Assembly: GCA_965223845.1 (NCBI GenBank)
Contig: CBDCXR010000004.1
Span: forward strand, 1,984,001-2,048,000
Length of the DNA: 64,000 bases
Reading direction: 5' to 3'
Origin: Planctomycetota bacterium
GTDB taxonomy: Bacteria > Planctomycetota > UBA8108 > SXIK01
Below are positions 1 to 64,000 of this stretch, in pieces; within the stretch, counting starts at the first letter, position 1; the number at the start of each line of letters is the position of its first letter. The notes beneath the pieces were generated by a model. It saw nothing but the letters and a program-made list of their open reading frames with translations, did not search any database and had not been told where the DNA came from. The position numbers were made by a program, and so were the translations under genes.

Positions 1-3000
1 TGACCTCACTCGATCCGTTCGAACGGACGCCGTCGATGACGGACACCGTGCCGCCGAGATCGATCGTCCGCGTCACGCGTCCGGTGCGGAGAGAGCGGAG
101 GCGCAGCTTGCCGTCGACTTCCGAGATCCACACGACTCCACCCTGGACGAAGAGCGGGCGGCCGACACTCGTACTCTTCCGCCAGAGCTCCGCGCCGGTC
201 GCGGTCTCGATGCACGCGAGCCCCCGGCCTTCGAACACGCCGAAGAGCCCGCCCGCTCCTGCGACCGCGCGTTGCCCGGTTTGATTGCACACCGTCGACA
301 CCGCCTCGGGCCGTCCGTTCGCCGACTCGGCGAGTTGAACCCGGTGAAGCGTGTACGGTGATCCCGTGAGCACCTCTGCAACCGCGCCCCTGCGGCGAAT
401 CCCGCCGAGAGGCGTTCCGCCGAGCGAGATCTCCCAGCGGAGCTTGCCGCTTCGGCCGTCGAGCTGACGAAGCCGCGCGTCGGTGAGCCACACGAGGGGG
501 TGAGTGTCGAGATCTACGGCGTCCGGGAACGCGTTCGAGCTCGTCGAGAGATGGAGACCGCCCCAGGTGTAGCTATTCGAGGAAAAACGAAGGAGTGCGT
601 GCGAATAGTTGTGGACCCACCTCAGCCGAAGAGTCGACCAATCCGGCGCGGTCGACGTCTCCGCCGGCGCCGCGAAGCGAAAGCCGTAGAGACCGGCTGC
701 GGTGAACAAGACGAGATAGTCGTCGCCCACGAAGACACTCGCCGGCTCTTCGAACTGAGCCGCGAGCTTCAGCTTCACCTCCGACACATCGGGATAGCCG
801 GGGAGCTCGCGTTCGAATTCCACCGTCCCACCCGGGCCGTAAACGCGCATCCGCGTACCGCAGACGGCGAACAACGCTCGCACGCCTCGGCTTCGGGGCG
901 TCTCGGGGGCGAGAAACCCCTCCTCCTTGTCAATCCAGAATCGCGGGCGATAGCGCTCGTCGCTCGGAAAGAACTCGACACTCTCGGCGTGCTCTCGGCG
1001 CGGAGCGCGCGCGCGGAACTCCTTCACCTTGCCGGCGACCTCGCCGGAGAGGTTCGGATAGGACTCCGCGAGAAACTCGAGCCGCGCCGCGGCGTCCTCC
1101 CAGGCACCCGCGCGGGCCGCGGCCCGAACGAGGAGCGCGACCACCTCGGCGCCGGCCGGAAGATGCGCGCTCGTGAGAGCTCGGCGCGAAAGCGATCTCG
1201 TCGACGCATCGGCGCGCCCCGAATTCTCCGCGAGCGCGCGATTCGCCGAATCGAACGAGCCCGCGAGCTCGGGCCAGCGACGGATGAAATCGCGGAGAAG
1301 CTCCGACGCGTAGACGGCGCAGTCGACGTCGAACCCTTCGGGAGACGTCGCGCGGGTTCGCCGCGAGCGGGACAGCTCACCGAGTGCGTCGATCACACGG
1401 GCGGCGTTCGCCGGCAGCGCCTCGGTCTCACCCTCGAGCAGCAGCGAAGCCTCGAGAAGCACGAGCGAACGTCGCGTGCCGGCCTCGAGGAGGTCGCTGT
1501 GCTCGCCGATCAACTCGGCGAGCGGGGTGGGATCTCCACCGAGTTTCGCCGCTTCGCGTGCAGTCGCGACGATCTCGCGCTCCACATCCTCGCGTAGCTT
1601 CGGCGTTCGCAGCTTCTTCCGCAGCTCGTAGTAGATCTCGAGCGCCTCGGGATAGCGCCGCTCGGCGCGAAGAAGAAGGGCCTCCTTCGAACGATCACTT
1701 CGCTGCGAATCCGCGACGCGCGTCCAGGACTCGTCCTGGGGACGAAGGGCGTGAACCGCGCCCGGGGTGCTGAGGATCACGCGGCCGCCGAGGGGCACCA
1801 GCGCCCACGCGCCCGAGTCCGGGAGACGCTTTTCGACCACGCGGATCGCGCGCGTTTCGCTCCCGTCCGTCGCGGAGAACGCAGCGATCTCGCCGTTTGC
1901 GAAGGGGAGGAGGACCTCTCCCTCGGTAAAACAGGGCATCCCGCGGAGGCGGCCGCGCTCTTCGTCCAGCGGCGGCGAGGACCAACGATCCTCGCCGTCG
2001 TCGACCGCGATCGCGAGGAGACGGTCGCCGAGCGCGAGGAAAACGTCTCCGACGACTCCCAGCGGGAAGGGCGTCCGTTCCGGTAGCGGACGATCCCAGA
2101 GAAGATCACCGCTCTCGAGATCGAGGGCGACGAGGTAGTCGCTGTCCGGAGCGGCGACGAGCACTCGGTCGCCGACGATGCTCGGGCGGCTGCTCGCGCG
2201 CGTCCCGCGAATGTGTCCACCGCGCACTCGAGATCGATAGCGCGTCTGCCAGCGGATCTCGCCGCTCGTCGCGTCCGCGCACGAGATCAGTCCATGACCG
2301 AATGAAGCGACGACGACGCTCCCGCGCGACGCCAAGCCCGGTCGCGGCACGACGGAAACGGGACGTGACCGAAGAGCGGTTTCGTGTAGCCGACGCACCC
2401 AAAGGAATCGGCCGCGCGGTGTCACGCCGACGAGACAAAAGCTCGATCGGCTTCGCGCGGGCGCGACGAGACCGGCTTCCGTCGGTACCGGTGGGCCGAG
2501 AAACGTGAGCTGACCGAGTCCGCTTCCGCGCGGCGAGCCCTCGAGCGACCAGCCGAGCTTACCGTTTCGCGCGCCGTAGGCGATGAGCGCATTCGGCGAA
2601 AACCGGTACCCGCCTCCGGTGTAGACGCCCATGGCGCGCCGGTCGATTCCGACGACGATCGCTTCGCCCGCCGACCCGGCCTCGGCCCCGCCGGAGGTGG
2701 ATCCTGCCGGAGCCCCGCCGCCGTCCTCTTCGAATCGGAAGAGCATGAGCGAAGGGTCTCCGGCGACAAACCCGCGGACGAGCGTCCCTACGGATTCGTT
2801 TCCGATCCAGCGGATCTTTCCGGTGCTCACCTCGAGCGCGACGATCGCGTCGGGAGCGTTTTCGGCGCCCCGAACGAAGACGAGGCCGTCCGCGCCGACG
2901 ACCGACGGGGGTGGCAGTGCCGTCTTCGCCGACCGCTGCGGGGGAAACGTCCACGCGACGTGGCTTCCGAGCGCGGACGGAGGTCCATCGATGCGAGCCG

Positions 3001-4075
3001 CTCGGCCGTCGAAAGAACCGTCCGGACTGAGCCACGCGTCGCGACCCGAGTCGAGCTCGGGCGAGCGACGAAACGCCCGCGAGGCCAACTCGACGAAGAG
3101 GGGATCCTGCCCGACATCGCGCCCGAGGACGCCGGCGCCGCGGACGAGGACGACATCGTCCCCGTACTGCTCCGCGAGCTCCGCGAGCGCGGCGGACGCA
3201 CGGGATCGGTTCCCCGCGAGAAGCTGGGCGGCCGCGAGCTGCGCGAGGATGTTCCGCCGCGGGGTGTCTTCGCCATCGAACGGAAGACGAAGCCGAGACT
3301 CGAACGCCGCGGCGGCGGCCGCGGGACGCCCGGCGTCGAGCTGTCTCAGTGCGAGCTCTTCCCAAGCGCGTCGACCCGACGGCGCGAGGGCGTGCCGCAG
3401 TGCGACCGAGCGAAGTCGCCGAACTCGCGTGTCGGGACCGAGGCGGTCGAGTTCGCGAAGCGCCGACGCTGCGGCCGGCTCATAGGTTCGGACGTACGCC
3501 GCGCGGACCTCCGCGTCGAGTCCGCTCAGCTCGTCGAGGATCGCCGTCTCGAGCGGACGGAACACGATCCCGTCGGCACTCGTGAGCACGTCGGCGAGGG
3601 TAAAGTCGGGATCGACCTCGCTGCCGTCCATAGAGGCCATCGGCTGCGGGGCGGGAAGATTGGGCGCCGCGCCGACCCCACCCGCCGGCTTCGCGGGGCG
3701 ATCGATCCGCCGGCTCGCACCTCCGGCGAGCGCTTCGCAGAGCTCGGCGTACGCATCGAATGCGCGCGTCCACTCGCGCCGTCGCGCGTGGTCTCGAGCC
3801 GTGCGGAGGACTCCGTCCGTCGACGAGTCGACAATCGGTTCCACATCGCCGCGAAACTCGCGCGGGACGCGCGACGCGTCGGGGGCGTCTTCGCTGCTCG
3901 CGTCCGCAGGAGCGTCTCCACCGCCGGTCGCGCTCTCGGCCACTTCATCGGCGAACGCGATCCGCGCTGGCGGGCCGACTCTCCCCGCCGTCGACACGAG
4001 ACCGATCGCGACCATGATGATCGCCTTGCGCCAACGACAGGTCTCGCGCGCGTTCGACGGATCGGGACTCGACAA
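1..4075 (-). CDS. Large secreted PQQ-like beta-propeller repeat / TPR-like protein; 3' end runs off the window
   Basis: Not in the ORF track because no stop falls inside the window. Hand translation of several minus-strand segments in one frame gives propeller motifs (AIVALEVSTGKIRW, LIAYGARNGKLGW, CADATSGEIRW, LDGRSGKLRW, CIETATGAELW), helical segments (YPEALEIYYEL) and a hydrophobic N-terminal stretch (KAIIMVAIGLVSTAG). TTG start at 4075 has GAGGAG 7 nt upstream; in-frame TAA near 4178. Not every codon was checked. Confidence 0.75.
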   Translation of the reverse strand, partial: MSSPDPSNARETCRWRKAIIMVAIGLVSTAGRVGPPARIAFADEVAESATGGGDAPADASSEDAPDASRVPREFRGDVEPIVDSSTDGVLRTARDHARRREWTRAFDAYAELCEALAGGASRRIDRPAKPAGGVGAAPNLPAPQPMASMDGSEVDPDFTLADVLTSADGIVFRPLETAILDELSGLDAEVRAAYVRTYEPAAASALRELDRLGPDTRVRRLRSVALRHALAPSGRRAWEELALRQLDAGRPAAAAAAFESRLRLPFDGEDTPRRNILAQLAAAQLLAGNRSRASAALAELAEQYGDDVVLVRGAGVLGRDVGQDPLFVELASRAFRRSPELDSGRDAWLSPDGSFDGRAARIDGPPSALGSHVAWTFPPQRSAKTALPPPSVVGADGLVFVRGAENAPDAIVALEVSTGKIRWIGNESVGTLVRGFVAGDPSLMLFRFEEDGGGAPAGSTSGGAEAGSAGEAIVVGIDRRAMGVYTGGGYRFSPNALIAYGARNGKLGWSLEGSPRGSGLGQLTFLGPPVPTEAGLVAPARSRSSFCLVGVTPRGRFLWVRRLHETALRSRPVSVVPRPGLASRGSVVVASFGHGLISCADATSGEIRWQTRYRSRVRGGHIRGTRASSRPSIVGDRVLVAAPDSDYLVALDLESGDLLWDRPLPERTPFPLGVVGDVFLALGDRLLAIAVDDGEDRWSSPPLDEERGRLRGMPCFTEGEVLLPFANGEIAAFSATDGSETRAIRVVEKRLPDSGAWALVPLGGRVILSTPGAVHALRPQDESWTRVADSQRSDRSKEALLLRAERRYPEALEIYYELRKKLRTPKLREDVEREIVATAREAAKLGGDPTPLAELIGEHSDLLEAGTRRSLVLLEASLLLEGETEALPANAARVIDALGELSRSRRTRATSPEGFDVDCAVYASELLRDFIRRWPELAGSFDSANRALAENSGRADASTRSLSRRALTSAHLPAGAEVVALLVRAAARAGAWEDAAARLEFLAESYPNLSGEVAGKVKEFRARAPRREHAESVEFFPSDERYRPRFWIDKEEGFLAPETPRSRGVRALFAVCGTRMRVYGPGGTVEFERELPGYPDVSEVKLKLAAQFEEPASVFVGDDYLVLFTAAGLYGFRFAAPAETSTAPDWSTLRLRWVHNYSHALLRFSSNSYTWGGLHLSTSSNAFPDAVDLDTHPLVWLTDARLRQLDGRSGKLRWEISLGGTPLGGIRRRGAVAEVLTGSPYTLHRVQLAESANGRPEAVSTVCNQTGQRAVAGAGGLFGVFEGRGLACIETATGAELWRKSTSVGRPLFVQGGVVWISEVDGKLRLRSLRTGRVTRTIDLGGTVSVIDGVRSNGSSEV

Positions 4076-4242
4076 CGCTCGTCTCCTCGAGCAGCGCCAG
4101 TTTGCGGCGGCACCCCGCTGCGTCCGAGTGCCGGAAGACGTCGAATCCACCGTTCGGCACGCGTCTCTACGAGACCGTTATCGTACGCGTTCACGCCCGG
4201 AGCGCCACAAAATCGAGGCCCTTCGGCGAGCACCGCTCGATC

Positions 4243-4965
4243 TCAGTCGCCCAGCCACCCACCGAACGACATTTCGGGAACGAGATAGTGGAGTACCGCG
4301 CGCCCGAGGCAGACGACGAGCACGACGAGCGCCCCGATTCCGGGCCGTCGCCACTTTGCGGCCGTCGCGCTCGCGGTGTAGTGCTCCGAGAACCATCCGA
4401 ACACCGCCCCGCAGAGAAACCCGCCGAGGTGGGCGACGTGATCGATCGGGAGCGGAACGAGGACGAGCGCGATCATGAAGATCACCCAGCGACGAATGGC
4501 GGCGATCGCCTCGTAGTCGCGGTAGCGAAGCGCGCGCCCGAGCGACACTCCGACCATGCCGCAGAGCGCTCCCGACGCGCCGACGGAAAAGCCGCGCTGG
4601 ACGAAGAACGAAGCGACGCCAGCCGCGATCCCACACACGAGATACACGAGGAGAAACCGCCACGAGCTGAGGATGGACTCGCACTGGTGACCGACGCTGA
4701 AGAGGAACGCCATATTGAACGCGAGATGGATCAGCCCGCCGTGGAGGAACGCGTAGGAGACCGCCCGCCAGTACTCTCCGCTCTCGACGAAGGTCGGAGT
4801 CACGGCGCCGAGCTGGACGTAGACACCGCCGTGGAATCCGAAGAGCGGATTCGGTACCGAGCCCGTCCCCTTGACGTGCGCGATGAAACTCAGACCGAAG
4901 AACGCGACGTTGACGAGGAGGAGATAGGACGTCGCGGGAAAGAGCTCGTAAAACTTCCGTCGCAT
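4243..4965 (-). CDS. Rhomboid family intramembrane serine protease
   Basis: Motifs YWR, FLHGGLIHLAFNM, catalytic GASG and AHLGG; multiple TM segments. Confidence 0.92.
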   Translation of the reverse strand: MRRKFYELFPATSYLLLVNVAFFGLSFIAHVKGTGSVPNPLFGFHGGVYVQLGAVTPTFVESGEYWRAVSYAFLHGGLIHLAFNMAFLFSVGHQCESILSSWRFLLVYLVCGIAAGVASFFVQRGFSVGASGALCGMVGVSLGRALRYRDYEAIAAIRRWVIFMIALVLVPLPIDHVAHLGGFLCGAVFGWFSEHYTASATAAKWRRPGIGALVVLVVCLGRAVLHYLVPEMSFGGWLGD

Positions 4966-5171
4966 TCACGCCCCCGGTGGATCGTCGCGTGCGCGTCGCG
5001 CCGGCTGTTCGGCGCGCTCCGTCCGCGCGGACGAGCGGCCTCCGTGGCGCCTCCCTCCCGCGGCGGCTGAATGATAGCGCGGACGAACACGAGTCTCCAG
5101 GTCGCCCCGGCGACGCCGAGTCGAGCCCCGCGCTGTTGACCGTGAGTGGCGCGCAAGCGATCCTGCGCGGC

Positions 5172-6272
5172 ATGAACGAACGCGACGAGTCCCGCGAGCT
5201 CGACGAAATCCTGCGAGGAGTGAGTCGCAGCATCTACCTCACGCTCAAGGTGGCGCCGAGAGCGATGCGCCCGGCGCTCGGTGTCGGCTATCTCTTTTGC
5301 CGCGCCGCGGACACGATCGCAGACACCCGTCTCATCCCTCGCGGCGCTCGACTCGATGCGCTCGCGCGCTTTCGCGAGCAGTTCAGTAGGCCGTCGATCG
5401 ACGTCGATGCCCTGCGAGCGATCGGCGAGAGAGTCGGCGCTCCGCAGGAAAACCCGGACGAGCGAGCACTGCTCCGCTCGCTCGTCCCGTGCTTCCGCGC
5501 GTACCTCCGGCTCTCGCCGGCCGATCGGGATCGTCTCGCCCGGCTCGTCTCCACGCTGACGAGTGGAATGGAGATGGATCTCCGGTTCTTTCCGCCGGAG
5601 GAGAGCGGAGTCGTCCGCGCTCTTCCCTCGGACGCAGCGCTCGATCTCTACACGTATCACGTCGCGGGCTGCGTGGGGGAGTTCTGGACCGAGCTCCAGC
5701 TCGCGCACCGGCCTTCGCTCGCGATGTGGAATCCATCGATCATGGCGGACCTCGGCGTCCGCTTCGGGAAGGGACTCCAGATGACGAATATCCTCCGCGA
5801 CCTTCCCGCCGATCTCGCGATCGGGAGATGCTACCTCCCCGAGCCGGCGCTCGAATCGGTGGGAGTGAGCGTCGACGATCTGGCCGCGCGCGCCGGGCTC
5901 GAGCGGCTGCGTCCCGTCGTCCTCGATCTCATCGCGCGCACTCTCGCGCTCTATCGCTCGGGCTGGGAGTACGTCACGGCGATACCTCGGCGGGAGGTGC
6001 GGCTCCGACTCGCGTGCGCGTGGCCGCTCCTCATCGGGCTCGAAACCTTCGCGAGGCTCGCCGCGAGCGAGGATCCCTACGCCCCAGGCGAGCACCACAA
6101 GATCTCCCGGACCGACGTCTACCGCATCATCCGCCAGTCGGCGGTCCGCGCAGCCTCGACTCGGAAGCTCTCTCGTCTCTACGACGAGCGCGAGGCGCGC
6201 GTTCTCGCCCACGTCGCCGGGCCCTACCGCGCGAACGGAATCGCCCTTCCCGCTGCAAGGTCGCCCAGATAA
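5172..6272 (+). CDS. Squalene/phytoene synthase family protein (farnesyl-diphosphate farnesyltransferase-like)
   Basis: VSRSIYLTL, YLFCRAADTIAD, YTYHVAGCVG, FGKGLQMTNILRD, GRCYLP. Start uncertain (ATG 5172; the ORF is open from 4977). Confidence 0.88.
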   Translation: MNERDESRELDEILRGVSRSIYLTLKVAPRAMRPALGVGYLFCRAADTIADTRLIPRGARLDALARFREQFSRPSIDVDALRAIGERVGAPQENPDERALLRSLVPCFRAYLRLSPADRDRLARLVSTLTSGMEMDLRFFPPEESGVVRALPSDAALDLYTYHVAGCVGEFWTELQLAHRPSLAMWNPSIMADLGVRFGKGLQMTNILRDLPADLAIGRCYLPEPALESVGVSVDDLAARAGLERLRPVVLDLIARTLALYRSGWEYVTAIPRREVRLRLACAWPLLIGLETFARLAASEDPYAPGEHHKISRTDVYRIIRQSAVRAASTRKLSRLYDEREARVLAHVAGPYRANGIALPAARSPR

Positions 6273-6462
6273 AATGGCGGTTCTGCCGCGGGAGCTGACC
6301 GAACATCGTCCTCGGCCTCGGTCGATCTACCGAGCTCGGCCGACCTCCAGAGGACGCCCGAGAACGACGCCGGCGGCCCGTGTCTCCCAGATTTCGAGCT
6401 CACCGCCTACCCGCCGCGACACCCGCGAACTCACTGCGACTCCCCCCGGAGGTAATTCGACG

Positions 6463-6891
6463 ATGCTCTCCAAGGTCGAACGGTTTTGGATCGCCTTCAT
6501 CCTGCGATTCGCGTTTGGTTTCTTCTTCCTTTTCGCGGCGCTCAACATCTTCGACCACGGGCCCGAGGCGTTCTCGCAGGCGCTCGCGAAGCCGTTCGAG
6601 TCGACGTGGCTCTGGAAGGTCGGCGGGGATGCGTTCATCGACAAGTTCCTGTACGGCATGCCGTTCGTGTTCGCGGCGCTCAGTGTTCCGATCTTGACGG
6701 GGATCTTCCTGAAGCCGGCGCTCCGTCTCGGCGCGCTGCTCTTCGTCTGCCTCGGCCTCGGGAAATACATCCAAAACGCGAACGAGCTCGCGACCACCGC
6801 GTCCGATTTCTCGTTCGCCCTGATGATTTGTCTCGGGCTCTACGCGCTGGGACGTTCGGAGGACGACTCGCCGAAGGAGCTCGGCGCCTGA
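6463..6891 (+). CDS. DoxX-like membrane protein
   Basis: GGAGGT RBS before ATG 6463; about 4 TM helices; LRxxxGxxF start typical of DoxX; lies directly upstream of apbE. Confidence 0.6.
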   Translation: MLSKVERFWIAFILRFAFGFFFLFAALNIFDHGPEAFSQALAKPFESTWLWKVGGDAFIDKFLYGMPFVFAALSVPILTGIFLKPALRLGALLFVCLGLGKYIQNANELATTASDFSFALMICLGLYALGRSEDDSPKELGA

Positions 6892-6921
6892 TCAGCTCGA
6901 GCGAGCCGAAGAGGAGTCGGC

Positions 6922-7947
6922 GTGAACGCGCTCCCCGCCCTCGAGACTTACGATGCGGACTCGGAGCTCTTTCGCTTTTCGTTCCCGGCGATGGGAACGG
7001 AGAACGTCTTCCTTCTCGGCGGCGCCGACGAGGCGACGCTCAAGGCGGCGGCGCAGGAGGGGTACTCGATCGTCGATCGTCTCGAGGAGAAGCTCTCGAA
7101 GTTTCTCCCCGAGAGTGACGTGTCACTGATCGCTCGCTCCGCGGCGGGAAGTCCGGTTCGGGTTGGAGACGATACCTTCCACGTCCTCGAGCTCGCGCGC
7201 GAAGCCTGGGAGCTGACGGGCGGAGTGTTCGACCCGACGGTCGCGCCGCTCCTCAAGGCCTGGGGTTTCATCGATCTCGAGGCGCGCGTGCCGGATGATG
7301 CGGAGATCGCTCGACTCCGCGAGTCGCGGGGCATGGATCGCGTCGTTCTCGATCGTGATGGCTCGACCGTGACGCTCGAACGACCGGGAATCGAGCTCGA
7401 TCTCGGCGGAATCGGGAAGGGGTACGCGGCGGACCGGGTCGTCGAGGAGATGCGCCGCCGGGGGGTCGGCTGCGGGGCGATCGTCCTCGGTCGTTCGACG
7501 ATCGTCGTCTGGGGCTGTCCGCCGGAAGGCGGCCGCTGGCGAGTGGTGATCGCGCACCCCGAGCGAAGGGACGACACGATTGCGACCCTCGACGTGACGC
7601 CGGGCGTGCTCTCTTCGTCGAGCGCGGCGGAGAGGCATCTCAAAAGCGGGGGGAAGACCTACGGTCACGTGCTCGACCCCCGCACGGGACGTCCGTCGGC
7701 AACGCCCGTTCGAAGCACGACTGTCTGGACGAACGCTGGCGTCCTCGGCGATGTCCTGTCGACGTCGCTCTTCATCCTCGGCGAGAGCGCGCTCGCGCCC
7801 GGCGGGTGTGCGGAAGCGCTCGCGCGCAAGTGGGCGAGCGAGCTTCGGGTGGGGGCGTTCCTCGTCACGGAATCGACGGAGAGCTGGGGCGGACTCGCGA
7901 CGTCGACTCGCTTCCTCGGGGCGCCGACCTTCGGCGTCACCGAATAG
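6922..7947 (+). CDS. apbE: FAD:protein FMN transferase (ApbE)
   Basis: AMGT, LSxFxxxSDVS, GxFDPTV, DLGGIGKGYAAD, GHVLDPRTG, and a D-x-LSTSLF motif. Confidence 0.92.
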   Translation: MNALPALETYDADSELFRFSFPAMGTENVFLLGGADEATLKAAAQEGYSIVDRLEEKLSKFLPESDVSLIARSAAGSPVRVGDDTFHVLELAREAWELTGGVFDPTVAPLLKAWGFIDLEARVPDDAEIARLRESRGMDRVVLDRDGSTVTLERPGIELDLGGIGKGYAADRVVEEMRRRGVGCGAIVLGRSTIVVWGCPPEGGRWRVVIAHPERRDDTIATLDVTPGVLSSSSAAERHLKSGGKTYGHVLDPRTGRPSATPVRSTTVWTNAGVLGDVLSTSLFILGESALAPGGCAEALARKWASELRVGAFLVTESTESWGGLATSTRFLGAPTFGVTE

Positions 7948-8197
7948 AACCCGAAGGTCGACGGAGTCGAGCGCGGGCGCGACAATCATGCGTCTACGTT
8001 TTACCCGCGGCGTTCGGGCGGTAGAATCTGGTGCCATCTCCGGGCTAAACTGGTACTGGCAGAACGTCGGCGTGGGCGCTGCCGGAGTCGCGCGCCCGCC
8101 CCGCTCGAGAATTGAATTTCATCCCGCTCGGGCCGTCCCTCTTCCGAGCGCATCTCGCGCCCGCGAGCGAGTCGAGACGACCGCGGAAGGAGTCTTC

Positions 8198-9781
8198 ATG
8201 AGTGCAGAACACGACAACGACGACGTCTACGTGAGCGCGGACGACGGTGTCGACCGCCGCGAGTTCATCGGGAGCGCAGCGCTCACGACGGCCGGCGTGG
8301 TCGCGGCCGGAATCTCGGCGTTTCAGTTCTCACAGAAAGAGCCCCCGCCCGACACCTCGAAGCTCGTCGGCAACAAGGTACGCCTCGGCTTCATCGGCGT
8401 GGGCCGGCGGGGAGGAGCGCTTCTCCGGAGTGCGGTCCAGGTGCCCGGGAACGATGTCGTCGCGGTCTGCGATCTCCAGGAGGGGGCGCGAAACGCCGCG
8501 AAGCGGGACGTCGAGAAGGCGTACAAAGCCGGAAATCAGCTCGCCGATGTCCGGCTCTTCGAGGACTACCACGAGCTGCTCAAGGACGAGAATATCGAGG
8601 CGGTGTTCATCGCGACACCTCAGTACCTCCACGGGCCGATGGCGCTCGACGCGCTCGAGGCCGGAAAGCACGTCTACTGCGAGAAGGCACTCGCGCTCAC
8701 GATCGGTGAGAATCGGGCGATCCTGAACGCGGTGAAGAAGCGCGGCTCGCAGGTATTCCAGGTCGGCCACCAGCGCCACTACTCACCCCTCTATCGCAAG
8801 GTCGCCGAGCTCGTTCACGGTGACCGAATCGGTGACGTGGCGGCGATCCGCGCACAGTGGAATCGAAACGACCTCGTCCGCCGGCCGTGCGCCGATCCGG
8901 CGCTCGAGAAGATCGTCAACTGGCGTCTCTATTCGGAGCTGTCGGGCGGTCTCACGACCGAGTTCGCGAGCCATCAAATCGATGTCGCGAACTGGCTTCT
9001 CGGCACGCACCCGGACTCCGTGGCGGGATTCGGCGGAGTCGATTGGTACGAGGACGGACGGGACACCGAGGACAACGTCCACATCATCTTCAACTACAAG
9101 GTCCCGGTCGCGAAGCGAAACGCCTACGGGGAGCTCGTCTACAAGGACGGCGAGAACGGAACCGATCTCGAATACGAGATGGAGCCGGACGGCCGCGTGA
9201 AGCGGCGCGACGTGCGCTTCTCCTACATGTCGGTGATGCAGAACGCGCATCTCGGGCCGTCGGAGCTCATCCTCGGACAGTACGGAACGCTCGAAGTGTC
9301 GCTCCAGGGCGGAGAGTTCTTCAAAGAGAAGAAAGCGCGCATCGACAAGAATCGGCAGAAGGAAGGGACGAACCCGCGTCGCGCCCTGCAGAAGAAGGTG
9401 CTCGTCTCGGGGTCGACCGTCGATCCGACGACCGCGGGAATCCCGCGGAAGAAAGGCGATCCACTCAAGTCCGAGGTGCGCGAGGGGGAGCGCTGGGTCG
9501 ACTTCACCGGCAACGTCGCGGGCGCGTACGACAAGCACGAGACCATGCTCGCGATTCACGGCTTCCTCCAGAGCATTCGCACGGCGCGGACCGATCCCGC
9601 GAGCTACAGCTACGAGCAGGTGCCGGCGAACGTCGCGGTGGGCGTCTGGGGTGCGGTCCCCGCGCTGATGGCGAATATCGCGATGCGAGAGGGCCGCCTC
9701 GTCCACTGGAGCGAGTTCTTCCCCGAAGAGAAGGACGAGCCCTACTTCATGGATCGACGCGGACGGCTCCGGCAGGCATGA
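8198..9781 (+). CDS. Tat-exported Gfo/Idh/MocA family oxidoreductase
   Basis: GAAGGAG RBS; DRREFIG twin-arginine motif; GFIGVGRRG Rossmann motif; AVFIATP, GKHVYCEK, FQVGHQR, NWRLY...SGGL...SHQIDV. Confidence 0.9.
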   Translation: MSAEHDNDDVYVSADDGVDRREFIGSAALTTAGVVAAGISAFQFSQKEPPPDTSKLVGNKVRLGFIGVGRRGGALLRSAVQVPGNDVVAVCDLQEGARNAAKRDVEKAYKAGNQLADVRLFEDYHELLKDENIEAVFIATPQYLHGPMALDALEAGKHVYCEKALALTIGENRAILNAVKKRGSQVFQVGHQRHYSPLYRKVAELVHGDRIGDVAAIRAQWNRNDLVRRPCADPALEKIVNWRLYSELSGGLTTEFASHQIDVANWLLGTHPDSVAGFGGVDWYEDGRDTEDNVHIIFNYKVPVAKRNAYGELVYKDGENGTDLEYEMEPDGRVKRRDVRFSYMSVMQNAHLGPSELILGQYGTLEVSLQGGEFFKEKKARIDKNRQKEGTNPRRALQKKVLVSGSTVDPTTAGIPRKKGDPLKSEVREGERWVDFTGNVAGAYDKHETMLAIHGFLQSIRTARTDPASYSYEQVPANVAVGVWGAVPALMANIAMREGRLVHWSEFFPEEKDEPYFMDRRGRLRQA

Positions 9782-10164
9782 CGCGAACGCTCCGGCGACC
9801 GGAACCGACGAAGACACCGGTGAGCTCGTCCGCGCGTGCGGTCGTTTCGCGACGGGCGAGCGACGGGAACGGCGACGTCAGACGATTCGTCGGCTCTTCG
9901 AAAGGAAGCGACCCGCAGTGGCTCCCGGCGCTCCGCGTGAGAGGAGAACCGCGCGTGGAGCCGCGCTGAGAACGGACGCTCGAGATCGACGTCGCCGTCT
10001 CAGCCGACAGAGCCCCGGAGATCGTCGTGCGCGCCACAACGGGCGGGGTACCTTGATGAGCGAGCGTCCCGTTCCCGAGTCTTCTTCTTCGCGTCGCGCG
10101 ACGGATTTCTGTCCATACGCCGAACCCGCGCTCGGGCCTAAACGCTAGCCTATGAACTCGAGTC

Positions 10165-11304
10165 TTAACGACAGCTCTCGTTGAGTTCGCAACCGATTCC
10201 GTCCTCGGTGGTGGGGTCGACGCCGCAGTCGCTCACACCGGGCGAAGGAATGGGGCCCTGGCGGAGGAAGAGTGCGCCGAGCGACATGGTCGCGTCGGCG
10301 ATGTCGATCGCTCCGTCGTCGTTCGAGTCACAGGCGTCGCCGCAATCCGGCTCTTCCTCGTCGAGAAACAGAGACCTGAGCGTAAAGATCGGGTCCGAGA
10401 TGTCGACGTTGCCGTCGTCGTTGCAGTCACCGCGGCGGAAAGACTCCGCCGGAGAGGGTGTTCGACTCGCCACACGAAAACCGATGTACGCGCCGACGCC
10501 TCCGGTGAACCGGTCGTCGGGACGATTGCAGATCCGGATGAAGAACCAATTGCTTCCCCAGGCCGACCCACGCAAGCAGCGCCCGGTAAATCCGCCGGTA
10601 GAGATCGCTTCCGTCCACTCCCAGAGATTGCCCGTCTGGTCGAACGTACCGTAGTAGCTCGTCGAGTCGCGGTACGCACCGACCTCTGTGGTGCCGATGA
10701 GACCGGTATCCGCCGTATTCACGCTATTCGTGCCACCTGGAGGCGGCTCGAAGGTGGGAAAATCGTCGCTCTGGGTCGCGAAGCGCCAATAGCCGCCCGC
10801 TCCGTCTGCCAGGGTCGGGTCGTAAAAGGCTGCCTTGTACCATTCATTTTCGCTGGGGATGAAGTAGGTCGCGTTCGGCGCACGAGTCTCGGTCTCCCCG
10901 GCTTCTACGGCGTAGGTACCGCTTTCCGTCCCGCCCGCACCCTGTCCGTTTTCCAGCCAGTTCACGAAGCGCATGGCATCGGTGAACCGTGCGTGAGTCA
11001 CGGGATGTCTCTCGAACCCCGCCTTCACCGAGTAACGGAAGCTGCCGCTCGACCCGGTTCGCGTGATGCGCATGTCCGGGTGAAAGAGCTCGTGCGGGTC
11101 CTCCGAGGCGACCTTCCCCAAGAACTCCACGTACTGCTCATTCGTCACTTCGTGCTTGCTGATCCGGTATTCATAGTCGACGCGGCCGAAGGAATCGCTG
11201 TCGGGCTCGTTTCCTACGTCGCCCACCGTCGCCCAGTCGAACTCAACTTGGCCAAATGAAGAACCGCACTGGCACAGCAAGGCAAGCAGCATCAGTTTGC
11301 GCAT
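10165..11304 (-). CDS. Secreted FGE-sulfatase (SUMF1-like) domain protein with C-terminal dockerin-like domain
   Basis: Signal peptide; HEVTNEQY, PSENEWYKAA, GTFDQTGNLWEW, RGSAW, IGFRVA; C-terminal FRRGDCNDDGNVDISD...CDSNDDGAIDIAD. Confidence 0.85.
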   Translation of the reverse strand: MRKLMLLALLCQCGSSFGQVEFDWATVGDVGNEPDSDSFGRVDYEYRISKHEVTNEQYVEFLGKVASEDPHELFHPDMRITRTGSSGSFRYSVKAGFERHPVTHARFTDAMRFVNWLENGQGAGGTESGTYAVEAGETETRAPNATYFIPSENEWYKAAFYDPTLADGAGGYWRFATQSDDFPTFEPPPGGTNSVNTADTGLIGTTEVGAYRDSTSYYGTFDQTGNLWEWTEAISTGGFTGRCLRGSAWGSNWFFIRICNRPDDRFTGGVGAYIGFRVASRTPSPAESFRRGDCNDDGNVDISDPIFTLRSLFLDEEEPDCGDACDSNDDGAIDIADATMSLGALFLRQGPIPSPGVSDCGVDPTTEDGIGCELNESCR

Positions 11305-11604
11305 GATCACTCCCTTGATTCCGGACGCAGGGCCGTCCGCTACGCGATCGCCGATGAGCGACTCGCCGGCTCGAGAACGCGGCGTCGTTCCTGCACCTTG
11401 CCGCGTTGTGGTTTAGTCCACCGGCGAGAATCAATCCCAACGTGCGAATCTAGCGTTTCGAGATCCCCCCCGAGCGCGGCGGGCCGAAACGAGAGAGATC
11501 GATCGCCGGTCGAGCGCTACGCTGGAAGCTCGCTGATGTCGACACGACTCGTTCCCACCCGAGGATTTGGTGTTGGGAATGGGCATCCACGGTGGATTCT
11601 TCGT

Positions 11605-12147
11605 ATGGCAGAGAAGCGGAAGGAGTTCATCGCGCAGTTCGTTCGCTCCGAACGATCGCTTCGAGCCTTGCTGCTGGCTGCTACGGGAGACATGAATCTC
11701 GCCGAAGATCTGCTGCAGAACGTAGCAAGCGCGCTCTGGGAGAAGTGGCCGAAGTACGATCCCGAGCGTCCTTTTCGAAGGTGGGCTCTGGGAGTCGCGC
11801 GGATCGAGATTCTTCGTTGGCGTCGTTCCGCAGCTCGAAATCGGATCGTCTTCGACGATCGAATCCTCGATCAACTCGTCGACGCCGCAGACCGGACTGC
11901 GGAAGAGGCCGATCGGAGCCTCGCCCTGTTGGCGGAATGCCTTCTCGAAGTGAACGGGAACGCGAGAGAGGTGCTGAACTTGAAATACACGCTCGGGCTC
12001 CGGTCGCGTCAAATCGCGGAAAAGATCGGGAAGAGCGTTGGTGCCGTCGAGATGCTCCTTACGCGCACGCGTCGAGCGCTGCGCGACTGTATCCTGCGAA
12101 AACTGGCTAGCCCGGACGTTTCACCAGACTCTCCTGCGCCACCGTAA
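11605..12147 (+). CDS. ECF RNA polymerase sigma-70 factor (planctomycete/verrucomicrobial type)
   Basis: AEDLLQ, LWEKWPKYDPERPFRRWALGVAR; region-4 HTH QIAEKIGKSVGAVEMLLTRTRRALRDC. Confidence 0.9.
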   Translation: MAEKRKEFIAQFVRSERSLRALLLAATGDMNLAEDLLQNVASALWEKWPKYDPERPFRRWALGVARIEILRWRRSAARNRIVFDDRILDQLVDAADRTAEEADRSLALLAECLLEVNGNAREVLNLKYTLGLRSRQIAEKIGKSVGAVEMLLTRTRRALRDCILRKLASPDVSPDSPAPP

Positions 12148-12300
12148 GACGCGAATTGAGCATCGGATGTGTCGCCGCCCCGATCCTCAATGTGCTAGAG
12201 CACACCTCCGGTCAGTACGGCGTCACCTCCTTGTCGATTCACGCCCTACGGCGGTTCGCCGCTTCGCTCCCCGAATCTGGTGAGAAGACTGGACTGAGCC

Positions 12301-13224
12301 ATGACGCACCCAAAGGCCGACCTGATTGCGAAGTATCTCTCCGGCGATGCCGATGCGGACGAGGTGCAGCAGCTCTACCGGGCGCTGTCGGACGACCCGT
12401 CGGCCGCCGAGGCATTGCTGTCGGATGCGTACCTCGATGTCCATCTTCGCGAGGCGTTGACCAGCCTCTCATTGGGTGTTGATCTCGCCGACGTCGGTCA
12501 ACCGAGTGCGGTTGCCAGGCGAGCTCGGACCCCGTGGGTGGCAGCCGCCGTGCTGTTGGTCGCCATCTCGGGTTGGAGCGTGGCGGCGTACGTCGCTAGC
12601 GAACTCAACCGAGCTCGTACGGACATCGCCGCGCTCAACAGCCGGATCGCCTCCCTCGAAACGGCTCGTCCACTCGTACCCGTCGTCCGTGGCGACGGGC
12701 CACGAGTCCACAGCATGCGCGGCTTGCTCATGGCCGCGCGACCGAATGCCGGCGGGGAACTCGAAACGCGCTTGCTGGAGGTTGGCGCGTCCGCGCCCCT
12801 CGAACAGAGGCTCTGGACTTGCCCCTGGGGTGCGACCGAGTTTCGATACGATGGCGGCGCGTCGGTGACGGTCGAACGCGACTCGGCGGTCCAATTCAAC
12901 GAGGCGCAGGGCCGACGACAACTGACGCTCGAGCGTGGGATCGTGCACGTGACGAATCTATCGAGCGCCGACCGACGCCCGACCGAAATCCGGTGCGCTC
13001 TCGCCACCGTTCGAGTGGTCCGTGGTCAAGTGGCGGTTCAGGTCGACGAGCAGAAGACGGCGGTGGAAGCCGCGGTCAACGAGGCTCAAGTCCACGTGGA
13101 GGAGAACGGCGTCGAACGTTCGTTCACGGTGCGGCGAGGTCAGTACCTATTCATATCGCCCGGGAAGACAACGAACGTGATGGAGGGCGTGCTGGAATTG
13201 GGACTCGACGCGCCGAGCGGCTAG
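12301..13224 (+). CDS. FecR-like anti-sigma factor
   Basis: N-terminal LIAKYLSG anti-sigma helix, one TM (WVAAAVLLVAI), FecR-like beta region (FRYDGGASVTV...LTLERG); follows the ECF sigma gene. Confidence 0.75.
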   Translation: MTHPKADLIAKYLSGDADADEVQQLYRALSDDPSAAEALLSDAYLDVHLREALTSLSLGVDLADVGQPSAVARRARTPWVAAAVLLVAISGWSVAAYVASELNRARTDIAALNSRIASLETARPLVPVVRGDGPRVHSMRGLLMAARPNAGGELETRLLEVGASAPLEQRLWTCPWGATEFRYDGGASVTVERDSAVQFNEAQGRRQLTLERGIVHVTNLSSADRRPTEIRCALATVRVVRGQVAVQVDEQKTAVEAAVNEAQVHVEENGVERSFTVRRGQYLFISPGKTTNVMEGVLELGLDAPSG

Positions 13225-13248
13225 CCCGGTCTTCTCATCCGAATCGGC

Positions 13249-13962
13249 TCACCCGTTCGCCGCCCTCGGCGTCTCCGGATCCTCGGGCGTGAGCCCGACG
13301 ACGATGTCCGCTTTCGCGGCGAGCTCGCCGATCTTCGAATCGGGAATGCGGGCGAAGTCGATCGTCACTGCCGCACGCGCCTCGTCGCTCGGTAGCCGCT
13401 TGTAGAGGAAATCCTCAGCGTTCTTCTTCTCGCCCTTCACGTAGAGCTGAGTCGTGAGGAGGCGGTGCTCGCCCTTCTTCACGATGAGGTGGATATGAGG
13501 CGTGCGCCCCGTATAGGCGACGGGCTTGATGGTGCGGAAGTAGTATTCGCCCTTTCGGCCGGTGAGAAAGCGGCCGAAGCCCTGGAAGTTCTTGTCGAGT
13601 TTCTCCCGCCCATCCGACTTCGAGTGCAGATAGACGCCGCTGTTGTCCGTCTGCCAGATCTCGACGACCGCACCTCGGACCGGCTCGCCCTTCAGATCGA
13701 GCACGCGGCCCGAAAGGTGCGTGATCGAACCGACGGCAGGGGTGATCGTGTCGTTGATGATGAGAAGGTCGTTGTCCGTATCGAGAGGCAGCTTGTCCGG
13801 ATAGAACGGACCTTCGGCGTCGCGCGGCGTGCGAACGATCTCCTCGGCGAACGCACCGGGAAGGTAAAGCCCGCCGCTTCCGAGGGCCGCGGTCCCGACC
13901 GCGAGCTGACCGAGAAACTTGCGGCGGCCGTACGCGCCGTCTGACCGGGACGAGTGATCCAT
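13249..13962 (-). CDS. Tat-exported intradiol ring-cleavage dioxygenase (protocatechuate 3,4-dioxygenase beta-like)
   Basis: GRRKFL Tat motif; EGPFY, VEIWQ, GxY, FRTIKPVAY, RTPHIH (Tyr/Tyr/His/His Fe ligands). Confidence 0.88.
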   Translation of the reverse strand: MDHSSRSDGAYGRRKFLGQLAVGTAALGSGGLYLPGAFAEEIVRTPRDAEGPFYPDKLPLDTDNDLLIINDTITPAVGSITHLSGRVLDLKGEPVRGAVVEIWQTDNSGVYLHSKSDGREKLDKNFQGFGRFLTGRKGEYYFRTIKPVAYTGRTPHIHLIVKKGEHRLLTTQLYVKGEKKNAEDFLYKRLPSDEARAAVTIDFARIPDSKIGELAAKADIVVGLTPEDPETPRAANG

Positions 13963-14120
13963 GACCGAATCCTTCTTCGAAAAGCCCTCTGCGGGATGGA
14001 CCGGAAGAGGAGCCCGGCGGACTCCAGCGACCGATCGCTTCCTACTCGAACCCTCGCTGCGCCGCTGAGTTTCGCGTCCGTTCGAGGTCGATGCACGGAC
14101 GCTCGATCGAACGGGGACGA

Positions 14121-15563
14121 TCAGAACGAGCGCTGGCGCCCTTCCGTGCCGTCGCCGGAAGTCTCGTCGTCTTCGGTCGCGTCGCCGTTCGACGACGGTT
14201 CAGGCGCAGGCTCCTCGCCCTCGGAGCCGTCCTCCTCCTCCGCCGGTTCGGCCGCCCCGTCGCCCTCCGGAGCGCCGTCGTCCGAAGCGCCTTCTTCGCC
14301 CGAGTCCGCGTCCTCGCTCGAGCCTTCGTCACCACCCTCCCCGGCCGAGTCCTCCGCGTCGTCGCCGTCCTTCGGGTCGGCTGTGGCACCCTCTCCGGGG
14401 TCCGCCGCTTCAGCCGGCTGCTCGACTGCAGGCTCGACCGAAGGGGACGTTTCCGCCCCGTCGTCCGAAGCGCCCTCCGTCGCTTTCTCGCCGTCGCTTG
14501 CGTCGCCTGCTTCTTCGGCTGAATCCGCCCCGGTCTCCCCGCCGGGCCCCTCGCCCGCATCGGCATCCGCGCCATCGCCCGGCGCGTCATTCGAACCGGA
14601 TTCGGTCTCTGCCGTCCCGAGCACGCTTTCTAGCACTAGATCGACTTGCCACGCCTCAAGGTAACCCGACGCGAAGTAGACGCAGCGCCCGCCCGCGACG
14701 ACGACGAGGCTCGGGAAGTAGAGATTGAACACGCTCCGCGTTTTCGACGCCGCAGTGAACGCGGCATGGCGCGCGGCGAGCGCATTCCGCACGGCGACGA
14801 AATCCGCGCGCCCGATGACGGAGTACGCCTCGACGCCCACCGCCTCGACGTATCGCTTGACGAAGGCATCGACTTCGGGCGACTCGGCGTCGTCCTCGTA
14901 GAAGACGGCTTTCGCGCTCAGGCCGGGTACATTCTTTGCCGCCTCGACGACTTGCGGCCACTGCTTCGCAAAGCCGTCGTGGTACGTGCGCGAGAGGACG
15001 AACGCGACCGCGTCCCCCTCGGCTAACGGCCCGAGGACCGGGATCTCGTCGTCGTAACGCTCATTCGCCTCTCGCTGCGCTTCCACCTTCTCGAGCAGAC
15101 TCGCCTTCTTGTCCGCCTGGATCTTCGTCTTCAGGTTCGCGACGAGCTGCTCGAACTGGACGCGCGTTTCATCCTCGGCGCGCAGGAACTGCAGCTGATC
15201 GGCGGTCTCGATGCCCTGGACGTTCTCGTAACCGAACTCGATCGCCTTCGCGAGACTGGTGATGACATCGGCAGCGTCCGCGCCGTTCTGCGCGGCGACG
15301 AGCGTCTGGTACCACTGCCCCATACGCTTCAGATTCGCGTGGTCGGCCTTCAGCCCGGCTTCGAGCGCGCCACGCGAGAGTTCGTCCAGCCGCTCCCATT
15401 GGTTCGTCTGCTGGAACCGGCCGAGCCGAATTTCGGTCCAGTTCACCGACCGGGGAAGCCCCTCGAAATCGACCGTCAGCGCTTGCGCACCGGCGCCGAC
15501 GAGCGGCAGAAACACAAAGAGGAGACCGAGAAGAGTGACCGGGAGACGGCGACGCGAAACCAT
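14121..15563 (-). CDS. Secreted hypothetical protein: TPR-end motif, degenerate thioredoxin-like region, long acidic tail
   Basis: Signal peptide; LAKAIEFGYEN...LQFLR motif; YFPSLVVV..G cis-Pro-like strand; last ~160 aa D/E/A/G/S-rich. Confidence 0.7.
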   Translation of the reverse strand: MVSRRRLPVTLLGLLFVFLPLVGAGAQALTVDFEGLPRSVNWTEIRLGRFQQTNQWERLDELSRGALEAGLKADHANLKRMGQWYQTLVAAQNGADAADVITSLAKAIEFGYENVQGIETADQLQFLRAEDETRVQFEQLVANLKTKIQADKKASLLEKVEAQREANERYDDEIPVLGPLAEGDAVAFVLSRTYHDGFAKQWPQVVEAAKNVPGLSAKAVFYEDDAESPEVDAFVKRYVEAVGVEAYSVIGRADFVAVRNALAARHAAFTAASKTRSVFNLYFPSLVVVAGGRCVYFASGYLEAWQVDLVLESVLGTAETESGSNDAPGDGADADAGEGPGGETGADSAEEAGDASDGEKATEGASDDGAETSPSVEPAVEQPAEAADPGEGATADPKDGDDAEDSAGEGGDEGSSEDADSGEEGASDDGAPEGDGAAEPAEEEDGSEGEEPAPEPSSNGDATEDDETSGDGTEGRQRSF

Positions 15564-15823
15564 GCAGGAATCCTCAAGCGGTGCAGCGCGGAGTCGCCGA
15601 TGGCGACGAGCGCGATCAGCGGGAAAAACTCGCGGTGGGGGCCTTCTTCATCCTTCGACGCGAGGGGCGCCCGACACGACGGGAATCGAGTGACTTCGCG
15701 GTCATTCGAGCGCGATGCGGGAGAGTATACACCCTCTCGAACTCCGCCGAAAACGGGAGCGCGGACAATCCCGAGCGGCAGCGTCGACCGGTCCGTCGGG
15801 AGCAAAGCAACAGACTCATAAGT

Positions 15824-15880
15824 GTGCACTTGCAACTCAGAAAGACTACATAGAGTGCACATAGAACTCTTTGAGTGCAT
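15824..15880 (+). promoter_or_regulatory. Phased GTGCAC/GTGCAT boxes, candidate NtrC-like enhancer sites
   Basis: GTGCAC at 15824 and 15855, GTGCAT at 15875 (31 and 20 bp apart) in an AT-rich patch about 100-150 bp upstream of a sigma54-like promoter. Half-sites resemble NtrC TGCAC, but the spacing is not the canonical N7. Confidence 0.45.
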
Positions 15881-15977
15881 CCGGTCGCGTCAGATCCCAA
15901 CCGGCCGGCGCCTCGCTGAAATCACAACCCCTCTTGATTTATGCACTTAAGGATCCTCCCGCGAGTTTTTCGTCTCG

Positions 15978-15993
15978 CGGCACGCGCTTTGTA
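15978..15993 (+). promoter_or_regulatory. Sigma54-like -24/-12 promoter of glnK-amtB
   Basis: CGGCACGCGCTTTGTA versus consensus TGGCACG-N4-TTGCW: correct spacing, with GT in place of GC at -12. Confidence 0.55.
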
Positions 15994-16098
15994 TTTGCGG
16001 CCCACCGACGTAAAGCGTCGGTTCCGCCCTCGACAGGGCGGCCTCGGGCCCGACGGCGCTTTCAAACCCGCACTCCCGACCGTAAGGACACTTCCCTC

Positions 16099-16446
16099 AT
16101 GAAGCTCGTTTCGGCCGTCGTTCGGCCAGCTCGCCTCGAACTTGTCAAGGAACGCCTCGCCGACAGCGGATTCCACGGAATGACCGTGACCGACGTCCAG
16201 GGTGCCGGTCGCCAGCGCGGCCACACCGAGGTGTATCGAGGCCACGAGTACCAGGTCGACCTCATTCAAAAGGTCAAGCTCGAGATCGCCGTCGCGGACG
16301 ACAGCGTCGACAAGGTGGTCGATCTCCTCGCGGAGGCGGCGCGGTCCGGCTCCGAAGGCAAGATCGGCGACGGCAAGGTCTTCGTCTATCCGCTCGAGGA
16401 CGCGGTCCGCATCCGGACCGGGGAACGCGGAGACCCCGCGATCTGA
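16099..16446 (+). CDS. glnK: P-II nitrogen regulatory protein
   Basis: MKLVSAVVRP, T-loop GRQRGHTEVYRGHEY, KIGDGKVFV, RIRTGERG; adjacent to amtB. Confidence 0.95.
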   Translation: MKLVSAVVRPARLELVKERLADSGFHGMTVTDVQGAGRQRGHTEVYRGHEYQVDLIQKVKLEIAVADDSVDKVVDLLAEAARSGSEGKIGDGKVFVYPLEDAVRIRTGERGDPAI

Positions 16447-16610
16447 TCCTCCGCGGCAACGATCCGACGGAATTCCCCGCTCGGCGACCGTCTCGTCGCG
16501 CACCCATCCCTCTCTTTCCCGTCCGGACCGGCGCGTCAGGACGTCGGTCCGGACACGACCCCGAGCGAACTACGCTCTCGCTTCCACTTTCGGAAAGGAA
16601 TCTAAGCCCG

Positions 16611-18044
16611 ATGAGATGGCGCACGACCGCACTCTCGCTCACTGGAGTAGCTCTCCTCTCGACGGGGCTCGCCGCCGAAGAGGCGACCCCCGCGGCGTAC
16701 ACGACCGAGTCACTCCTCGACGATACGAACGTCCTCTGGACGTGCCTTGCCGCGTTCCTCGTCATGTTCATGCAGGCCGGCTTCTCGCTTGTCGAAGCGG
16801 GCCTCACGCGTGCGAAGAACGTCTGCAACATCATCATGAAGAACCTGATGGACTTCTCCCTCGGGTCCCTCGCGTTCTGGGCCGTCGGCTTCGGCCTCAT
16901 GTTCGGCGCCTCCGGCGGCTACTTCGGATCGAGCGGGTTCTTCTTCGATCCTTCCGCGGAAGGCGGAACGCTCGATACCGGGAACTCAGAGAGCTTCAGT
17001 TGGGCGTTTCTCCTCTTTCAGACGGTGTTCTGCGCGACGGCCGCGACCATCGTGAGTGGAGCGATGGCCGAACGAACAAAGTTCTCGGCCTACCTCATCT
17101 ACTCCGTCTTGATCACCGCGATCGTCTATCCGATCTTCGGCAGTTGGGCGTGGGGCGGTCTCTACGCGGGCGGTGGCTGGCTCGAGAATCTCTCGACGCC
17201 GTTCTACGACTTCGCCGGATCGACCGTCGTCCACTCGGTCGGCGCCTGGGCGGCGCTCGCCGGAGCGATCGTGATCGGGCCGCGCATCGGCAAGTACAAG
17301 GACGGAAAGGCGCAGCCGATCCCCGGACACAATCTTCCTCTCGCCGCGCTCGGAGTCTTCATTCTCTGGCTCGGTTGGTTCGGGTTTAACCCGGGAAGCA
17401 CCACCGCGGTCAAAGAAGGGAGCTTCGCGTTCATCGCCGTGACGACGAATCTCGCGGCCGGCGCCGGCGCGGTCGGTGCCATGCTCTTCTCGTGGATTCT
17501 CTTCAAGAAGCCGGACACTTCGTTCGCGCTCAACGGCGCGCTGGCCGGCTTGGTCGCGATCACCGCGGGCTGCGATGCGATGAGTGCGCCGCTCGCCGCC
17601 CTCACGGGTTTCATCTCGGGCGGGATCGTGGTCTGTTCCGTTCTCTTCTTCGATCGCGTGCGCGTCGACGATCCGGTGGGAGCGATTTCCGTGCACGGAA
17701 TTTGCGGAGTCTGGGGCACGCTAGCGGTCGGACTCTTCGCCACCGCGAACGGACTGATCACAACCGGGGAGACGGGCCAAATCGTCGCCCAGCTCATCGG
17801 CGTGAGCGCAGCGTTCCTGTGGGCCTTCCCCGTCAGCTTCGGAATCTTCTTCCTGATCAAGAAGACGGTCGGCCTCCGCGTCTCCGCGGAAGAAGAGATC
17901 GCCGGACTCGATATCACCGAGCACGGCATGGAGGGTTACGGCCGCGACGGCATGAAGTCGCCGCTTCCCGAGCCCGCCGGCGCGCTCGGGACCGCGCCGG
18001 GCGGCGCGCTCCCGCGCGGGCAGCTCGGCGAAGCGTCGGCCTGA
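16611..18044 (+). CDS. amtB: Ammonium transporter
   Basis: FMQAGF, RAKN, GAMAER, DFAGSTVVHSVG, GWFGFNPGS, DDPVGAISVHG, EEEIAGLD..EHG. Confidence 0.97.
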   Translation: MRWRTTALSLTGVALLSTGLAAEEATPAAYTTESLLDDTNVLWTCLAAFLVMFMQAGFSLVEAGLTRAKNVCNIIMKNLMDFSLGSLAFWAVGFGLMFGASGGYFGSSGFFFDPSAEGGTLDTGNSESFSWAFLLFQTVFCATAATIVSGAMAERTKFSAYLIYSVLITAIVYPIFGSWAWGGLYAGGGWLENLSTPFYDFAGSTVVHSVGAWAALAGAIVIGPRIGKYKDGKAQPIPGHNLPLAALGVFILWLGWFGFNPGSTTAVKEGSFAFIAVTTNLAAGAGAVGAMLFSWILFKKPDTSFALNGALAGLVAITAGCDAMSAPLAALTGFISGGIVVCSVLFFDRVRVDDPVGAISVHGICGVWGTLAVGLFATANGLITTGETGQIVAQLIGVSAAFLWAFPVSFGIFFLIKKTVGLRVSAEEEIAGLDITEHGMEGYGRDGMKSPLPEPAGALGTAPGGALPRGQLGEASA

Positions 18045-18072
18045 ATTTCTAGTCATTGTTTCTCTACGGGCT

Positions 18073-18113
18073 GAAGTCGGCCTCGCGAGCCTCGGTTCAG
18101 TGGGGCCGACTTC
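18073..18113 (+). other. Stem-loop between amtB and the porin gene (terminator-like or stabilising)
   Basis: GAAGTCGGCC...GGCCGACTTC inverted repeat about 30 nt after the amtB stop; no strong U-tract. Confidence 0.5.
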
Positions 18114-18338
18114 TCTAATCGCGAAAAATACAAGCCACCGTTATCGGACCTTGGCTTGATCCGCTTGCTTCGCGACCGAACTAGACATACAGTTGCCGGC
18201 TTCTCGGCCCATCGAAGCGCGGGTGCTTCGGTGCACCTGGCGCGCGAGCACATCGCGCTCGCCGTCGGGACACTCTCGCGGGCTAAGTTGCCCGCGCCGC
18301 TCGGAGGCCGTCAACGCACTGCTAAGGGAGAAGATTGC

Positions 18339-19580
18339 ATGGTGCGTGGAAACCACGGGGGTCTGCTGTTGTGCGGGATTCTGGTTGGACTCGTCAGTTG
18401 GGCGAGTCCCGGTCAAGCTCAAACGGAGTCGCTCTTCGCCGGGATCGATGAGCTCTCCGCGTCGATGCTCGGGCAAACCGAAGAGCCCGAGGGGAGCTAC
18501 ATGAAGTTCCTTCGAGGGATCGAAGGGAGTGGGTACATCAACGTCGCCTACTCTTACAACTTCAACGACAGTGAGCGCGGTTCGAGCCCGGGACCCGAGA
18601 CGCCGGTCCGGATCTTCGACGTCTTCCACAACGAGTTCACGGTGCACAACGCGGCGCTCCGCCTCTCGAAGCCGGTCGACGAAGAGAACCCGGTCGGATT
18701 CTCCTTCATCGGCGCAGTCGGTAAGGACGGCGCGGTGACGCAGGATCCGAATATCGCGCTCGGAGGAAACGATCTCGATGTGCACGAGGCGAACATCAAG
18801 ATCCGCGCTCCCGACAGCTTAGCCGTGCTCGGCGGCACGACCTTCACGGTCGGTAAGTTCCTCACGTCCGCCGGTGCGGAAGTGATCGATGCTCCGGAGA
18901 ACACCATGTTCTCGCGGACACTGCTCTTCGGTCTCGCGATCCCGTTCGTGCATACGGGTGTGAAGGCGGACTTCAGCCTCATCAAGCAGGAAGAGAGTGA
19001 TGAGGATCTCCTCGCCGGTCAGCTCGGCGTCGCGAACGGCTGGGGAAATCACAATGTCGGCTCGGCCGGAAGCGGCGGTAACTTTCCGACGTGGCTCACG
19101 AGCGCGACCTTCACGCCGGGCGGCGATCTCGAGCCGTCGGTGACGTTGAACTACTTCGTGGGCGAGGTGACGGCTTCCGGCCGCTACCGCAACCTCATCG
19201 ACATCGTCGCGGGCCTTCAGCTCACCGAGGCGCTGTCGTTCTCCGGCAACTTCGACTGGACGAGCGACGAGGCCGGCTCGGCGACGGGCGGCTATTCGAA
19301 CCTGTGGGGATTCGCGGGGATCCTGAAGTATCAGGTCACGGACGAGGTTTACACCGCCGTCCGCCTCGAGCACGTCGACGACCACGATGGTTTCGCTTCC
19401 GGCTCGCCGACCCACGTCCGCATTTTCGACGTGACGGGGACGGTTGGCTGGATGCCGTACTCGAACCTGCTCCTTCGCGGCGAGGTTCGCGTCGACACCG
19501 CCGACGGCGGTGCACCGTACGAGAACGGGACCGAGCACACGCAGACGACCGTGTCCGTCGACGCCTCCTTCCTCTTCTGA
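18339..19580 (+). CDS. Outer-membrane beta-barrel porin (BBP2/OmpL-like)
   Basis: AAGGGAG RBS; signal peptide; GYINVAYSYNFN, GKFLTSAGAEVID, SRTLLFGLAIPFVHTG, NGW; C-terminal Phe (VDASFLF). Confidence 0.85.
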   Translation: MVRGNHGGLLLCGILVGLVSWASPGQAQTESLFAGIDELSASMLGQTEEPEGSYMKFLRGIEGSGYINVAYSYNFNDSERGSSPGPETPVRIFDVFHNEFTVHNAALRLSKPVDEENPVGFSFIGAVGKDGAVTQDPNIALGGNDLDVHEANIKIRAPDSLAVLGGTTFTVGKFLTSAGAEVIDAPENTMFSRTLLFGLAIPFVHTGVKADFSLIKQEESDEDLLAGQLGVANGWGNHNVGSAGSGGNFPTWLTSATFTPGGDLEPSVTLNYFVGEVTASGRYRNLIDIVAGLQLTEALSFSGNFDWTSDEAGSATGGYSNLWGFAGILKYQVTDEVYTAVRLEHVDDHDGFASGSPTHVRIFDVTGTVGWMPYSNLLLRGEVRVDTADGGAPYENGTEHTQTTVSVDASFLF

Positions 19581-19612
19581 TTCGGGACTTTTCCGAATCC
19601 AGAGTCGGAGCA

Positions 19613-19665
19613 GAGCCCCTGGTCTCTCGAGGTTGACTCGCGAGACCAGGGGCTCGTTTTTTTTT
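19613..19665 (+). terminator. Intrinsic terminator
   Basis: GAGCCCCTGGTCTC...GAGACCAGGGGCTC stem followed by T9. Confidence 0.9.
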
Positions 19666-19697
19666 CGGTGGCCGCGCCGAGCTCCCGCCGTTTCGAG

Positions 19698-20447
19698 CTA
19701 ATGCTCCTCCCGGCGGCTTTCGCCGGCGATCCGCTCGAACGCGGTACGCATCCGCGCCTGCGCGTCTTTCAGCCCCTCGATGGTCGGCGATGCGGAGTCG
19801 CGTGCGTATGCGATGACCTCCTCCTCGGCACGGACGAGCTTCGCGCACCCGCGCGCGACCTCCCGCACGATCTCGTGCGGGATCGTCGTCACGCCATTGG
19901 CATCGGCGTGGAGAATGTCTCCCGGACGCACCTCGATTCCTCCGACGTGCACCGGCACGTGAACGTCGACGATGCGGCAGCACGCGTGCGAAGGCGAAAC
20001 GCCGGCGCTGAAGCACGGAAACTCGAGGCGCCCGACCTGCTCGAGATCTCGGGCGTAGCCCGACGTGACGAGACCCGCGCAGCCGAACGCCTTGTAAACG
20101 GTGCACATGACTTCCCCGAAGGTGGCGCCGAGCGGCGGATCGTCGAGATCGTGAAAGACGACGATCCTCGGCTCCGGGAGCTCCGTCGCGAACCGCTCGA
20201 CCTGCCCCGAAATCAGAGTGTACGCGTCGTCCGCGGCCGCGGGCTGCGCGCTGCGAAACGTCGCGGTCGTCGCGTAGCCGACGATCGGCGGCAAGTGGGG
20301 AAACCGCGCCTCGATGCGCCGATCCATGAAGCCGGTGTTTCGCGGGCGAATATCGAAGAGCTCGATGACATTGCAAACGGTCGGCGTGTCGAACTTGCGC
20401 AGCTCGGCGAAGATCTCGTCGTCGACGGGTTCGATGCGAAAGGTCAT
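19698..20447 (-). CDS. RraA family protein (HMG-aldolase-like)
   Basis: DTPTVCNVIE, VGYATT, ATFGEVM, GLVTSGYARD, VRPGDILHADANGV. Confidence 0.88.
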   Translation of the reverse strand: MTFRIEPVDDEIFAELRKFDTPTVCNVIELFDIRPRNTGFMDRRIEARFPHLPPIVGYATTATFRSAQPAAADDAYTLISGQVERFATELPEPRIVVFHDLDDPPLGATFGEVMCTVYKAFGCAGLVTSGYARDLEQVGRLEFPCFSAGVSPSHACCRIVDVHVPVHVGGIEVRPGDILHADANGVTTIPHEIVREVARGCAKLVRAEEEVIAYARDSASPTIEGLKDAQARMRTAFERIAGESRREEH

Positions 20448-21274
20448 GTCCAGCCCTCTTCCGTTTGGATGTTCTCGATCAGATCCCGAGTGCGCCGGAT
20501 TCCCTCGGCCTCCGGGAGCTCCGTTCCCTCGTACTCGATGCCGATCGGACCGTCGTAACGCGCCGCGACGACGAGGCGCAACATCCGGCGGTAGTCGATC
20601 GTCGTCTCCTCGCCGTCACTCGAGAAGTCGAACGACTTCGCGCTCACGCCACCGGCGTACGGAAGCATACGCTCCACGGCAGAATACGGATCGGCGGTGG
20701 GAGTGAAGTTGCCGAAGTCGGGGAGCGTTCCGATTCTCTCGACGCCCACACGGCGAACGAGCTCGACGACGGCGTCCGTGTTCGCCGAGAGGCCACCGTG
20801 GTTCTCGACGAGGACACGAATGTCCGAGGGAGCAGCGTACTCGCCGAGCGCGGCGAAGCTCTCTGCGCATCGCTTGAGCACGTCCTCCACCTCTGTCGAC
20901 TGGAGTGGCGAGCGCCACGTGAGCGGGGAACCTCCGCCCGTGTTGACGCGTACGGCGCGGCAGCCGAGCTCAGCCGCGACGTCGAACCAGCGCCGGTGAT
21001 TCTCGATCGCCTTCCTCCGGAGCTTTGGCCGCCGGTGGCTCAAATCCCCGCAGTCATCCACCATGAGAAGGAAGATCTCGACGTCGAACTCTTCCGCCTG
21101 TCGCGCGAGCTCTCGGATCGACTGCGTCGTCGGCTTCCCGACGAGGGTATTCACGAGCTCGATCGTGGCGATGCCGAACTGCGTACGCGCGATCCGCGGG
21201 AGGTCACGACCGCGGCATTCCCCGAGCGCAATGCTGCGATGGAGCGACCAGTGGGCGAGACTGATTCGGTTCAC
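20444..21274 (-). CDS. Sugar phosphate isomerase/epimerase (xylose isomerase-like TIM barrel)
   Basis: LGCRAVRVN, LVENHGGLS, GTLPDFGNF, VSAK, YDGPIGIEYEG; overlaps both neighbours. Confidence 0.88.
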   Translation of the reverse strand: MNRISLAHWSLHRSIALGECRGRDLPRIARTQFGIATIELVNTLVGKPTTQSIRELARQAEEFDVEIFLLMVDDCGDLSHRRPKLRRKAIENHRRWFDVAAELGCRAVRVNTGGGSPLTWRSPLQSTEVEDVLKRCAESFAALGEYAAPSDIRVLVENHGGLSANTDAVVELVRRVGVERIGTLPDFGNFTPTADPYSAVERMLPYAGGVSAKSFDFSSDGEETTIDYRRMLRLVVAARYDGPIGIEYEGTELPEAEGIRRTRDLIENIQTEEGWT

Positions 21275-22347
21275 GCACTCTCCCCGTCCGGGTGAATCCA
21301 GGTGCCGTTCGAGTCGACGCGATAGCCACTCGCTTCGAGCGCGCGGTGAAAAGCCTCTCTCGACTTCGCGTGACCGTGGAGCGCCGCCTCCTCACCGATC
21401 CGCCGGCCTCGCTTCCCGGGGACTTCGAGGTGAATGGTCACGACCGGCGAGCGGAGGACATCTCGCACGCCGCGGACGAGAGCGAGTAGATCGATGCCCG
21501 ATGCGCTTCCTTGGTGTTCCGCGAAGTGCTCGGTCGCGAGGAACTCGGCATCGGTGTTTTTCAGGTGGAGTGCGTCGATCTCCGCTGGGAACGCTTCGAA
21601 CCACGCGCGGAAATCACGCTCGTCCGCATCCGGACACTCCGCCGCGCTGATTCCGTGTCCCGTGTCGTAGCAGAGCTGCACGGGAACGGTTGTCTTCTCG
21701 TTTGCGACGTGATCCGCTCGCAGCTCATCGAGCGTCGCGCGCGTCTCCGCGATCGTCGCGCAGCCTTCGCGCCGCGCCGCCGACATCTCGATTGCGAGGC
21801 TCTGGAGGCCGAGGCTGCGTGCGTCCCGCACCCAGCGTTTCCAGGTGCCGATCACGCGCTCGTAGGCGACGTCGAATTCGCCGGCGTCGGCCTCTTGCTC
21901 GCGATCGAGCGTGCAAAGCGCCGCGCCGCACCGTGGCGCTCCTTGCGCGGCCGCCTGCTCGAGGAGCGAGCGGCCCACGACGTACGCGCTCTCAGCGACG
22001 CCCGCGTCTCGCGATCCGATTGCGCCCGAGTCGCGGTACACGGTGAACACGCTCGTGATCTCGACGCCGACCTCGCCCGCCGCGCGACCGACACCGCGGT
22101 GATACTCGCGGTAGGCATCGGGATCGCGCACGAAGAACGTCGGCCCGAAATCGTTGTCCGCAACGCCCTCCACGAACTTGAATCCTAGCTCGCGCGCGAC
22201 TTCGAACGCGCGCCGCGGGCCGTAGACGTACTTCGCAAAATTGAGATTGACGCCGAAGCGGATGCGAGGGGGAGTTCTTCTCGAAGATCCTAAGACTTCG
22301 CTCGATGTCACCGGTTCACCCGTCGCCATCGGAGAGACCTGATTCAT
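21271..22347 (-). CDS. TIM-barrel sugar isomerase/epimerase-like protein
   Basis: LAIEMS, LCYDTGHG, LHLKNTD and HLEV metal-ligand pattern; start uncertain (22329-22353). Confidence 0.75.
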   Translation of the reverse strand: MNQVSPMATGEPVTSSEVLGSSRRTPPRIRFGVNLNFAKYVYGPRRAFEVARELGFKFVEGVADNDFGPTFFVRDPDAYREYHRGVGRAAGEVGVEITSVFTVYRDSGAIGSRDAGVAESAYVVGRSLLEQAAAQGAPRCGAALCTLDREQEADAGEFDVAYERVIGTWKRWVRDARSLGLQSLAIEMSAARREGCATIAETRATLDELRADHVANEKTTVPVQLCYDTGHGISAAECPDADERDFRAWFEAFPAEIDALHLKNTDAEFLATEHFAEHQGSASGIDLLALVRGVRDVLRSPVVTIHLEVPGKRGRRIGEEAALHGHAKSREAFHRALEASGYRVDSNGTWIHPDGESA

Positions 22348-22461
22348 TCGCACCTCGGCGGACGGAGTACGTCACGCGATCTGGCCCCTCGACGAGTCGA
22401 GTTGCAACTCTTCACGGGCACTCGCACGCTCGAGAGGCCGGTTGGAGCCCTCAGCGATCCG

Positions 22462-23691
22462 TTAGAAGCTCGCCTTCACTCGTTCGATCGCCTCGACGAC
22501 TTGTTCCCGAACACCGAACGCGCTCAGGCGGAAGTATCCCTCGCCCGCGGGACCGAATCCCGAGCCCGGCGTGCCGACGACTCGCGCGCCCTCGAGGAGG
22601 CGGTCGAAGAACGCCCAAGAATCGAGTCCGCTCGGCGTCTTGAGCCAGATGTAGGGCGCGTTCACACCGCCGAACACCTCGATACCCGCTGCGCTGAGGC
22701 CCTCACGGATCAGGCGCGCGTTCTCCAGGTAGTAGTTGATCGTCGCGCGCACCTCCTCCCGGCCCGCCTCGCTGTACACCGCGGCGGCCGCGGCCTGTAC
22801 GGGATAGGACGCGCCATTGAACTTCGTCGACTGGCGGCGATTCCAAAGTGCGTGGAGCGAAGCGGTCTCTCCACTCGCCTCCACTCCGGAAAGCTCCTTC
22901 GGCACCACCGTGTACGCGCAGCGAACGCCGGTGAAGCCGGCGGTCTTCGAGAAGCTGCGGAACTCAATCGCGACTTCACGCGCCCCGTCGATCTCGTAGA
23001 TCGAATGCGGAATGTGCCCCTCCGAGATGAAGGCCTCGTAGGCAGCATCGAAGAGGAGCACCGCTCCGGCTCCACGAGCATAGTCGACCCACCGGGCGAG
23101 GTCGTCGCGCGTGGCGACCGCCCCGGTCGGATTGTTCGGAAAGCAAAGGTAGACGATGTCGACAGGATCCGCCGGCGGCTCGGGCAGGAATCCATTTTCC
23201 TCGAGACACGGCATGTACACGATGCCTTCGTAGCGTCCGGAGCTGTCCGCCGCGCCGGTTCGACCGGCCATCACGTTCGTGTCGACGTAAACGGGATAAA
23301 CGGGATCGGCGACCGCGAACGTCGCCTCGGGCGCGAAGATCTCTTGGATGTTTCCGCTGTCACACTTCGAGCCATCGGAGACGAACACTTCGTCCGGCGA
23401 CACGTCGACGCCGCGAGCTCGGTACTCGTGCTCGCAAATCGCCTCGCGCAGGAACGCGTAGCCCTGCTCGGGACCGTAGCCGCGAAAAGAGTCAGCCGCC
23501 GCCATCTCGTCGACTCCGCGGTGGAACGCCTCGACGATGGCTGGCGCGAGTGGACGTACGACGTCGCCGATCCCGAGACGGATCACGTCCGCGTCGGGAT
23601 GGGCATCGGTGAACTTCTTCACCCGCCGCGCGATTTCGGGAAAGAGGTATCCCGCAGCGAGCTTCCGGTAGTTGGAGTTGATCCTAGCCAT
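22462..23691 (-). CDS. dapL: LL-diaminopimelate aminotransferase
   Basis: [56 protein letters not shown]. Confidence 0.96.
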
Positions 23692-23870
23692 GACGTTCTG
23701 ATCTCGATCGGTGCGTTGCCATCGCATCACGCCACGCTCGCACGCGGCCAGTCGGCGATGGATGAAGCGAAGAAGGTACCACGATCGAGTGGCGCTGGGC
23801 AGACCCCCGGCGCGATTCGCGGCGCAGCTCGAGCGCGGCCGGCGGAGATTCGGGGCGGTTTCCGTCCGCC

Positions 23871-26633
23871 TCAGGCGTTCGCCGTCTCTTCGGCCGGCGT
23901 CGCGCCGGATGCCTTCGTTGCCGCCGCGTCTTTCGCCGCCGTTTTCTTCGTTGCACGCTTCTTCGTGCTCGATTTCTTTGCGGCTTTCTTCGTCGTCTTT
24001 TTCTTCGCGCCGCTCTTCTTCGCAGACGCTTTCTTCGTCGCGGCCTTCTTTTTCGCGGTCTTCTTCTTCGTCGTGGACTTTTTCTTCTTCTTCGACGGAC
24101 CCGCCGCTGCCCGCGCGCGGATCAGCTCGACGGCGGCATCGAGCGTCACCTCATCGGGATCGTCTCCCCGGGGAATCGACGCGTTGGTCGTGCCGTCCGT
24201 GACGTACGGCCCGTAGCGCCCGGCGAGAAGCTTGATCGGTTCGCCCGAATCGGGGTGCGCGCCCAGCTCGCGCAGCACCTTCGGCGTCCTCCGCCCGCCC
24301 TTCTTCTCCTGCTTGAAGAGGACGAGCGCCGCATCGACCGTCACCGAGAAAACCTCCTCGGGCTCGGCGAGACTGCGGGTGTCGGTTCCCCGCTTCACGT
24401 ACGGGCCGTAGCGGCCGTAGTCGACGAAGATCTCCTCTCCCGTCTCGGGGCAGGTTCCGATCGATCGCGGGAGCGAGAGGAGCGAGAGAGCCTGCTCGAG
24501 CGACACCTCCGCCGCAGACATGCCGGGAAGGAGCGACTTCATCTTCGGCTTCGAGCCGTCTTCGCCGTCGCCGAGCTGAACGTACGGACCGAACCTACCG
24601 GTCTTCACGAACACCGGCTGCCCGGATTCCGGATGCTCACCGAGCTGCTTCGGCCCCTGATCCTCGGCGAGGAGCTCGAGCGCACGCTCGAGCGAAAGCT
24701 CGTCGGGAGCGAGGTCGTCTGGAATCGACGCGCGATCGTCGCCGCACTCGAGATAGGGCCCGTAGCGACCGACTCGGATATTGACGTCGACGCCCTTCGG
24801 CCCCTTCCCCAGCGGCAAGGTACACGACTCGCGCGCGTCGATCTCCTGCTCGACGAGCGCCTTGAGCCCTTCGGCACTATCGCTCCCGAAGTAAAACGAC
24901 TTCAGGTAGGGGATGCGATCCTTGTCGCCGAGAGAGATCGCGTCGAGCTCGTCTTCGAGTCGCGCCGTGAACTCGACGTCGACGAGATCCGCAAAGTGCT
25001 TCTCCATGAGCTGAACCACCGCGAACGCGGTAAAGCTCGGCACGAGCGCATTGCTCTGCTTGCCAACGTAGTTCCGCTGGATGATGGTGTCGATGATCGA
25101 CGCGTAGGTACTCGGCCGGCCGATTCCGCGCGCTTCGAGCTCCTTGACGAGAGATGCCTCCGTGTAACGCGCGGGGGGCTGAGTGGTGTGACTTCTCGCT
25201 TCGAGCTTTTCGCACGCGAGCGCGTCGCCCTCCGAAACGTTCGGGAGAACGACCTCCTTGTCGGCGAGCTCGGCGTCGGGGTCGTCGGCGCCCTCGACGT
25301 ACGCGCGGAGGTACCCGGGAAAGTCGATCGTCTTCCCGCTCGCTTGAAACACCGCGTCGCCGCACTCGACCCGCACCGCGATGCGATGTCCGCGGGCGTC
25401 GGCCATCTGGCAAGCCATCGTGCGCTTCCAGATGAGCTCGTAGAGCTTGAGCTCGGTCGCGCTCACTTCCCGCGCGATGTCTTCCGGTCGGCGGAAATCA
25501 CCCGAAGGCCGAATCGCTTCGTGTGCCTCCTGCGCGTTTTTCACTTTGGTGCGGAACTGCCGCACATCCGGGGAGAGGAAATCCGAACCGTAGAGCTGTC
25601 CGATCAGACCGCGAACGCTCGTCACCGCTTCCTTCGCGAGCGAGGTCGAGTCTGTTCGCATATACGTAATGAAACCGTTCTCGTAGAGCCGCTGCGCCGC
25701 CTGCATCGTCTGCCGGGCGGAGTAGCGGAGCTTGCGGTTCGCTTCCTGCTGGAGGGTGCTCGTAGTAAAAGGAGCCGACGGCTTCGATGTGTACGGCTTC
25801 TTCTCGACCGACTCGACCTTCCAGTCGCCGCTCTCGAGCCGCCCGCGGAGCTCCTCGGCTCGCGGCTCGTCGAGAAGGACGACGCCGTCCGTCTTCTTCA
25901 GCTTGCCCGTGGCCGCATCGAAGTCCTTTCCCGACGCGATGCGATCGCCGCCGAGCGTGGCGAGCGTCGCTTCGAACTCGCGGCCGTCGCTCGCGGCGAA
26001 ATTCGCGCGCAGATCCCAGTACGAGCTTCGGACGAATCGCTGGCGCTCGCGCTCCCGTTCGACGACGAGACGCACGGCGACCGATTGCACTCGACCCGCC
26101 GAGAGACGCGGCTTGATCTTCCGCCAGAGAATCGGAGAAACCTCGTAGCCGTAGAGGCGGTCGAGGATGCGACGCGCCTCCTGCGCCTCGACGAGCCGAT
26201 CGTCGAGATCGCGCGGGCTCTCGAGTGCTTTCTCGATGGCTTCGCGCGTGATCTCGTGGAAGACGAGCCGCCGCTGCGGCACCTTCGGCTTCAACACCTG
26301 GAGGAGATGCCAGCTGATCGATTCCCCCTCGCGATCCTCGTCAGTCGCGAGGTAGAGGACCTCGGCCTCCTTGAGGAGAGCCTTCAGCCGCGTCACCTGC
26401 TTCTTCTTGTCGGCGGGGACGACGTAGACCGGCTCGAAGTCGTTCTCGACATCGATCCCGAGTCGCGCCCAAGGCTGCTCTTTGACCGCCGCCGGGATCT
26501 CCTTCGCCGAGTTCGGCAGGTCCCGGATGTGGCCGATACTCGCCTCGACGACGAAGTCGTCGGGAAGAAACGTCGACAGCGTTCTCGCCTTCGCGGGTGA
26601 CTCGACGATGACCAAGCTCTTGCTCTTACCCAC
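23871..26633 (-). CDS. topA: DNA topoisomerase I with Lys-rich C-terminal tail
   Basis: [48 protein letters not shown]-terminal repeats; GTG start at 26633. Confidence 0.97.
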
Positions 26634-26969
26634 CGTGCTCGCCTCTTCCGTGTGCTCGTTTCGGGTGTCCGTTTCGGCCTGGGCCCTGCGACCGCGCGTA
26701 CGCTCCGCCAGCCGCGGCTCCTCCCACGCGGTCCTCTCGGCTCTCGCCTCTTCCTCGCCCGCGTCACGCGAAAGCTTTAGCGGAGAGCGAGATTCGAGCG
26801 CGTCTCGGTATCGTCTCCCGGCGACCCTCGCACGCGCGAGCAACCGCCTAAGGCATGTCAAATAAACACTTTACGGCCTTGCTCGATGCGGCCCGGCCGC
26901 CTCTAGCTCTCCCTTCTTTGCCACACGCCCGCGGAGAAGGCAAGAGGACACCTCGCCCCCGCGCCCCTC

Positions 26970-29900
26970 TCAGCCCCCCTTCCCAGAGTCGAGCTCCGGA
27001 TCCCAGAAGAGGGGCAAATATCGGTAATAGACCTCGAGACTGAGGATCGCAAAGCACGTCGAGAGGAGCCGCCCTCCTCCCTCGGTCCACGAGTCGGTCG
27101 GGTCCCAGCTTCCCGCTTTCGGGCCTTCGCTGTGCTGCGTGCGTACGAGGTACTCCCTCGCTTGCTCGTTCCACCGCTCCCAGATCCACCCCTGGTACTG
27201 GTAGAGCCCGAGCGTCGAGTAGTAGACGAAGTAGAGATTGTTGAGCTGAGGATTGCGCGTGTTCTCGCTGTGGATGTACCGCGCCGCCTCCTCGATGTTT
27301 CGGTCCGTGCGGCTCGACCCGAGGAGCTGGCGAACGAACATTCCCTCCGCCACCATGGCGATGCGAGGCTCCTCGGGGTTCGAGTATCCGTAGATTCCCT
27401 GGTGCGTTCCGCCGGCGACCTCGACGTCGAGCCAATGACGCGCGCGCTCGAAGCTCGCCTCGGGGACGCGGTAGCCCGCGTTCTTGAGACTCGTAAGCGC
27501 CATCACTTGCCAGCCCGTAACCGACGTATCACCCCGAACCGGAGGTTGGGGGAGGTAACGCCACCCGCCGGTGGTGCGATTCTGCGCGCGGACGATGATC
27601 GTGCCGGCGTTTCGGAGTGGAACGCGCAGACGCTTATCGCGCGTGAGGATATAAGCCTCGCTGAGTGCGAGCGTCGCGATCCCGTGGTTGTAGAGGACGT
27701 ACTTCTGGTCGCGACCGGCGATGAGCCCGTCTTTCGTCTGCATGTCGAGCAGCCAGTCGATCGCGCGTTTGACGTGGTAGCGGTAGGGGCTCGACGTGTT
27801 GGCGTGCGTGTGGTTTTGCCCGAGAAAACAAAGGAGAGCGAGTCCCGTGATCGCGACATCGCAGCGCGTGTGGAATCCCGGGCTTCCGCAATCGGGGCAA
27901 GTCGCGAGGAACCCGTCGACATCCCAGCGGCCGTCGGGCGACTGGTTGCGCGCGAGCCACTCGAGACCGAGTCGGACCGCATTCTCCGATTCCGGTGTTC
28001 CGCCCATCGATCGGACGAGCTTCTTTCGACTCGGCTCGGACCGAACGCTGCGCAAGTCCGTTTTCTCGTTGGGATCGGACTCCGGCAGAACGACCGCGAC
28101 CGAGGGGGAGCTCGTCTTCGGGAGATCGACGCGCGCGACCTCGGTGGCGGCCGGTGGCGCCGGGCGAACGACGGCCTCCGCGACGAGCGACGAAGGCGCG
28201 CTCGACGAGCCGGCGGGCTCGCTGCCTTGCGCGGGAGACGCGGCGACGTGCGGCGTCGGCGATCGGTGCGACGACTGTGCGAGGCGCGCACGCGGGACCT
28301 CGAGCCCGAGGACGTCTCCGACCTCCGGCGCGCCCGCCGCGACGCGTCGCCCGGCTTCGCCGTCGGGGAGCCGCACGTCGGTCTCAAAGGGCGCGGGCGT
28401 AGGGCTCGCGTCGACCGTGGTGAGACTGCCCGGAGTCGGCGCCGACGCGAGTGGCGCCGGTGAGGCAGCGGTCACCGCGTTGAGCGCGTTCGCCGGCGCG
28501 ACCTCGGGAGCGGACGCTGGCGCCGGTGTCGACGCCGGTGACCCGCTGGCTCGCGAGCTCGTACTCGGGGACGAGTCGAGTCGCCTCTCCGCGCGCGTCG
28601 GCCGCGGGACGATCTCGCTCCTCGCCGCGCTCGCACGCGCAAGCTCGACCGGACTCGGCTCCGGAAGTCGGTCCGGGTCTGCCTTTGCCGTCGGCAGTCG
28701 GGACGCGACGTCGAGGGACGACTCGCGCAGCTCCGCGGCCGCGTCGGGCACGTCGGTCGGCGCCACTCCCGTCGGTGCTCTCACCCATTCGGACCGAACG
28801 GCCAGCGTCGCCGCGCTCGGCGGCGGCGGAGCGGGCGCCGGCGCGGGGAGCGGGCGAGCGATGGCTCGCGCCTCGACACGACGACTCGGCGCGGAGGGTT
28901 CGACGGACAGCTCGGGCTCCGGCTCGGTGACTCGCGCCGGAAGCGGCAGCTCGTCCCGGAAGAGAGGCTGCGCGGGAGCGACCCGCGCGAGCGGGGGGAG
29001 CGTCTCGGGCGGTTCGGGCACCTCCGCGCGGACTTGCGTGCGCGCCGCCCGTGTGACCGTCCGGGCGTGAACGATGGCCTGAGATGACTCGTGCGCGACG
29101 ACCGCGCCGACCGCGCCGGGTCGAGGCGTTTCCGACTCTACCTGAAGGCTCTTTGCGACGCCGGCCGGCGCGAGCTGCGGCTCGCTCGCCGGCTCGACCG
29201 GAACGGGACTCGGGAGCGACTCGACCGCGACCCGCTCGTGGCGCGCTAAGTCCTCGACGAGCTCCGTACGCGGCGCACTCACCGTCACCTCCGGGAGATT
29301 CGGCAGCGCGGCCGCCGTTGCTGCGACCGTGGCGACGCGCTCGAGCGCCGGAGTTTCGACGACGTGCGCGTCGACGGACGAGACGAGCGGCGTGGTCGGC
29401 AGCACGCGCTGAGTCGACGTCGGAGTCGAGAGCTCGGGCGCCGCGGACGGGTCGAGCTCTTCGGGGAGATCGAGATCGAAGCGCTGCGTCGCGAGCGTGA
29501 GCCGCGCCTGGAGGGTCTTCTCGATCGTGACCTCCGCGAGCGCGGCCTTCGGAGCAAGGGGCTCGAACTCGGTGCTGATTCGCCAGAAGTAGAACCCGTA
29601 GAGCATACCGACATGAAGAAAGACGGCGGCGAGCGCGCAGCGGAGAGAGAGACTGAGCGCCCAAAAGTGACGGTAGCGAAGAACCGCCCAAACCGCCCCG
29701 AGGAGAGCGACTCCTCCGATGACGAATCCGCCGATCCAGACCGCGTACTCCGTCGCGACCTCAAGTGGAACCGCATTCAGCGAAAGCTCCGGCGCGACCT
29801 CGTGCGAGCGACTCTCGAAGTAAGCCGACGCGCCCGTGTCCACGTTCGTCACGCGGTACGCGAGCGCAAAGCCCTCGAGGAATAGAACGGGATGGCTGTC

Positions 29901-30902
29901 GTCGAGCGAGGAGTTCACCGTCGGGCCGATACTCTCCGGTTCCCCGCATCGGATCCGCGTCGCCGAGCGTTCGTCGCCGCCGCTCACGCGGCTGCGACTG
30001 CGGTAGATGTCGAGTCCGCCCTTACCACCGGCGCGATTCGATGCGAAGTAGAGAAACGTTCCGCTCGGCGAGAACGAGGGAGTCGTTTCGTCGCTCTCCC
30101 GCGCGCTCGCGGAAATCGGCTCCGGATCGGACCACCCGCCGCGGAGTCGCCCCCCCGCGGGAGCGTAGACGACCGCGAGATTGTCGTCCGCGGCCGTCCA
30201 GTTCGCGATCGGAACGTCGTCCCACTCCTCGGGCGGCGAGAGGATGAAGGTCTCGGGACGGTTCGTCGCGAAGACGAGGAGCCGTCCGTTCGGGTGCGGC
30301 GCGGGGCCGTAGTCGTCGAAGGGCGAGTTGACGCGCGAGCCGAGATGGATCGGCTCCGACCACCCCGTCTCCGCACGGCGACTCGCGTAGAGATCGAAAC
30401 CTCCGAGCCCGCGCGGACGATCGCTCGCGAAGAAGAGGACGCTCCCGTCGCGAGTGAGAACGGGAGTCACCTCATCGTGCTCCGTGTGGATCGGTGCCGA
30501 GTCTCCTCCGAGAAGAGCGGGCTCGGTCCAGCCGTCGCGCGTGAGTGTCCGCTCGAAGAGATCGTAGTCACCGGCGTCGCTTCGGAGCGAAACGACGACC
30601 GACGTCTCGGACGTCGCGCCACCCGTTTCGTCGCCGGCGGTGATCTCGATCGCGGGCGGGATCTCACGCGGCGACGACCAGAGGACGCTTCGAATGTTCA
30701 GGCGATCCTTCGAGTCCCAGATCACGTCGCCGTCGCGGTAGATCCAGCGCACGAGGCCGGTGCGAAACCCGGCCCAGACCGCGACGAGTATCGTCGTCGC
30801 GACGACGGCCGCGATCCAGCCGCCGGCCGTCCACCACGATCGTGGCGAGGGGGGCGGCGATCCCGTAGACGCTCGCGACTCTCCTTGGATCTCGCGTCTC
30901 AT
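26970..30902 (-). CDS. Multidomain membrane protein: PD40 (TolB-like) propeller + His-containing TM + Pro/Ala-rich linker + prenyltransferase/squalene-cyclase-fold barrel
   Basis: PD40 repeats (LFFASDRPRGLGGFDLY, LYFASNRAGGKGGLDIY); AAVFLHVGML TM; ~500-aa P/A/E/S-rich linker; GLEWLARNQSPDGRW, YNHGIATLALSEAY, QNRTTGGWRY repeats. ATGA overlap with exbD. Confidence 0.85.
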   Translation of the reverse strand: MRREIQGESRASTGSPPPSPRSWWTAGGWIAAVVATTILVAVWAGFRTGLVRWIYRDGDVIWDSKDRLNIRSVLWSSPREIPPAIEITAGDETGGATSETSVVVSLRSDAGDYDLFERTLTRDGWTEPALLGGDSAPIHTEHDEVTPVLTRDGSVLFFASDRPRGLGGFDLYASRRAETGWSEPIHLGSRVNSPFDDYGPAPHPNGRLLVFATNRPETFILSPPEEWDDVPIANWTAADDNLAVVYAPAGGRLRGGWSDPEPISASARESDETTPSFSPSGTFLYFASNRAGGKGGLDIYRSRSRVSGGDERSATRIRCGEPESIGPTVNSSLDDSHPVLFLEGFALAYRVTNVDTGASAYFESRSHEVAPELSLNAVPLEVATEYAVWIGGFVIGGVALLGAVWAVLRYRHFWALSLSLRCALAAVFLHVGMLYGFYFWRISTEFEPLAPKAALAEVTIEKTLQARLTLATQRFDLDLPEELDPSAAPELSTPTSTQRVLPTTPLVSSVDAHVVETPALERVATVAATAAALPNLPEVTVSAPRTELVEDLARHERVAVESLPSPVPVEPASEPQLAPAGVAKSLQVESETPRPGAVGAVVAHESSQAIVHARTVTRAARTQVRAEVPEPPETLPPLARVAPAQPLFRDELPLPARVTEPEPELSVEPSAPSRRVEARAIARPLPAPAPAPPPPSAATLAVRSEWVRAPTGVAPTDVPDAAAELRESSLDVASRLPTAKADPDRLPEPSPVELARASAARSEIVPRPTRAERRLDSSPSTSSRASGSPASTPAPASAPEVAPANALNAVTAASPAPLASAPTPGSLTTVDASPTPAPFETDVRLPDGEAGRRVAAGAPEVGDVLGLEVPRARLAQSSHRSPTPHVAASPAQGSEPAGSSSAPSSLVAEAVVRPAPPAATEVARVDLPKTSSPSVAVVLPESDPNEKTDLRSVRSEPSRKKLVRSMGGTPESENAVRLGLEWLARNQSPDGRWDVDGFLATCPDCGSPGFHTRCDVAITGLALLCFLGQNHTHANTSSPYRYHVKRAIDWLLDMQTKDGLIAGRDQKYVLYNHGIATLALSEAYILTRDKRLRVPLRNAGTIIVRAQNRTTGGWRYLPQPPVRGDTSVTGWQVMALTSLKNAGYRVPEASFERARHWLDVEVAGGTHQGIYGYSNPEEPRIAMVAEGMFVRQLLGSSRTDRNIEEAARYIHSENTRNPQLNNLYFVYYSTLGLYQYQGWIWERWNEQAREYLVRTQHSEGPKAGSWDPTDSWTEGGGRLLSTCFAILSLEVYYRYLPLFWDPELDSGKGG

Positions 30903-31312
30903 TCTTCTTGCGTGAACGCGAAGTTGGGCGTCTTGAACCCGATGCGCGTGCAGATCTCGAGCGTCTCGGCCATCGCGGTGACGCGGCCGCGCGTGTCCGT
31001 GCGGATGACGACCTCGCCGTCCGGCTTTTCCTCGTGGCGTGCTCGGACGATGCGCTCGAGCTCCGCGAGATCACGAACGCGACCGTCGACGATCTTCTGA
31101 CCATCGGCGTCGATGTTGATGACGAGGACGTCGTTCACGGTGCTGATCGGCATCGTTGAGCGCGTCTTCGCGAGTCGAATGCTCTCGTCGCGCTCTGCCT
31201 CGTGAAACCGGCTCGTCGCGATGAAGAAGACGACGAGGATGAACATCATGTCGATGAACGTCGTCAGGTTCGGCGCGCTATCGCCGCTCGCATCGGGGCG
31301 TCGGATTCTCAT
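30899..31312 (-). CDS. exbD: ExbD/TolR family biopolymer transport protein
   Basis: PNLTTFIDMMFILVVFFIAT TM with the conserved Asp; VVIRTD. Confidence 0.9.
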   Translation of the reverse strand: MRIRRPDASGDSAPNLTTFIDMMFILVVFFIATSRFHEAERDESIRLAKTRSTMPISTVNDVLVINIDADGQKIVDGRVRDLAELERIVRARHEEKPDGEVVIRTDTRGRVTAMAETLEICTRIGFKTPNFAFTQEE

Positions 31313-31350
31313 TGGCGTGTGCTCTCCACGCGTTTTCGATCAGCCGCTGG

Positions 31351-32355
31351 TCAAGAGTTCGCACCGGCGGCGAGATCGGTCCGACCGATTCTCTCCGTGT
31401 CGTCGTCGTCGGGAACGTCCTCGACACCGAGCGGCGCGCGAGGGGCCGTTACGGCGGAATCGTCGTCGAAGCAGCGGTCGAGGAAATGCGACGCCGCGGC
31501 GTCGAGCTCGTCCATCACGCGGTCGACTCGCCCCTGGAAAACGTGGTGGAGAAGCATGGAGGGAATCGCGACGGTGAGGCCAGCGGCGGTCGTTACGAGC
31601 GCGTGGTAGATTCCGTCCGCGAGCCGCTGTGCGCGCTCCGCCGTGCCCGCCTCACTCGCCTCGCCAAAACAGATGATGAGACCGAAGACGGTTCCGAGCA
31701 GTCCCAACAGCGGAGCGAGCGTCGCGACGACGGAAAACGCGCGCAGCCGTCGTTTGAGGAGGTCGAGCTCTCTCGCGCCGAACTCTTCGAGCGTCGTTTC
31801 GACCTCAGCCTCCCCGCGGCGGAGTCGCCGGAGGCCCTGGCGGAGCATCCGACCCACCGTGGTGTTCGACTCGCGACAAACTTCTTGCGCCGCGGTCGTA
31901 TCGGTCGCGAAACCGTCGTCGAAGCCGAGTTCGTCGACGACTCGGTCGACGAGCTCGATCCCGCCGATACGCGAGCGCCGGAGACTGATCCAGCGCTCGA
32001 TCGCGATGGTCGCGACGACGAGCGAACAGAGGAAGATCGGATACATGAGCGGCCCGCCGCTCACGATGAGGTCGAAGACCGTCGGCGCCGCGGCGACGGC
32101 GGTCTCGGCCGTGGGCGTTGCTCCGTCCGCTTCGCCCTGGGCGGCGAGGGGGAGAACCCACAGCGCCGCGAGGACGCCGAGGGCGACTTGGGCTAGGCGT
32201 CCGCGCCAGGATCGGGATCCGTTCAGAGAACGGTCGTCTCGGAAGGTCTCTTCGTCGCAGTTTCTCGACGATTCCTCCGGAATCGCCCGCGGTTCGCTTC
32301 GCGATGCCGATCGAGATGCCTCGTTTTCGAAGGCGGTGCGACAACGATTAGACAT
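31351..32355 (-). CDS. exbB: MotA/TolQ/ExbB proton-channel family protein
   Basis: GGPLMYPI, IER, LAPLLGLLGTVFGLI, GIYHALVTTAAGLTVAIP; TGATG overlap with the upstream TPR gene; true start may lie further downstream. Confidence 0.9.
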   Translation of the reverse strand: MSNRCRTAFENEASRSASRSEPRAIPEESSRNCDEETFRDDRSLNGSRSWRGRLAQVALGVLAALWVLPLAAQGEADGATPTAETAVAAAPTVFDLIVSGGPLMYPIFLCSLVVATIAIERWISLRRSRIGGIELVDRVVDELGFDDGFATDTTAAQEVCRESNTTVGRMLRQGLRRLRRGEAEVETTLEEFGARELDLLKRRLRAFSVVATLAPLLGLLGTVFGLIICFGEASEAGTAERAQRLADGIYHALVTTAAGLTVAIPSMLLHHVFQGRVDRVMDELDAAASHFLDRCFDDDSAVTAPRAPLGVEDVPDDDDTERIGRTDLAAGANS

Positions 32356-35300
32356 CAACGGGTCTCCAACTTTCGCAACCGCTCGGCGGCGAGCTTCGCC
32401 TCATCGCCGTCCGGGTACTTCGCGGACACTTCGCGGTAGTACTCTTCCGCGCGACCGGGCTCGTCGAGCGCCTCGAAACAACCCGCGACCTGAAGGAGTG
32501 CCTTCGCCGACCAGTCGTCGTAGGGATAGGTCGGCGGAATCTTGAGGAATTCGACCACGGCTTTCTTGTAGTCCTTCTTCGCGACGAGACATTGTCCGAT
32601 CTGAAACTGTGCGCGAGCGCCGGTCGGCGTGTTCGTCGCGGCGACAACCGCACGATAAGACTTCTCGGCGGCGTCGATCGAGCCTTGGTTCTCGAGGCAC
32701 CAGCCGAGCCCGAACTGCGCTCGATAGAGAACGTCGCTTTTCGGATACCGGCGCACAAATCCCGCGAAGATCTTCTGGCCCTCGGTGAACTTTCGATCCT
32801 CGACGAGACACTCTCCGTAGCTGACGAGAGCGAGCTCCGTTTCCTTCGCCTCCGGAAACTGAGCGGCGATCGAACGGAACAGCTCGCCGGCCTTCGTCAC
32901 CTGCTCGAGCGTGAGGAGAGACTTCGCCGCGAGAAACGCGATCTCAGGGTAGAGGTCGTTCTTCGTGTGTTTCGCCGCGAACGTCTCGAAGACTCCGACG
33001 GTGTCTTTCGGCTCGCCGAGCAGGTGGTGAGACCATGCGAGTCGGTAGAGAACGTCGGGCTGCTGCGCTCCGTCGAGATTCGCTAAGGGAGCGAGGAGCT
33101 TCTTCGTTTCCGCGTAGTTCTTCCGTTCAAACTCGAGCTCGGCGAGCTCGAGCTGCACGGTCCGTTGAAAGGCCTCACCGTCCGGTGCGCCCTTCTCTTC
33201 GAGCAGCTTGCGATAGGTCGCCGCCGCGTCGTCCGGCCTCTCGAGCCGCCGGTAGCACCACGCGATCTCGTAACGAACTCGGGCACGCTCGCTCGCGAGT
33301 GCCGGATCGTCGAGAAGCACGCTCAGCTCAGCGAGCGCCCGCTCCGCTTGACCCGACTTTGCGAGCGCTGCCGCCTCCTCGAGTCGAACTCGCCCGAGGC
33401 GCTCATCGTCCGGGAACTTCGTTTGAAATCGCTTCAGAATCGCCTGGGCCGCTTCATCGTCCCCTGCTTCACGAAGACAGAGTGCGAGTCGAAACGTCGC
33501 GTCGGCTTCAACCGCGCTTCCGGCGTGAGCGTCAACGATGCGCTGGAAGTAGCTCGCCGCGCGGCGTGGTTCGGAGGCGTCCTGTTCGATCGCTCCGAGA
33601 TAAAAGAGGGCGTGCGCCGCGAAGCTCGACTCGGGGTACGCATCGAGAAGCGCACCGAAATCCCGTTTGGCGGCACCGAAATCTTTCCGCTCGTAGGCGA
33701 TCTGACCGAGCTCGAAGGAGATGCGCTCGCGATAACGTGACTTCGGATTCTGTTCGAGCGCTTCCCGATACCGAGCGCGCGCGTCGTCGAATCGTTTCGC
33801 GAGCTGCGCGGCATGGCCGATCTTGAACGCGGCGTCGTCCGTTTGCTGCGCGAGCTCCGCGCGGTCGGACGCCGGAGCGCTTCGAATCACGGCGAGGTAC
33901 GAAGCGAGCTCCGTCGCGGCGCGGGCGTAGTCGCCGCTCTGGTAAGCCGCGTCGCCGAGATAGTAATGGTAGGAGCGCGCGAGCGGCGTCGCGGGGTTCC
34001 GCGGCGGCTTCAGATCGTCGAAGACGCGCACGGCCTCGGGGTAGCTTCCCTCCTGGTAGTAGGTCTGAGCGATGCGCATCCGCGTCTGAAACCGCGCCGC
34101 CGCATCGAGCGCATCTCCAGCTCGACTCAGGTACGCGCCGTAGGCCTGCCGGGCACCGGCGAAGTCGCCCATTTGAAAGCCGTTCTCGGCTTCGAGCTCG
34201 AGGACGTTTCCGAGATACTCACTCTCGGCGAACTTTCCGCGAAACGCCCGGCACGCCGCGCGCGACTGCGTCGGCTTTCCGCCGCGGTGGAGCGCGTAGG
34301 CCTCGAGGTAGCGAACGTGGTCGAGAGCAGAGTACTCCGGGCGCTTCGCGGCGAACGCAGCGAAGCGATCGGCGGCGAGCGCGAACTCTCCCGCGTTGAG
34401 CGCCGCCGAACCCAGTTCGAGCTCGAGCTCAGCGAGGATCGGACTCTCGGGGAAAGTCTCGATCGCCTTCGTGAGAACCCGCGTGGCCGAGGCCGCGTCG
34501 CTCTGTGCGAGCTCTCGCGCGAGCGCCAGACTCGCCTGGTCGCCGACGGCTTGCGAGTCGGTGAGATCGCCGAGGACCGCGATGGCGGCGTCCCGCGCGC
34601 CCTTCGCCGAGTGAGCGCGCGCGAGAAGGAGGCGCGCCTCGCCGAATCGCTCCGCGCGAGGGTAGCGCGCCGAAAAATCTTCGAGCGAGACGATTGCGGC
34701 GTCGTAGCGCTCCGTGCGAACGAGAGTTTTGCCGAGCCAAAAGAGCGCGGAACGCGCGTGCTCGCCGTCCTTTTTCTTCGCCAGGGATTCGAACAGGCCG
34801 ACCGCTTCGGCGTCGCGTCCCGATTCCGAGAGAAGGAGCGCCGCCATATAGGCCGAGTCCTCCTGGAAGGGACTCGCTCGAGACGAGGCGAGCTCGCGGA
34901 AGATCCCGAGCGAATCCGCGACGCTACGCTCGCTTCCTTCTCGGCGGAGTGACATCGCGAGATAGAATCGCGCGCGCTCGAGGTCGTCCGCCGAGGCCTT
35001 TCCTTCGCGGATGATTTCTCGATAGATCGACGCGGCCTCCGCGTGGCGATTGCCGACGTAGTGAGCCTCACCGAGCCCGAGCTGTGCCGCGGCGCGGTGG
35101 GCTGCGTTCTTCGCGTTCTCGGCGGACCAGCGGAACGCCTTTACGGCGTTTCGCTCATCGCCGGACGCCAGCAGACACTGCCCGAGAAGACGCGTCGCTT
35201 CCGCGCGCCGGCTGAAGCGCCGATTCCGGATCGCGTCCTTCAGGTAGCGAATCCCCGCTCGGAGGTGCTTGTCGCGCCTCGCCTTCGCCGGCTCGGACTC

Positions 35301-35642
35301 GGCGGCCTTCTCGTCGGCGGTGGCGAGCTTGTAGTGGCAGAGCGCAACGGCGTACTGAGCGAGCGCGAGGTCGCCGAACTTCGGATTCTCGGCGAGAAAC
35401 TTCTCGTACTCGGGGATAGCGAGATCGTAGAGCCCGCGATTGAAGAGAAAATTGATCTGGAGGAACTTCCGGCGTACGGGGTCGCTCTTTTCGGCCGCGG
35501 CGTCCGACCGTTCCTGTGCAGTCAGCGGCGAGCCGGACGCCGACGCCAAGAGGGTCACGACGATCGCAACGACGGAGTACGCAAGGGACAGACGAGAGGT
35601 GAGCCTCGTTCCCTTGGCTCGAAAGCTGGGGAGATAGCGCAT
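32355..35642 (-). CDS. Large periplasmic TPR protein (CpoB/BamD-like repeats)
   Basis: Signal peptide ending ...LTAQE; many A.F.LG...Y....A...F..L...YP.S units; C-terminal YREVSAKYPDGDEAKLAAERL. Confidence 0.88.
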   Translation of the reverse strand: MRYLPSFRAKGTRLTSRLSLAYSVVAIVVTLLASASGSPLTAQERSDAAAEKSDPVRRKFLQINFLFNRGLYDLAIPEYEKFLAENPKFGDLALAQYAVALCHYKLATADEKAAESEPAKARRDKHLRAGIRYLKDAIRNRRFSRRAEATRLLGQCLLASGDERNAVKAFRWSAENAKNAAHRAAAQLGLGEAHYVGNRHAEAASIYREIIREGKASADDLERARFYLAMSLRREGSERSVADSLGIFRELASSRASPFQEDSAYMAALLLSESGRDAEAVGLFESLAKKKDGEHARSALFWLGKTLVRTERYDAAIVSLEDFSARYPRAERFGEARLLLARAHSAKGARDAAIAVLGDLTDSQAVGDQASLALARELAQSDAASATRVLTKAIETFPESPILAELELELGSAALNAGEFALAADRFAAFAAKRPEYSALDHVRYLEAYALHRGGKPTQSRAACRAFRGKFAESEYLGNVLELEAENGFQMGDFAGARQAYGAYLSRAGDALDAAARFQTRMRIAQTYYQEGSYPEAVRVFDDLKPPRNPATPLARSYHYYLGDAAYQSGDYARAATELASYLAVIRSAPASDRAELAQQTDDAAFKIGHAAQLAKRFDDARARYREALEQNPKSRYRERISFELGQIAYERKDFGAAKRDFGALLDAYPESSFAAHALFYLGAIEQDASEPRRAASYFQRIVDAHAGSAVEADATFRLALCLREAGDDEAAQAILKRFQTKFPDDERLGRVRLEEAAALAKSGQAERALAELSVLLDDPALASERARVRYEIAWCYRRLERPDDAAATYRKLLEEKGAPDGEAFQRTVQLELAELEFERKNYAETKKLLAPLANLDGAQQPDVLYRLAWSHHLLGEPKDTVGVFETFAAKHTKNDLYPEIAFLAAKSLLTLEQVTKAGELFRSIAAQFPEAKETELALVSYGECLVEDRKFTEGQKIFAGFVRRYPKSDVLYRAQFGLGWCLENQGSIDAAEKSYRAVVAATNTPTGARAQFQIGQCLVAKKDYKKAVVEFLKIPPTYPYDDWSAKALLQVAGCFEALDEPGRAEEYYREVSAKYPDGDEAKLAAERLRKLETR

Positions 35643-35997
35643 GGCTCGAGGGGAATCGCGGGGCTGGGGGCGCGGGCGGGAAGAAGGACGAGGGCGGCCC
35701 CGTTCCCGTACCGCTTCCACGGACGGAAGCGAGGACGTAGTCACCGGCGAGTATAGGGGGCCGCGGCGAGGCAAGGTAGCCCTTTTTTCAGGGTCGACGC
35801 CGGTACGTGCACGCCGGCTCGGCATCAACTTCCGTACCGTTTCGCGGGCTGCCGATGGGTTCACGGATCCAACGGCCGATCGCGAGCGAGCGGTGCCGCT
35901 CTGCGACCCGACGCTTGTCTCGTTCTTGGACGATCGCTCCTACTCGGACCGACCTTCGTCAGTTCGGCGTGTCGATTCCGTCCCGCGGGATCGTGCT

Positions 35998-37996
35998 TCA
36001 GCACGCGTCGTAGAAGCACGCCGCGAGAGTATCGCCGCTCGGATCTGGTCCGCAGTCGAGGTTTCCGGGGATCGCCGGCGGTGCGCCGTCGCCGAAGAGA
36101 AAATTGAGGAGGTTGATCGGATCGGCGATGTTCACTCCGCCGCTGTCGTCGACGTCCGCAGCGTCCGGACAGTCGAGTTGATCGGCGCCCCCGCCGAAGA
36201 GAAAGTTGAGGACGCCGATCGCGTCCGCGATGTTCGCCGTTCCCGTGCTGTCCGCGTCGCCGCGACGAAAGAGGACCTCGCCGCACGATCCGAACTCCGG
36301 CGGGACGACGCCTTCGACGTAAGCGATCAGATCGAGCTCGAGATCCGCGTCACCGCCGGGGTCGGGGATTCCGATCGTGAGATACGTGCCGGACGGCGCG
36401 CCGAAGTCGACGACCGGCGCTTGGAGAGCGACTCCCGTTCCCGTTCCGATTCGAGTCACGGCGGTAGCCGAGCCGTTCAGATAGACGGTGAGATCGTAGG
36501 AGTCGTCGGCTTCGGGATCCTCGATCGTCACCCAGAGCGACCAAAACCGATCGATGTCGGCACCGTCGAGAGTCGTCGCCGGGGCCGTGCTGAGCTGGAG
36601 CGCACCGACGGACTGTAGCGCGAACGAGAGCGACGCCGGAGCGCCGCCTTCCGTCGCGACGGTGCCGTCGTCGACGAAGAGCGCGCCGACGTGTCCGACG
36701 CCCTGAACGAGGGAGCTCCCGTCGCCCATCGGTTGTGCGTCGAGAAAGCTAGGCGACTCGACAGCCGGCCGGACGCGCCACCGCACTGCGAAGGTGAGGC
36801 CATCGCGGAGCAGATTCCGCGACTCGTTCCCGATGGGAAGTCCGAAGAGCAGGCTCCGGTTGTTCGGTGATGTGAACGCCTCGGGGAACTCCGTCGCGAG
36901 ACTTCCGGCCGGCGCGGAAGTGTTTCCAGGGTTCACGAGACGGAGCACGCTCGCCCTTGTCCGGCACGCGGAACCTCCCGCGACGGACGAGAGCGCCAAG
37001 CCTCCGGGAGCGGCACCGTCCGGCGCAGCCCCGATGTCGTCCGGGGCGCTGCCGTCCCATTCGTCGCGATTGATCGCGCGCACCCAACGGCCGTCGAGGT
37101 TGCCCGGTTCGCCCGCCACCGGATTGAACCGCAACTCCCCAAACGAGAACTCCGTCGCGTAGTCCCAACCGCCGGGCGGCGAGGGAAACGGGCCGAGCTC
37201 CGCGAACGGAAGCGAGATCGTGCAGGTCGCATCGCAGGCCGCTCCGACTTCGTATCCCGCCGGAGAGATCGGAAAAAACTCGTACGTGTGCGGCTCGCCC
37301 GCGACCAAGACCGTTTCGAGATCGACGAACTCGAGTGCGGCGGCATCCGCGGCGTCTGCGATGACGACACCGTCGCGTTCGATCCGAACGCTCGTCCACG
37401 TCTTCACGATGTTGTCCCAGGAAATCCGCACGCGAGGGACGCCGCCGACGTCGACGATCTCGCAGGCGAAGCTCTCTGGGCAGAGCGACGCGGCGCAGCG
37501 GATCGTGCAGGTCGTCTCGTCGGCGAAGCGGAAGGTGACGCTGTAATCGGTATCGTCCTCCCCTTCATCGGACTCGACGTCGGGATCGTCGTAGGACGTC
37601 GCACCCGCGGGCAGAGTCGCGAGGAGAGCACCTTCGCGCCGGACCTCGATCTCGGTCGCGGCCGGGATCGGGTCCCACGTGAGCATCGCCTGCGTGCGCT
37701 CGTCCGCGCCGATGCTGAGCACACACGCGAGCGCGTCCGGGGAGCGATCGGTGCAGTCAATGACGCAGCTCGCCGAGCACTCGGATCCGGGAAGACGGCC
37801 GACGACTTCGTAGAGATTGTCCCGATCTCCCGGGTCGAGGTCGACGACGCTCGTCGTCGTGCCGGCGAACGGCGAGCCGTCGATCGGCTCACCGTTTCGG
37901 AGCACGACGAACTCATCGAACGTGCGGGGGTTCCAGTCGATCACAACGGAGTCGTTCGCCAGGTCGTAGCGACACGCGAGACCGTCGATCGAGCAT
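35998..37996 (-). CDS. C-terminal part of a frameshifted secreted protein: Cys-bounded Ig-like repeats + dockerin-like tail
   Basis: From CSIDGLACRYD onward the frame continues the repeat pattern of the upstream ORF; ends FRRGDADSTGTANIAD...DAADVDDSGGVNIADP. No independent signal peptide. Confidence 0.75.
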
Positions 37997-39388
37997 GTTC
38001 GCATCGAGCGCCGGAAGGAGCGAGAGATCGGAGCTCGATAGCGTCGCGTTGTGAACTTCGACCGCGAGCACGTTGTCGCCGCTCCGGATGAGTTCGGGTG
38101 GAACGTTGAACATCTCAACCGTTCCGGCCTCTCGCGCGAAGGTCGCGGGCGCGTCGAACGGGACGGGGTCGCCGGCGCTCCCGAGATTCGTCGAGCGCGC
38201 GACCTCCTCGCCGTTCAAGTACGCGACGAAGCTGTCGTCGTAATCGATGAAGAGCGTCAAATTCCCGACGCGGCTCGCGTCCGGAAGGGCGAAGGTACTT
38301 CGGCAAAACACCGCGAAGTACCCGTCCTCCATATCATCGAGGATCGTCGCATCGTCGCCGTCGCCGTAGCCGATGCCGGTTGGACCGGCGGCCCAGCCGG
38401 CATCGTCGAAGGATCGCTCCGCCCAGTCGACGGGGGGAGCCTCGGTCCCCTTTAGGTACCGCCACTCGTCGCCAACCACGACGAGAGCGATCGTCGACGA
38501 AGGAGTGCACTCGATCGGAGGACAATCGACGCCGTCGACTCGCGCGATCACCTCGTATCGACTCGAAAAGTCACCGGGCTCGAAGTCATCCGCCGCCGTC
38601 GCTGCACCCGCGAACGGGGAACCCGCGATCTCAGCGCCGTCGCGCAGCACGCGAATCGACTCGTAGGCGACCGCGTCGGAATTCGTCCACTCGAGCGAAA
38701 CTCGATCGCCGCGCGCCGTGCACGCGAGATCGGTCGGGCAAATCAGCACCGGATCGTCGAGAGCGAGACGCGCGTTGAACGACAGGTCCGAGCTGTTGAG
38801 CGCCACGTTGAGGAGATGGACCGCGATCGTGTTCGTACCGAGCTCGAACGCACCGAGCGCCGGAGTGAGATCGATGAGTTCGGGCCCCGTCGCCTCGTGC
38901 CCCATGGCGGCAACCGCATCGTAGGCGAGATCAGGCTCCGTCCCGGCGTTCCTCCGAACGACCTCGGTTCCGTTTACGTAGAGGACAAAGCCGTCGTCGT
39001 AGTCGACCGAGAGCACCGCGGCGAAGACTTCGGCGAGGCTCCCGACGTCGACCGTTCGCCGGAGGTAGACCGTTGTGTAATTCCCCTCCATGTCGTCGAG
39101 GAGCGTCGCGTCGTCGGCGTCGGCATAGCCGATCCCGGTCTCTCCGACGAGCCAGCCGGAGTCGTCGAAGTCTGGCTCGCGCCAGGCATTCGGCGGATCG
39201 GACGGCGGCTCCCGGCCCGGGAGGTAGCTCCACTCCGCGCCGAAATCGAAGAGGACCTCTTGCGCCGCGAGCGGTGAACGAACCGCTCCGATCGCGAGCG
39301 CGACGAAGCCCAGGACGACGGGGCCGAGCGCGATCGCCGTGGCCCGCGCTGCGGACGCTCGACGAGAGCCGATGCTGCGAATACTCAT
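37913..39388 (-). CDS. N-terminal part of a frameshifted secreted protein: two galactose-binding-like (CotH-associated type) domains
   Basis: GAGGGA RBS; signal peptide; two copies of W.Y..G...P...W....FDD.GW..G.TGIGY.D.DDAT.LDDM...DYDD.FV.Y.NG.EV.R...SSDLS; similarity stops abruptly at ~37997. Confidence 0.8.
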   Translation of the reverse strand: MSIRSIGSRRASAARATAIALGPVVLGFVALAIGAVRSPLAAQEVLFDFGAEWSYLPGREPPSDPPNAWREPDFDDSGWLVGETGIGYADADDATLLDDMEGNYTTVYLRRTVDVGSLAEVFAAVLSVDYDDGFVLYVNGTEVVRRNAGTEPDLAYDAVAAMGHEATGPELIDLTPALGAFELGTNTIAVHLLNVALNSSDLSFNARLALDDPVLICPTDLACTARGDRVSLEWTNSDAVAYESIRVLRDGAEIAGSPFAGAATAADDFEPGDFSSRYEVIARVDGVDCPPIECTPSSTIALVVVGDEWRYLKGTEAPPVDWAERSFDDAGWAAGPTGIGYGDGDDATILDDMEDGYFAVFCRSTFALPDASRVGNLTLFIDYDDSFVAYLNGEEVARSTNLGSAGDPVPFDAPATFAREAGTVEMFNVPPELIRSGDNVLAVEVHNATLSSSDLSLLPALDANMLDRRSRVSLRPGERLRCDRLEPPHVR

Positions 39389-39618
39389 GGATCCCTCTCT
39401 TCAGAGTCGATGGGCCGGGAGGGATCCGCTCGAGCAGCAGGCACACGCAGCCCCGACGCGGCACCCGGGGAGATCCGGGCGCTCACGCAGTACCACGCGA
39501 ACTCGGAGGTTTGAGCCAGACCCTCGCCCAACCCTGGCGAGAAGGCGGCTATCTTAGCTCGAGACTCGCGCGCTTTCAGCAGACGACCGGGGCGCGCCCC
39601 GAGGCGCGGAGTCCGCCG

Positions 39619-40353
39619 TCAGGGGCGATCGGCGGCCTCGCCGGCCGACTCCGCCGCGCGGACCGAATCCGGCGCGGCGTCGACCGCCGCGGGGGTGGGC
39701 TGGGCGAGACGCGCCAGGCGCGACCGTGCGCCGACCGCGAAGCGCGATTCGGCGTGCCGAGTGAGGAATGCTTCGTAGGCCTCGACCGTGTCGGCGCTCG
39801 TCGCCGCGAGAAAATCGATTCTTGCGAGTGCGGCTTCAGCGTCGCCTGCGTGAGTGCTGCGAGGAAACTCGATGAGAAATCGCTCGAGCGCGTGTCGCGA
39901 GTTCGTCTTGACCGCGGCGCGGTAGGCGAGTTCCTCGAGACGCGCGCGCGCGTCTCGCCGGTACGTGTTGCCGGGGTACTCGCGCAGAAACTCGCGATAC
40001 GCCTTCGCCGTGTCGGCCTCGACGGCGGCGCGATAGGCGAGCCGCACGCGCTCGGTGCGTGCGGCTTCGGCGAAGCGTCCGCGCGGAAACTCCCGCAGGT
40101 ACTCATCCACCGCCTCGGGCGTGCCCTTTGCGACTCGCGTCTCGAAGAAGATGCGCTCGACGTGGTCGTAGGCCTCGTCCGAATACCGCCCGTTCGGGTA
40201 CTTGACGAGGTGCTGACGAAACGCGCCGATCGTGTTCGTCGAGACGGCGCGATAGAACGAATGGCGTTCGGCGCAGGAAACGAAGAGGAGACAGCCGATG
40301 AGCGATACCGCTCCGAGAAGTCGCCGGTAGAGGGGGCGCGAGTGCTTCGACAT
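39619..40353 (-). CDS. Lipoprotein with five ~31-aa helical repeats
   Basis: Lipobox FVSC; repeats T..A...(Y/F)L..(Y/F)P.G.....A..R...L.Y.AA. Confidence 0.75.
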   Translation of the reverse strand: MSKHSRPLYRRLLGAVSLIGCLLFVSCAERHSFYRAVSTNTIGAFRQHLVKYPNGRYSDEAYDHVERIFFETRVAKGTPEAVDEYLREFPRGRFAEAARTERVRLAYRAAVEADTAKAYREFLREYPGNTYRRDARARLEELAYRAAVKTNSRHALERFLIEFPRSTHAGDAEAALARIDFLAATSADTVEAYEAFLTRHAESRFAVGARSRLARLAQPTPAAVDAAPDSVRAAESAGEAADRP

Positions 40354-40768
40354 GCTTGGCCTTTCGGGATTCCGGTTCGCGAGGGGACCTGCGAGGCTTC
40401 CGCTGCATCCGCGGCGCGTGGACCGCGTGCGAGCGCCGCCTCCGTCCGAGAATGCAGCGCTACTGGAATATCGGCTGAATGGAGCGCGATCTGTGACCCT
40501 CGCCCCCTGCGAGGGCCCGCTGCTCCTCCGCAAGGGCCAGGGTCGCGGCCGGCTCGACGTTACCGGTCCGATTCGAACCCCTGCCGACGGAACAGAAGCC
40601 GGAGAGCCATCGCCGGCCGATCTTGGTAAAGTGGGAGGCTTCTCTCGAATCCGCTCGACCGCGATGGCCGCATGACCGAGCGACCCTGACGCCGACTCTC
40701 GCCCCGTCGCTTTGGCCCGAGCCGGACCGTTTCGACACTCTCAGCCCCCTTCTCGGGGGGACGCAGAC

Positions 40769-42181
40769 ATGGCAAAGCATCTCCTGCAGAAAGTCTGGGA
40801 CGCCCACACCGTTCGCCAGCTCCCGAACGGCCAAACCCAGCTCTTCATCGGCCTCCATCTCATTCACGAAGTGACAAGCCCGCAGGCGTTCGAGGATCTC
40901 CGTCGCCGCGGCCTCCGCGTGCGCCATCCGGAGCGGACGTTCGCCACCGTCGACCACATCGTTCCGACGGACGGGGTGGCTCGCCCCTTCGCCGACTCGC
41001 TCGCCGAGGAGATGATGGTCGCGATCGAGGAAAACTGTCGCGAGTCCGGAGTCTCGCTTTTCAATCTCGCCGACCCTCGGCAAGGCGTCGTCCACGTCGT
41101 CGGCCCCGAGCAGGGACTCACGCAACCCGGCATGACGATCGCGTGCGGGGACAGTCACACCTCGACTCACGGAGCGTTCGGCGCGATCGCGTTCGGCATT
41201 GGAACGAGCCAAGTGCGAGACATTCTCGCGTCGCAGTGCATGGCGATCGATCCGCTGAAGGTCCGGCGCATCGAGGTCAACGGGGCGCTTGCTCCGGGGG
41301 TTTACGCCAAGGACGTGATCCTCGCGATCATCCATCGACTCGGGGTCCAAGGCGGCGTCGGCTACGCGTACGAGTACGCCGGCAGCGCGATCGACGCGAT
41401 GTCGATGGAAGAGCGCATGTCGGTCTGCAATATGTCGATCGAAGGCGGCGCACGCGTCGGTTACGTAAATCCGGACGAGACCACGTTCGACTATCTCGAG
41501 GGACGTCCCCACGCGCCGACCGGCGCGGCGTGGGAGCGCGCGGTCGAGTGGTGGCGATCGATGGCGTCCGACGCGGAGGCGAGCTACGACGACGTCGTGC
41601 GGCTCGCGGCGGAGGACATTCGCCCGGTCGTCACCTGGGGGATCCACCCCGGGCAGTCGGTCCCCGTCGACAGCACGCTCCCGGATCCTCGCACCGCGGG
41701 AGCGGAGGCGTCGGGCATCGAGGAGGCGCTCGCGTTCATGGAGTTCTCGGCGGGACAGAAGATCGCCGGAACGAAAGTCGACGTCGCGTTTATCGGCTCG
41801 TGCACGAACGGTCGCATCTCCGATCTCCGCGAGGCGGCGCGCGTCGTCCGCGGTCGCCGCGTGGCGCGGGGGGTCAAGGCGCTCGCCGTCCCGGGCTCGC
41901 AGCAAGTTCGAGCACAGGCGGAAGCCGAGGGCATCGACGAGATCCTCCGCGAAGCGGGATTCGAATGGCGCGGTGCCGGCTGCTCGATGTGTCTCGCAAT
42001 GAATCCGGACAAGCTGAGTGGACGCCAGATTTGCGCGTCCAGCTCCAATCGGAACTTCAAGGGCCGGCAGGGCAGCCCGACCGGGCGAACTCTACTGATG
42101 TCGCCGGCCATGGTGGCCGCCGCCGCCGTGACGGGCGCAGTCACCGATGTGCGTGAGCTCCTCGAGGAGGTGGCGGTATGA
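40769..42181 (+). CDS. leuC: 3-isopropylmalate dehydratase large subunit
   Basis: [50 protein letters not shown]. Confidence 0.98.
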
Positions 42182-42801
42182 CGGCGAACGAAGAATCGAG
42201 GTGCATCTCCTCGATCACGGCGCGCGGAGTCGCCGTACGCGGCGACGATATCGATACCGATCGGATCATCCCGGCTCGCTTTCTTCGCTGCGTGACGTTC
42301 GAAGGGCTCGGAGAGCACGCGTTCGAAGACGACCGGAAGGCGCTCGGCGGGAAGCACCCGTTCGACGACCCGCGCTTTGCAGGGGCGGGAATCCTCGTCG
42401 CCGGGAGCAACTTCGGCTGCGGATCTTCACGCGAACACGCGCCGCAGAGTCTGATGCGGTGGGGGATCGGGGGGATCGTCGGCGAATCGTTCGCCGAGAT
42501 CTTCTTCGGGAACTGCGTGTCGCTCGGCATTCCCTGCGTGCCCCTCTCCCGCGCGGAAATCGCCGCGATCCAGGACGAGGTCGAGCGCACGCCGAGTGGC
42601 GAGATCACGATCGATATCGAGTCGAGCGAAGTTCGCACACCGTCCGCGACCTACTCGGCGACGATTCCTTCCGGAGTACGGAAGGGGTTTCTCGACGGCA
42701 CGTGGGACGCGACGGGACTCCTCTGCGCCGGTCCCGACGAAGTGGCGCGAGTCGCCGCCAGCCTTCCCTACGTGGACGGATTCACGGACGGCCGCGACTA
42801 A
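42178..42801 (+). CDS. leuD: 3-isopropylmalate dehydratase small subunit
   Basis: [31 protein letters not shown]; ATGA overlap with leuC. Confidence 0.97.
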
Positions 42802-42846
42802 TTCGGCCGGCTCGCGGAGGCGGAACCCCGTGGAGCGGAGGATCGC

Positions 42847-44754
42847 ATGAGCAAAGCGACGATCGCCGCCGCGGTGTCGGTGCTCACGCTCACGCTGATC
42901 ACACTGCTAGCGCTCGACTGGCTGAACGGGGAGACCGATCAGCCCGCCTCCGAAGTTGACGGCGAACGTACGGCGACAACGAACGACGAAGGCGCGCCGG
43001 AGAGTGGTTCGCCGAGCGACGTCGAGTCGATTCCCGCGATCGGCGCCGCGAAGGAAGTGACGCGGCGACTCGACGCGGAGGGGAGCTCGACGAACGAGCC
43101 ACCGATCACGGAGATCGCTTCGGGGAAGTGCACGCTCACGGTGACGGTGGTCCGCGAAGACGGAACGCCCGCCGCCGGAACGATCGCCCGCCTCCTCCTC
43201 GGCCGGGCCGCGCGCTTCGTCGCTGTCGACGCGGGTGGAGTCGCGGTCTTCGCGGACATCGCAGCGGGGACGTACTCACTCGAGCTCGCGGCGGAAGACG
43301 CTCCCGTCCTCGAGCTCACGCGGGCGCTCGCCATCGCCGATGGCGCCGCGATCGAGCTCGATCTCGTTCTTCCCCGCTTCGATCTCGGCATCACGGGACG
43401 CGTCGTCGACGAGGCGGGAGCGACGGTAGCGGGGATTTCGATCGAGGCTCGACGCCAAAACCGGAACCGCCGGGAAGACGAGCTCGCCCCGACTCGATCG
43501 CAAGTCGGTCGTGCCGTGTCGGGGGAGGACGGAGCGTTCGCCATCGAAGGTCTTCGCGCCGGCGACTACACCCTCTCGACGAAACCGACGGACGTCTACG
43601 GACGCTCGGTCACCGTTCTCCGCGCGGGCATCGCCTCGGCCGAGCTCCGCGTGGGGAAACGCGTCGAGCTGACGATTCGAGGAGTCGTCGTCGACGAGAA
43701 TCGACTGCCGGTGGAAGGGGCGACCGTCCGCCCGCGCGGACTCATCGGCGGCGCGGCACCAACGGACGAGGAGGGACGATTCGAGCTCGAAGTCGAAGCT
43801 GCGCGCGGCGAAAGCGTCGGCGCCGTCGAAGTGACCGCAGACGGTTTTCAATCTGAGCGGGTCCACATCCCGGTCGGTCGCAATGCGAACGCGTCGAACG
43901 AATCTGGGGAGGACGTTCGCTCTGTCGAGGTCGTGCTCAGCGCTCTCGGGGAGACGACGACCGTCATCGGTTGGCTCTACGGACCCGAGGGCGAGCCGGT
44001 GAGCGGTGAGACCGTTTTTCTCTATTCGCCATCGCGAACCGCGAACTACCAAGCGTCCTCGAACGCCGACGGTCGCTTTCGGATCGACGCGGTCGAAATC
44101 GCGAACGACTATCGACTCTGGGTGTATCCGAAATCGCGCTACGCCGACCATCGCCTCGATCCCGTCGCCATCACCGGGGACGACACGACCATCGAGGTCG
44201 AGCTCCGTACGGCGCCCGTCGGCCGCGTCACCGGTTTTCTCATCGATCCGTCCGGCGCGCCGATCGGGGATTTTTCGCTCTGGGTCCGAAGCATGACGGC
44301 GCAGGGCGTCGCGGTCTCGATTCGATCCGGCCCCGATGGCCGCTTCGAGGCGAACGATGTTCCAGCCGGCGATCTCCTCTTTGAAACGCGCTCCGTACCG
44401 TTTTTTCGCGTGAAGGGATACCGTCTCGATCCGAATGGCGAAGTCGACGTACGCCTCCCCATCGACTGGGGCGCATCCGATCTGAGCGGTACCGTCACCG
44501 ACACGGAGGGAGCTCCGCTCGCCGCAGCGAAGGTCCAGCTTCACTGGAGCCACGATTCCGAGGGCGGGATCCGGTCGACGTCCTACCGCACGGCGCACAG
44601 CGATGCCGAGGGTAGGTTCATATTCCGTGAGCTCGGAACGGGCGTCCACCGCCTCACCGTGGCCGCGGACGGCTACCGCTCCGCGCAGCTCACTCATATC
44701 GTGGGTGAGAACGCCTCGCCGCCGACGGTGCGACTTCACGCGAAGGCACGCTGA
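42847..44754 (+). CDS. Membrane-anchored protein with carboxypeptidase-regulatory-like (prealbumin-fold) repeats
   Basis: GGAGG RBS; N-terminal TM; about 6 repeats of G.V.D..G.P..GA.V.....TD.DGRF. Confidence 0.8.
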   Translation: MSKATIAAAVSVLTLTLITLLALDWLNGETDQPASEVDGERTATTNDEGAPESGSPSDVESIPAIGAAKEVTRRLDAEGSSTNEPPITEIASGKCTLTVTVVREDGTPAAGTIARLLLGRAARFVAVDAGGVAVFADIAAGTYSLELAAEDAPVLELTRALAIADGAAIELDLVLPRFDLGITGRVVDEAGATVAGISIEARRQNRNRREDELAPTRSQVGRAVSGEDGAFAIEGLRAGDYTLSTKPTDVYGRSVTVLRAGIASAELRVGKRVELTIRGVVVDENRLPVEGATVRPRGLIGGAAPTDEEGRFELEVEAARGESVGAVEVTADGFQSERVHIPVGRNANASNESGEDVRSVEVVLSALGETTTVIGWLYGPEGEPVSGETVFLYSPSRTANYQASSNADGRFRIDAVEIANDYRLWVYPKSRYADHRLDPVAITGDDTTIEVELRTAPVGRVTGFLIDPSGAPIGDFSLWVRSMTAQGVAVSIRSGPDGRFEANDVPAGDLLFETRSVPFFRVKGYRLDPNGEVDVRLPIDWGASDLSGTVTDTEGAPLAAAKVQLHWSHDSEGGIRSTSYRTAHSDAEGRFIFRELGTGVHRLTVAADGYRSAQLTHIVGENASPPTVRLHAKAR

Positions 44755-44762
44755 GAGCGAGT

Positions 44763-45479
44763 TCAGCGGCCGTGGCGCTCGTTGTGCCGGCGATAGCGGC
44801 GCGCTTTTCGTGCGGCGGAGCGAACGAGTCGCCGTCTCTCCTCTCGCGACAAACCCGCGGCAGACGCGTAGCGTGCGAGAAACGCCCGAAGCGAGGAGCG
44901 AGGAAGTCCTTCGTACGCCGCGGAGTCGCCGAGAGACGCGAGATCCTTGACGATCCAGCGACGCCGGCGGAACGACCGCACTCGACCGACGTCGATCAGC
45001 CGGAGATCACCACCATCGACCAAAACGTGGTACACGTTGAGGTCGCGATGACAGATCCCCGCCCGATGAAGTCGCGCGACGCGTTCGGCGAGCTGAGCCG
45101 CTAGCGCGGCCGCCGACGCTTCGGAGCCCCCGCGCAGTGGCCACTCCGCCGCAGGAAACCCGGGCGCGTGACGAAGAACGATGAAGCTCCCGCGCGCATG
45201 CCGCCCCCAACCGACGGGATCGACCGTTTCGATTCCGAGCTCGGCGATGCGCCGCGCGTTCGTCCATTCGCGCGCCGCCGGCGCGAGTCGCCGCGAGTGA
45301 AAGAACCACTTGAGGTGATAGGCGCCGGTTCGCTCCCAGACCGCATTCCAGTGGGAACGCCTGCGCTGCGTGACGTTCCAGTCGGTAAGACTCTCGTCGA
45401 GCGGAGGAGCGTCGCTCTCTCGTTCGATCCAATCGATCACGCACGCGGCCCTCCGGTGCCGCGCGAGCTCCCTACTCAA
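44763..45479 (-). CDS. Lipopolysaccharide kinase (Kdo/WaaP/InaA) family protein
   Basis: YHLKWF, AAREW, LHRAGICHRDLNVYHVL, LIDVGR, KDLASL; TTG start overlaps the upstream stop (TTGA). Confidence 0.82.
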   Translation of the reverse strand: MSRELARHRRAACVIDWIERESDAPPLDESLTDWNVTQRRRSHWNAVWERTGAYHLKWFFHSRRLAPAAREWTNARRIAELGIETVDPVGWGRHARGSFIVLRHAPGFPAAEWPLRGGSEASAAALAAQLAERVARLHRAGICHRDLNVYHVLVDGGDLRLIDVGRVRSFRRRRWIVKDLASLGDSAAYEGLPRSSLRAFLARYASAAGLSREERRRLVRSAARKARRYRRHNERHGR

Positions 45480-47827
45480 AACGACAGCCAAGCCGATTCG
45501 AGATCGGAAAGCTCGCTCGAGATGGTCGCTGCGCGCTCGTTCGATCCGACGCGCGCGAGCGCGCGCAACGCCTCGATTCGAAAGTAGACATCGGTCGCAG
45601 CGGAGCGCAATTCGGCTGATAAAGAAAGCGCGGGCACCGAGCTCGGCGCCGCCCAGCGCGCGACGCTCGCCCACCGCAGCGCCTCTCGTCGTTCGCCGAT
45701 TGCCGCGTAGAGGCGCGCGAGCTCGAGATACGCCAGCGCGGTTCCCGGCCAGACGGACTGGGCGACGCGCCTCCGCGCATCGCGAATCTTCGCGCGAATC
45801 GGTGGCGCGCTCTCCACCGCCGAGGTGGACGCCGCGCGATCCGGTGAAGCGACCTCTCCAGCGCGCTGCGCGAGCGCCAGACGCGCGCGATGGAAGACCT
45901 CCGCCGCGCGATCCGATTCGGGCACGCTTCGCAGGAGCCCGGCCGCCTCGGCGCGCGCTGCGTCGCCCTCTCCCCCGGCGGCGAGCGCCCAGGCGAGCCA
46001 GAGATCACCGCGCCACGACGCCCAACGCTTATCGCCCGCACTCACTCGCCGGAGCGCTGCGAGCGCCCCGCGCGGATCTCCGGCCAGGAGAAGCGCGCGC
46101 CCGAGCGTGAACGCCGCCTCCCCGTCCGGCTGGTCGATGGTCGCGAGGACGGCCGCGGCATCCGCCGGCCGGAGATCAACGAGGAGGGCGCGCGCTAGGC
46201 GTTCCTTCCAGACGACTCGCCCGGGTTGCGCCGATGCGATGTCGTTCAGGGTGTCGACGCCTCGCGCCCCTCCACGCGCGATCTCGCCGAGGGCTCGGCG
46301 CGCGCTCACGTCGAGGTGCTCTGCTCCGACGAGCGCGGCCGCGTGGTCGAGAACTCGCCTCGCGTCCGCGACGCGAAGAGCGTCGAGATACAGATCAGCG
46401 AGCGCGAATACCGCGCGTGGATCTCGCTTGAGGGAAGCCGACCGGAGCGTCGACTCGGCTCGCTCGAAATCGAGCCGGAGCGCGTAGCCACGCGAGCGGC
46501 TGACCGCGGCGCTCCCGATCGCACCCGTCGCCTCGAGCTCGAGGCCCCGCCGAATTTCGCGCTCGCTCGCGGCGAGAGACTCGGCTTGAGCGAACATCGC
46601 GCGCGCGTCGTCCGTCCGGCCGAGCCGTGCGAGGCACAAGCCGAGCTGATAATACGCGCGCTCGAAGTACGGATCCTCGGCGAGCAGCCGTGCGAAGCGC
46701 CGAGCCGCCGCGCTCCACTCGCGCTGCTTCGATCGCGCGAGCCCGAGGGCAAACCACACCTCCGATCGATTCGCGCTCTCGTTCTCGACGGCCTCGAGAA
46801 GCGGAATCGCCTCGTCGTACCGGCCGAGCTCGACGAGCGCGACACCCTCGGCCATCCTCGCCTCCCCGAGCGCCGGATCTCGCTCGCGAAAGTAGCGCGC
46901 GACCTCCGCGAGGCGCGGATAGGCACGGAAGCGGTGGAGGACCTTGATCGAATTGCCGAGAAACGCTCGCCCCTCGGGGTGCTCCCACGTGAGGGGGGAT
47001 GGGAACGCGAGCAGACGGAGCCCCTCCTCGACGGCCTGAAGCGCGATCGCGCGCGCGCCGCCACGGAAGCTGGTCTCCGCCAGCCAGTACCTCGGCTCGA
47101 GCCACCGCGGAAACTCGTCCGCGAGCGAACGGAGGGCGTCCCCGGCGTCTCTCCAACGCTGAAGTTCGTAGAGCACCTTCGCGCGAAGGAGTCGGTGCTC
47201 GACGTCCTTCGGAAACGCCCGAAGCCACCCCTCGAGGCGACCGAGGACGCGGCGATGGTCGCCCGCGTCCAGCGCGCTCGCGAGGCTCTCGAGATGGTAC
47301 GGGCCGAGCTCGCGGACGAGGAGACCGCGCCGTTCGGCGTCCGCGAGCGCACGCGCGAGTTCCGCGTCGGCCTGCGTCCGCTCTCGAGTGTCGCGGGCCC
47401 GGTCTCGCCGCTCCCGCGCGGATGCGAACGCCGACGCAACGGCCTCCACCACCTCCGGCGGCGCCCCCTCCGGCCACGGAATCGAGCCGATCGGAACGAC
47501 GTCGCGTAGGGGCGAGGTCGCGGTCGGCCGCGCCGGCACGGGCCGGGGCGTCGCGCGGGGATCCGAGTCGCGCGGAGAACACGCGACCTCGAAGAAGATG
47601 AGTCCGGCGAGCGCGGCGACGAGCCGTGAGGAGCGTCCCGGCGTGCCGGACGCCGAACGGCCCCCGAAGCGACACCGGACCCGCGGCGCGTATCGCTCTC
47701 GCTCGGCGAACGGTAGGTCGCGAGCCTCGATCAGCACGCGGGCTCGAACGCGGCGCGGACGAATCGCCCTTCGCCACCGTTCCTCGCCGTTCGCAGCGCA
47801 GCCCGAGTTGACCCGGAAATCCCGCAC
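45476..47827 (-). CDS. TPR repeat protein (probable lipoprotein)
   Basis: Hydrophobic stretch ending FFEVAC; TPRs (EVWFALGLA, AYYQLGLCLARLGR); start uncertain. Confidence 0.75.
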   Translation of the reverse strand: MRDFRVNSGCAANGEERWRRAIRPRRVRARVLIEARDLPFAERERYAPRVRCRFGGRSASGTPGRSSRLVAALAGLIFFEVACSPRDSDPRATPRPVPARPTATSPLRDVVPIGSIPWPEGAPPEVVEAVASAFASARERRDRARDTRERTQADAELARALADAERRGLLVRELGPYHLESLASALDAGDHRRVLGRLEGWLRAFPKDVEHRLLRAKVLYELQRWRDAGDALRSLADEFPRWLEPRYWLAETSFRGGARAIALQAVEEGLRLLAFPSPLTWEHPEGRAFLGNSIKVLHRFRAYPRLAEVARYFRERDPALGEARMAEGVALVELGRYDEAIPLLEAVENESANRSEVWFALGLARSKQREWSAAARRFARLLAEDPYFERAYYQLGLCLARLGRTDDARAMFAQAESLAASEREIRRGLELEATGAIGSAAVSRSRGYALRLDFERAESTLRSASLKRDPRAVFALADLYLDALRVADARRVLDHAAALVGAEHLDVSARRALGEIARGGARGVDTLNDIASAQPGRVVWKERLARALLVDLRPADAAAVLATIDQPDGEAAFTLGRALLLAGDPRGALAALRRVSAGDKRWASWRGDLWLAWALAAGGEGDAARAEAAGLLRSVPESDRAAEVFHRARLALAQRAGEVASPDRAASTSAVESAPPIRAKIRDARRRVAQSVWPGTALAYLELARLYAAIGERREALRWASVARWAAPSSVPALSLSAELRSAATDVYFRIEALRALARVGSNERAATISSELSDLESAWLSF

Positions 47828-47843
47828 GCCGATCGCGCCTCCC

Positions 47844-49538
47844 TCAGGGCGACTCCGCTCGACCGCGTCCTTCGTGGAGAACGTGCACCGAGCGCGCGGC
47901 AAAGCTCCCGAACGACTCCGTCTTCCCATTCGGCCACCGGACTCGCACGCGGTCGACTTTCTCCACCGTCCCGAGACCGAAGTGGAGACGCAGCGAGTTC
48001 TGCGACAGATAGCTCGCCCCGGCGCGCACGGTGTCCGAAGCTCTGAGCTCGCCCGCTTCGATCGAAACCCGCGCGCCTATGGCGTGGCGATTCTTCACGC
48101 CGCGAAGCTCGAGGAGAATCCACGCACCGCGATTCCCGCCGTCATTGATGAGAACGCTCGGCCGTTCCCGCGAATTGCAGACGACGATGTCGAGATCGCC
48201 GTCGCCGTCGAGGTCACCGAACGCAGCGCCGCGACTCGAGCGGAGCTCTCGTAACCCCGGGCCCGCGGTGTCGGTGACCTCCTGCATCGATCCGTCCCCT
48301 CGATTCTCGAACAACTGGTTCTGTTGCCGATACGTGGACGACTGATCGTACCGATCGATCTGGTCTTCGAGGTGTCCGTTCGCGATGAAGAGATCGAGAT
48401 CCCCATCGTGATCGAAGTCAAAGAACTTCGTTCCCCAGCTCACCATCGGGAGACAGGTCTCGCCGAGACCTCGGCCCATCCCGGAATCGACGTAAAACCG
48501 ATCGCTCTCGTGCAGGTAGAACGCGTTCAATTGTTTTTGGTAGTTGGTGACGAAGACGTCCTCGAACCCGTCGCCGTCGACATCGCGGACGTCGACGCCC
48601 ATGCTGCCCTGTTCATCTCCGTTCACGCTGAGCGCCATGCCCCACTCGAGCCCCACGTTCTCGAACGTGCCGTCCCGTCGATTTCGCCACAGGAAGTTCT
48701 CGCTCCCGTCGTTCGCTACGTAGAGGTCGGGCCAGCCGTCGTCGTCGAAATCGGCGATGGTGACGCCCATACCTCGGCCGCTCGCGACGGCCGAGATGCC
48801 GGCCGCCTCCGTCACGTCCTCGAAGGTTCCATCCCCTCGATTGCGAAAGAGCGAATCGCCGGCAGGGGCGTACTGCGCCGGAGCGCAGTAACCGGGAACG
48901 CCGTTGTTGAGGCAAGGCTTCGCGCTGGCGAAATCCTGGACGCAGTAATTCGTCACGTAGAGATCGAGATCGCCGTCTCGGTCCATGTCGAAGAAGGTCG
49001 CGCCGGCGCTGAAGCGCGCGTCGTCGGCGCCCGCAGCGGCGGGGAGCGGGGAAAACGAGTAGCCCGCGTCGGCACCATCGTTGCGGTAGAGGACGTTGCT
49101 CCCGTACTGGCACACATATAGGTCGAGATCGCCGTCGCCGTCGATGTCACCGGCCACTGCGCCCGAAGCGAATCCCGTTCCCGGAACACCCCGCAGCTCG
49201 GTGACGTCGCGGAATCGACCGCGTCCGTCGTTTTCGTAGAGCGCGTTCCGCGCGCTCGAGTCTGTGGAGGGGGCGGGAGGGAGGGGACGGCCGTTCGGGA
49301 AGTAGAGATCGAGATCGCCGTCGCCGTCGAAGTCGAAGAGAACGACTCCCGAGGCGAGTGTCTCCACGATGTAGTAGCGCCCGGAGCTGCCGTCGGTGTG
49401 CTGCAGATCGACTCCGCGCGCTGCGCCCTCCTCGCGAAAGAGGACCTTGTCCGCGCTGCCGCCGGAACGATCGCCCGTGCAGGCAGTGGTGACGAGTGCG
49501 GCGGCCCACGCGAGAGTGGGAATCCGAAGGATCTTCAT
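47844..49538 (-). CDS. CRTAC1/ASPIC-UnbV family FG-GAP repeat lipoprotein
   Basis: Lipobox TTAC; repeated D.D.DGDLDLY; SRGAAFGDLDGDGDLDIVV; C-terminal AIGARV...SYLSQ...LHFGLG...VRWPNG. Confidence 0.92.
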   Translation of the reverse strand: MKILRIPTLAWAAALVTTACTGDRSGGSADKVLFREEGAARGVDLQHTDGSSGRYYIVETLASGVVLFDFDGDGDLDLYFPNGRPLPPAPSTDSSARNALYENDGRGRFRDVTELRGVPGTGFASGAVAGDIDGDGDLDLYVCQYGSNVLYRNDGADAGYSFSPLPAAAGADDARFSAGATFFDMDRDGDLDLYVTNYCVQDFASAKPCLNNGVPGYCAPAQYAPAGDSLFRNRGDGTFEDVTEAAGISAVASGRGMGVTIADFDDDGWPDLYVANDGSENFLWRNRRDGTFENVGLEWGMALSVNGDEQGSMGVDVRDVDGDGFEDVFVTNYQKQLNAFYLHESDRFYVDSGMGRGLGETCLPMVSWGTKFFDFDHDGDLDLFIANGHLEDQIDRYDQSSTYRQQNQLFENRGDGSMQEVTDTAGPGLRELRSSRGAAFGDLDGDGDLDIVVCNSRERPSVLINDGGNRGAWILLELRGVKNRHAIGARVSIEAGELRASDTVRAGASYLSQNSLRLHFGLGTVEKVDRVRVRWPNGKTESFGSFAARSVHVLHEGRGRAESP

Positions 49539-50932
49539 CGCGTCCCTCCCCCGTAGCGCCGGCGAAACTCGGCCAGGCGGAACTTCAACATCTCCGAAGC
49601 GGGATGGCGTGCGACCCCGTCGGCGAGAGTTTTCTCGGCGAGGTCCGGCCGCCTAGTGCGAACGTAGGCGAGCGCGAGAACATCGAAGTACTTCTCTTCC
49701 GGAGAAATCTTCACCGCGCGCTCGGCGTGCTCCAGCGCGAGGTTCACGCGCCCGTCGTTCGGCAGATCGAAAAAGAGGACCCGCGCGATTTGAAAGTGTG
49801 CCTCGTGGAAGTTCGGAGAACGCCGCACCGCCTCGAGGAGGAGATCGAGCGCACTCTGTACTCGCCGCGGCGCGTCATCGCCCGCCCGCGCGAGCTCGAG
49901 CTCGAGGAGGGCCGAGCGATAGGGCCAGGTGCCGTCATCCGGGAGTTTCTCCGCCGCGCGAGTCGTCACGGCGAGCGCGTCGGTGAGTCGCCGGTCACGG
50001 TGGAGCATCGCGCTCAGCATCTCCCAGACTTCCGGATCGGATTCGTCGAGTGCAAGCGCTTCGCGGAGAGCAGCGTGCGCGTGTCGAGTGAATTCCCCGG
50101 CGAGCGCCGCGTCGCGTGTCGCCCCGGCTTCGCCGAGAAAGAGATCCGCCGCGTCGCGCCACGTCGCCGCAGCGGCGCGAAGACGCGTCGGGCGATCGTC
50201 CTTCACGGCGGGCGCCTCGCTCACCGCGCGGTAATCTTCGTCCTTGATGGAGCGAAACTCGGTCATCGCCTTCTCGGCCTCCTCCGTTCGTCCGAGCACT
50301 CGGAGGCTGCGGGCGAGGCCGTAGTGGGCGCTGCGCATCGCGGAGTCCTCGGCGATCGCCTTTCGGTACGCCGAGACGGCCTTCTCGTGGTCGCCGAGAC
50401 TCCCGTACGCCTGCCCGAGCGAGTAGAAGGTTTCGGGATTGGCCGACTCGTTTCGCTCCTCCTCTTCGAAGATCCGAACCGCATCGAGCGCTCGATCTTG
50501 GTGAAGCAGAATCAGTCCGATGCGCGTTCGGATTCCGCCCATGCGCGGCGCGACGCGGAGAGCCTGCTCGTACGCAGCCACCGCTTCGTTCATTTGGTTC
50601 TTTCGCTGCGAAAGTAGAAACCCGATTTTCCGGTAGGCGATGGCGAGTCCTGGGTCCCGCTCGACCGCCTCGCGGAACGCGAGGAGCGCCTCCTCCTCGA
50701 TCCCGAACCGCTCGTGGACGAGTCCGAAGTGGTACCGGGATCGCGGCGTTTCGCCCACACGCAGCGCAGCCTTTGTAGCCACCGCGAGGGAGTAGACGTA
50801 GAGATCGTCCTTGGGCGGCAGCGGGTCGTCGACGCTGGGGCCGCAGCCGAGGGGAACCGAGAGGATGAGACCGGCGACGAGCGCGCGGCTGCGGCTTCGA
50901 CGCCGAGAGCGGTGGGGGAGCCGGGGATTCAT
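49535..50932 (-). CDS. TPR repeat lipoprotein
   Basis: Lipobox PLGC; tandem TPRs; ATGA overlaps on both sides. Confidence 0.85.
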   Translation of the reverse strand: MNPRLPHRSRRRSRSRALVAGLILSVPLGCGPSVDDPLPPKDDLYVYSLAVATKAALRVGETPRSRYHFGLVHERFGIEEEALLAFREAVERDPGLAIAYRKIGFLLSQRKNQMNEAVAAYEQALRVAPRMGGIRTRIGLILLHQDRALDAVRIFEEEERNESANPETFYSLGQAYGSLGDHEKAVSAYRKAIAEDSAMRSAHYGLARSLRVLGRTEEAEKAMTEFRSIKDEDYRAVSEAPAVKDDRPTRLRAAAATWRDAADLFLGEAGATRDAALAGEFTRHAHAALREALALDESDPEVWEMLSAMLHRDRRLTDALAVTTRAAEKLPDDGTWPYRSALLELELARAGDDAPRRVQSALDLLLEAVRRSPNFHEAHFQIARVLFFDLPNDGRVNLALEHAERAVKISPEEKYFDVLALAYVRTRRPDLAEKTLADGVARHPASEMLKFRLAEFRRRYGGGTR

Positions 50933-53193
50933 GCTTCTCGTTCCGCGTGCAGCTCCGTTTCCTCGACCGCCGCCGACGGTTCCAAGCCTCGAAAGAAGCG
51001 CCACGTCGAGAATGCCGTGACGAGAAAGACGAGTCCCGCTACCGCGAAAAAATGCCGGAATCCGAACGCGATCGGAAGAAAAAACGAGCAGGTTGAACCG
51101 AGTCCAGCCCCGATCGCATCGAAAGCGAACACCGCGAGCGGATTCCGCGCCGATCGCTCGAACAGCGCCGGAAAGAAACTACCGGTGACGAAAGCGACCG
51201 GCGAGACCAAGACGATCATCGCGGTGGGGGACAGCGACTCTTGCGCGAAGTGAATCCCTACGACGAGCGCGCAGGCGAGAAGCTGAAGCGGAACGCGGAG
51301 GCGAGGCGCGATGACGACGCTGCCGAGACCCGACACGACGAGGAAGCTGATCGCGCCGAGGACGAGCGCGTCGTGGAACACGTAGAGCTTCTTGAAGAGC
51401 GCGAGAATGAGGTAGTGCTCGAAGAGGACGAAGTTCGCCCCGATCAAGAAGCTCAGCACGGCGACTTGCGCGTAGCTGCGCCCCGCAATGCGCGGATCTC
51501 CACTGCGCCGGAGTCCCCACGCGAGCAGCGCCCCGATCACGAGCAGCGTCCCGCACGCGATGGCGAACAGCGAGTAAAGCTGCTCCATGCTGAAGATGTG
51601 GCGAACGTTTCCGGCGAGAAAGGGCTGCTCGTCGGTGATCGGCCGGAACTCCGGATCCGCGACGACGACGAGCTCTTGCACCCGCGTGTTTCGATCGGGT
51701 GGAAGGACGCCCGACTCCGCCCGGAGGTAGGATTCGAGATCTTCGGCGGTGGGGAGCGGGGTCGAATCACTCTTTGCCGCGAGGATGAGATACTCTCCGG
51801 GAGGGGAACCGAACGCGCGGTACGCTCTCGCCCGCAGCCCGAGACCTTGATCGCCGAGCGAACGCACGTACTGGCGCGTCAGGATCTCCTTCGGGTCGAG
51901 TCCACTCGGATACCAGATCGCGAGGATCCCCTGGTCCGTCAGACGATCTCGCAGTGTGCGGTAGGCGTCGATCGTCCGAATCATGTTTCCGGGCTCGAGC
52001 ATCATCTGCGGATACCCGCCGACGCTGGGGAGGAAGATGAGATCGAACTGCTCTTCGGTCGACTCCATGAAGCCCCGCGCCTCACCGCGATGGAGCTCCA
52101 CGTTCTCTCCCCCGCCGTAGACGTCGTCGAACGCGGACGCCAGCCCGCCTTCGGTCACCCCCTCGATCACCGCCGGCTCGAGCTCGATCGCACGAATCTT
52201 CCGATAGCGCCGACCGGATCGCTTCGCCCACTGAACTTGCCGTCCGCCACCCGAGCCGATGATCGCAATCGCGCCATCGTCCGGCACGAGCTCGAGGGGA
52301 ACGGCGCCGATCATCCGCGCGTTGAACCCGGTTCCCTGCGAGTACTCCCACTGGAAGAGGTCGTTATAGAATCCGGCCTGCTCGCGGGAGGCGTCGCGTC
52401 GGAGGATTTCCGTGAGGCTGTAGCGCCCCCAACGCTGGAACTTGATCTCGTAGCCACGATCGACGAACTCCTTCGTCGATTGCATGCCGGCGCCCTTGTA
52501 CCAGTCGAGAAACCGCTCCTCGAATCCGAAGGCGGGGATCGTACCGAGAAGGACGAGTAACACGGCTTCGAGGGAGAAGATCCGCCGCGCACGAACCGTC
52601 GGTGCGACGAGCGCCGAGGCCCCGCAGACGAGCGCCACGCTCACGACGAGGATTTGACTGACGCCCACCGCGTGAAAGCGATGTAGCGCCAGCTCCACGC
52701 TCACGTAGGCGGACGCGGCGCCGAAGAGATAGAGCGCGTAGACCGTGCGCATCCGGTGCCGCATCGCTCTCAAGCCGAGCTGGTAGCCCAGGTACTCGCT
52801 CAGGCCGTACATGCAGAAGAAGGGAACAAAGAGCGCGGTGAACGTGCCCATCTGCAGGATCAGCCGGCCGAGCTCGACCTCGAAGAGGTGGGCTCGCAAG
52901 TAATCGAAGTGCTTGCACGAAAGGCTCGCGAAGACGGTGACGATCATCACCGCCTGGAGAAGAACGAGCGACTTTTGAAACGACGCCAAGTCTAGTCGGA
53001 AGTAGCGCGCTCCGAGAAACGCACCCACCGGGAAGCCGACGAAGAGCAAGTCGAAGAAGAGCGACGGCATGATGAAGAACGCGAGCAGCTTCCAGGCAGC
53101 AAGCGTGAAGAGAACCGTCGCGAACGACAGCGAGAAGAGAGCGAGCGTGAGCCGCTTCGGGCTTGGCCCACCAGTCGGGTCGAGAGAGGTCAT
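50929..53193 (-). CDS. Polytopic membrane protein with central spermidine-synthase-like SAM-binding domain
   Basis: About 7 N-terminal TMs; IIGSGGG, AIELEP, GEARGFM, FDLIFL, RPITDEQPF; about 6 C-terminal TMs. Confidence 0.82.
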   Translation of the reverse strand: MTSLDPTGGPSPKRLTLALFSLSFATVLFTLAAWKLLAFFIMPSLFFDLLFVGFPVGAFLGARYFRLDLASFQKSLVLLQAVMIVTVFASLSCKHFDYLRAHLFEVELGRLILQMGTFTALFVPFFCMYGLSEYLGYQLGLRAMRHRMRTVYALYLFGAASAYVSVELALHRFHAVGVSQILVVSVALVCGASALVAPTVRARRIFSLEAVLLVLLGTIPAFGFEERFLDWYKGAGMQSTKEFVDRGYEIKFQRWGRYSLTEILRRDASREQAGFYNDLFQWEYSQGTGFNARMIGAVPLELVPDDGAIAIIGSGGGRQVQWAKRSGRRYRKIRAIELEPAVIEGVTEGGLASAFDDVYGGGENVELHRGEARGFMESTEEQFDLIFLPSVGGYPQMMLEPGNMIRTIDAYRTLRDRLTDQGILAIWYPSGLDPKEILTRQYVRSLGDQGLGLRARAYRAFGSPPGEYLILAAKSDSTPLPTAEDLESYLRAESGVLPPDRNTRVQELVVVADPEFRPITDEQPFLAGNVRHIFSMEQLYSLFAIACGTLLVIGALLAWGLRRSGDPRIAGRSYAQVAVLSFLIGANFVLFEHYLILALFKKLYVFHDALVLGAISFLVVSGLGSVVIAPRLRVPLQLLACALVVGIHFAQESLSPTAMIVLVSPVAFVTGSFFPALFERSARNPLAVFAFDAIGAGLGSTCSFFLPIAFGFRHFFAVAGLVFLVTAFSTWRFFRGLEPSAAVEETELHAEREA

Positions 53194-53628
53194 GGCTCCG
53201 TCGGTCCATCCGTTCGCGCCCTAGCGCCGCTTGAACGGATCCTTGGCTTCAGTCTTCGAGTCGAGGGTTGGGTCGTCCACCGGCGGCGGTTGCGCGCCGC
53301 ACTGGCGCGACGAGGAACGCCGCGCCGCGCGCTCTCCCGGCGAGAACCGACCGTGCGGCCTCGTGGGGGTGTTCGCGGTTCCGCCGAGTCGACGTACGAG
53401 AGACCGAACTCGTCGCGGCTCGGTCCCGTCTCTGTATGGGCGACCAGTGGAGCTCGGCGGCGCTTCTCGGCGCTCGCAAGCGCGAGTTGCGGAATCGGTC
53501 GATGGCCACCGGAGCCACGACGGCGGCGGGGGAGAGCGCGGTCACCCGAGCGATTGTACCTCGCGCGCGAGTCGTCTCGAGAGCGCAAAGGACGTGCCAC
53601 CGTTCACTCGCGCGCTCGTGATCTAGAC

Positions 53629-53673
53629 AAAAAAAGAAGCCGGCAGCCCTCAACGGGATACCGGCTTCTTTTT
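53629..53673 (-). terminator. Intrinsic terminator (potentially bidirectional) ending the histone-like gene transcript
   Basis: A7-GAAGCCGG...CCGGCTTC-T5; on the minus strand a hairpin followed by U7, about 185 nt after the stop at 53858. Confidence 0.88.
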
Positions 53674-53857
53674 GCGACCTCAAGGCCGTCTCGCTCAGCA
53701 AGCCATCCGGAGAGTCAGACCGATGGGCTCCGACTTGCGTCCGCTCAACTCGAGACCGACCGTCTTTCGCGACCCTCGCGGATCGCCTTCGACCGCCGGC
53801 GCTGACCGGTCCGAACGCGACTGGAGCTCAACCACCGAGCGCTCTCTCGGAGAGCTG

Positions 53858-54226
53858 TTAGCGCCGACGCGCCTTCTTGCGAGTGGCCTTCTTCTTGGCC
53901 TTCTTGCGAGTCGCCTTCTTCTTGGCTTTCTTGCGAGTGGCCTTCTTCTTGGCCTTCTTGCGAGTCGCCTTCTTCTTGGCTTTCTTCTTGGTCGCTTTCT
54001 TGCGAGTGGCCTTCTTCTTAGCCTTCTTCTTGGCCTTCTTGCGAGTCGCCTTCTTCTTTGCGACTTTCTTCTTCGCTTTGCGCTTGGTCTTCTTCTTCGC
54101 GACCTTCTTCTTCGCGGCCTTCTTCTTGGTGGCCTTCTTCTTAACCTTGCGCTTGGCCTTCTTCTTCGCGACCTTCTTCTTCTTGGCAGCCTTCTTCTTG
54201 GCTACTCTCTTTTTCTTCTTCGCCAT
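53858..54226 (-). CDS. Histone H1/Hc2-like highly basic protein
   Basis: AAAGGAG RBS; 122 aa using only M/A/K/R/V/T (counted 69 K, 12 R, no acidic residue); KKATRKKAK repeats. Confidence 0.9.
   Translation of the reverse strand: MAKKKKRVAKKKAAKKKKVAKKKAKRKVKKKATKKKAAKKKVAKKKTKRKAKKKVAKKKATRKKAKKKAKKKATRKKATKKKAKKKATRKKAKKKATRKKAKKKATRKKAKKKATRKKARRR
53870..54060 (-). repeat. 27-bp coding tandem repeat (KKKATRKKA)
   Basis: Repeated (C/T)TTCTTGCGAGT(G/C)GCCTTCTTCTTGGC units on the plus strand, with synonymous variation. Confidence 0.8.
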
Positions 54227-55925
54227 ATCCGTTCTCCTTTGAAAGGCGTAAGAGAAACCCTAACAGTCCGCTGAAGGAGCGCTCCACGACAAACGCCGAG
54301 CGACGCTTCGATCAGGTCAGCACCGAGGTACGCAGGAGGTTGCCCTTCCGCGAGGCTCGAGTCGAAATGGGCGAACCGCATTCGACGCTGGTGGGTCTGA
54401 CTCTCTCAACGAGCTGTGAAGACACCGACAACACTCGAGTTCGTCCGGCGAAGCCCAACACAGTGCTTCGTTACCAAACGATCTCCTTAGCTCCCTGCGA
54501 GGAACCACGGCCAGGCGTCTTCCATGCCTGACGCCGGATCGACCGTGTCGATCCCGCCGTGGGCCGATTCGCGAGCACTGACTCCGAGTCTGACGCGTCG
54601 AAGACCTCGGGGCTGGCTCGAGTGACGGACCGCGCGAGATCGTGGTCCGCTCACAGGTCACTCACCGGTTCTACCTTCTCCTCTCGCGTCGTCGCCGTTC
54701 ACTTCGGCTCCCCGACTCGCGCTCGGCGCCGTTCACTAAGCTTGGCGGCCGAATTCTTCCGGCCGCCGAACCGAACGACTCTCCGGCGATGGTCAGGGTG
54801 CCGCGCGCGCAAGGCTTCGGAGTCGAGAGCATGCCTCTCTCTCCTCCCGTCATGCCGAGCTGCCCGATGGAGCCCGAACAGCAGACGCGACTGTAACCTG
54901 TTCCGTGAACCTCTTCCTTCAACACCTCCGCCCGCGCGCGCCGTCGCGATCGTTTGATCCGCAACTCCCGCGATCTCGGTCACCCGAAAGAGCGGGCTCA
55001 GCTTCATTCGCATCGCGATCTGCGTGGCTTCGTTGCTCACGCTGTGAACGCTACGCAAGGCTCGATTGCTTTTTGTACAAGGTCGTCAAAAAAGTAAAGA
55101 ACATTTTGCTAAAATTGCCAGAAAAAAGTTGACGCGCACTCTGCTATCGCAACAGACATCGCAAGTGCGATTCGCGCAGCGGACGCGCGTTCTTACATGC
55201 GAGTCCGTCGTCGACGCGCAGACGTGAACGAGTCTCCCTCACACCCGTCGAGACTCGCCTCCGCGCCTCGTTCGCAGCGTGTCGGCGATCTCGGTTACGC
55301 TGAGCCATCGTCCGCGATGTTCACGCCGGCAGCACTCGCACCGACACGTCTCCGAGAGAGTCGAAGGAGAACGCGAAAAGCCCCAAGCCGCGCGAATTCA
55401 TCGAAGATTTCGCACATTCTCGCGAAATCGACGCTCCGCTCGTCGGCTCGTACACGACGGCGTAGAGGACGTGAACGCGCGTCCGGAGCGGCGTGGGAAC
55501 GCGCTCGCGTCGACGCTCGGCTCGACTCGAGCCCAGCGCGAGCGCGCGAGCGCCGCGGCGGATGGCACCTCGTCTTCCGAGGGACGCGAACAGCGCGTTC
55601 GGCAACGCGGGAATCGTCGACGAGGAACGCGGTGCGATCGCACCTAGCGACTCCTTCGTCGCTAGTTCAAAGCGACAAAAAAAACTTCGCTAGTGCGTTC
55701 CGAGAAGTCGCGCGCACAGATGCCCTCGTCGCGTCGCAAACCGGTTCCACGAGGAAGGTCGACCGCGCTCCCGCGCTCGCGAACGCTCGTCTACGATGCA
55801 CGCTCGAACTCTCCGATCGCGGCGCTCGCGTGCGCTGAGGCACACTCCTCCCACGCTCGGCGCACTGAGGTTTTTCGTCCTTGTTCGGGTCGCTTCGGGT
55901 CGCGTTCCCGCAGGGGGTTTCGGGA

Positions 55926-55954
55926 TTGCATCGCTATTTGGCGAGGCCTACAAT
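55926..55954 (+). promoter_or_regulatory. Sigma70-type promoter upstream of the cohesin/dockerin gene
   Basis: TTGCAT-N17-TACAAT. Confidence 0.7.
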
Positions 55955-56451
55955 AGGCTCCAATCTCTCGTTTCGCGCGCTGAGTACGGCGCTTCGGAGG
56001 GACCCTTCAGAGGTCTCAATCTCGTCGCGAGTCGCGGCGAAGGGCTCCCTTTGCCCTCTCTCCGAACGCACCGAGTTCTCGGCGGAAGGCGGCGCTTCAG
56101 GGTCACGCGCGGATCGCTTCGATCGGCCGGATGACGGGCGCCCGAGCGGTCAACGAGACGACTTAGCAGAACGTGGCCGACTCCCTCCCGGACGAAGTCC
56201 TTCTGCGGCCAAACGAGGAATTTCCCATCAATTCACAATGGACGGGGTCGCGGTCGTAAGAGAGGGCCGCGATGGCCGTCGCTTCGCGGTCTCGATTCCG
56301 GGTCTCTTTACGTTCCTAGTTTCGACCATCGGCAGCCCTCGAGGCATTCGCGGCTCGAGCGCGAGTGGCGGGGCGCGGAACGGCAACCGAATCGGACGTC
56401 TAAATCTGTGCAAATAGGTTGTTTCGGCAGGAATACATCTGAGTGATCGAC

Positions 56452-57867
56452 ATGATTCGACGTGCTTTGCTCTCCACCTTCGTCGCTCTCGTTGCCGCCG
56501 GTTTCGGCGGTGAGCTGAGAGCCGAGAACGCAGTGGGACTCGGAGATGGCCAAGCCGATCCCGGCCAGGTCGCCGACGTTCCCGTGACCGTCAGCGGCGA
56601 CGCAGACATTCAAGGCGCCGTAGTGGTCTTCGAGTGGGCCGCCGACCGCGGGACCGGTGAAAGTCTCGAGGCGGGCGCTCCCGTCGCGAACGCAGACCTC
56701 GTCGTGACTCGCGTCGAGAGCTCGTTCATGGTGTTTTCGGTCGTCATGGACACGGACGGCCAAGACGCGGCGGTGATTCCGGCCGGCAACGGCACGGTCG
56801 TCGCGACGGCCAAGATTCGCTGCGCCGCCGACAACGACGGGACGCGCACGACGATCCGTCTCGTCGACAACAAGTACGCCACGATCGACGGCGGCCCCAC
56901 GCTCACCAACCTGATTGTGAGCGGCGGTCAGTCGATCTCGGCGAACGAAGGTCTCGTGCACCAGGCCGGTTCGTTCACGTGCGGCGAAGTCGGTGGTGGC
57001 GACGGTCCGCCAATGTTCGCCTGCGGCGGTGAGCTCGACGACAACGGCATGCCGACGGACGTCGTCGGTCGCCACGAGACCGCCCCCACGGTGTGCTTCT
57101 ACTACAAGTCGCCCGGCCGCGGGATCGGCGATCACGAAGACGAGATCCAGGGCCTCTCGATGGCCGTCACGTACGACTGCGCCCTCACCGCGCAGGAAGA
57201 CACGTTCTCCCTCGAGGGCGGTGTCCTCGCGGCGGACGGCGTCAACGCCGAGTTCGTCCACATCGACGTCGATAACAACAGCCGCGGCACCGACGGCGAC
57301 GGCTGCGAGTTTATCCTCGGCGTCCTCGTGGATGCCGTCGCGCCCTTCGACGGGCGTACGCTTCCGTCGACCTCGACGTTCAGCCGCCTCTTCTGCATGG
57401 ACTTCTTCATCGAGGATGACGCCATGTGCGATCACTGCCTCTGGATCAAGTTCATGGACGGGCTGAACGGGAACGGCACCCCGCCGGTCAAGAACCTCGT
57501 CGCCATCGACTTCTTCTCGCAGCGTCCGCAGACGATGGACTGCCGCGTGTGCGTCGAGGGCGAGGCGGAGTTCATTCGCGGCGACTGCAACTTCTCCGGC
57601 GAGATCATGATGGGCGTCGATATTGCCGACGCCGCGGCGATGGTCGGCCACTTCTTCCTCGATCCGCCCTGGAAGTTCGACGCGCCCTGTCAGGATGCCT
57701 GCGACGCGAACGACGATGGCCGTCTCGACGCGGCAGACGTCGTGTTCATTCTCGAATACCTCTTCGTTCCGGAGAAGCCGCAGCCGCCGGCCCCGGGCCC
57801 GATCTTCCCCGGCTTCGACGAGACGCCGGACGAGCTCGGCTGTGAGGGTGGACCGAAGAAGTGCTGA
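56452..57867 (+). CDS. Secreted protein with two cohesin-like domains and C-terminal dockerin-like domain
   Basis: Signal peptide; PGQVADVPVTV...IQGAVVVFEW and IQGLSMAVTYD...AEFV...FILGVLVD cohesin-like beta patterns; FIRGDCN...DIADA...CQDACDANDDGRLDAAD; strongly C/G-ending codons. Alternative start GTG 56443. Confidence 0.78.
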   Translation: MIRRALLSTFVALVAAGFGGELRAENAVGLGDGQADPGQVADVPVTVSGDADIQGAVVVFEWAADRGTGESLEAGAPVANADLVVTRVESSFMVFSVVMDTDGQDAAVIPAGNGTVVATAKIRCAADNDGTRTTIRLVDNKYATIDGGPTLTNLIVSGGQSISANEGLVHQAGSFTCGEVGGGDGPPMFACGGELDDNGMPTDVVGRHETAPTVCFYYKSPGRGIGDHEDEIQGLSMAVTYDCALTAQEDTFSLEGGVLAADGVNAEFVHIDVDNNSRGTDGDGCEFILGVLVDAVAPFDGRTLPSTSTFSRLFCMDFFIEDDAMCDHCLWIKFMDGLNGNGTPPVKNLVAIDFFSQRPQTMDCRVCVEGEAEFIRGDCNFSGEIMMGVDIADAAAMVGHFFLDPPWKFDAPCQDACDANDDGRLDAADVVFILEYLFVPEKPQPPAPGPIFPGFDETPDELGCEGGPKKC

Positions 57868-57897
57868 TCGCGGTTCCCGCGTAATCAGCGACGACCC

Positions 57898-57947
57898 GAA
57901 GCCGGGCGGTGACTCACGCGAGTCGCCGCCCGGCTTCTTTTTTTTTT
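57898..57947 (+). terminator. Intrinsic terminator
   Basis: GAAGCCGGGCGGTGACTC...GAGTCGCCGCCCGGCTTC stem followed by T10. Confidence 0.92.
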
Positions 57948-58035
57948 GCGCGGGCCGCGGTCGGATTCCGCGAACCGAAGTCTTCCGGCACCATCCACGG
58001 GGCGCCCGCGCGGCTCCATGACGCGCCGTGTAATC

Positions 58036-58818
58036 TCAGGCGCAGGTGTGAACGAGTCCCGCGAGCTCCGCCGCGAGCACGTCTCCCGACGGATAAGCGT
58101 GACCGCGGTGCTGACGAAATCCTTCGCCGTACGCCACCCCCGCCGCCTTTCCGCGCTCAGCGGCCCAGCGGCGCGCGCTGTCGAGGTACTCGTCCACTCC
58201 GTGATGCGCGCGGAGCCATTCCCGCTGCGTTGCGTGCTCCGCGAGGGCCGATAGCTTCCGCTCGAGGGAAGTCTCGACGTCGACGACGATCGCGGGCGAC
58301 ACCGGTCGCCCGAAGGAATCGACGCCGGCGATCGGATCGGCGTAGTAGAGCGCCGGAATCGCGTCGAGCGGAGCCGAGGTGCGCCGCGGCGCCGGCGCGT
58401 TCGGAATCGGCGCGCCGAACGTCGCCGCGCGCGCGACGAGCGAGATCTGCTCGTGGTCGAGCATGTAGTCGGACGGGCTGTGAGTGAGAACGACACGCGG
58501 CCGCACCACGCGGAGAAGCCCGATCGCATCGCAGAGCATCGCGTCGTCGTACCTGACACAGAGATCGCGTCGCTCGAGACAGTGGTAGACACCTCCGAGC
58601 CGGCGCGCCCCGCGGACCGCTTCAGCCCGGCGGAGGGACGCGATGTCCTGCGGTTCTTTTTCGGACGATCCGCAGTCGCCGGGCGTCGCGGTCGCGATGT
58701 GGACCGTCCAACCCGCGTCGGAGAGCAGGGCGAGCGTGCCGCCGCAGAGGATTTCCGCGTCGTCCGGATGCGCCATCAACGCGAGCACCGACGGCGCGTC
58801 GGCCCTCCCATCGTTCAC
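58036..58818 (-). CDS. PIG-L family deacetylase
   Basis: AHPDDAEILCGGT, TPGDCGS, RRAEA, THSPSDYMLDH, ALAEHATQ, EGF; GAGGTG RBS. Confidence 0.92.
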   Translation of the reverse strand: MNDGRADAPSVLALMAHPDDAEILCGGTLALLSDAGWTVHIATATPGDCGSSEKEPQDIASLRRAEAVRGARRLGGVYHCLERRDLCVRYDDAMLCDAIGLLRVVRPRVVLTHSPSDYMLDHEQISLVARAATFGAPIPNAPAPRRTSAPLDAIPALYYADPIAGVDSFGRPVSPAIVVDVETSLERKLSALAEHATQREWLRAHHGVDEYLDSARRWAAERGKAAGVAYGEGFRQHRGHAYPSGDVLAAELAGLVHTCA

Positions 58819-58940
58819 GAATCACCTCGTTCTCGCACTTCGTTCACCTCGCCCTCCGCCGTCGCGACGGGAAGCTAGCGACTGGCGCTCTGCCGAGGCG
58901 CGTGGTTCCATGAGCGCGTCGCAGCCGCCGCCGGAGCATC

Positions 58941-60257
58941 ATGCCGCAAATCCCTACCCGAGCCCACTCTCCCTCGGATCGACCGCCCCCGGCGGGAAGG
59001 CTCGAGATCTTCTCGTGGATGCTCTTCGACTTCGCGAACTCGAGCTACACCACGGTCGTGATCACGGTCGCGTTCGCGGTGTACTTCGTCGAGGCGGTCG
59101 CACCCGCCGGTACGGACGGGCAGCTCTACTGGGGAGCCGCGATCGCCGTGTCGCAGTTCCTCGTTCTCTGTACGGCGCCGATCATCGGCGCGATCGCAGA
59201 CTACTCCGCGGCGAAGAAGAAGCTCCTGCTCGTCACGTTTATCGGCTGCGTGGCCGCGACCGCCGCGCTCGGCGTCGTTCGACCGGGGGATCTCTGGCTC
59301 GGCTTTGCGCTCCTCGTCGCGTCGAACGTCTTCTTCTCGAGCGGCGAGAACCTCATCGCGGCGTTCCTTCCCGAGATCGCCCCGCCCGACAAGATGGGAC
59401 GCATCAGCGGCTACGGTTGGGCGCTCGGCTACATCGGCGGTCTCGGCTCGCTCTTCGCGTGCTACCCGTTCTTCGCGGACGGATTCGGCGCCGAGAACAG
59501 CGTGAACATCCGCTGGGCGTTCGTCCTCGTCGCCTGCTTCTTCTTTGCGGGAGGACTGCCGACGGCTCTCTTTCTCCGCGAACGCGCCGTCGCCACGCGC
59601 CGAGCGACGGGTCGGAGCTACGCCGCGATCGGGTTCTCGCGGGTCTTCGGCACGCTGCGCGACCTGCGCGGGCACCGGCAGCTCTTTCGCTTCCTCGGGG
59701 TGTTCCTCGTCTACAATTGCGGCGTCCAGATCGTCATCACCTTCGGTGCGATCTTCGCCGAGTCCGAAATCGGAATGAGCGGCGGAGAGCTCATGATCTT
59801 CTTCATGATCCTCCAGGTCTCGGCGGCCGTGGGGGCGTTCGGATTCGGCGTGTTTCAGGACCGCGCGGGAGCGAAGGCCGCGCTCGCCCTCTCGCTTCTC
59901 GTCTGGATCGGCGTGACGCTCGGCGCGTACGTCGCCGAGACCGCGACTCATTTCTACGTTGTCGGGAACCTCGCCGGAGTCGCGATGGGCTCGGCGCAGA
60001 GCGGTGCCCGTGCGCTCGTCGGCACGTTCTCGCCGCCGGGACGGAGCGGCGAGTTTTTCGGATTTTGGGGGCTCGTGTGGAAGCTGAGCGCCGCGCTCGG
60101 CCCGCTCATGTTCGGGTTCGCGAGCTCGCAGCTCGGAATGCGATCGGCCGTCCTCCTCACGACGCTCTTCTTCGTCGTGGGCGTAGTCGGACTCACCTTC
60201 GTGGACGAACGCGAAGGGCGCCGGGAAGCCGAGTCAACTGAGACTCCAAAACGCTGA
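58941..60257 (+). CDS. MFS transporter (UMF1/Atg22-like)
   Basis: SWMLFDFANSSYTT, GAIADY, AFLPEIA...GRISGYGWALGYIGG, GEFFGFW; about 12 TMs. Confidence 0.9.
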   Translation: MPQIPTRAHSPSDRPPPAGRLEIFSWMLFDFANSSYTTVVITVAFAVYFVEAVAPAGTDGQLYWGAAIAVSQFLVLCTAPIIGAIADYSAAKKKLLLVTFIGCVAATAALGVVRPGDLWLGFALLVASNVFFSSGENLIAAFLPEIAPPDKMGRISGYGWALGYIGGLGSLFACYPFFADGFGAENSVNIRWAFVLVACFFFAGGLPTALFLRERAVATRRATGRSYAAIGFSRVFGTLRDLRGHRQLFRFLGVFLVYNCGVQIVITFGAIFAESEIGMSGGELMIFFMILQVSAAVGAFGFGVFQDRAGAKAALALSLLVWIGVTLGAYVAETATHFYVVGNLAGVAMGSAQSGARALVGTFSPPGRSGEFFGFWGLVWKLSAALGPLMFGFASSQLGMRSAVLLTTLFFVVGVVGLTFVDEREGRREAESTETPKR

Positions 60258-60272
60258 TCCCGTCGCGCGGCT

Positions 60273-61373
60273 TCACTCGTCGGCGGAGATCCACACGACG
60301 CCTGCCTCGGAGCCGGGATCCTGAGAGTCGTCACCCGCCGGGACCCATCGGAGCCCGGCCCGGGCGAGCGGATGAGCGAGGCGATACGTGACCCGGTGGC
60401 TGGGATCGGCGCGAAAGACGACCAGCTCGGCGGGGGCGTGTCCGTCGTCGCCGCGAACCCAAGATCCGGCGCGGGGGGGCTCGAACGCGACGATCTGCGC
60501 CGACTCCGGCAGCCGAGGAAACGAGCCCGGCGGCCAGGCGAACGATCGGAGCGGCGCGGTGGGCGGTTTCGCCGGCGCGGCGACGAGAAGCTCCGGGCGG
60601 AGCGCAATCTCGCCTTTCTGCTCGCGCCACGTCCGAACGTAGGTCGCCGCGATGCGGAGCGTGGCTCCGGGCGGGAGCGCGATCGCGGCGTCCGCTGCGA
60701 ACGAAAACTCGTCCTCGCCGCGCGTCCAGGTCCCGACGAGCTGAGAAGTCGAACCGTTTTCTACGAAGAGTCGACCGCGTCGGAGCGGAGCACCGGCACC
60801 GTCGGCGAGCTTCCACGCGTGGAGGAACGACTGCTCGCCGGCAGGGAACGACGCCTCGACCGTGACGCTCGCCTCACCGTCCGCGAGACGGAAGCTAGCG
60901 GACGACACGAACCGAGACCAAGTGCGCTCGATCGGCGGCGGCTCGCCCTCCGCCCGCCCTCCCTCCGCCTTCGCTCGCTCCGGCGCCCCGCCGCTCGCCC
61001 AGCTGACGATCGTGTCGATCTCTCGCGCCGAAAGACGAGAGCCGTTCTTCAGCGCGACGCCTCCGTCGACGTAGAGGGGCGGCATGTTCCGCTCGAGCAC
61101 CTGCTCCTTGATCGACTCCGCCCAAGGCCGAGCGGACGCGTACTCGCGAAGAGAGAACGGCGTCCCGCCACCGGGGCGATGGCAGCGCGTGCAGTGGCGT
61201 TCGAGGATCGGCAGAATGTCTTCGGAAAACCGGAACTTCGTGGTGACCGGCGTGTGCGCGGCCAGCTCGCCCACACCGAGCGAGAGGAGGCAGAGCGCAA
61301 GCCGGAAGACCGGCGCGGGCGGGAGGAAGCAGACTCCCGATCGGCGCGCTCTCTCGGTGGGTGGTTGATTCAT
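60273..61373 (-). CDS. Secreted c-type cytochrome domain protein with degenerate Cu-monooxygenase-like C-terminus
   Basis: Signal peptide; DILPILERHCTRCH (CxxCH), PFSL..Y..ARPWA..IK..V..RNMPP, W...GAPE. Confidence 0.75.
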   Translation of the reverse strand: MNQPPTERARRSGVCFLPPAPVFRLALCLLSLGVGELAAHTPVTTKFRFSEDILPILERHCTRCHRPGGGTPFSLREYASARPWAESIKEQVLERNMPPLYVDGGVALKNGSRLSAREIDTIVSWASGGAPERAKAEGGRAEGEPPPIERTWSRFVSSASFRLADGEASVTVEASFPAGEQSFLHAWKLADGAGAPLRRGRLFVENGSTSQLVGTWTRGEDEFSFAADAAIALPPGATLRIAATYVRTWREQKGEIALRPELLVAAPAKPPTAPLRSFAWPPGSFPRLPESAQIVAFEPPRAGSWVRGDDGHAPAELVVFRADPSHRVTYRLAHPLARAGLRWVPAGDDSQDPGSEAGVVWISADE

Positions 61374-61536
61374 CGGTCGATCCAAGCGATGACTTCTCTG
61401 GCCGACTTGACCCCTCTCCGCTCTCGCACGGACGGCTGCGAGCTGCGATGATCGGCGCGAACGAAACCACTCCCTCGACGACTCCATTCACGTCCCCATC
61501 CCTTCCACGATAGCCGCCGATCGCCCGCTCGTCACC

Positions 61537-62841
61537 GTGAACCGCCCTCGAGTTTCTTCGTCCCGTTCAGCCACTTTCCTGTCCCGAGCGCTCGTCGTAG
61601 TCCTCGCGTTGGCGGGAGCGAGCTGCGACGGCGACCGCGCGGCCGCACCCGCACCCTCACCGCCGGCGGCCACGGGCGCGAGCGGACCGTGGATCTGCCA
61701 CATGTGTACGGGGGTGAGCGGCCCGGAGGGTGGACAGTGCTCGCGCTGCGGCATGCGGCTCGTCCCCGCGAGCCCGGACGTCTCGTGGGTCTGTCTCACG
61801 CACCTCGACGAGGGCGCGATCGACATCGAATCCGGCGCGTGCCGGACCTGCGGCGAAGCCTTCGTCCCAACGGCGACGCGCGAGGTCTACACGTGCGCCC
61901 GCCATCCCGGGATCTCACTCGACGAGGCGGGCGAATGTCCTCTCTGCGGCGCCCATCTCGCCGCCGGACGCGTCGCCGTCACCTGGAGTTGTGCCCAGCA
62001 CCCGAAACACCGCGCGATCGGCGCGCGCGCGGGCGAACCGCCCCGCTGCAGCGACTGCGACGCGAGCCTCCAGGAGATGCGCTCGCCGCTTCCCCACGGC
62101 GACCACACCCCGAAACACGGGGGAGTCTTCTTCATGGCCGCGAATCGCTGGCATCACCTCGAAGGCACGCTGCCCGTCGCCGGCGAGTTTCGTCTCTTCC
62201 TCTACGACAACTTTACGCGTCCCCTCGACGCCGCGGACGTGGAGGCGCGCGCGATCATCACCGAATGGCTCGAGAGCGGAGAATCTCGCGCGGTCGGGGA
62301 TCCGGTTCCGCTCACCCGAGCCTCCGAGAACGAGTCGAACGTCCTCGTCGCTCGCTCCCCGCGACTCGAGCCGCCGCTCGACCTTCAAGTCGAGATCCGG
62401 CTCGACGCCGGGCGAGAAACCGAGAAGTTCGATTTTCGGTTCGAGACGATCACGGTCGAGCCCACCGCGGACGATGCGGAACCGGCGATCCCGCTCGAGC
62501 GAGTCGAGATTCCGTCCTCCCCGGAGGAGATCGTGGCCGCGGTGAAGCGACGCGCCGAGCTCGTCCGAAGGGCGCTCAGGGAGCGACGTCTCGCCGAGCT
62601 CTTTCGTCCGGCGCTCGAAGCGAAAGACCTCGCGCTCGCCCTCGAGGATTACCGCGACGACCTCGCGGCCCCCGACCGAATCGCGCTCGAACGAGCGCTC
62701 CAGGACGTCGTGCGCGGTGCGTGGCGCCTCGATCTCTACGGCGACGCCGGAAACCTCGAAGGCGCGACCGCCGCTGCGGTCGAGTTCGCCCGCGGGGTAG
62801 GGGAAATCGCGCGCATCTTCGCCGCGGCGGACGAGCCGTGA
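61537..62841 (+). CDS. Lipoprotein with four heavy-metal-binding (YTCPMHP-like) repeats and a His-rich domain
   Basis: Lipobox GASC; WICHMC..CSRCGM, WVCLTH..CRTCG, YTCARHP..CPLCG, WSCAQHP..CSDC; PHGDHTPKHGG...HHLEG. Confidence 0.8.
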   Translation: MNRPRVSSSRSATFLSRALVVVLALAGASCDGDRAAAPAPSPPAATGASGPWICHMCTGVSGPEGGQCSRCGMRLVPASPDVSWVCLTHLDEGAIDIESGACRTCGEAFVPTATREVYTCARHPGISLDEAGECPLCGAHLAAGRVAVTWSCAQHPKHRAIGARAGEPPRCSDCDASLQEMRSPLPHGDHTPKHGGVFFMAANRWHHLEGTLPVAGEFRLFLYDNFTRPLDAADVEARAIITEWLESGESRAVGDPVPLTRASENESNVLVARSPRLEPPLDLQVEIRLDAGRETEKFDFRFETITVEPTADDAEPAIPLERVEIPSSPEEIVAAVKRRAELVRRALRERRLAELFRPALEAKDLALALEDYRDDLAAPDRIALERALQDVVRGAWRLDLYGDAGNLEGATAAAVEFARGVGEIARIFAAADEP

Positions 62842-63530
62842 GCGACGCGCAGCTGACGGTGGATGTCCTCTACGAGGACGAAGCACTCGTCGTCGTCGAC
62901 AAGCCGGGCGGCATCCTCTGCCACCGCACCCGTGAGTCGTCCGACCGCGTGTTTCTCCTCCAGACGGTGGGGCGACAACTCGGTGCGCACCTCTATCCGA
63001 TCCATCGGCTCGACCGAGCGACCTCGGGGGCGATCGTGTTCGCTCGTAGCTCGAGCGATGCGCGACGACTACAGGAGTCCCTCACGGGGCCGGGCGCGCG
63101 GAAGGAGTACCTCACTCTCGTTCGCGGGAGCACACCGGAACTCTGGGAGTCGACGCGGCCGCTCTCGAAGACGAAGGGGAACCGCCAACCGGCTCACACC
63201 TCATTCGAAAAAATCGCGGAGTTCTCGCGCTGCTCGCTTCTCCGCGCGCGGCTTCACACCGGTCGGCGCAATCAGATCCGGCGCCACCTCGCGCACGCGG
63301 CGCATCAGGTGCTCGGCGATACCTCGTACGGAAAAGGGCGGATCAATCAGTACTTCCGGGAACACTACGGACTTCCGCGGCTCTTCCTCCACGCCCACCG
63401 CCTGGAGATCGACCACCCGCGGACGGACGAGCGGGTGACGTTCGTCGCGCCGCTCGCGACGGATCTCCGCGAGTTTCTCCTGCGCCTACCGGACGTGGAG
63501 CCGGACCTTCTCATCGCAAACGGGCTCTGA
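62838..63530 (+). CDS. RluA/TruC family pseudouridine synthase
   Basis: VLYED..LVVVDKPGG, catalytic HRLDRATSG, TGRRNQIRRHL, GD..YG, LFLHA; GTGA overlap with the upstream stop. The N-terminal extension to 61689 in the ORF track is a shadow frame. Confidence 0.93.
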   Translation: MSDAQLTVDVLYEDEALVVVDKPGGILCHRTRESSDRVFLLQTVGRQLGAHLYPIHRLDRATSGAIVFARSSSDARRLQESLTGPGARKEYLTLVRGSTPELWESTRPLSKTKGNRQPAHTSFEKIAEFSRCSLLRARLHTGRRNQIRRHLAHAAHQVLGDTSYGKGRINQYFREHYGLPRLFLHAHRLEIDHPRTDERVTFVAPLATDLREFLLRLPDVEPDLLIANGL

Positions 63531-64000
63531 GCGCTCTCGCAGAGGCGAAATCGCGAGCTCGTCGACGGAACGCCGGGGAAAAGCGGTTGAGCCGCGCGCC
63601 CGAGCGGGCCAGAATCTGCGATATCACTTCTTCGGCGTCAGCTCTCCGCCCCCTGCGAGCGGCATGTCGCGGACCCTCCTTCACGGGTTCTCGAGCGACG
63701 GTTCCCCACCGTCGGTGCGACTCTGACGCAGCCGAGTTGACTCTGCCCGACACCTCTTCGAGCGTCCGGAACGGCCGAGAATCTGCCGCGAGTTCCGCGG
63801 TGCATGCCGCGAGTGGTCCCGGCACCCGCGTCCGGCCGAAGCGAGTAGAGGCGAAACTCAGACGGTCAACGTCTACGAGAGATACCTTGTTGCGATTCAC
63901 GTCCCCGACGCCGAGTCCGTTCGCTACCGGCGGGCCGCCCGCTCCGAAACGGGGCGGACGCGGAACCGCCGGAGTCGCTGTGGCGCTCGCGCTCGCCGTG

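Follow-up and report, generated by a model that had tools for sequence, protein, structure and literature searches.

The window analysed here is a 64,000-nucleotide stretch of a planctomycetal genome (G000), and its minus strand carries a real gene for a lysine-rich, histone H1-like protein, surrounded by the elements collected in Table 1. To judge by its sequence, the locus is a monocistronic unit for an H1-like, nucleic-acid-binding protein of 122 aa, followed by an intrinsic terminator.

Table 1. Features of the lysine-rich gene and its flanks, in window positions.
Feature	Position	Strand	Remarks
Sigma-70-like site TCGAGA-16-TACAAT	53553..53580	-	Consensus match only
Intrinsic terminator AAAAAGAAGCCGG...CCGGCUUCUUUUUUU	53629..53674	-	15-bp hairpin and U-run, in sequence and MFE
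3' arm of predicted duplex (3' UTR, 185 nt)	53679..53864	-	Co-folding
Coding sequence	53858..54226	-	Encodes the 122-aa lysine/alanine-rich protein, called histone H1-like from its composition
CU-rich tract and Shine-Dalgarno (GGAG 54234-54237)	54232..54256	-	Context AGGAGAACGGAT-ATG
5' arm of predicted long-range duplex	54257..54439	-	Co-folding
Upstream part of putative long leader	54441..55062	-	Without conserved sequence or ORF
Conserved AT-rich promoter-like element, core TTCTTTACTTnnnTGACGAnnTnGTACAAA	55072..55127	-	Putative transcript start region of the lysine-rich gene

The product starts with MAKKKK, contains 57% lysine (66% lysine plus arginine) with repeats of the AKKK type, and is encoded by purines only. 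It has the lysine/alanine-rich, repetitive basic sequence by which bacterial H1-like proteins (Hc1/Hc2, AlgP) are recognised, and among the 13 lysine-rich ORFs of the genome this composition is unique to it. Neither Pfam (to E=10) nor NCBIfam (to E=1) has a match to the protein, a test that the HMMER bias filters weaken for sequences of low complexity; a homology search returned two weak, unnamed matches. The gene is probably a small nucleoid-protein gene with high expression. A limited search of the literature found no paper dealing with planctomycete lysine-rich genes or with the UTRs of such genes. Related lysine-rich genes of the other families show an apparent -1 frameshift extension, reading …RPWR…PKYxYW.

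The promoter-like element is 98% identical over 56 nt to that of G003, a syntenic genome of a sister genus, the surrounding intergenic DNA being unalignable. It is present in 5 of the 59 genomes of the class, G000 included, and is near-invariant among those carrying it. On the strand of the gene it precedes the MAKKK start by 852 nt in G000, 773 in G003, 464 in G016 (another family) and 375 nt in G014; since the divergent neighbour differs between two families, the lysine-rich gene is the common partner of the element. I infer that it is the promoter of this gene, in function as well as in orientation, and the gene probably has a long leader (~835 nt) starting there. The original prediction had the 5' end of the transcript pair with its 3' end; with the promoter-like element ~850 nt ahead of the start codon, the 5' arm of the duplex is probably internal to the leader instead. 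The upstream part of the leader has no similarity to G003 by blastn or tblastx, and Pfam finds none of its ORFs matching. Its MFE is -296.5 kcal/mol, and its excess of structure (z=-4.9 over 20 shuffles) is reached by 0 of 322 native segments; an apparent strand specificity of this excess vanished once the signed base skew was modelled, both strands being equal. The Shine-Dalgarno sequence is strong and, according to the folding model, exposed; before it lies the CU-rich tract, for which the MFE structure has 17 pairs with the early, purine-rich part of the coding sequence. The context AGGAGAACGGAT(C)ATGGC is kept in G000, G003, G014 and G016.

At the other end of the unit, the terminator coincides with inverted repeat I3 (89% complementary), which a simple terminator scan missed. 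The sigma-70-like site falls between the lysine-rich transcription unit and the next gene (50929-53193), which encodes a membrane protein of 754 aa, and is probably the promoter of the latter. No tRNA or tmRNA gene is found in 50000-60000. RNase III, RNase Y and RNase E/G are all encoded in the genome, in which (91.7% complete) RNase J was not found. Sequencing runs X1-X4, from one sample, contain 93-94% of words and are DNA-like (contigs to 213 kb, even depth); the RNA runs X6, X8 and X9 contain 5-6% of words only. Transcript boundaries, as well as any effect in vivo, I infer.

The minus strand from 54440 to 53629 (812 nt) has an MFE of -328 kcal/mol, and in this structure the last ~185 nt of the leader pair with the 185-nt 3' UTR, the long-range pairing of flanks around the lysine-rich ORF that had been proposed initially. 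The predicted structure is an interrupted duplex enclosing the purine-only coding sequence as a loop, with about 105-117 long-range pairs (111-117 in the 812-nt fold; 64 GC, 33 AU and 20 GU in the count of 117), arranged in helices of 12, 10, 10, 8 and 7 bp with bulges between them; the main helices have pair probabilities of 0.97-1.00. The longest uninterrupted helix is a perfect one of 12 bp (54394-54405/53710-53721, p=1.00), sitting 37 nt upstream of the terminator. The MFE structure further contains 54356-54365/53745-53754 and 54315-54324/53798-53807 (10 bp each), 54303-54311/53810-53818, an 8-bp GAGCGCUC helix (54277-84/53837-44) and 54260-54266/53855-53861, with the UAA stop inside. Eight helices had been listed from the outside in: the second to the fifth and the seventh recur exactly or within 1-2 nt, the first keeps its two segments but with the register shifted, whereas the sixth and the eighth give way to the GAGCGCUC helix and to pairs between the CU-rich tract and the beginning of the coding sequence. 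Likewise, side hairpins capped by GCAA (about 54331-54353) and GCGA (53769-53786) are retained, but the UUCG hairpin and a second GCAA hairpin are absent, their segments pairing across the arms. The RBS GGAG is unpaired within the loop and the terminator follows the outermost helix, both as anticipated. Moving the assumed 5' end anywhere between 54440 and 55062 leaves the pairing in place (101-115 pairs). Taken by itself, the 5' arm has no structure beyond shuffles (z=+0.66), and the 3' arm has z=-1.54. The strict nesting of the helices that was noted at first is no evidence, being a property of any pseudoknot-free co-fold. As far as such modelling goes, the RNA may well adopt the duplex.

The expected excess of folding energy over shuffled controls is there, yet it is moderate. 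Co-folding of the two arms gains -27.4 kcal/mol, to be compared with a mean of -12.0 (sd 4.3) for shuffled 3' UTRs, of which at least 1 in 100 reach it; the same gain is attained by 1 of 220 genomic pairs drawn at random with equal geometry and by 1/305 and 0/305 swapped genomic partners. With a 5' segment of 300 nt, z weakens to -2.25 (1/60). These controls place the complementarity in a tail of about 0.3-1%, a rate at which chance alone would supply tens of such gene-flank pairs in a genome of 7.9 Mb. The perfect 12-mer is matched by only 2 of 200 shuffles. For seven H1-like genes from other families, taken with 300/300-nt flanks, the gains are -6.1 to -16.6. Two larger figures were discarded as measures: the whole-sequence z=-5.1, inflated by shuffles in which the purine-only coding sequence is blended with the flanks, and the significance of the inverted repeat against mononucleotide shuffles (0/500). 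As DNA, the inverted repeat is unremarkable, for 7.7% of 3000 native pairs attain its global score. Several helices of the duplex rest on palindromic words common genome-wide, a case in point being CTCGAG, with 119 occurrences in the 64 kb.

The opposite strand shows pairing too. The G-U pairs had been regarded as a sign of selection at the RNA level; the inter-arm gain is however -32.2 kcal/mol on the plus strand versus -27.4 on the minus strand, and -23.3 when G-U is forbidden. Mismatches of the G-U type and of the A-C type number 13 versus 6, which is not significant, and the excess of structure over the region is the same on both strands with the signed skew modelled. The sequence thus bears no apparent sign of RNA-level selection on the pairing. 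A genome search with the 5' arm returned the self match only, and one with the 3' UTR (E<=0.01) nothing beyond self and its own terminator palindrome; a MITE or IS with terminal inverted repeats is ruled out, the arms having no further genome copies. In agreement with the original prediction, Rfam 15 has no match in the window at the gathering threshold. Over 53100-56600 at E<=5 there are sub-threshold terminator-like and chance matches only, those in the terminator region being to Thr_leader (E=0.12).

Conservation of the pairing was sought in orthologues from G003, G016 and G014, none of them congeneric. The positional orthologue in G003 is 71% identical at the nucleotide level, and its flanks form 0-14 shifting, inconsistent pairs (z=-0.09); those of G016 have z=+1.64. 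The longest complementary runs in orthologue flanks, 9 and 8 nt, are within the range of shuffles, and G014 has ~35 nt before the terminator. Hence the pairing in homologues on which the proposal depended is absent from G003 and G016. BLAST against 41 relatives found no UTR homologues of the 842-nt unit, the matches listed being all within query positions 212-616, which take in the coding sequence and no more than ~33 nt besides; the 3' UTR is not alignable to those of G003 or G014. The downstream 754-aa gene is matched in 15 of 21 genomes of the order; among the eight examined upstream of it, the lysine-rich gene adjoins in G014 only, where it is cut by a contig end. None of 54 metagenome loci (45-60% identity) has an H1-like neighbour; four were flagged by a loose lysine filter and none of these is H1-like, while matches in G002 are lysine-rich tails of other proteins. 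3' UTRs are reported to be divergent between species (PMC7049690), and for this reason the lack of pairing in other genera counts only weakly against a function confined to this lineage.

Taken alone, a long fold of nested helices between GC-rich flanks does not count as evidence when the coding sequence between them is purine-only; here native-sequence controls, opposite strand and orthologues all temper its case. I give a probability of roughly 50% to the reading that the complementarity of the flanks is lineage-specific and unselected; their pairing is probably a one-off, not a conserved RNA device. It would represent the tail of a distribution, in two GC-rich flanks that are non-coding and hold many palindromic words (CTCGAG, GAGCGCTC). 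The purine-only coding sequence, by offering these flanks no competing partners, renders their pairing more visible. Should the duplex form, it would shield single-stranded RNase Y/RNase E sites and the 3' end as a by-product, in an hbs-like manner. Against the unselected reading, a 1-in-300 complementarity exactly between RBS and terminator resembles a functional clamp, the modelled main helices (p 0.97-1.00) are robust to the choice of the 5' end, few shuffles match the perfect 12-mer, and hbs shows that clamps exist in mRNAs of nucleoid proteins. The promoter-like element, with its leaders of 375-850 nt, and the -1 frameshift extension are perhaps more testable leads than the duplex.

Possible, yet doubtful, is that a functional 5'/3'-UTR clamp of the hbs/icaR type, or an RNase III processing stalk, evolved in this lineage. 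As a clamp, the duplex would join the ends of the coding region, hide RNase Y and RNase E/G sites together with the 3' end, and stabilise the mRNA of an abundant protein, the RBS being left open in the loop; as a stalk, it would let RNase III cut back both the trailer and the leader of ~835 nt, as happens when rRNAs mature. The predicted pairing is indeed strong and robust, its excess over native controls is about 0.3-0.5%, the RBS remains unpaired, and the RNase III, RNase Y and RNase E/G genes are at hand; moreover, the position of the 12-mer relative to the terminator recalls the 14-nt element of hbs, and precedents are available in hbs, a nucleoid-protein mRNA, and in icaR, whose duplex is an RNase III substrate. 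On the other hand, the pairing is not conserved in G003, G016 and G014, strand asymmetry is absent, the uninterrupted helices do not exceed 12 bp, and the 5' arm probably lies inside a long leader able to compete with it, as the weakened z with 300 nt indicates. RNase III is usually described as requiring about 20 bp, or about two helical turns, of near-continuous duplex. More doubtful still is the full version, in which a duplex of ~110 pairs, of recent and lineage-specific origin, closes the mRNA either as a stabilising clamp or as an RNase III stalk freeing an end-paired mRNA from a ~1.4-kb precursor.

The Watson-Crick based, strand-symmetric nature of the complementarity would also suit a relic at the DNA level, one flank being a decayed inverted duplication of the other and the RNA pairing incidental. 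Such an event could be dated to the rearrangement that placed ~8 kb of extra genes downstream relative to G003: the interval that separates the syntenic blocks measures 11.3 kb in this genome versus 3.4 kb in G003, and the 3' UTR is 185 nt here versus ~95 nt there, with a GCCGGTATC stem common to the two terminators. This origin is unlikely, however, given that so many native pairs attain the global inverted-repeat score, that the best local alignment is the 12-mer only, that no extra copies exist, hence no mobile element, and that no donor or junction was identified. The architecture of the predicted fold had also suggested a dual-function structured RNA, namely one that its own basic product would bind, as a scaffold or for autoregulation, or one whose closed loop would serve ribosome recycling. 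Basic proteins do bind double-stranded nucleic acids; ribosome recycling via UTR pairing is not known as an established mechanism in bacteria. Lacking an Rfam family, conservation in G003 and G016 and a strand-specific structure signal, a dual-function RNA is highly improbable.

Long-range duplexes of 5' and 3' flanks enclose functional RNAs in rRNA processing stalks and at phage RNase III sites. The rRNA stalks and the present locus have in common the flank duplex (predicted here) and an RNase III gene in the genome, but here the enclosed RNA is an mRNA, and continuity of the duplex ends at 12 bp. With regard to the product, Chlamydia Hc1/Hc2 (hctA/hctB) and Pseudomonas AlgP are of the same lysine/alanine-rich, repetitive basic type as the 122-aa protein, with no HMM-detectable homology to it. 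Post-transcriptional control of Chlamydia hctA is reported to be exerted in trans by the sRNA IhtA, unlike the cis UTR pairing predicted here.

The fold could at first be assigned to no known class; 5'/3'-UTR interactions are nevertheless experimentally established for Bacillus subtilis hbs and Staphylococcus aureus icaR, and have so far been demonstrated for few bacterial mRNAs. In icaR, a UCCCCUG motif of the 3' UTR is described as pairing with the Shine-Dalgarno sequence and repressing translation, the duplex being a substrate of RNase III (Ruiz de los Mozos et al. 2013, PMC3868564); in that account the Shine-Dalgarno sequence itself is paired, whereas here it lies in the loop and there is no anti-SD motif. 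In hbs, a fully complementary 14-nt stretch of the 5' and 3' UTRs (-19 kcal/mol) interacts, as compensatory mutations demonstrated in vivo (Braun, Durand & Condon 2017, PMC5737220). The single 14-nt contact of hbs stands against about 110 interrupted predicted pairs over ~185 nt per side here, HBsu has an HU fold whereas the present protein is lysine-rich and of low complexity, and, unlike in hbs, the pairing is kept in no orthologue examined. Both are mRNAs of a small, abundant nucleoid protein (probably so here) in which part of a structured 5' UTR pairs, or is predicted to pair, with a near-terminator segment of the 3' UTR, and in both a strong Shine-Dalgarno sequence is left accessible, the effect proposed for hbs being protection from RNase Y cleavage. 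If functional, the duplex would take communication between 5' and 3' UTRs beyond Firmicutes into Planctomycetota, would provide a handle on the dosing of a potentially toxic, highly basic nucleoid protein, and would turn a 14-nt contact into a whole-UTR duplex roughly eight times longer than that of hbs.

Folding the minus-strand RNA from 54440 to 53629 gives an MFE structure (-328 kcal/mol) in which the 5' UTR of a lysine-rich gene is paired with its 3' UTR, as the original prediction had claimed; of its 117 long-range pairs 64 are GC, 33 AU and 20 GU, with pair probabilities of 0.97-1.00 for the main helices. Five of the eight proposed helices are recovered, among them the perfect 12-mer (54394-54405 with 53710-53721), both 10-bp helices and the 7-bp helix with the stop codon, while one recurs with its register shifted and two give way to alternatives; likewise, two of four side hairpins (GCAA and GCGA) are formed, the other two segments being paired across the arms. 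The SD does lie in a loop, and a CU-rich tract 5' of it makes 17 pairs with the purine-rich start of the coding sequence. Wherever the 5' end is assumed to lie between 54440 and 55062, the duplex persists (101-115 pairs). By these folding models the pairing does exist in silico, and the duplex may form in the cell.

An excess of folding energy, proposed earlier as a check, is present: when a 5' segment of 214 nt and the 3' UTR (183 nt) are folded together, the gain over folding them apart is -27.4 kcal/mol, in the tail of the controls. Dinucleotide-shuffled 3' UTRs gain -12.0 on average (sd 4.3, minimum -28.0), at least 1/100 reaching the real value, and random genomic pairs of the same geometry -10.9 (sd 4.8), with 1/220 reaching it and 5.9% equalling the locus in inter-arm pair number. 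Against random genomic partners, the real gain is reached by 1/305 for the 5' arm and 0/305 for the 3' arm; a 5' segment of 300 nt gains -19.5 (z=-2.25, 1/60 shuffles). The excess is thus moderate, roughly a 1-in-300 event per locus, which is notable, and chance alone is expected to yield tens of such cases in a genome of 7.9 Mb. The strict nesting of the helices, which had been pointed out, is uninformative, because any pseudoknot-free co-fold is nested. A whole-unit z of -5.1 (54440 to 53629) was rejected as a measure, being inflated by shuffling that mixes purine-only coding sequence into the flanks.

The gene itself, judging from synteny, a conserved start context and a terminator (see table), is real. 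Its product (lysine 57%, K+R 66%) is the sole protein of its kind among the 13 lysine-rich ORFs of the 7.9-Mb genome (G000), and Pfam and NCBIfam profile searches returned no match, so that the name 'histone H1-like' rests on composition. The region is collinear with the sister-genus genome G003 (matching flank blocks at 40769-45320 and 56671-60202), which carries between these blocks, on the same strand, a 110-aa MAKKK gene with 71% DNA identity; the start context, AGGAGAACGGAT(C)ATGGC, is shared without change by G000, G003 and the related genomes G014 and G016. Between two syntenic blocks (45320-53193 versus locus L096 of G003) there are 11.3 kb here versus 3.4 kb in G003, and the extra DNA includes the gene of a 754-aa membrane protein; one stretch of this protein weakly resembles aminopropyltransferases, and G003 has no homologue of it.

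Minus-strand features of the lysine-rich gene region
Feature	Position	Strand	Remarks
AT-rich element, 56 nt	55072-55127	-	98% identical in G003, surrounding DNA unalignable
Lysine-rich CDS	53858-54226	-	122-aa product, MAKKKKRVAKKKAAKKKK…ARRR
Terminator hairpin and U-run	53629-53674	-	3' of lysine-rich gene

The AT-rich element, single-copy in G000, recurs in G003 (L102), G016 (L103), G012 (L104) and G014 (L105), its identity falling from 98% between genera to ~83% between families. It lies 852 (G000), 773 (G003), 464 (G016) and 375 nt (G014) upstream of the MAKKK start on the gene's strand, the G012 contig ending before the gene. Its divergent neighbour is not the same in the two families, therefore the element goes with the lysine-rich gene, of which it is the putative promoter region (…TTTACT…TTGTACAAAT…, orientation likewise putative). 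The 5' arm would then be internal to a ~835-nt leader, not the RNA's 5' end, and the spacing implies either leaders that are unusually long and evolve fast or an unrecognised RNA between element and gene. Within 54441-56440, the ~2 kb upstream, no ORF with a Pfam match, tRNA or Rfam match was found, nor anything alignable to G003 except the element, and the surplus of folding energy is the same for either strand. Metagenome contigs of the four runs that contain this DNA (X1-X4, one sample, behaving as DNA assemblies) break at 55072-55120, as would fit an element also carried by other members of the sampled community.

The original prediction was to be refuted if homologues kept no conserved or covarying pairing; the pairing is absent from G003, G016 and G014, and by this standard the prediction's strong interpretation fails. 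The comparison spans other genera and families, the collections searched holding no congeneric genome, and no alignable UTRs occur in any relative examined. The G003 positional orthologue has a 3' UTR of ~95 nt, 0-14 5'/3' pairs in full-length folds, with a 5' partner that varies with the assumed start, and an ordinary co-fold gain (z=-0.09; 24/60 shuffles as good); in G016 z is +1.64, and in G014 ~35 nt separate the stop codon from the terminator hairpin. The longest complementary runs (G003, 9 nt; G016, 8 nt) are within shuffle range, the length of the G000 12-mer being reached by 2/200 shuffles. H1-like genes at seven loci of other families (300/300-nt flanks) gain -6.1 to -16.6.

Those families' MAKKK genes have a peculiarity of their own. 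In 7/9 loci with a complete gene (L003 in G040, L007 in G027, L010 in G034, L011 in G029, L012 in G023, L013 in G032, L015 in G037) the gene ends A_AAG then stop; of these, four carry the dnaX-type heptamer A_AAA_AAG, which in one more locus is contained in a longer A-run. The -1 frame of each of the seven runs on for 31-35 codons and encodes a conserved peptide, V..P….(R/K)PWR…P.T.PKY(D/S)(F/Y)W, whose residues are kept despite third-position changes, and stable structure begins directly 3' of the stop; at four loci this frame is blocked a short way upstream and lacks a start codon, which leaves a shift within the heptamer as the sole route into it. These 3' ends look like programmed -1 frameshift extensions. 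No such extension is present in the H1-like gene of the window or in its G003 orthologue, both of which end ARRR-stop. The seven loci also share a conserved leader end (…GCATCAGGGTTGAGGGGC…GCCCCCGATAGGAG…ATG) in which a GGGG(C)…CCCC hairpin directly precedes the SD; it bears no relation to the leader found in the window.

What, then, is the complementarity? No signature of selection on RNA is observed. The G-U pairs had been taken to favour RNA-level selection, a view that finds no support in the opposite strand, whose gain (-32.2 kcal/mol) is no smaller, in the -23.3 kcal/mol still gained with G-U forbidden, or in mismatches (one arm globally aligned to the other's reverse complement) of 13 G-U-type versus 6 A-C-type, not significant. 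Folded alone, the 5' arm has no greater structure than shuffles (z=+0.66), and the 3' UTR gives z=-1.54. CTCGAG underlies two helices and the palindrome GAGCGCTC one; the former, over-represented across the whole window, has 119 sites versus 81.5 +/- 8.0 in shuffles (0/100 reach 119). On balance the evidence favours flank complementarity that is unselected and confined to this lineage, at a probability of about one half: the excess is moderate, the two strands behave alike, palindromic words contribute to the helices, and three orthologous loci lack the pairing. A decayed inverted duplication trails well behind. Scored as an inverted repeat in DNA, the two arms beat all 500 mononucleotide shuffles, but an equally high score is reached by 7.7% of 3000 native pairs from the genome. 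No further copies of either arm were found in the genome, and a mobile element was therefore rejected. A scaffold or autoregulatory RNA is very improbable.

Less likely than unselected complementarity, yet ahead of both these readings, is a functional role for the duplex, as an hbs-like clamp or as an RNase III stalk, for which RNase III, RNase Y and RNase E/G are all encoded in the genome. Such 5'/3'-UTR pairing is of an already known kind. In B. subtilis, the hbs mRNA, whose product is the HU nucleoid protein, has a fully complementary 14-nt 5'/3'-UTR interaction just upstream of the terminator, proved by compensatory mutations and limiting RNase Y cleavage (PMC5737220); in S. aureus, pairing of the icaR 3' UTR with the SD region gives an RNase III substrate (PMC3868564). 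The predicted duplex of the lysine-rich gene would be, if functional, a much longer member of this kind.

Follow-up and report, generated by a model that had tools for sequence, protein, structure and literature searches.

Lysine- and alanine-rich bacterial proteins that resemble histone H1 include the chlamydial Hc1 and Hc2, encoded by hctA and hctB, and AlgP of Pseudomonas. For H1-like polycations, one would expect both transcription and the later steps of expression to be tightly controlled, since an excess of the product is harmful. Another point of reference is the architecture of rrn P1-type promoters, in which a strong promoter is accompanied by an A/T-rich UP element and an operator. 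The portion of the literature covered by our full-text search held nothing on planctomycete promoter motifs or on polylysine genes. In this work, we analyse the DNA upstream of a planctomycete polylysine gene within a window of 64,000 nucleotides, by which we mean the whole stretch that was analysed. The gene appears to resemble hctA and hctB in that its product is small, extremely lysine-rich and presumably DNA-condensing, and in that it comes from the same superphylum, but it differs from hctA, hctB and AlgP in that neither an sRNA partner nor a special sigma-factor promoter was identified and in that Pfam and NCBIfam models gave no match to the polylysine protein.

The host genome is a 7.93-Mb MAG of 4 contigs that is 91.7% complete, with a chromosome of 7.87 Mb. 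In the window, the polylysine gene occupies positions 53858..54226 of the minus strand and encodes a histone-H1-like protein of 122 aa, MAKKKKRVAKKK..., which is about 52% lysine and reads MAKKKKRVAKKKAAKKKK...; the third-position GC of the gene is 0.82-0.88. It lies in a gene-poor interval bounded on the left by a minus-strand ORF of 754 aa (start at 53193) and on the right by its divergent neighbour, a plus-strand ORF of 474 aa (start at 56443), and between these flanking ORFs codon periodicity is found solely in the 122-aa ORF. Positions 54227-56442 are non-coding, as the GC spread among codon phases is mostly below 0.2 over 54240-56440 and at most 0.18 across 54240-55260, compared to 0.3-0.55 in the flanking genes, and a Pfam search of the ORFs inside this stretch returned no matches. 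An earlier reading of the same DNA, made from its sequence only, had also described non-coding sequence here, and in that respect it stands, with neither codon periodicity nor a Pfam match to suggest a real protein.

The periodicity-free run at 54171-56240 (2,070 nt) ranks second longest in the chromosome, exceeded only by three adjoining runs at 2.871-2.878 Mb, combined, which we took as the rRNA operon since they hold tRNA-Ile and tRNA-Ala. It is, then, the longest non-coding run of the chromosome outside rRNA. Within it, GC drops to 0.49 at 55000-55199, an AT-rich block whose island (at about 2,039,100 on the chromosome) falls in a broad replication-terminus plateau, the cumulative GC skew having its maximum at 1,955,711 and its minimum at 5,806,263.

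This island, at 55067..55123 on the minus strand, is conserved. Its minus-strand core reads TTCTTTACTT-N3-TGACGA-N2-TTGTACAAA, with the A/T-rich GGCAATTTTAGCAAAATG before it, and 31 of its 57 columns are invariant in an alignment of 8 sequences. The core has one copy in the genome, and an exact-pattern scan retrieved the island from 4 species genomes and 5 metagenome contigs. We derived a sequence-only model from 8 copies of the island and scanned 59 genomes of the class with it, obtaining matches in 7, corresponding to all 4 genomes of family f1 and 3 of the 14 genomes of family f2, with none in the 41 genomes of the other families (f3-f7). There are 12 island loci in all; in 11 of them, a polylysine ORF oriented like the island lies 336-843 nt downstream, and the contig of the twelfth stops 389 nt past the island. 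The lysine-rich homologous ORFs linked to the island range from 15 to about 120 aa and start with MAKK. Since the divergent neighbour gene is kept in few loci (3 of the 9 others compared: L016, L021 and L022), the island tracks the polylysine gene and not the neighbour. By its position, gene linkage and conservation, and not by a motif match, the island is presumably a conserved promoter/operator region of the polylysine gene, and from its linkage to that gene we infer that it is directed toward it.

Several other identities for the island were considered and rejected. An RNA hairpin is contradicted by a consensus fold energy of −0.01 kcal/mol and by the lack of compensatory pairs. An upstream ORF (ATG TTC TTT ACT ... 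TAG) would have a start that varies between ATG, TTG, ATA and ATC and a stop that the window, L022 and L023 lack; across 10 distinct sequences, its codons TTC, TTT, ACT and AAA show no synonymous variation, the sole change in TAC being non-synonymous (G001). A dif/Xer site does not agree with the missing Xer architecture (two inverted arms of ~11 bp around a centre of 6-8 bp) and with the distance of the island from the skew maximum, which is 83 kb in this genome (G000) and about 330 kb in a relative of the same family but a different genus (G003); a dif consensus, used as a pattern, gave no match near the island. On paper, GUUCUUU in the island could form 5 Watson-Crick and 2 G-U pairs with GGAGAAC at the ribosome-binding site, but we regard this as a coincidence, as the helix is weak and, on inspection, the G is not kept in G016 and G001.

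The second conserved element is the translation-initiation context at 54227..54258 (minus strand), where a pyrimidine-rich tract is followed by AAAGGAGAACGGAT and then by the ATG. Across 9 aligned loci, GGAGAACGG followed by ATGGC is invariant, and this context is the sole block of the leader besides the island that blastn recovered (20 nt at 95% identity, in G003). At the other side of the gene, a bidirectional intrinsic-terminator hairpin at 53630..53675, composed of an A-run, GAAGCCGG...CCGGCTTC and a T-run, is the strongest local fold that we scanned (z of −4.4 on the minus and −3.7 on the plus strand) and likely forms the 3' end of the polylysine transcript. No terminator-like site was found on the minus strand across 54227-55060.

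We consider it somewhat probable that an unconstrained leader lies between a promoter/operator island and the ribosome-binding site of the polylysine gene, as part of an mRNA of ~1.4 kb. RNA polymerase would start at the island or just downstream, transcribe ~840 nt of leader and then the 369-nt gene, and stop at the hairpin at 53630-53675, giving a transcript of that length. Regulation would be placed in the two conserved ends of the leader: at one, the island would act both as a promoter and as an operator, to which the AT-preferring polylysine protein itself may bind; at the other, an invariant pyrimidine tract followed by AGGAGAACGGAT would precede the ATG; and the hairpins between them would be incidental. 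The direction and start of transcription, its passage through the leader and any autoregulation are all inferred from sequence comparison. The sequence-only reading had proposed that this DNA holds either the 5' domains of the same transcript of about 1.4 kb or a separate large non-coding RNA. With the island linked to the gene, a span of ~1.4 kb from island to terminator and no terminator between island and gene, the promoter-zone and same-transcript reading appears the most economical, which would make the region an mRNA leader and not a stand-alone ncRNA.

The AT-rich block had likewise been named the likely promoter zone, and this held in part: the block is conserved, single-copy and always upstream of a polylysine gene, but as a sigma-70 promoter it scores at background. 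The tRNA genes of this genome have clear TTGACN-N17-TAnnAT promoters, with a median score of 14.2. The best promoter pairs in the island score 11.9-12.5, which is the level of the background given the median of 11.3 for random 150-nt pieces, the pairings at 11.9 being TTTACT-N15-TACAAA or TTTACT-N17-CAAAAA. The island has the invariant −10-like hexamers CAnAnT (55108-55103) and TACAAA (55077-55072), either of which may function as a −10 element, and also the TTTACT block. Its conserved blocks are 15 nt apart and loosely symmetric, with about two helical turns between them, a near-symmetry that leaves direction undecided by the motif alone.

Such a background-level score is what one would see if the interior were an untranscribed spacer, with the island acting as a distal operator, an upstream activating site or a plus-strand promoter and the gene using a proximal promoter of its own, an explanation that we hold possible, if on the unlikely side. 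A sigma-70-like candidate for that role, TTGAGA-N18-TCGAAT at 54409-54380 on the minus strand (153 nt before the ATG), scores 14.7 and exceeds the 99th percentile (14.0) of random 150-nt pieces; the sister family f6 has a conserved promoter-like TTGCAT-N18-CATACT about 130-170 nt before the ATG; and the island contains a plus-facing TGnTAAAAT that resembles an extended −10 (TCAAAA-N18-TAAAAT, with a score of 14.2). However, the proximal candidate is without counterpart in the 8 other leaders, the orientation of the island and its linkage to the polylysine gene stay constant while the divergent gene changes, and the plus-strand gene has a good candidate promoter of its own, TTGCAT-N17-TACAAT at 55926-55954.

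The presumed body of the 5' leader, at 54430..55060 on the minus strand, combines a lack of codon periodicity and of Pfam matches with hairpins at background level, and it is unconserved. Alignment of the leaders holds at their two ends only, and the length between island and ATG varies from 336 to 843 nt (843 nt here and 764, 640, 455, 417, 396, 366, 337 and 336 nt elsewhere). When the region was searched at the DNA level against 40 relatives, the matches were almost all to the low-complexity lysine codons of the polylysine gene; the exception was a match of 56 nt at 98% identity in G003, accompanied by weaker ones in G016 and G012, and the matches in all three genomes lie within 55062-55127. 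In the comparison with G003, matches are confined to this island segment and to the polylysine gene plus the ribosome-binding context ahead of it; the leader's interior does not align, though the G003 counterpart of the neighbouring 474-aa protein is 60% identical.

Other searches of the interior agree. From the island up to about 30 nt before the ATG, MAFFT recovered no shared block, and blastn-short and tblastx of the interior against 7 related loci gave chance-level matches only. The 225 ORFs from related loci matched the region at the island only, bar three marginal matches of 18-19 aa (E values of 0.002-0.004) that sit near the terminator. The sequence-only reading had looked to conservation among relatives for support, and the interior shows none at the nucleotide or peptide level. 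As far as these comparisons go, 54430-55060 is probably selectively unconstrained, fast-evolving non-coding DNA, and its hairpins incidental.

These hairpins, and an 11-nt direct repeat described along with them, do exist, displaced by no more than a few bases from the positions given for them. The strongest local hairpin of the leader is a perfect one of 8 bp on the minus strand, GGCGGCCG/CGGCCGCC, with an 8-nt loop (54744-54767); it is G+C-rich and extendable to 10 pairs, is not followed by a U-run and has no aligned equivalent in the leaders of relatives. A second perfect 8-bp hairpin, GGATCGAC/GTCGATCC, has a 3-nt loop (54536-54554, minus strand), 6-bp stems lie at 54626-54649, 54514-54535 and 54449-54470, and the sequence shows a GAGAG/CTCTC stem near 54826. 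On the minus strand, AGTGAACGGCG also occurs twice at a distance of 34 nt (54689..54737), the copies being 93% identical over 15 nt and including the 11-nt repeat (54693-54703 and 54727-54737); a repeat of this kind turns up in 4% of the shuffles, and in relatives the AGTGAACGGCG repeat was not seen. A long-range stem had been reported too, and the GC-alternating pairing does appear in the minimum-energy fold, but it is a trivial one, any (GC)n tract being complementary to itself by composition. We found no second copy of any part of the leader in its own genome, nor did the region show noteworthy tandem repeats or terminal inverted repeats. A transcription attenuator was rejected, the leader having no intrinsic terminator and its strongest hairpin no U-run.

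Compared to dinucleotide shuffles, stems are in excess: those of at least 6 bp number 6, against 2.4 ± 1.4 expected, a count reached by 2% of shuffles, and those of at least 8 bp number 2, against 0.15 (1% of shuffles). Compared to the genome itself, they are not. Among 473 tiles of 706 nt that look non-coding, 6 or more such stems occur in 23%, and 2 or more that reach 8 bp or longer occur in 8.5%; the genome-wide density of such 6-bp stems is 5.5 per kb. The hairpin count is thus within the genome's own non-coding background and 54430-55060 is not hairpin-rich for this genome, as it had been called; the excess over shuffles is mild and is gone against the 473 tiles.

The whole leader of 834 nt folds with a z of −1.9 in the sense and −2.7 in the antisense direction (20 shuffles each). 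For sense windows of 150 nt over 54400-55074, z ranges from −3.0 to +2.2 with a mean of about −0.5, and on either strand the means over 150-nt windows fall between about −0.5 and −0.7; one sense window of 150 nt has a z near −5 (20 shuffles). Both strands show similar 150-nt-window z values here and in 7 other leaders, and the leader means are slightly negative in 7 of 8 lineages. The hairpins that exceed dinucleotide shuffles, together with a whole-leader z of about −2, speak against the leader as an unconstrained sequence, so weak lineage-specific structure is conceivable.

Taken further, these signals would describe a leader, or a large ncRNA, whose structure is specific to the lineage and whose sequence changes too quickly for alignment between genera, a reading that we consider improbable; that such a structure would control mRNA stability or act as a sponge for the polycationic product is doubtful to a like degree. 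Besides the stem counts against shuffles, the whole-leader z in the sense direction and the single window near −5, it could draw on the long leaders in all 8 lineages tested (336-843 nt, 7 of 8 with slightly negative mean z) and on a non-coding run that is exceptional for this genome. Yet no block, length or position is common to the leaders, the hairpin load falls within the non-coding background, and folding is at least as stable on the antisense strand, which points to DNA composition or palindromes as the source of the signal and not to RNA-specific pairing.

Searches for known RNA families also count against it. At gathering thresholds, Rfam 15 (which includes GOLLD, ROOL, OLE, HEARO, riboswitches and leaders) had no match in the whole window, so the Infernal-type check that had been suggested, when run with Rfam families, yielded nothing. 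At E values up to 10, the segment 53100-56500 gave 6 sub-threshold matches that we regard as noise; the best of them was Thr_leader, with 24.9 bits against a threshold of 55, and it falls on the terminator at 53630-53675, where weak Thr_leader look-alikes match on both strands. With Rfam negative, the interior unconserved even in G003 and folding neither strand-specific nor unusual, the large structured ncRNA proposed earlier is not supported. The same applies to CsrA binding, which had been raised on account of several GGA motifs: csrA (PF02599) had no match in the 91.7%-complete genome, whereas 3 known control genomes matched, and GGA is not enriched (18 observed compared to 17.8 ± 2.9 expected; for ANGGA, 5 compared to 3.6 ± 1.7), so that a CsrA/RsmA-bound leader was rejected.

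It is more doubtful still that the locus is an autogenous feedback device, in which the polylysine protein would bind both the island and the leader RNA, the latter as a length-dependent sponge. Binding to the island would shut off the promoter, binding to the leader would repress translation at the invariant ribosome-binding context, and selection would act on the length and charge capacity of the leader and not on its sequence; if true, this would explain the record non-coding run and leaders that are long (336-843 nt) and conserved at their ends only. A decayed gene or mobile-element remnant inflating the intergenic region is very unlikely, for although the run is second only to the rRNA operon and the lengths of leader and flank vary greatly among relatives, there is no residual codon periodicity, no Pfam match for the ORFs, no match of the 225 related-locus ORFs beyond the island and the three marginal ones, and neither a second genomic copy nor notable tandem or terminal inverted repeats.

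An unconstrained leader between two conserved ends can be compared with other systems, the closest of which are in the same class. Polylysine genes of families f4 and f6 are preceded by a conserved region of ~170 nt whose hairpins abut the Shine-Dalgarno sequence, and 9 f4/f6 loci (including L002, L003, L006, L007 and L009-L012) carry a GCATCAGG-GAGGGG...CCCCC element. These loci are like the one described here in that conserved non-coding sequence precedes the same kind of gene. They differ in that their hairpins end at the Shine-Dalgarno sequence, whereas here a DNA-level island lies 336-843 nt upstream and the ribosome-binding context is another one; the proximal leader sequence of the window differs from theirs, and here the sequence between the ends is unconserved. 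Even when up to 3 mismatches were allowed, the GCATCAGG-GAGGGG...CCCCC element had no match in the window, and an island profile searched with nhmmer against the f4/f6 loci gave one match of 11 nt at an E value of 8.7 and nothing significant. Homology of the island to a promoter-like block of f4/f6 (…ATGTTC.TT.C…) was rejected as a visual likeness that nhmmer does not support.

With GOLLD, ROOL, OLE and HEARO, the locus shares a non-coding stretch of several hundred nucleotides with several G+C-rich hairpins, but it differs from them in having no Rfam match, no conservation and no strand-specific stability. With rrn P1-type promoters it shares an A/T-rich conserved block of 50-60 bp in G+C-rich DNA, upstream of a small gene that is probably highly expressed, but the hexamers and spacing of the island do not fit TTGACN-N17-TAnnAT and there is one such site in the genome. 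Judged by these sequence comparisons, the real signal at this locus is the island and the ribosome-binding context, which bracket a seemingly unconstrained leader of variable length with statistically ordinary hairpins. A single-copy element of 57 bp, conserved across two families, would thereby mark the region from which an H1-like polylysine mini-gene is controlled, and the different conserved leader regions found in different lineages suggest that polycation genes are under unusually elaborate, lineage-specific control.

Across positions 54171-56240 of the window, codon periodicity is absent, and this is the second-longest such stretch in the 7.87-Mb chromosome, exceeded only by a presumed rRNA operon region of the same contig (C4:2870881-2877510). 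To the right of the conserved AT-rich island, positions 55140-55925 are unconserved too.

The highest-scoring sigma-70-like promoter candidate of this gene-poor interval, TTGCAT-N17-TACAAT (55926-55954, plus strand; score 15.4), points toward the gene for a 474-aa protein (56443-57867, plus strand), and would thus imply a 5′ UTR of roughly 480 nt for this gene as well. The protein carries a hydrophobic segment at its N-terminal end, had no matches when searched against Pfam and NCBIfam, and shares 60% identity with the product of the divergent neighbour gene in G003, a genome of the same family and a different genus. Between 56460 and 56640 the GC-rich codon phase is 0 and from about 56640 on it is phase 2; either the annotated start of the open reading frame or the reading frame assigned to roughly its first 60 codons may be incorrect. 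On a metagenome contig (L022), the island and the polylysine gene are flanked by two partial copies of the same protein.

The window lies within the replication-terminus plateau that cumulative GC skew places at about 1.80-2.20 Mb of C4 (maximum at 1,955,711, minimum at 5,806,263), where the polylysine gene is oriented in the direction of fork movement. The homologous locus in G003 is about 330 kb away from the skew switch. Other lysine-codon-rich stretches occur, one in the window itself (about 23974-24094, 68-74% identity to the polylysine gene) and further matches elsewhere in the genome (C4:1664158, 2180627, 5320861 and 7174968), and these probably belong to lysine-rich parts of unrelated coding regions for other proteins. 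Among the tRNA calls for this genome, ARAGORN labels two loci as tRNA-Pyl and one as tRNA-SeC (C4:1643846-1643919, 6791124-6791203 and 7438635-7438732); both tRNA-Pyl calls fall within apparent coding sequence and may be spurious.

Immediately 5′ of AGGAGAACGG, upstream of the polylysine gene (54227-54300, minus strand), a pyrimidine-rich tract of the CTCTT or CCTTT type is present in all nine loci. Only in folds of single sequences does the tract show a potential to base-pair with the Shine-Dalgarno sequence, which would give a weak hairpin that sequesters the latter. In a family of the same class that lacks the island (f6; loci L006, L007, L009, L010 and L011), a conserved promoter-like TTGCAT-N18-CATACT stands about 170 nt before the polylysine genes, and the conserved leader that follows it contains CCCCTC..GAGGGG and GAGGGG..CCCCC hairpins that abut the Shine-Dalgarno sequence; roughly 600 nt upstream, these loci carry a conserved terminator and then TTGAAC...TTACCAT.
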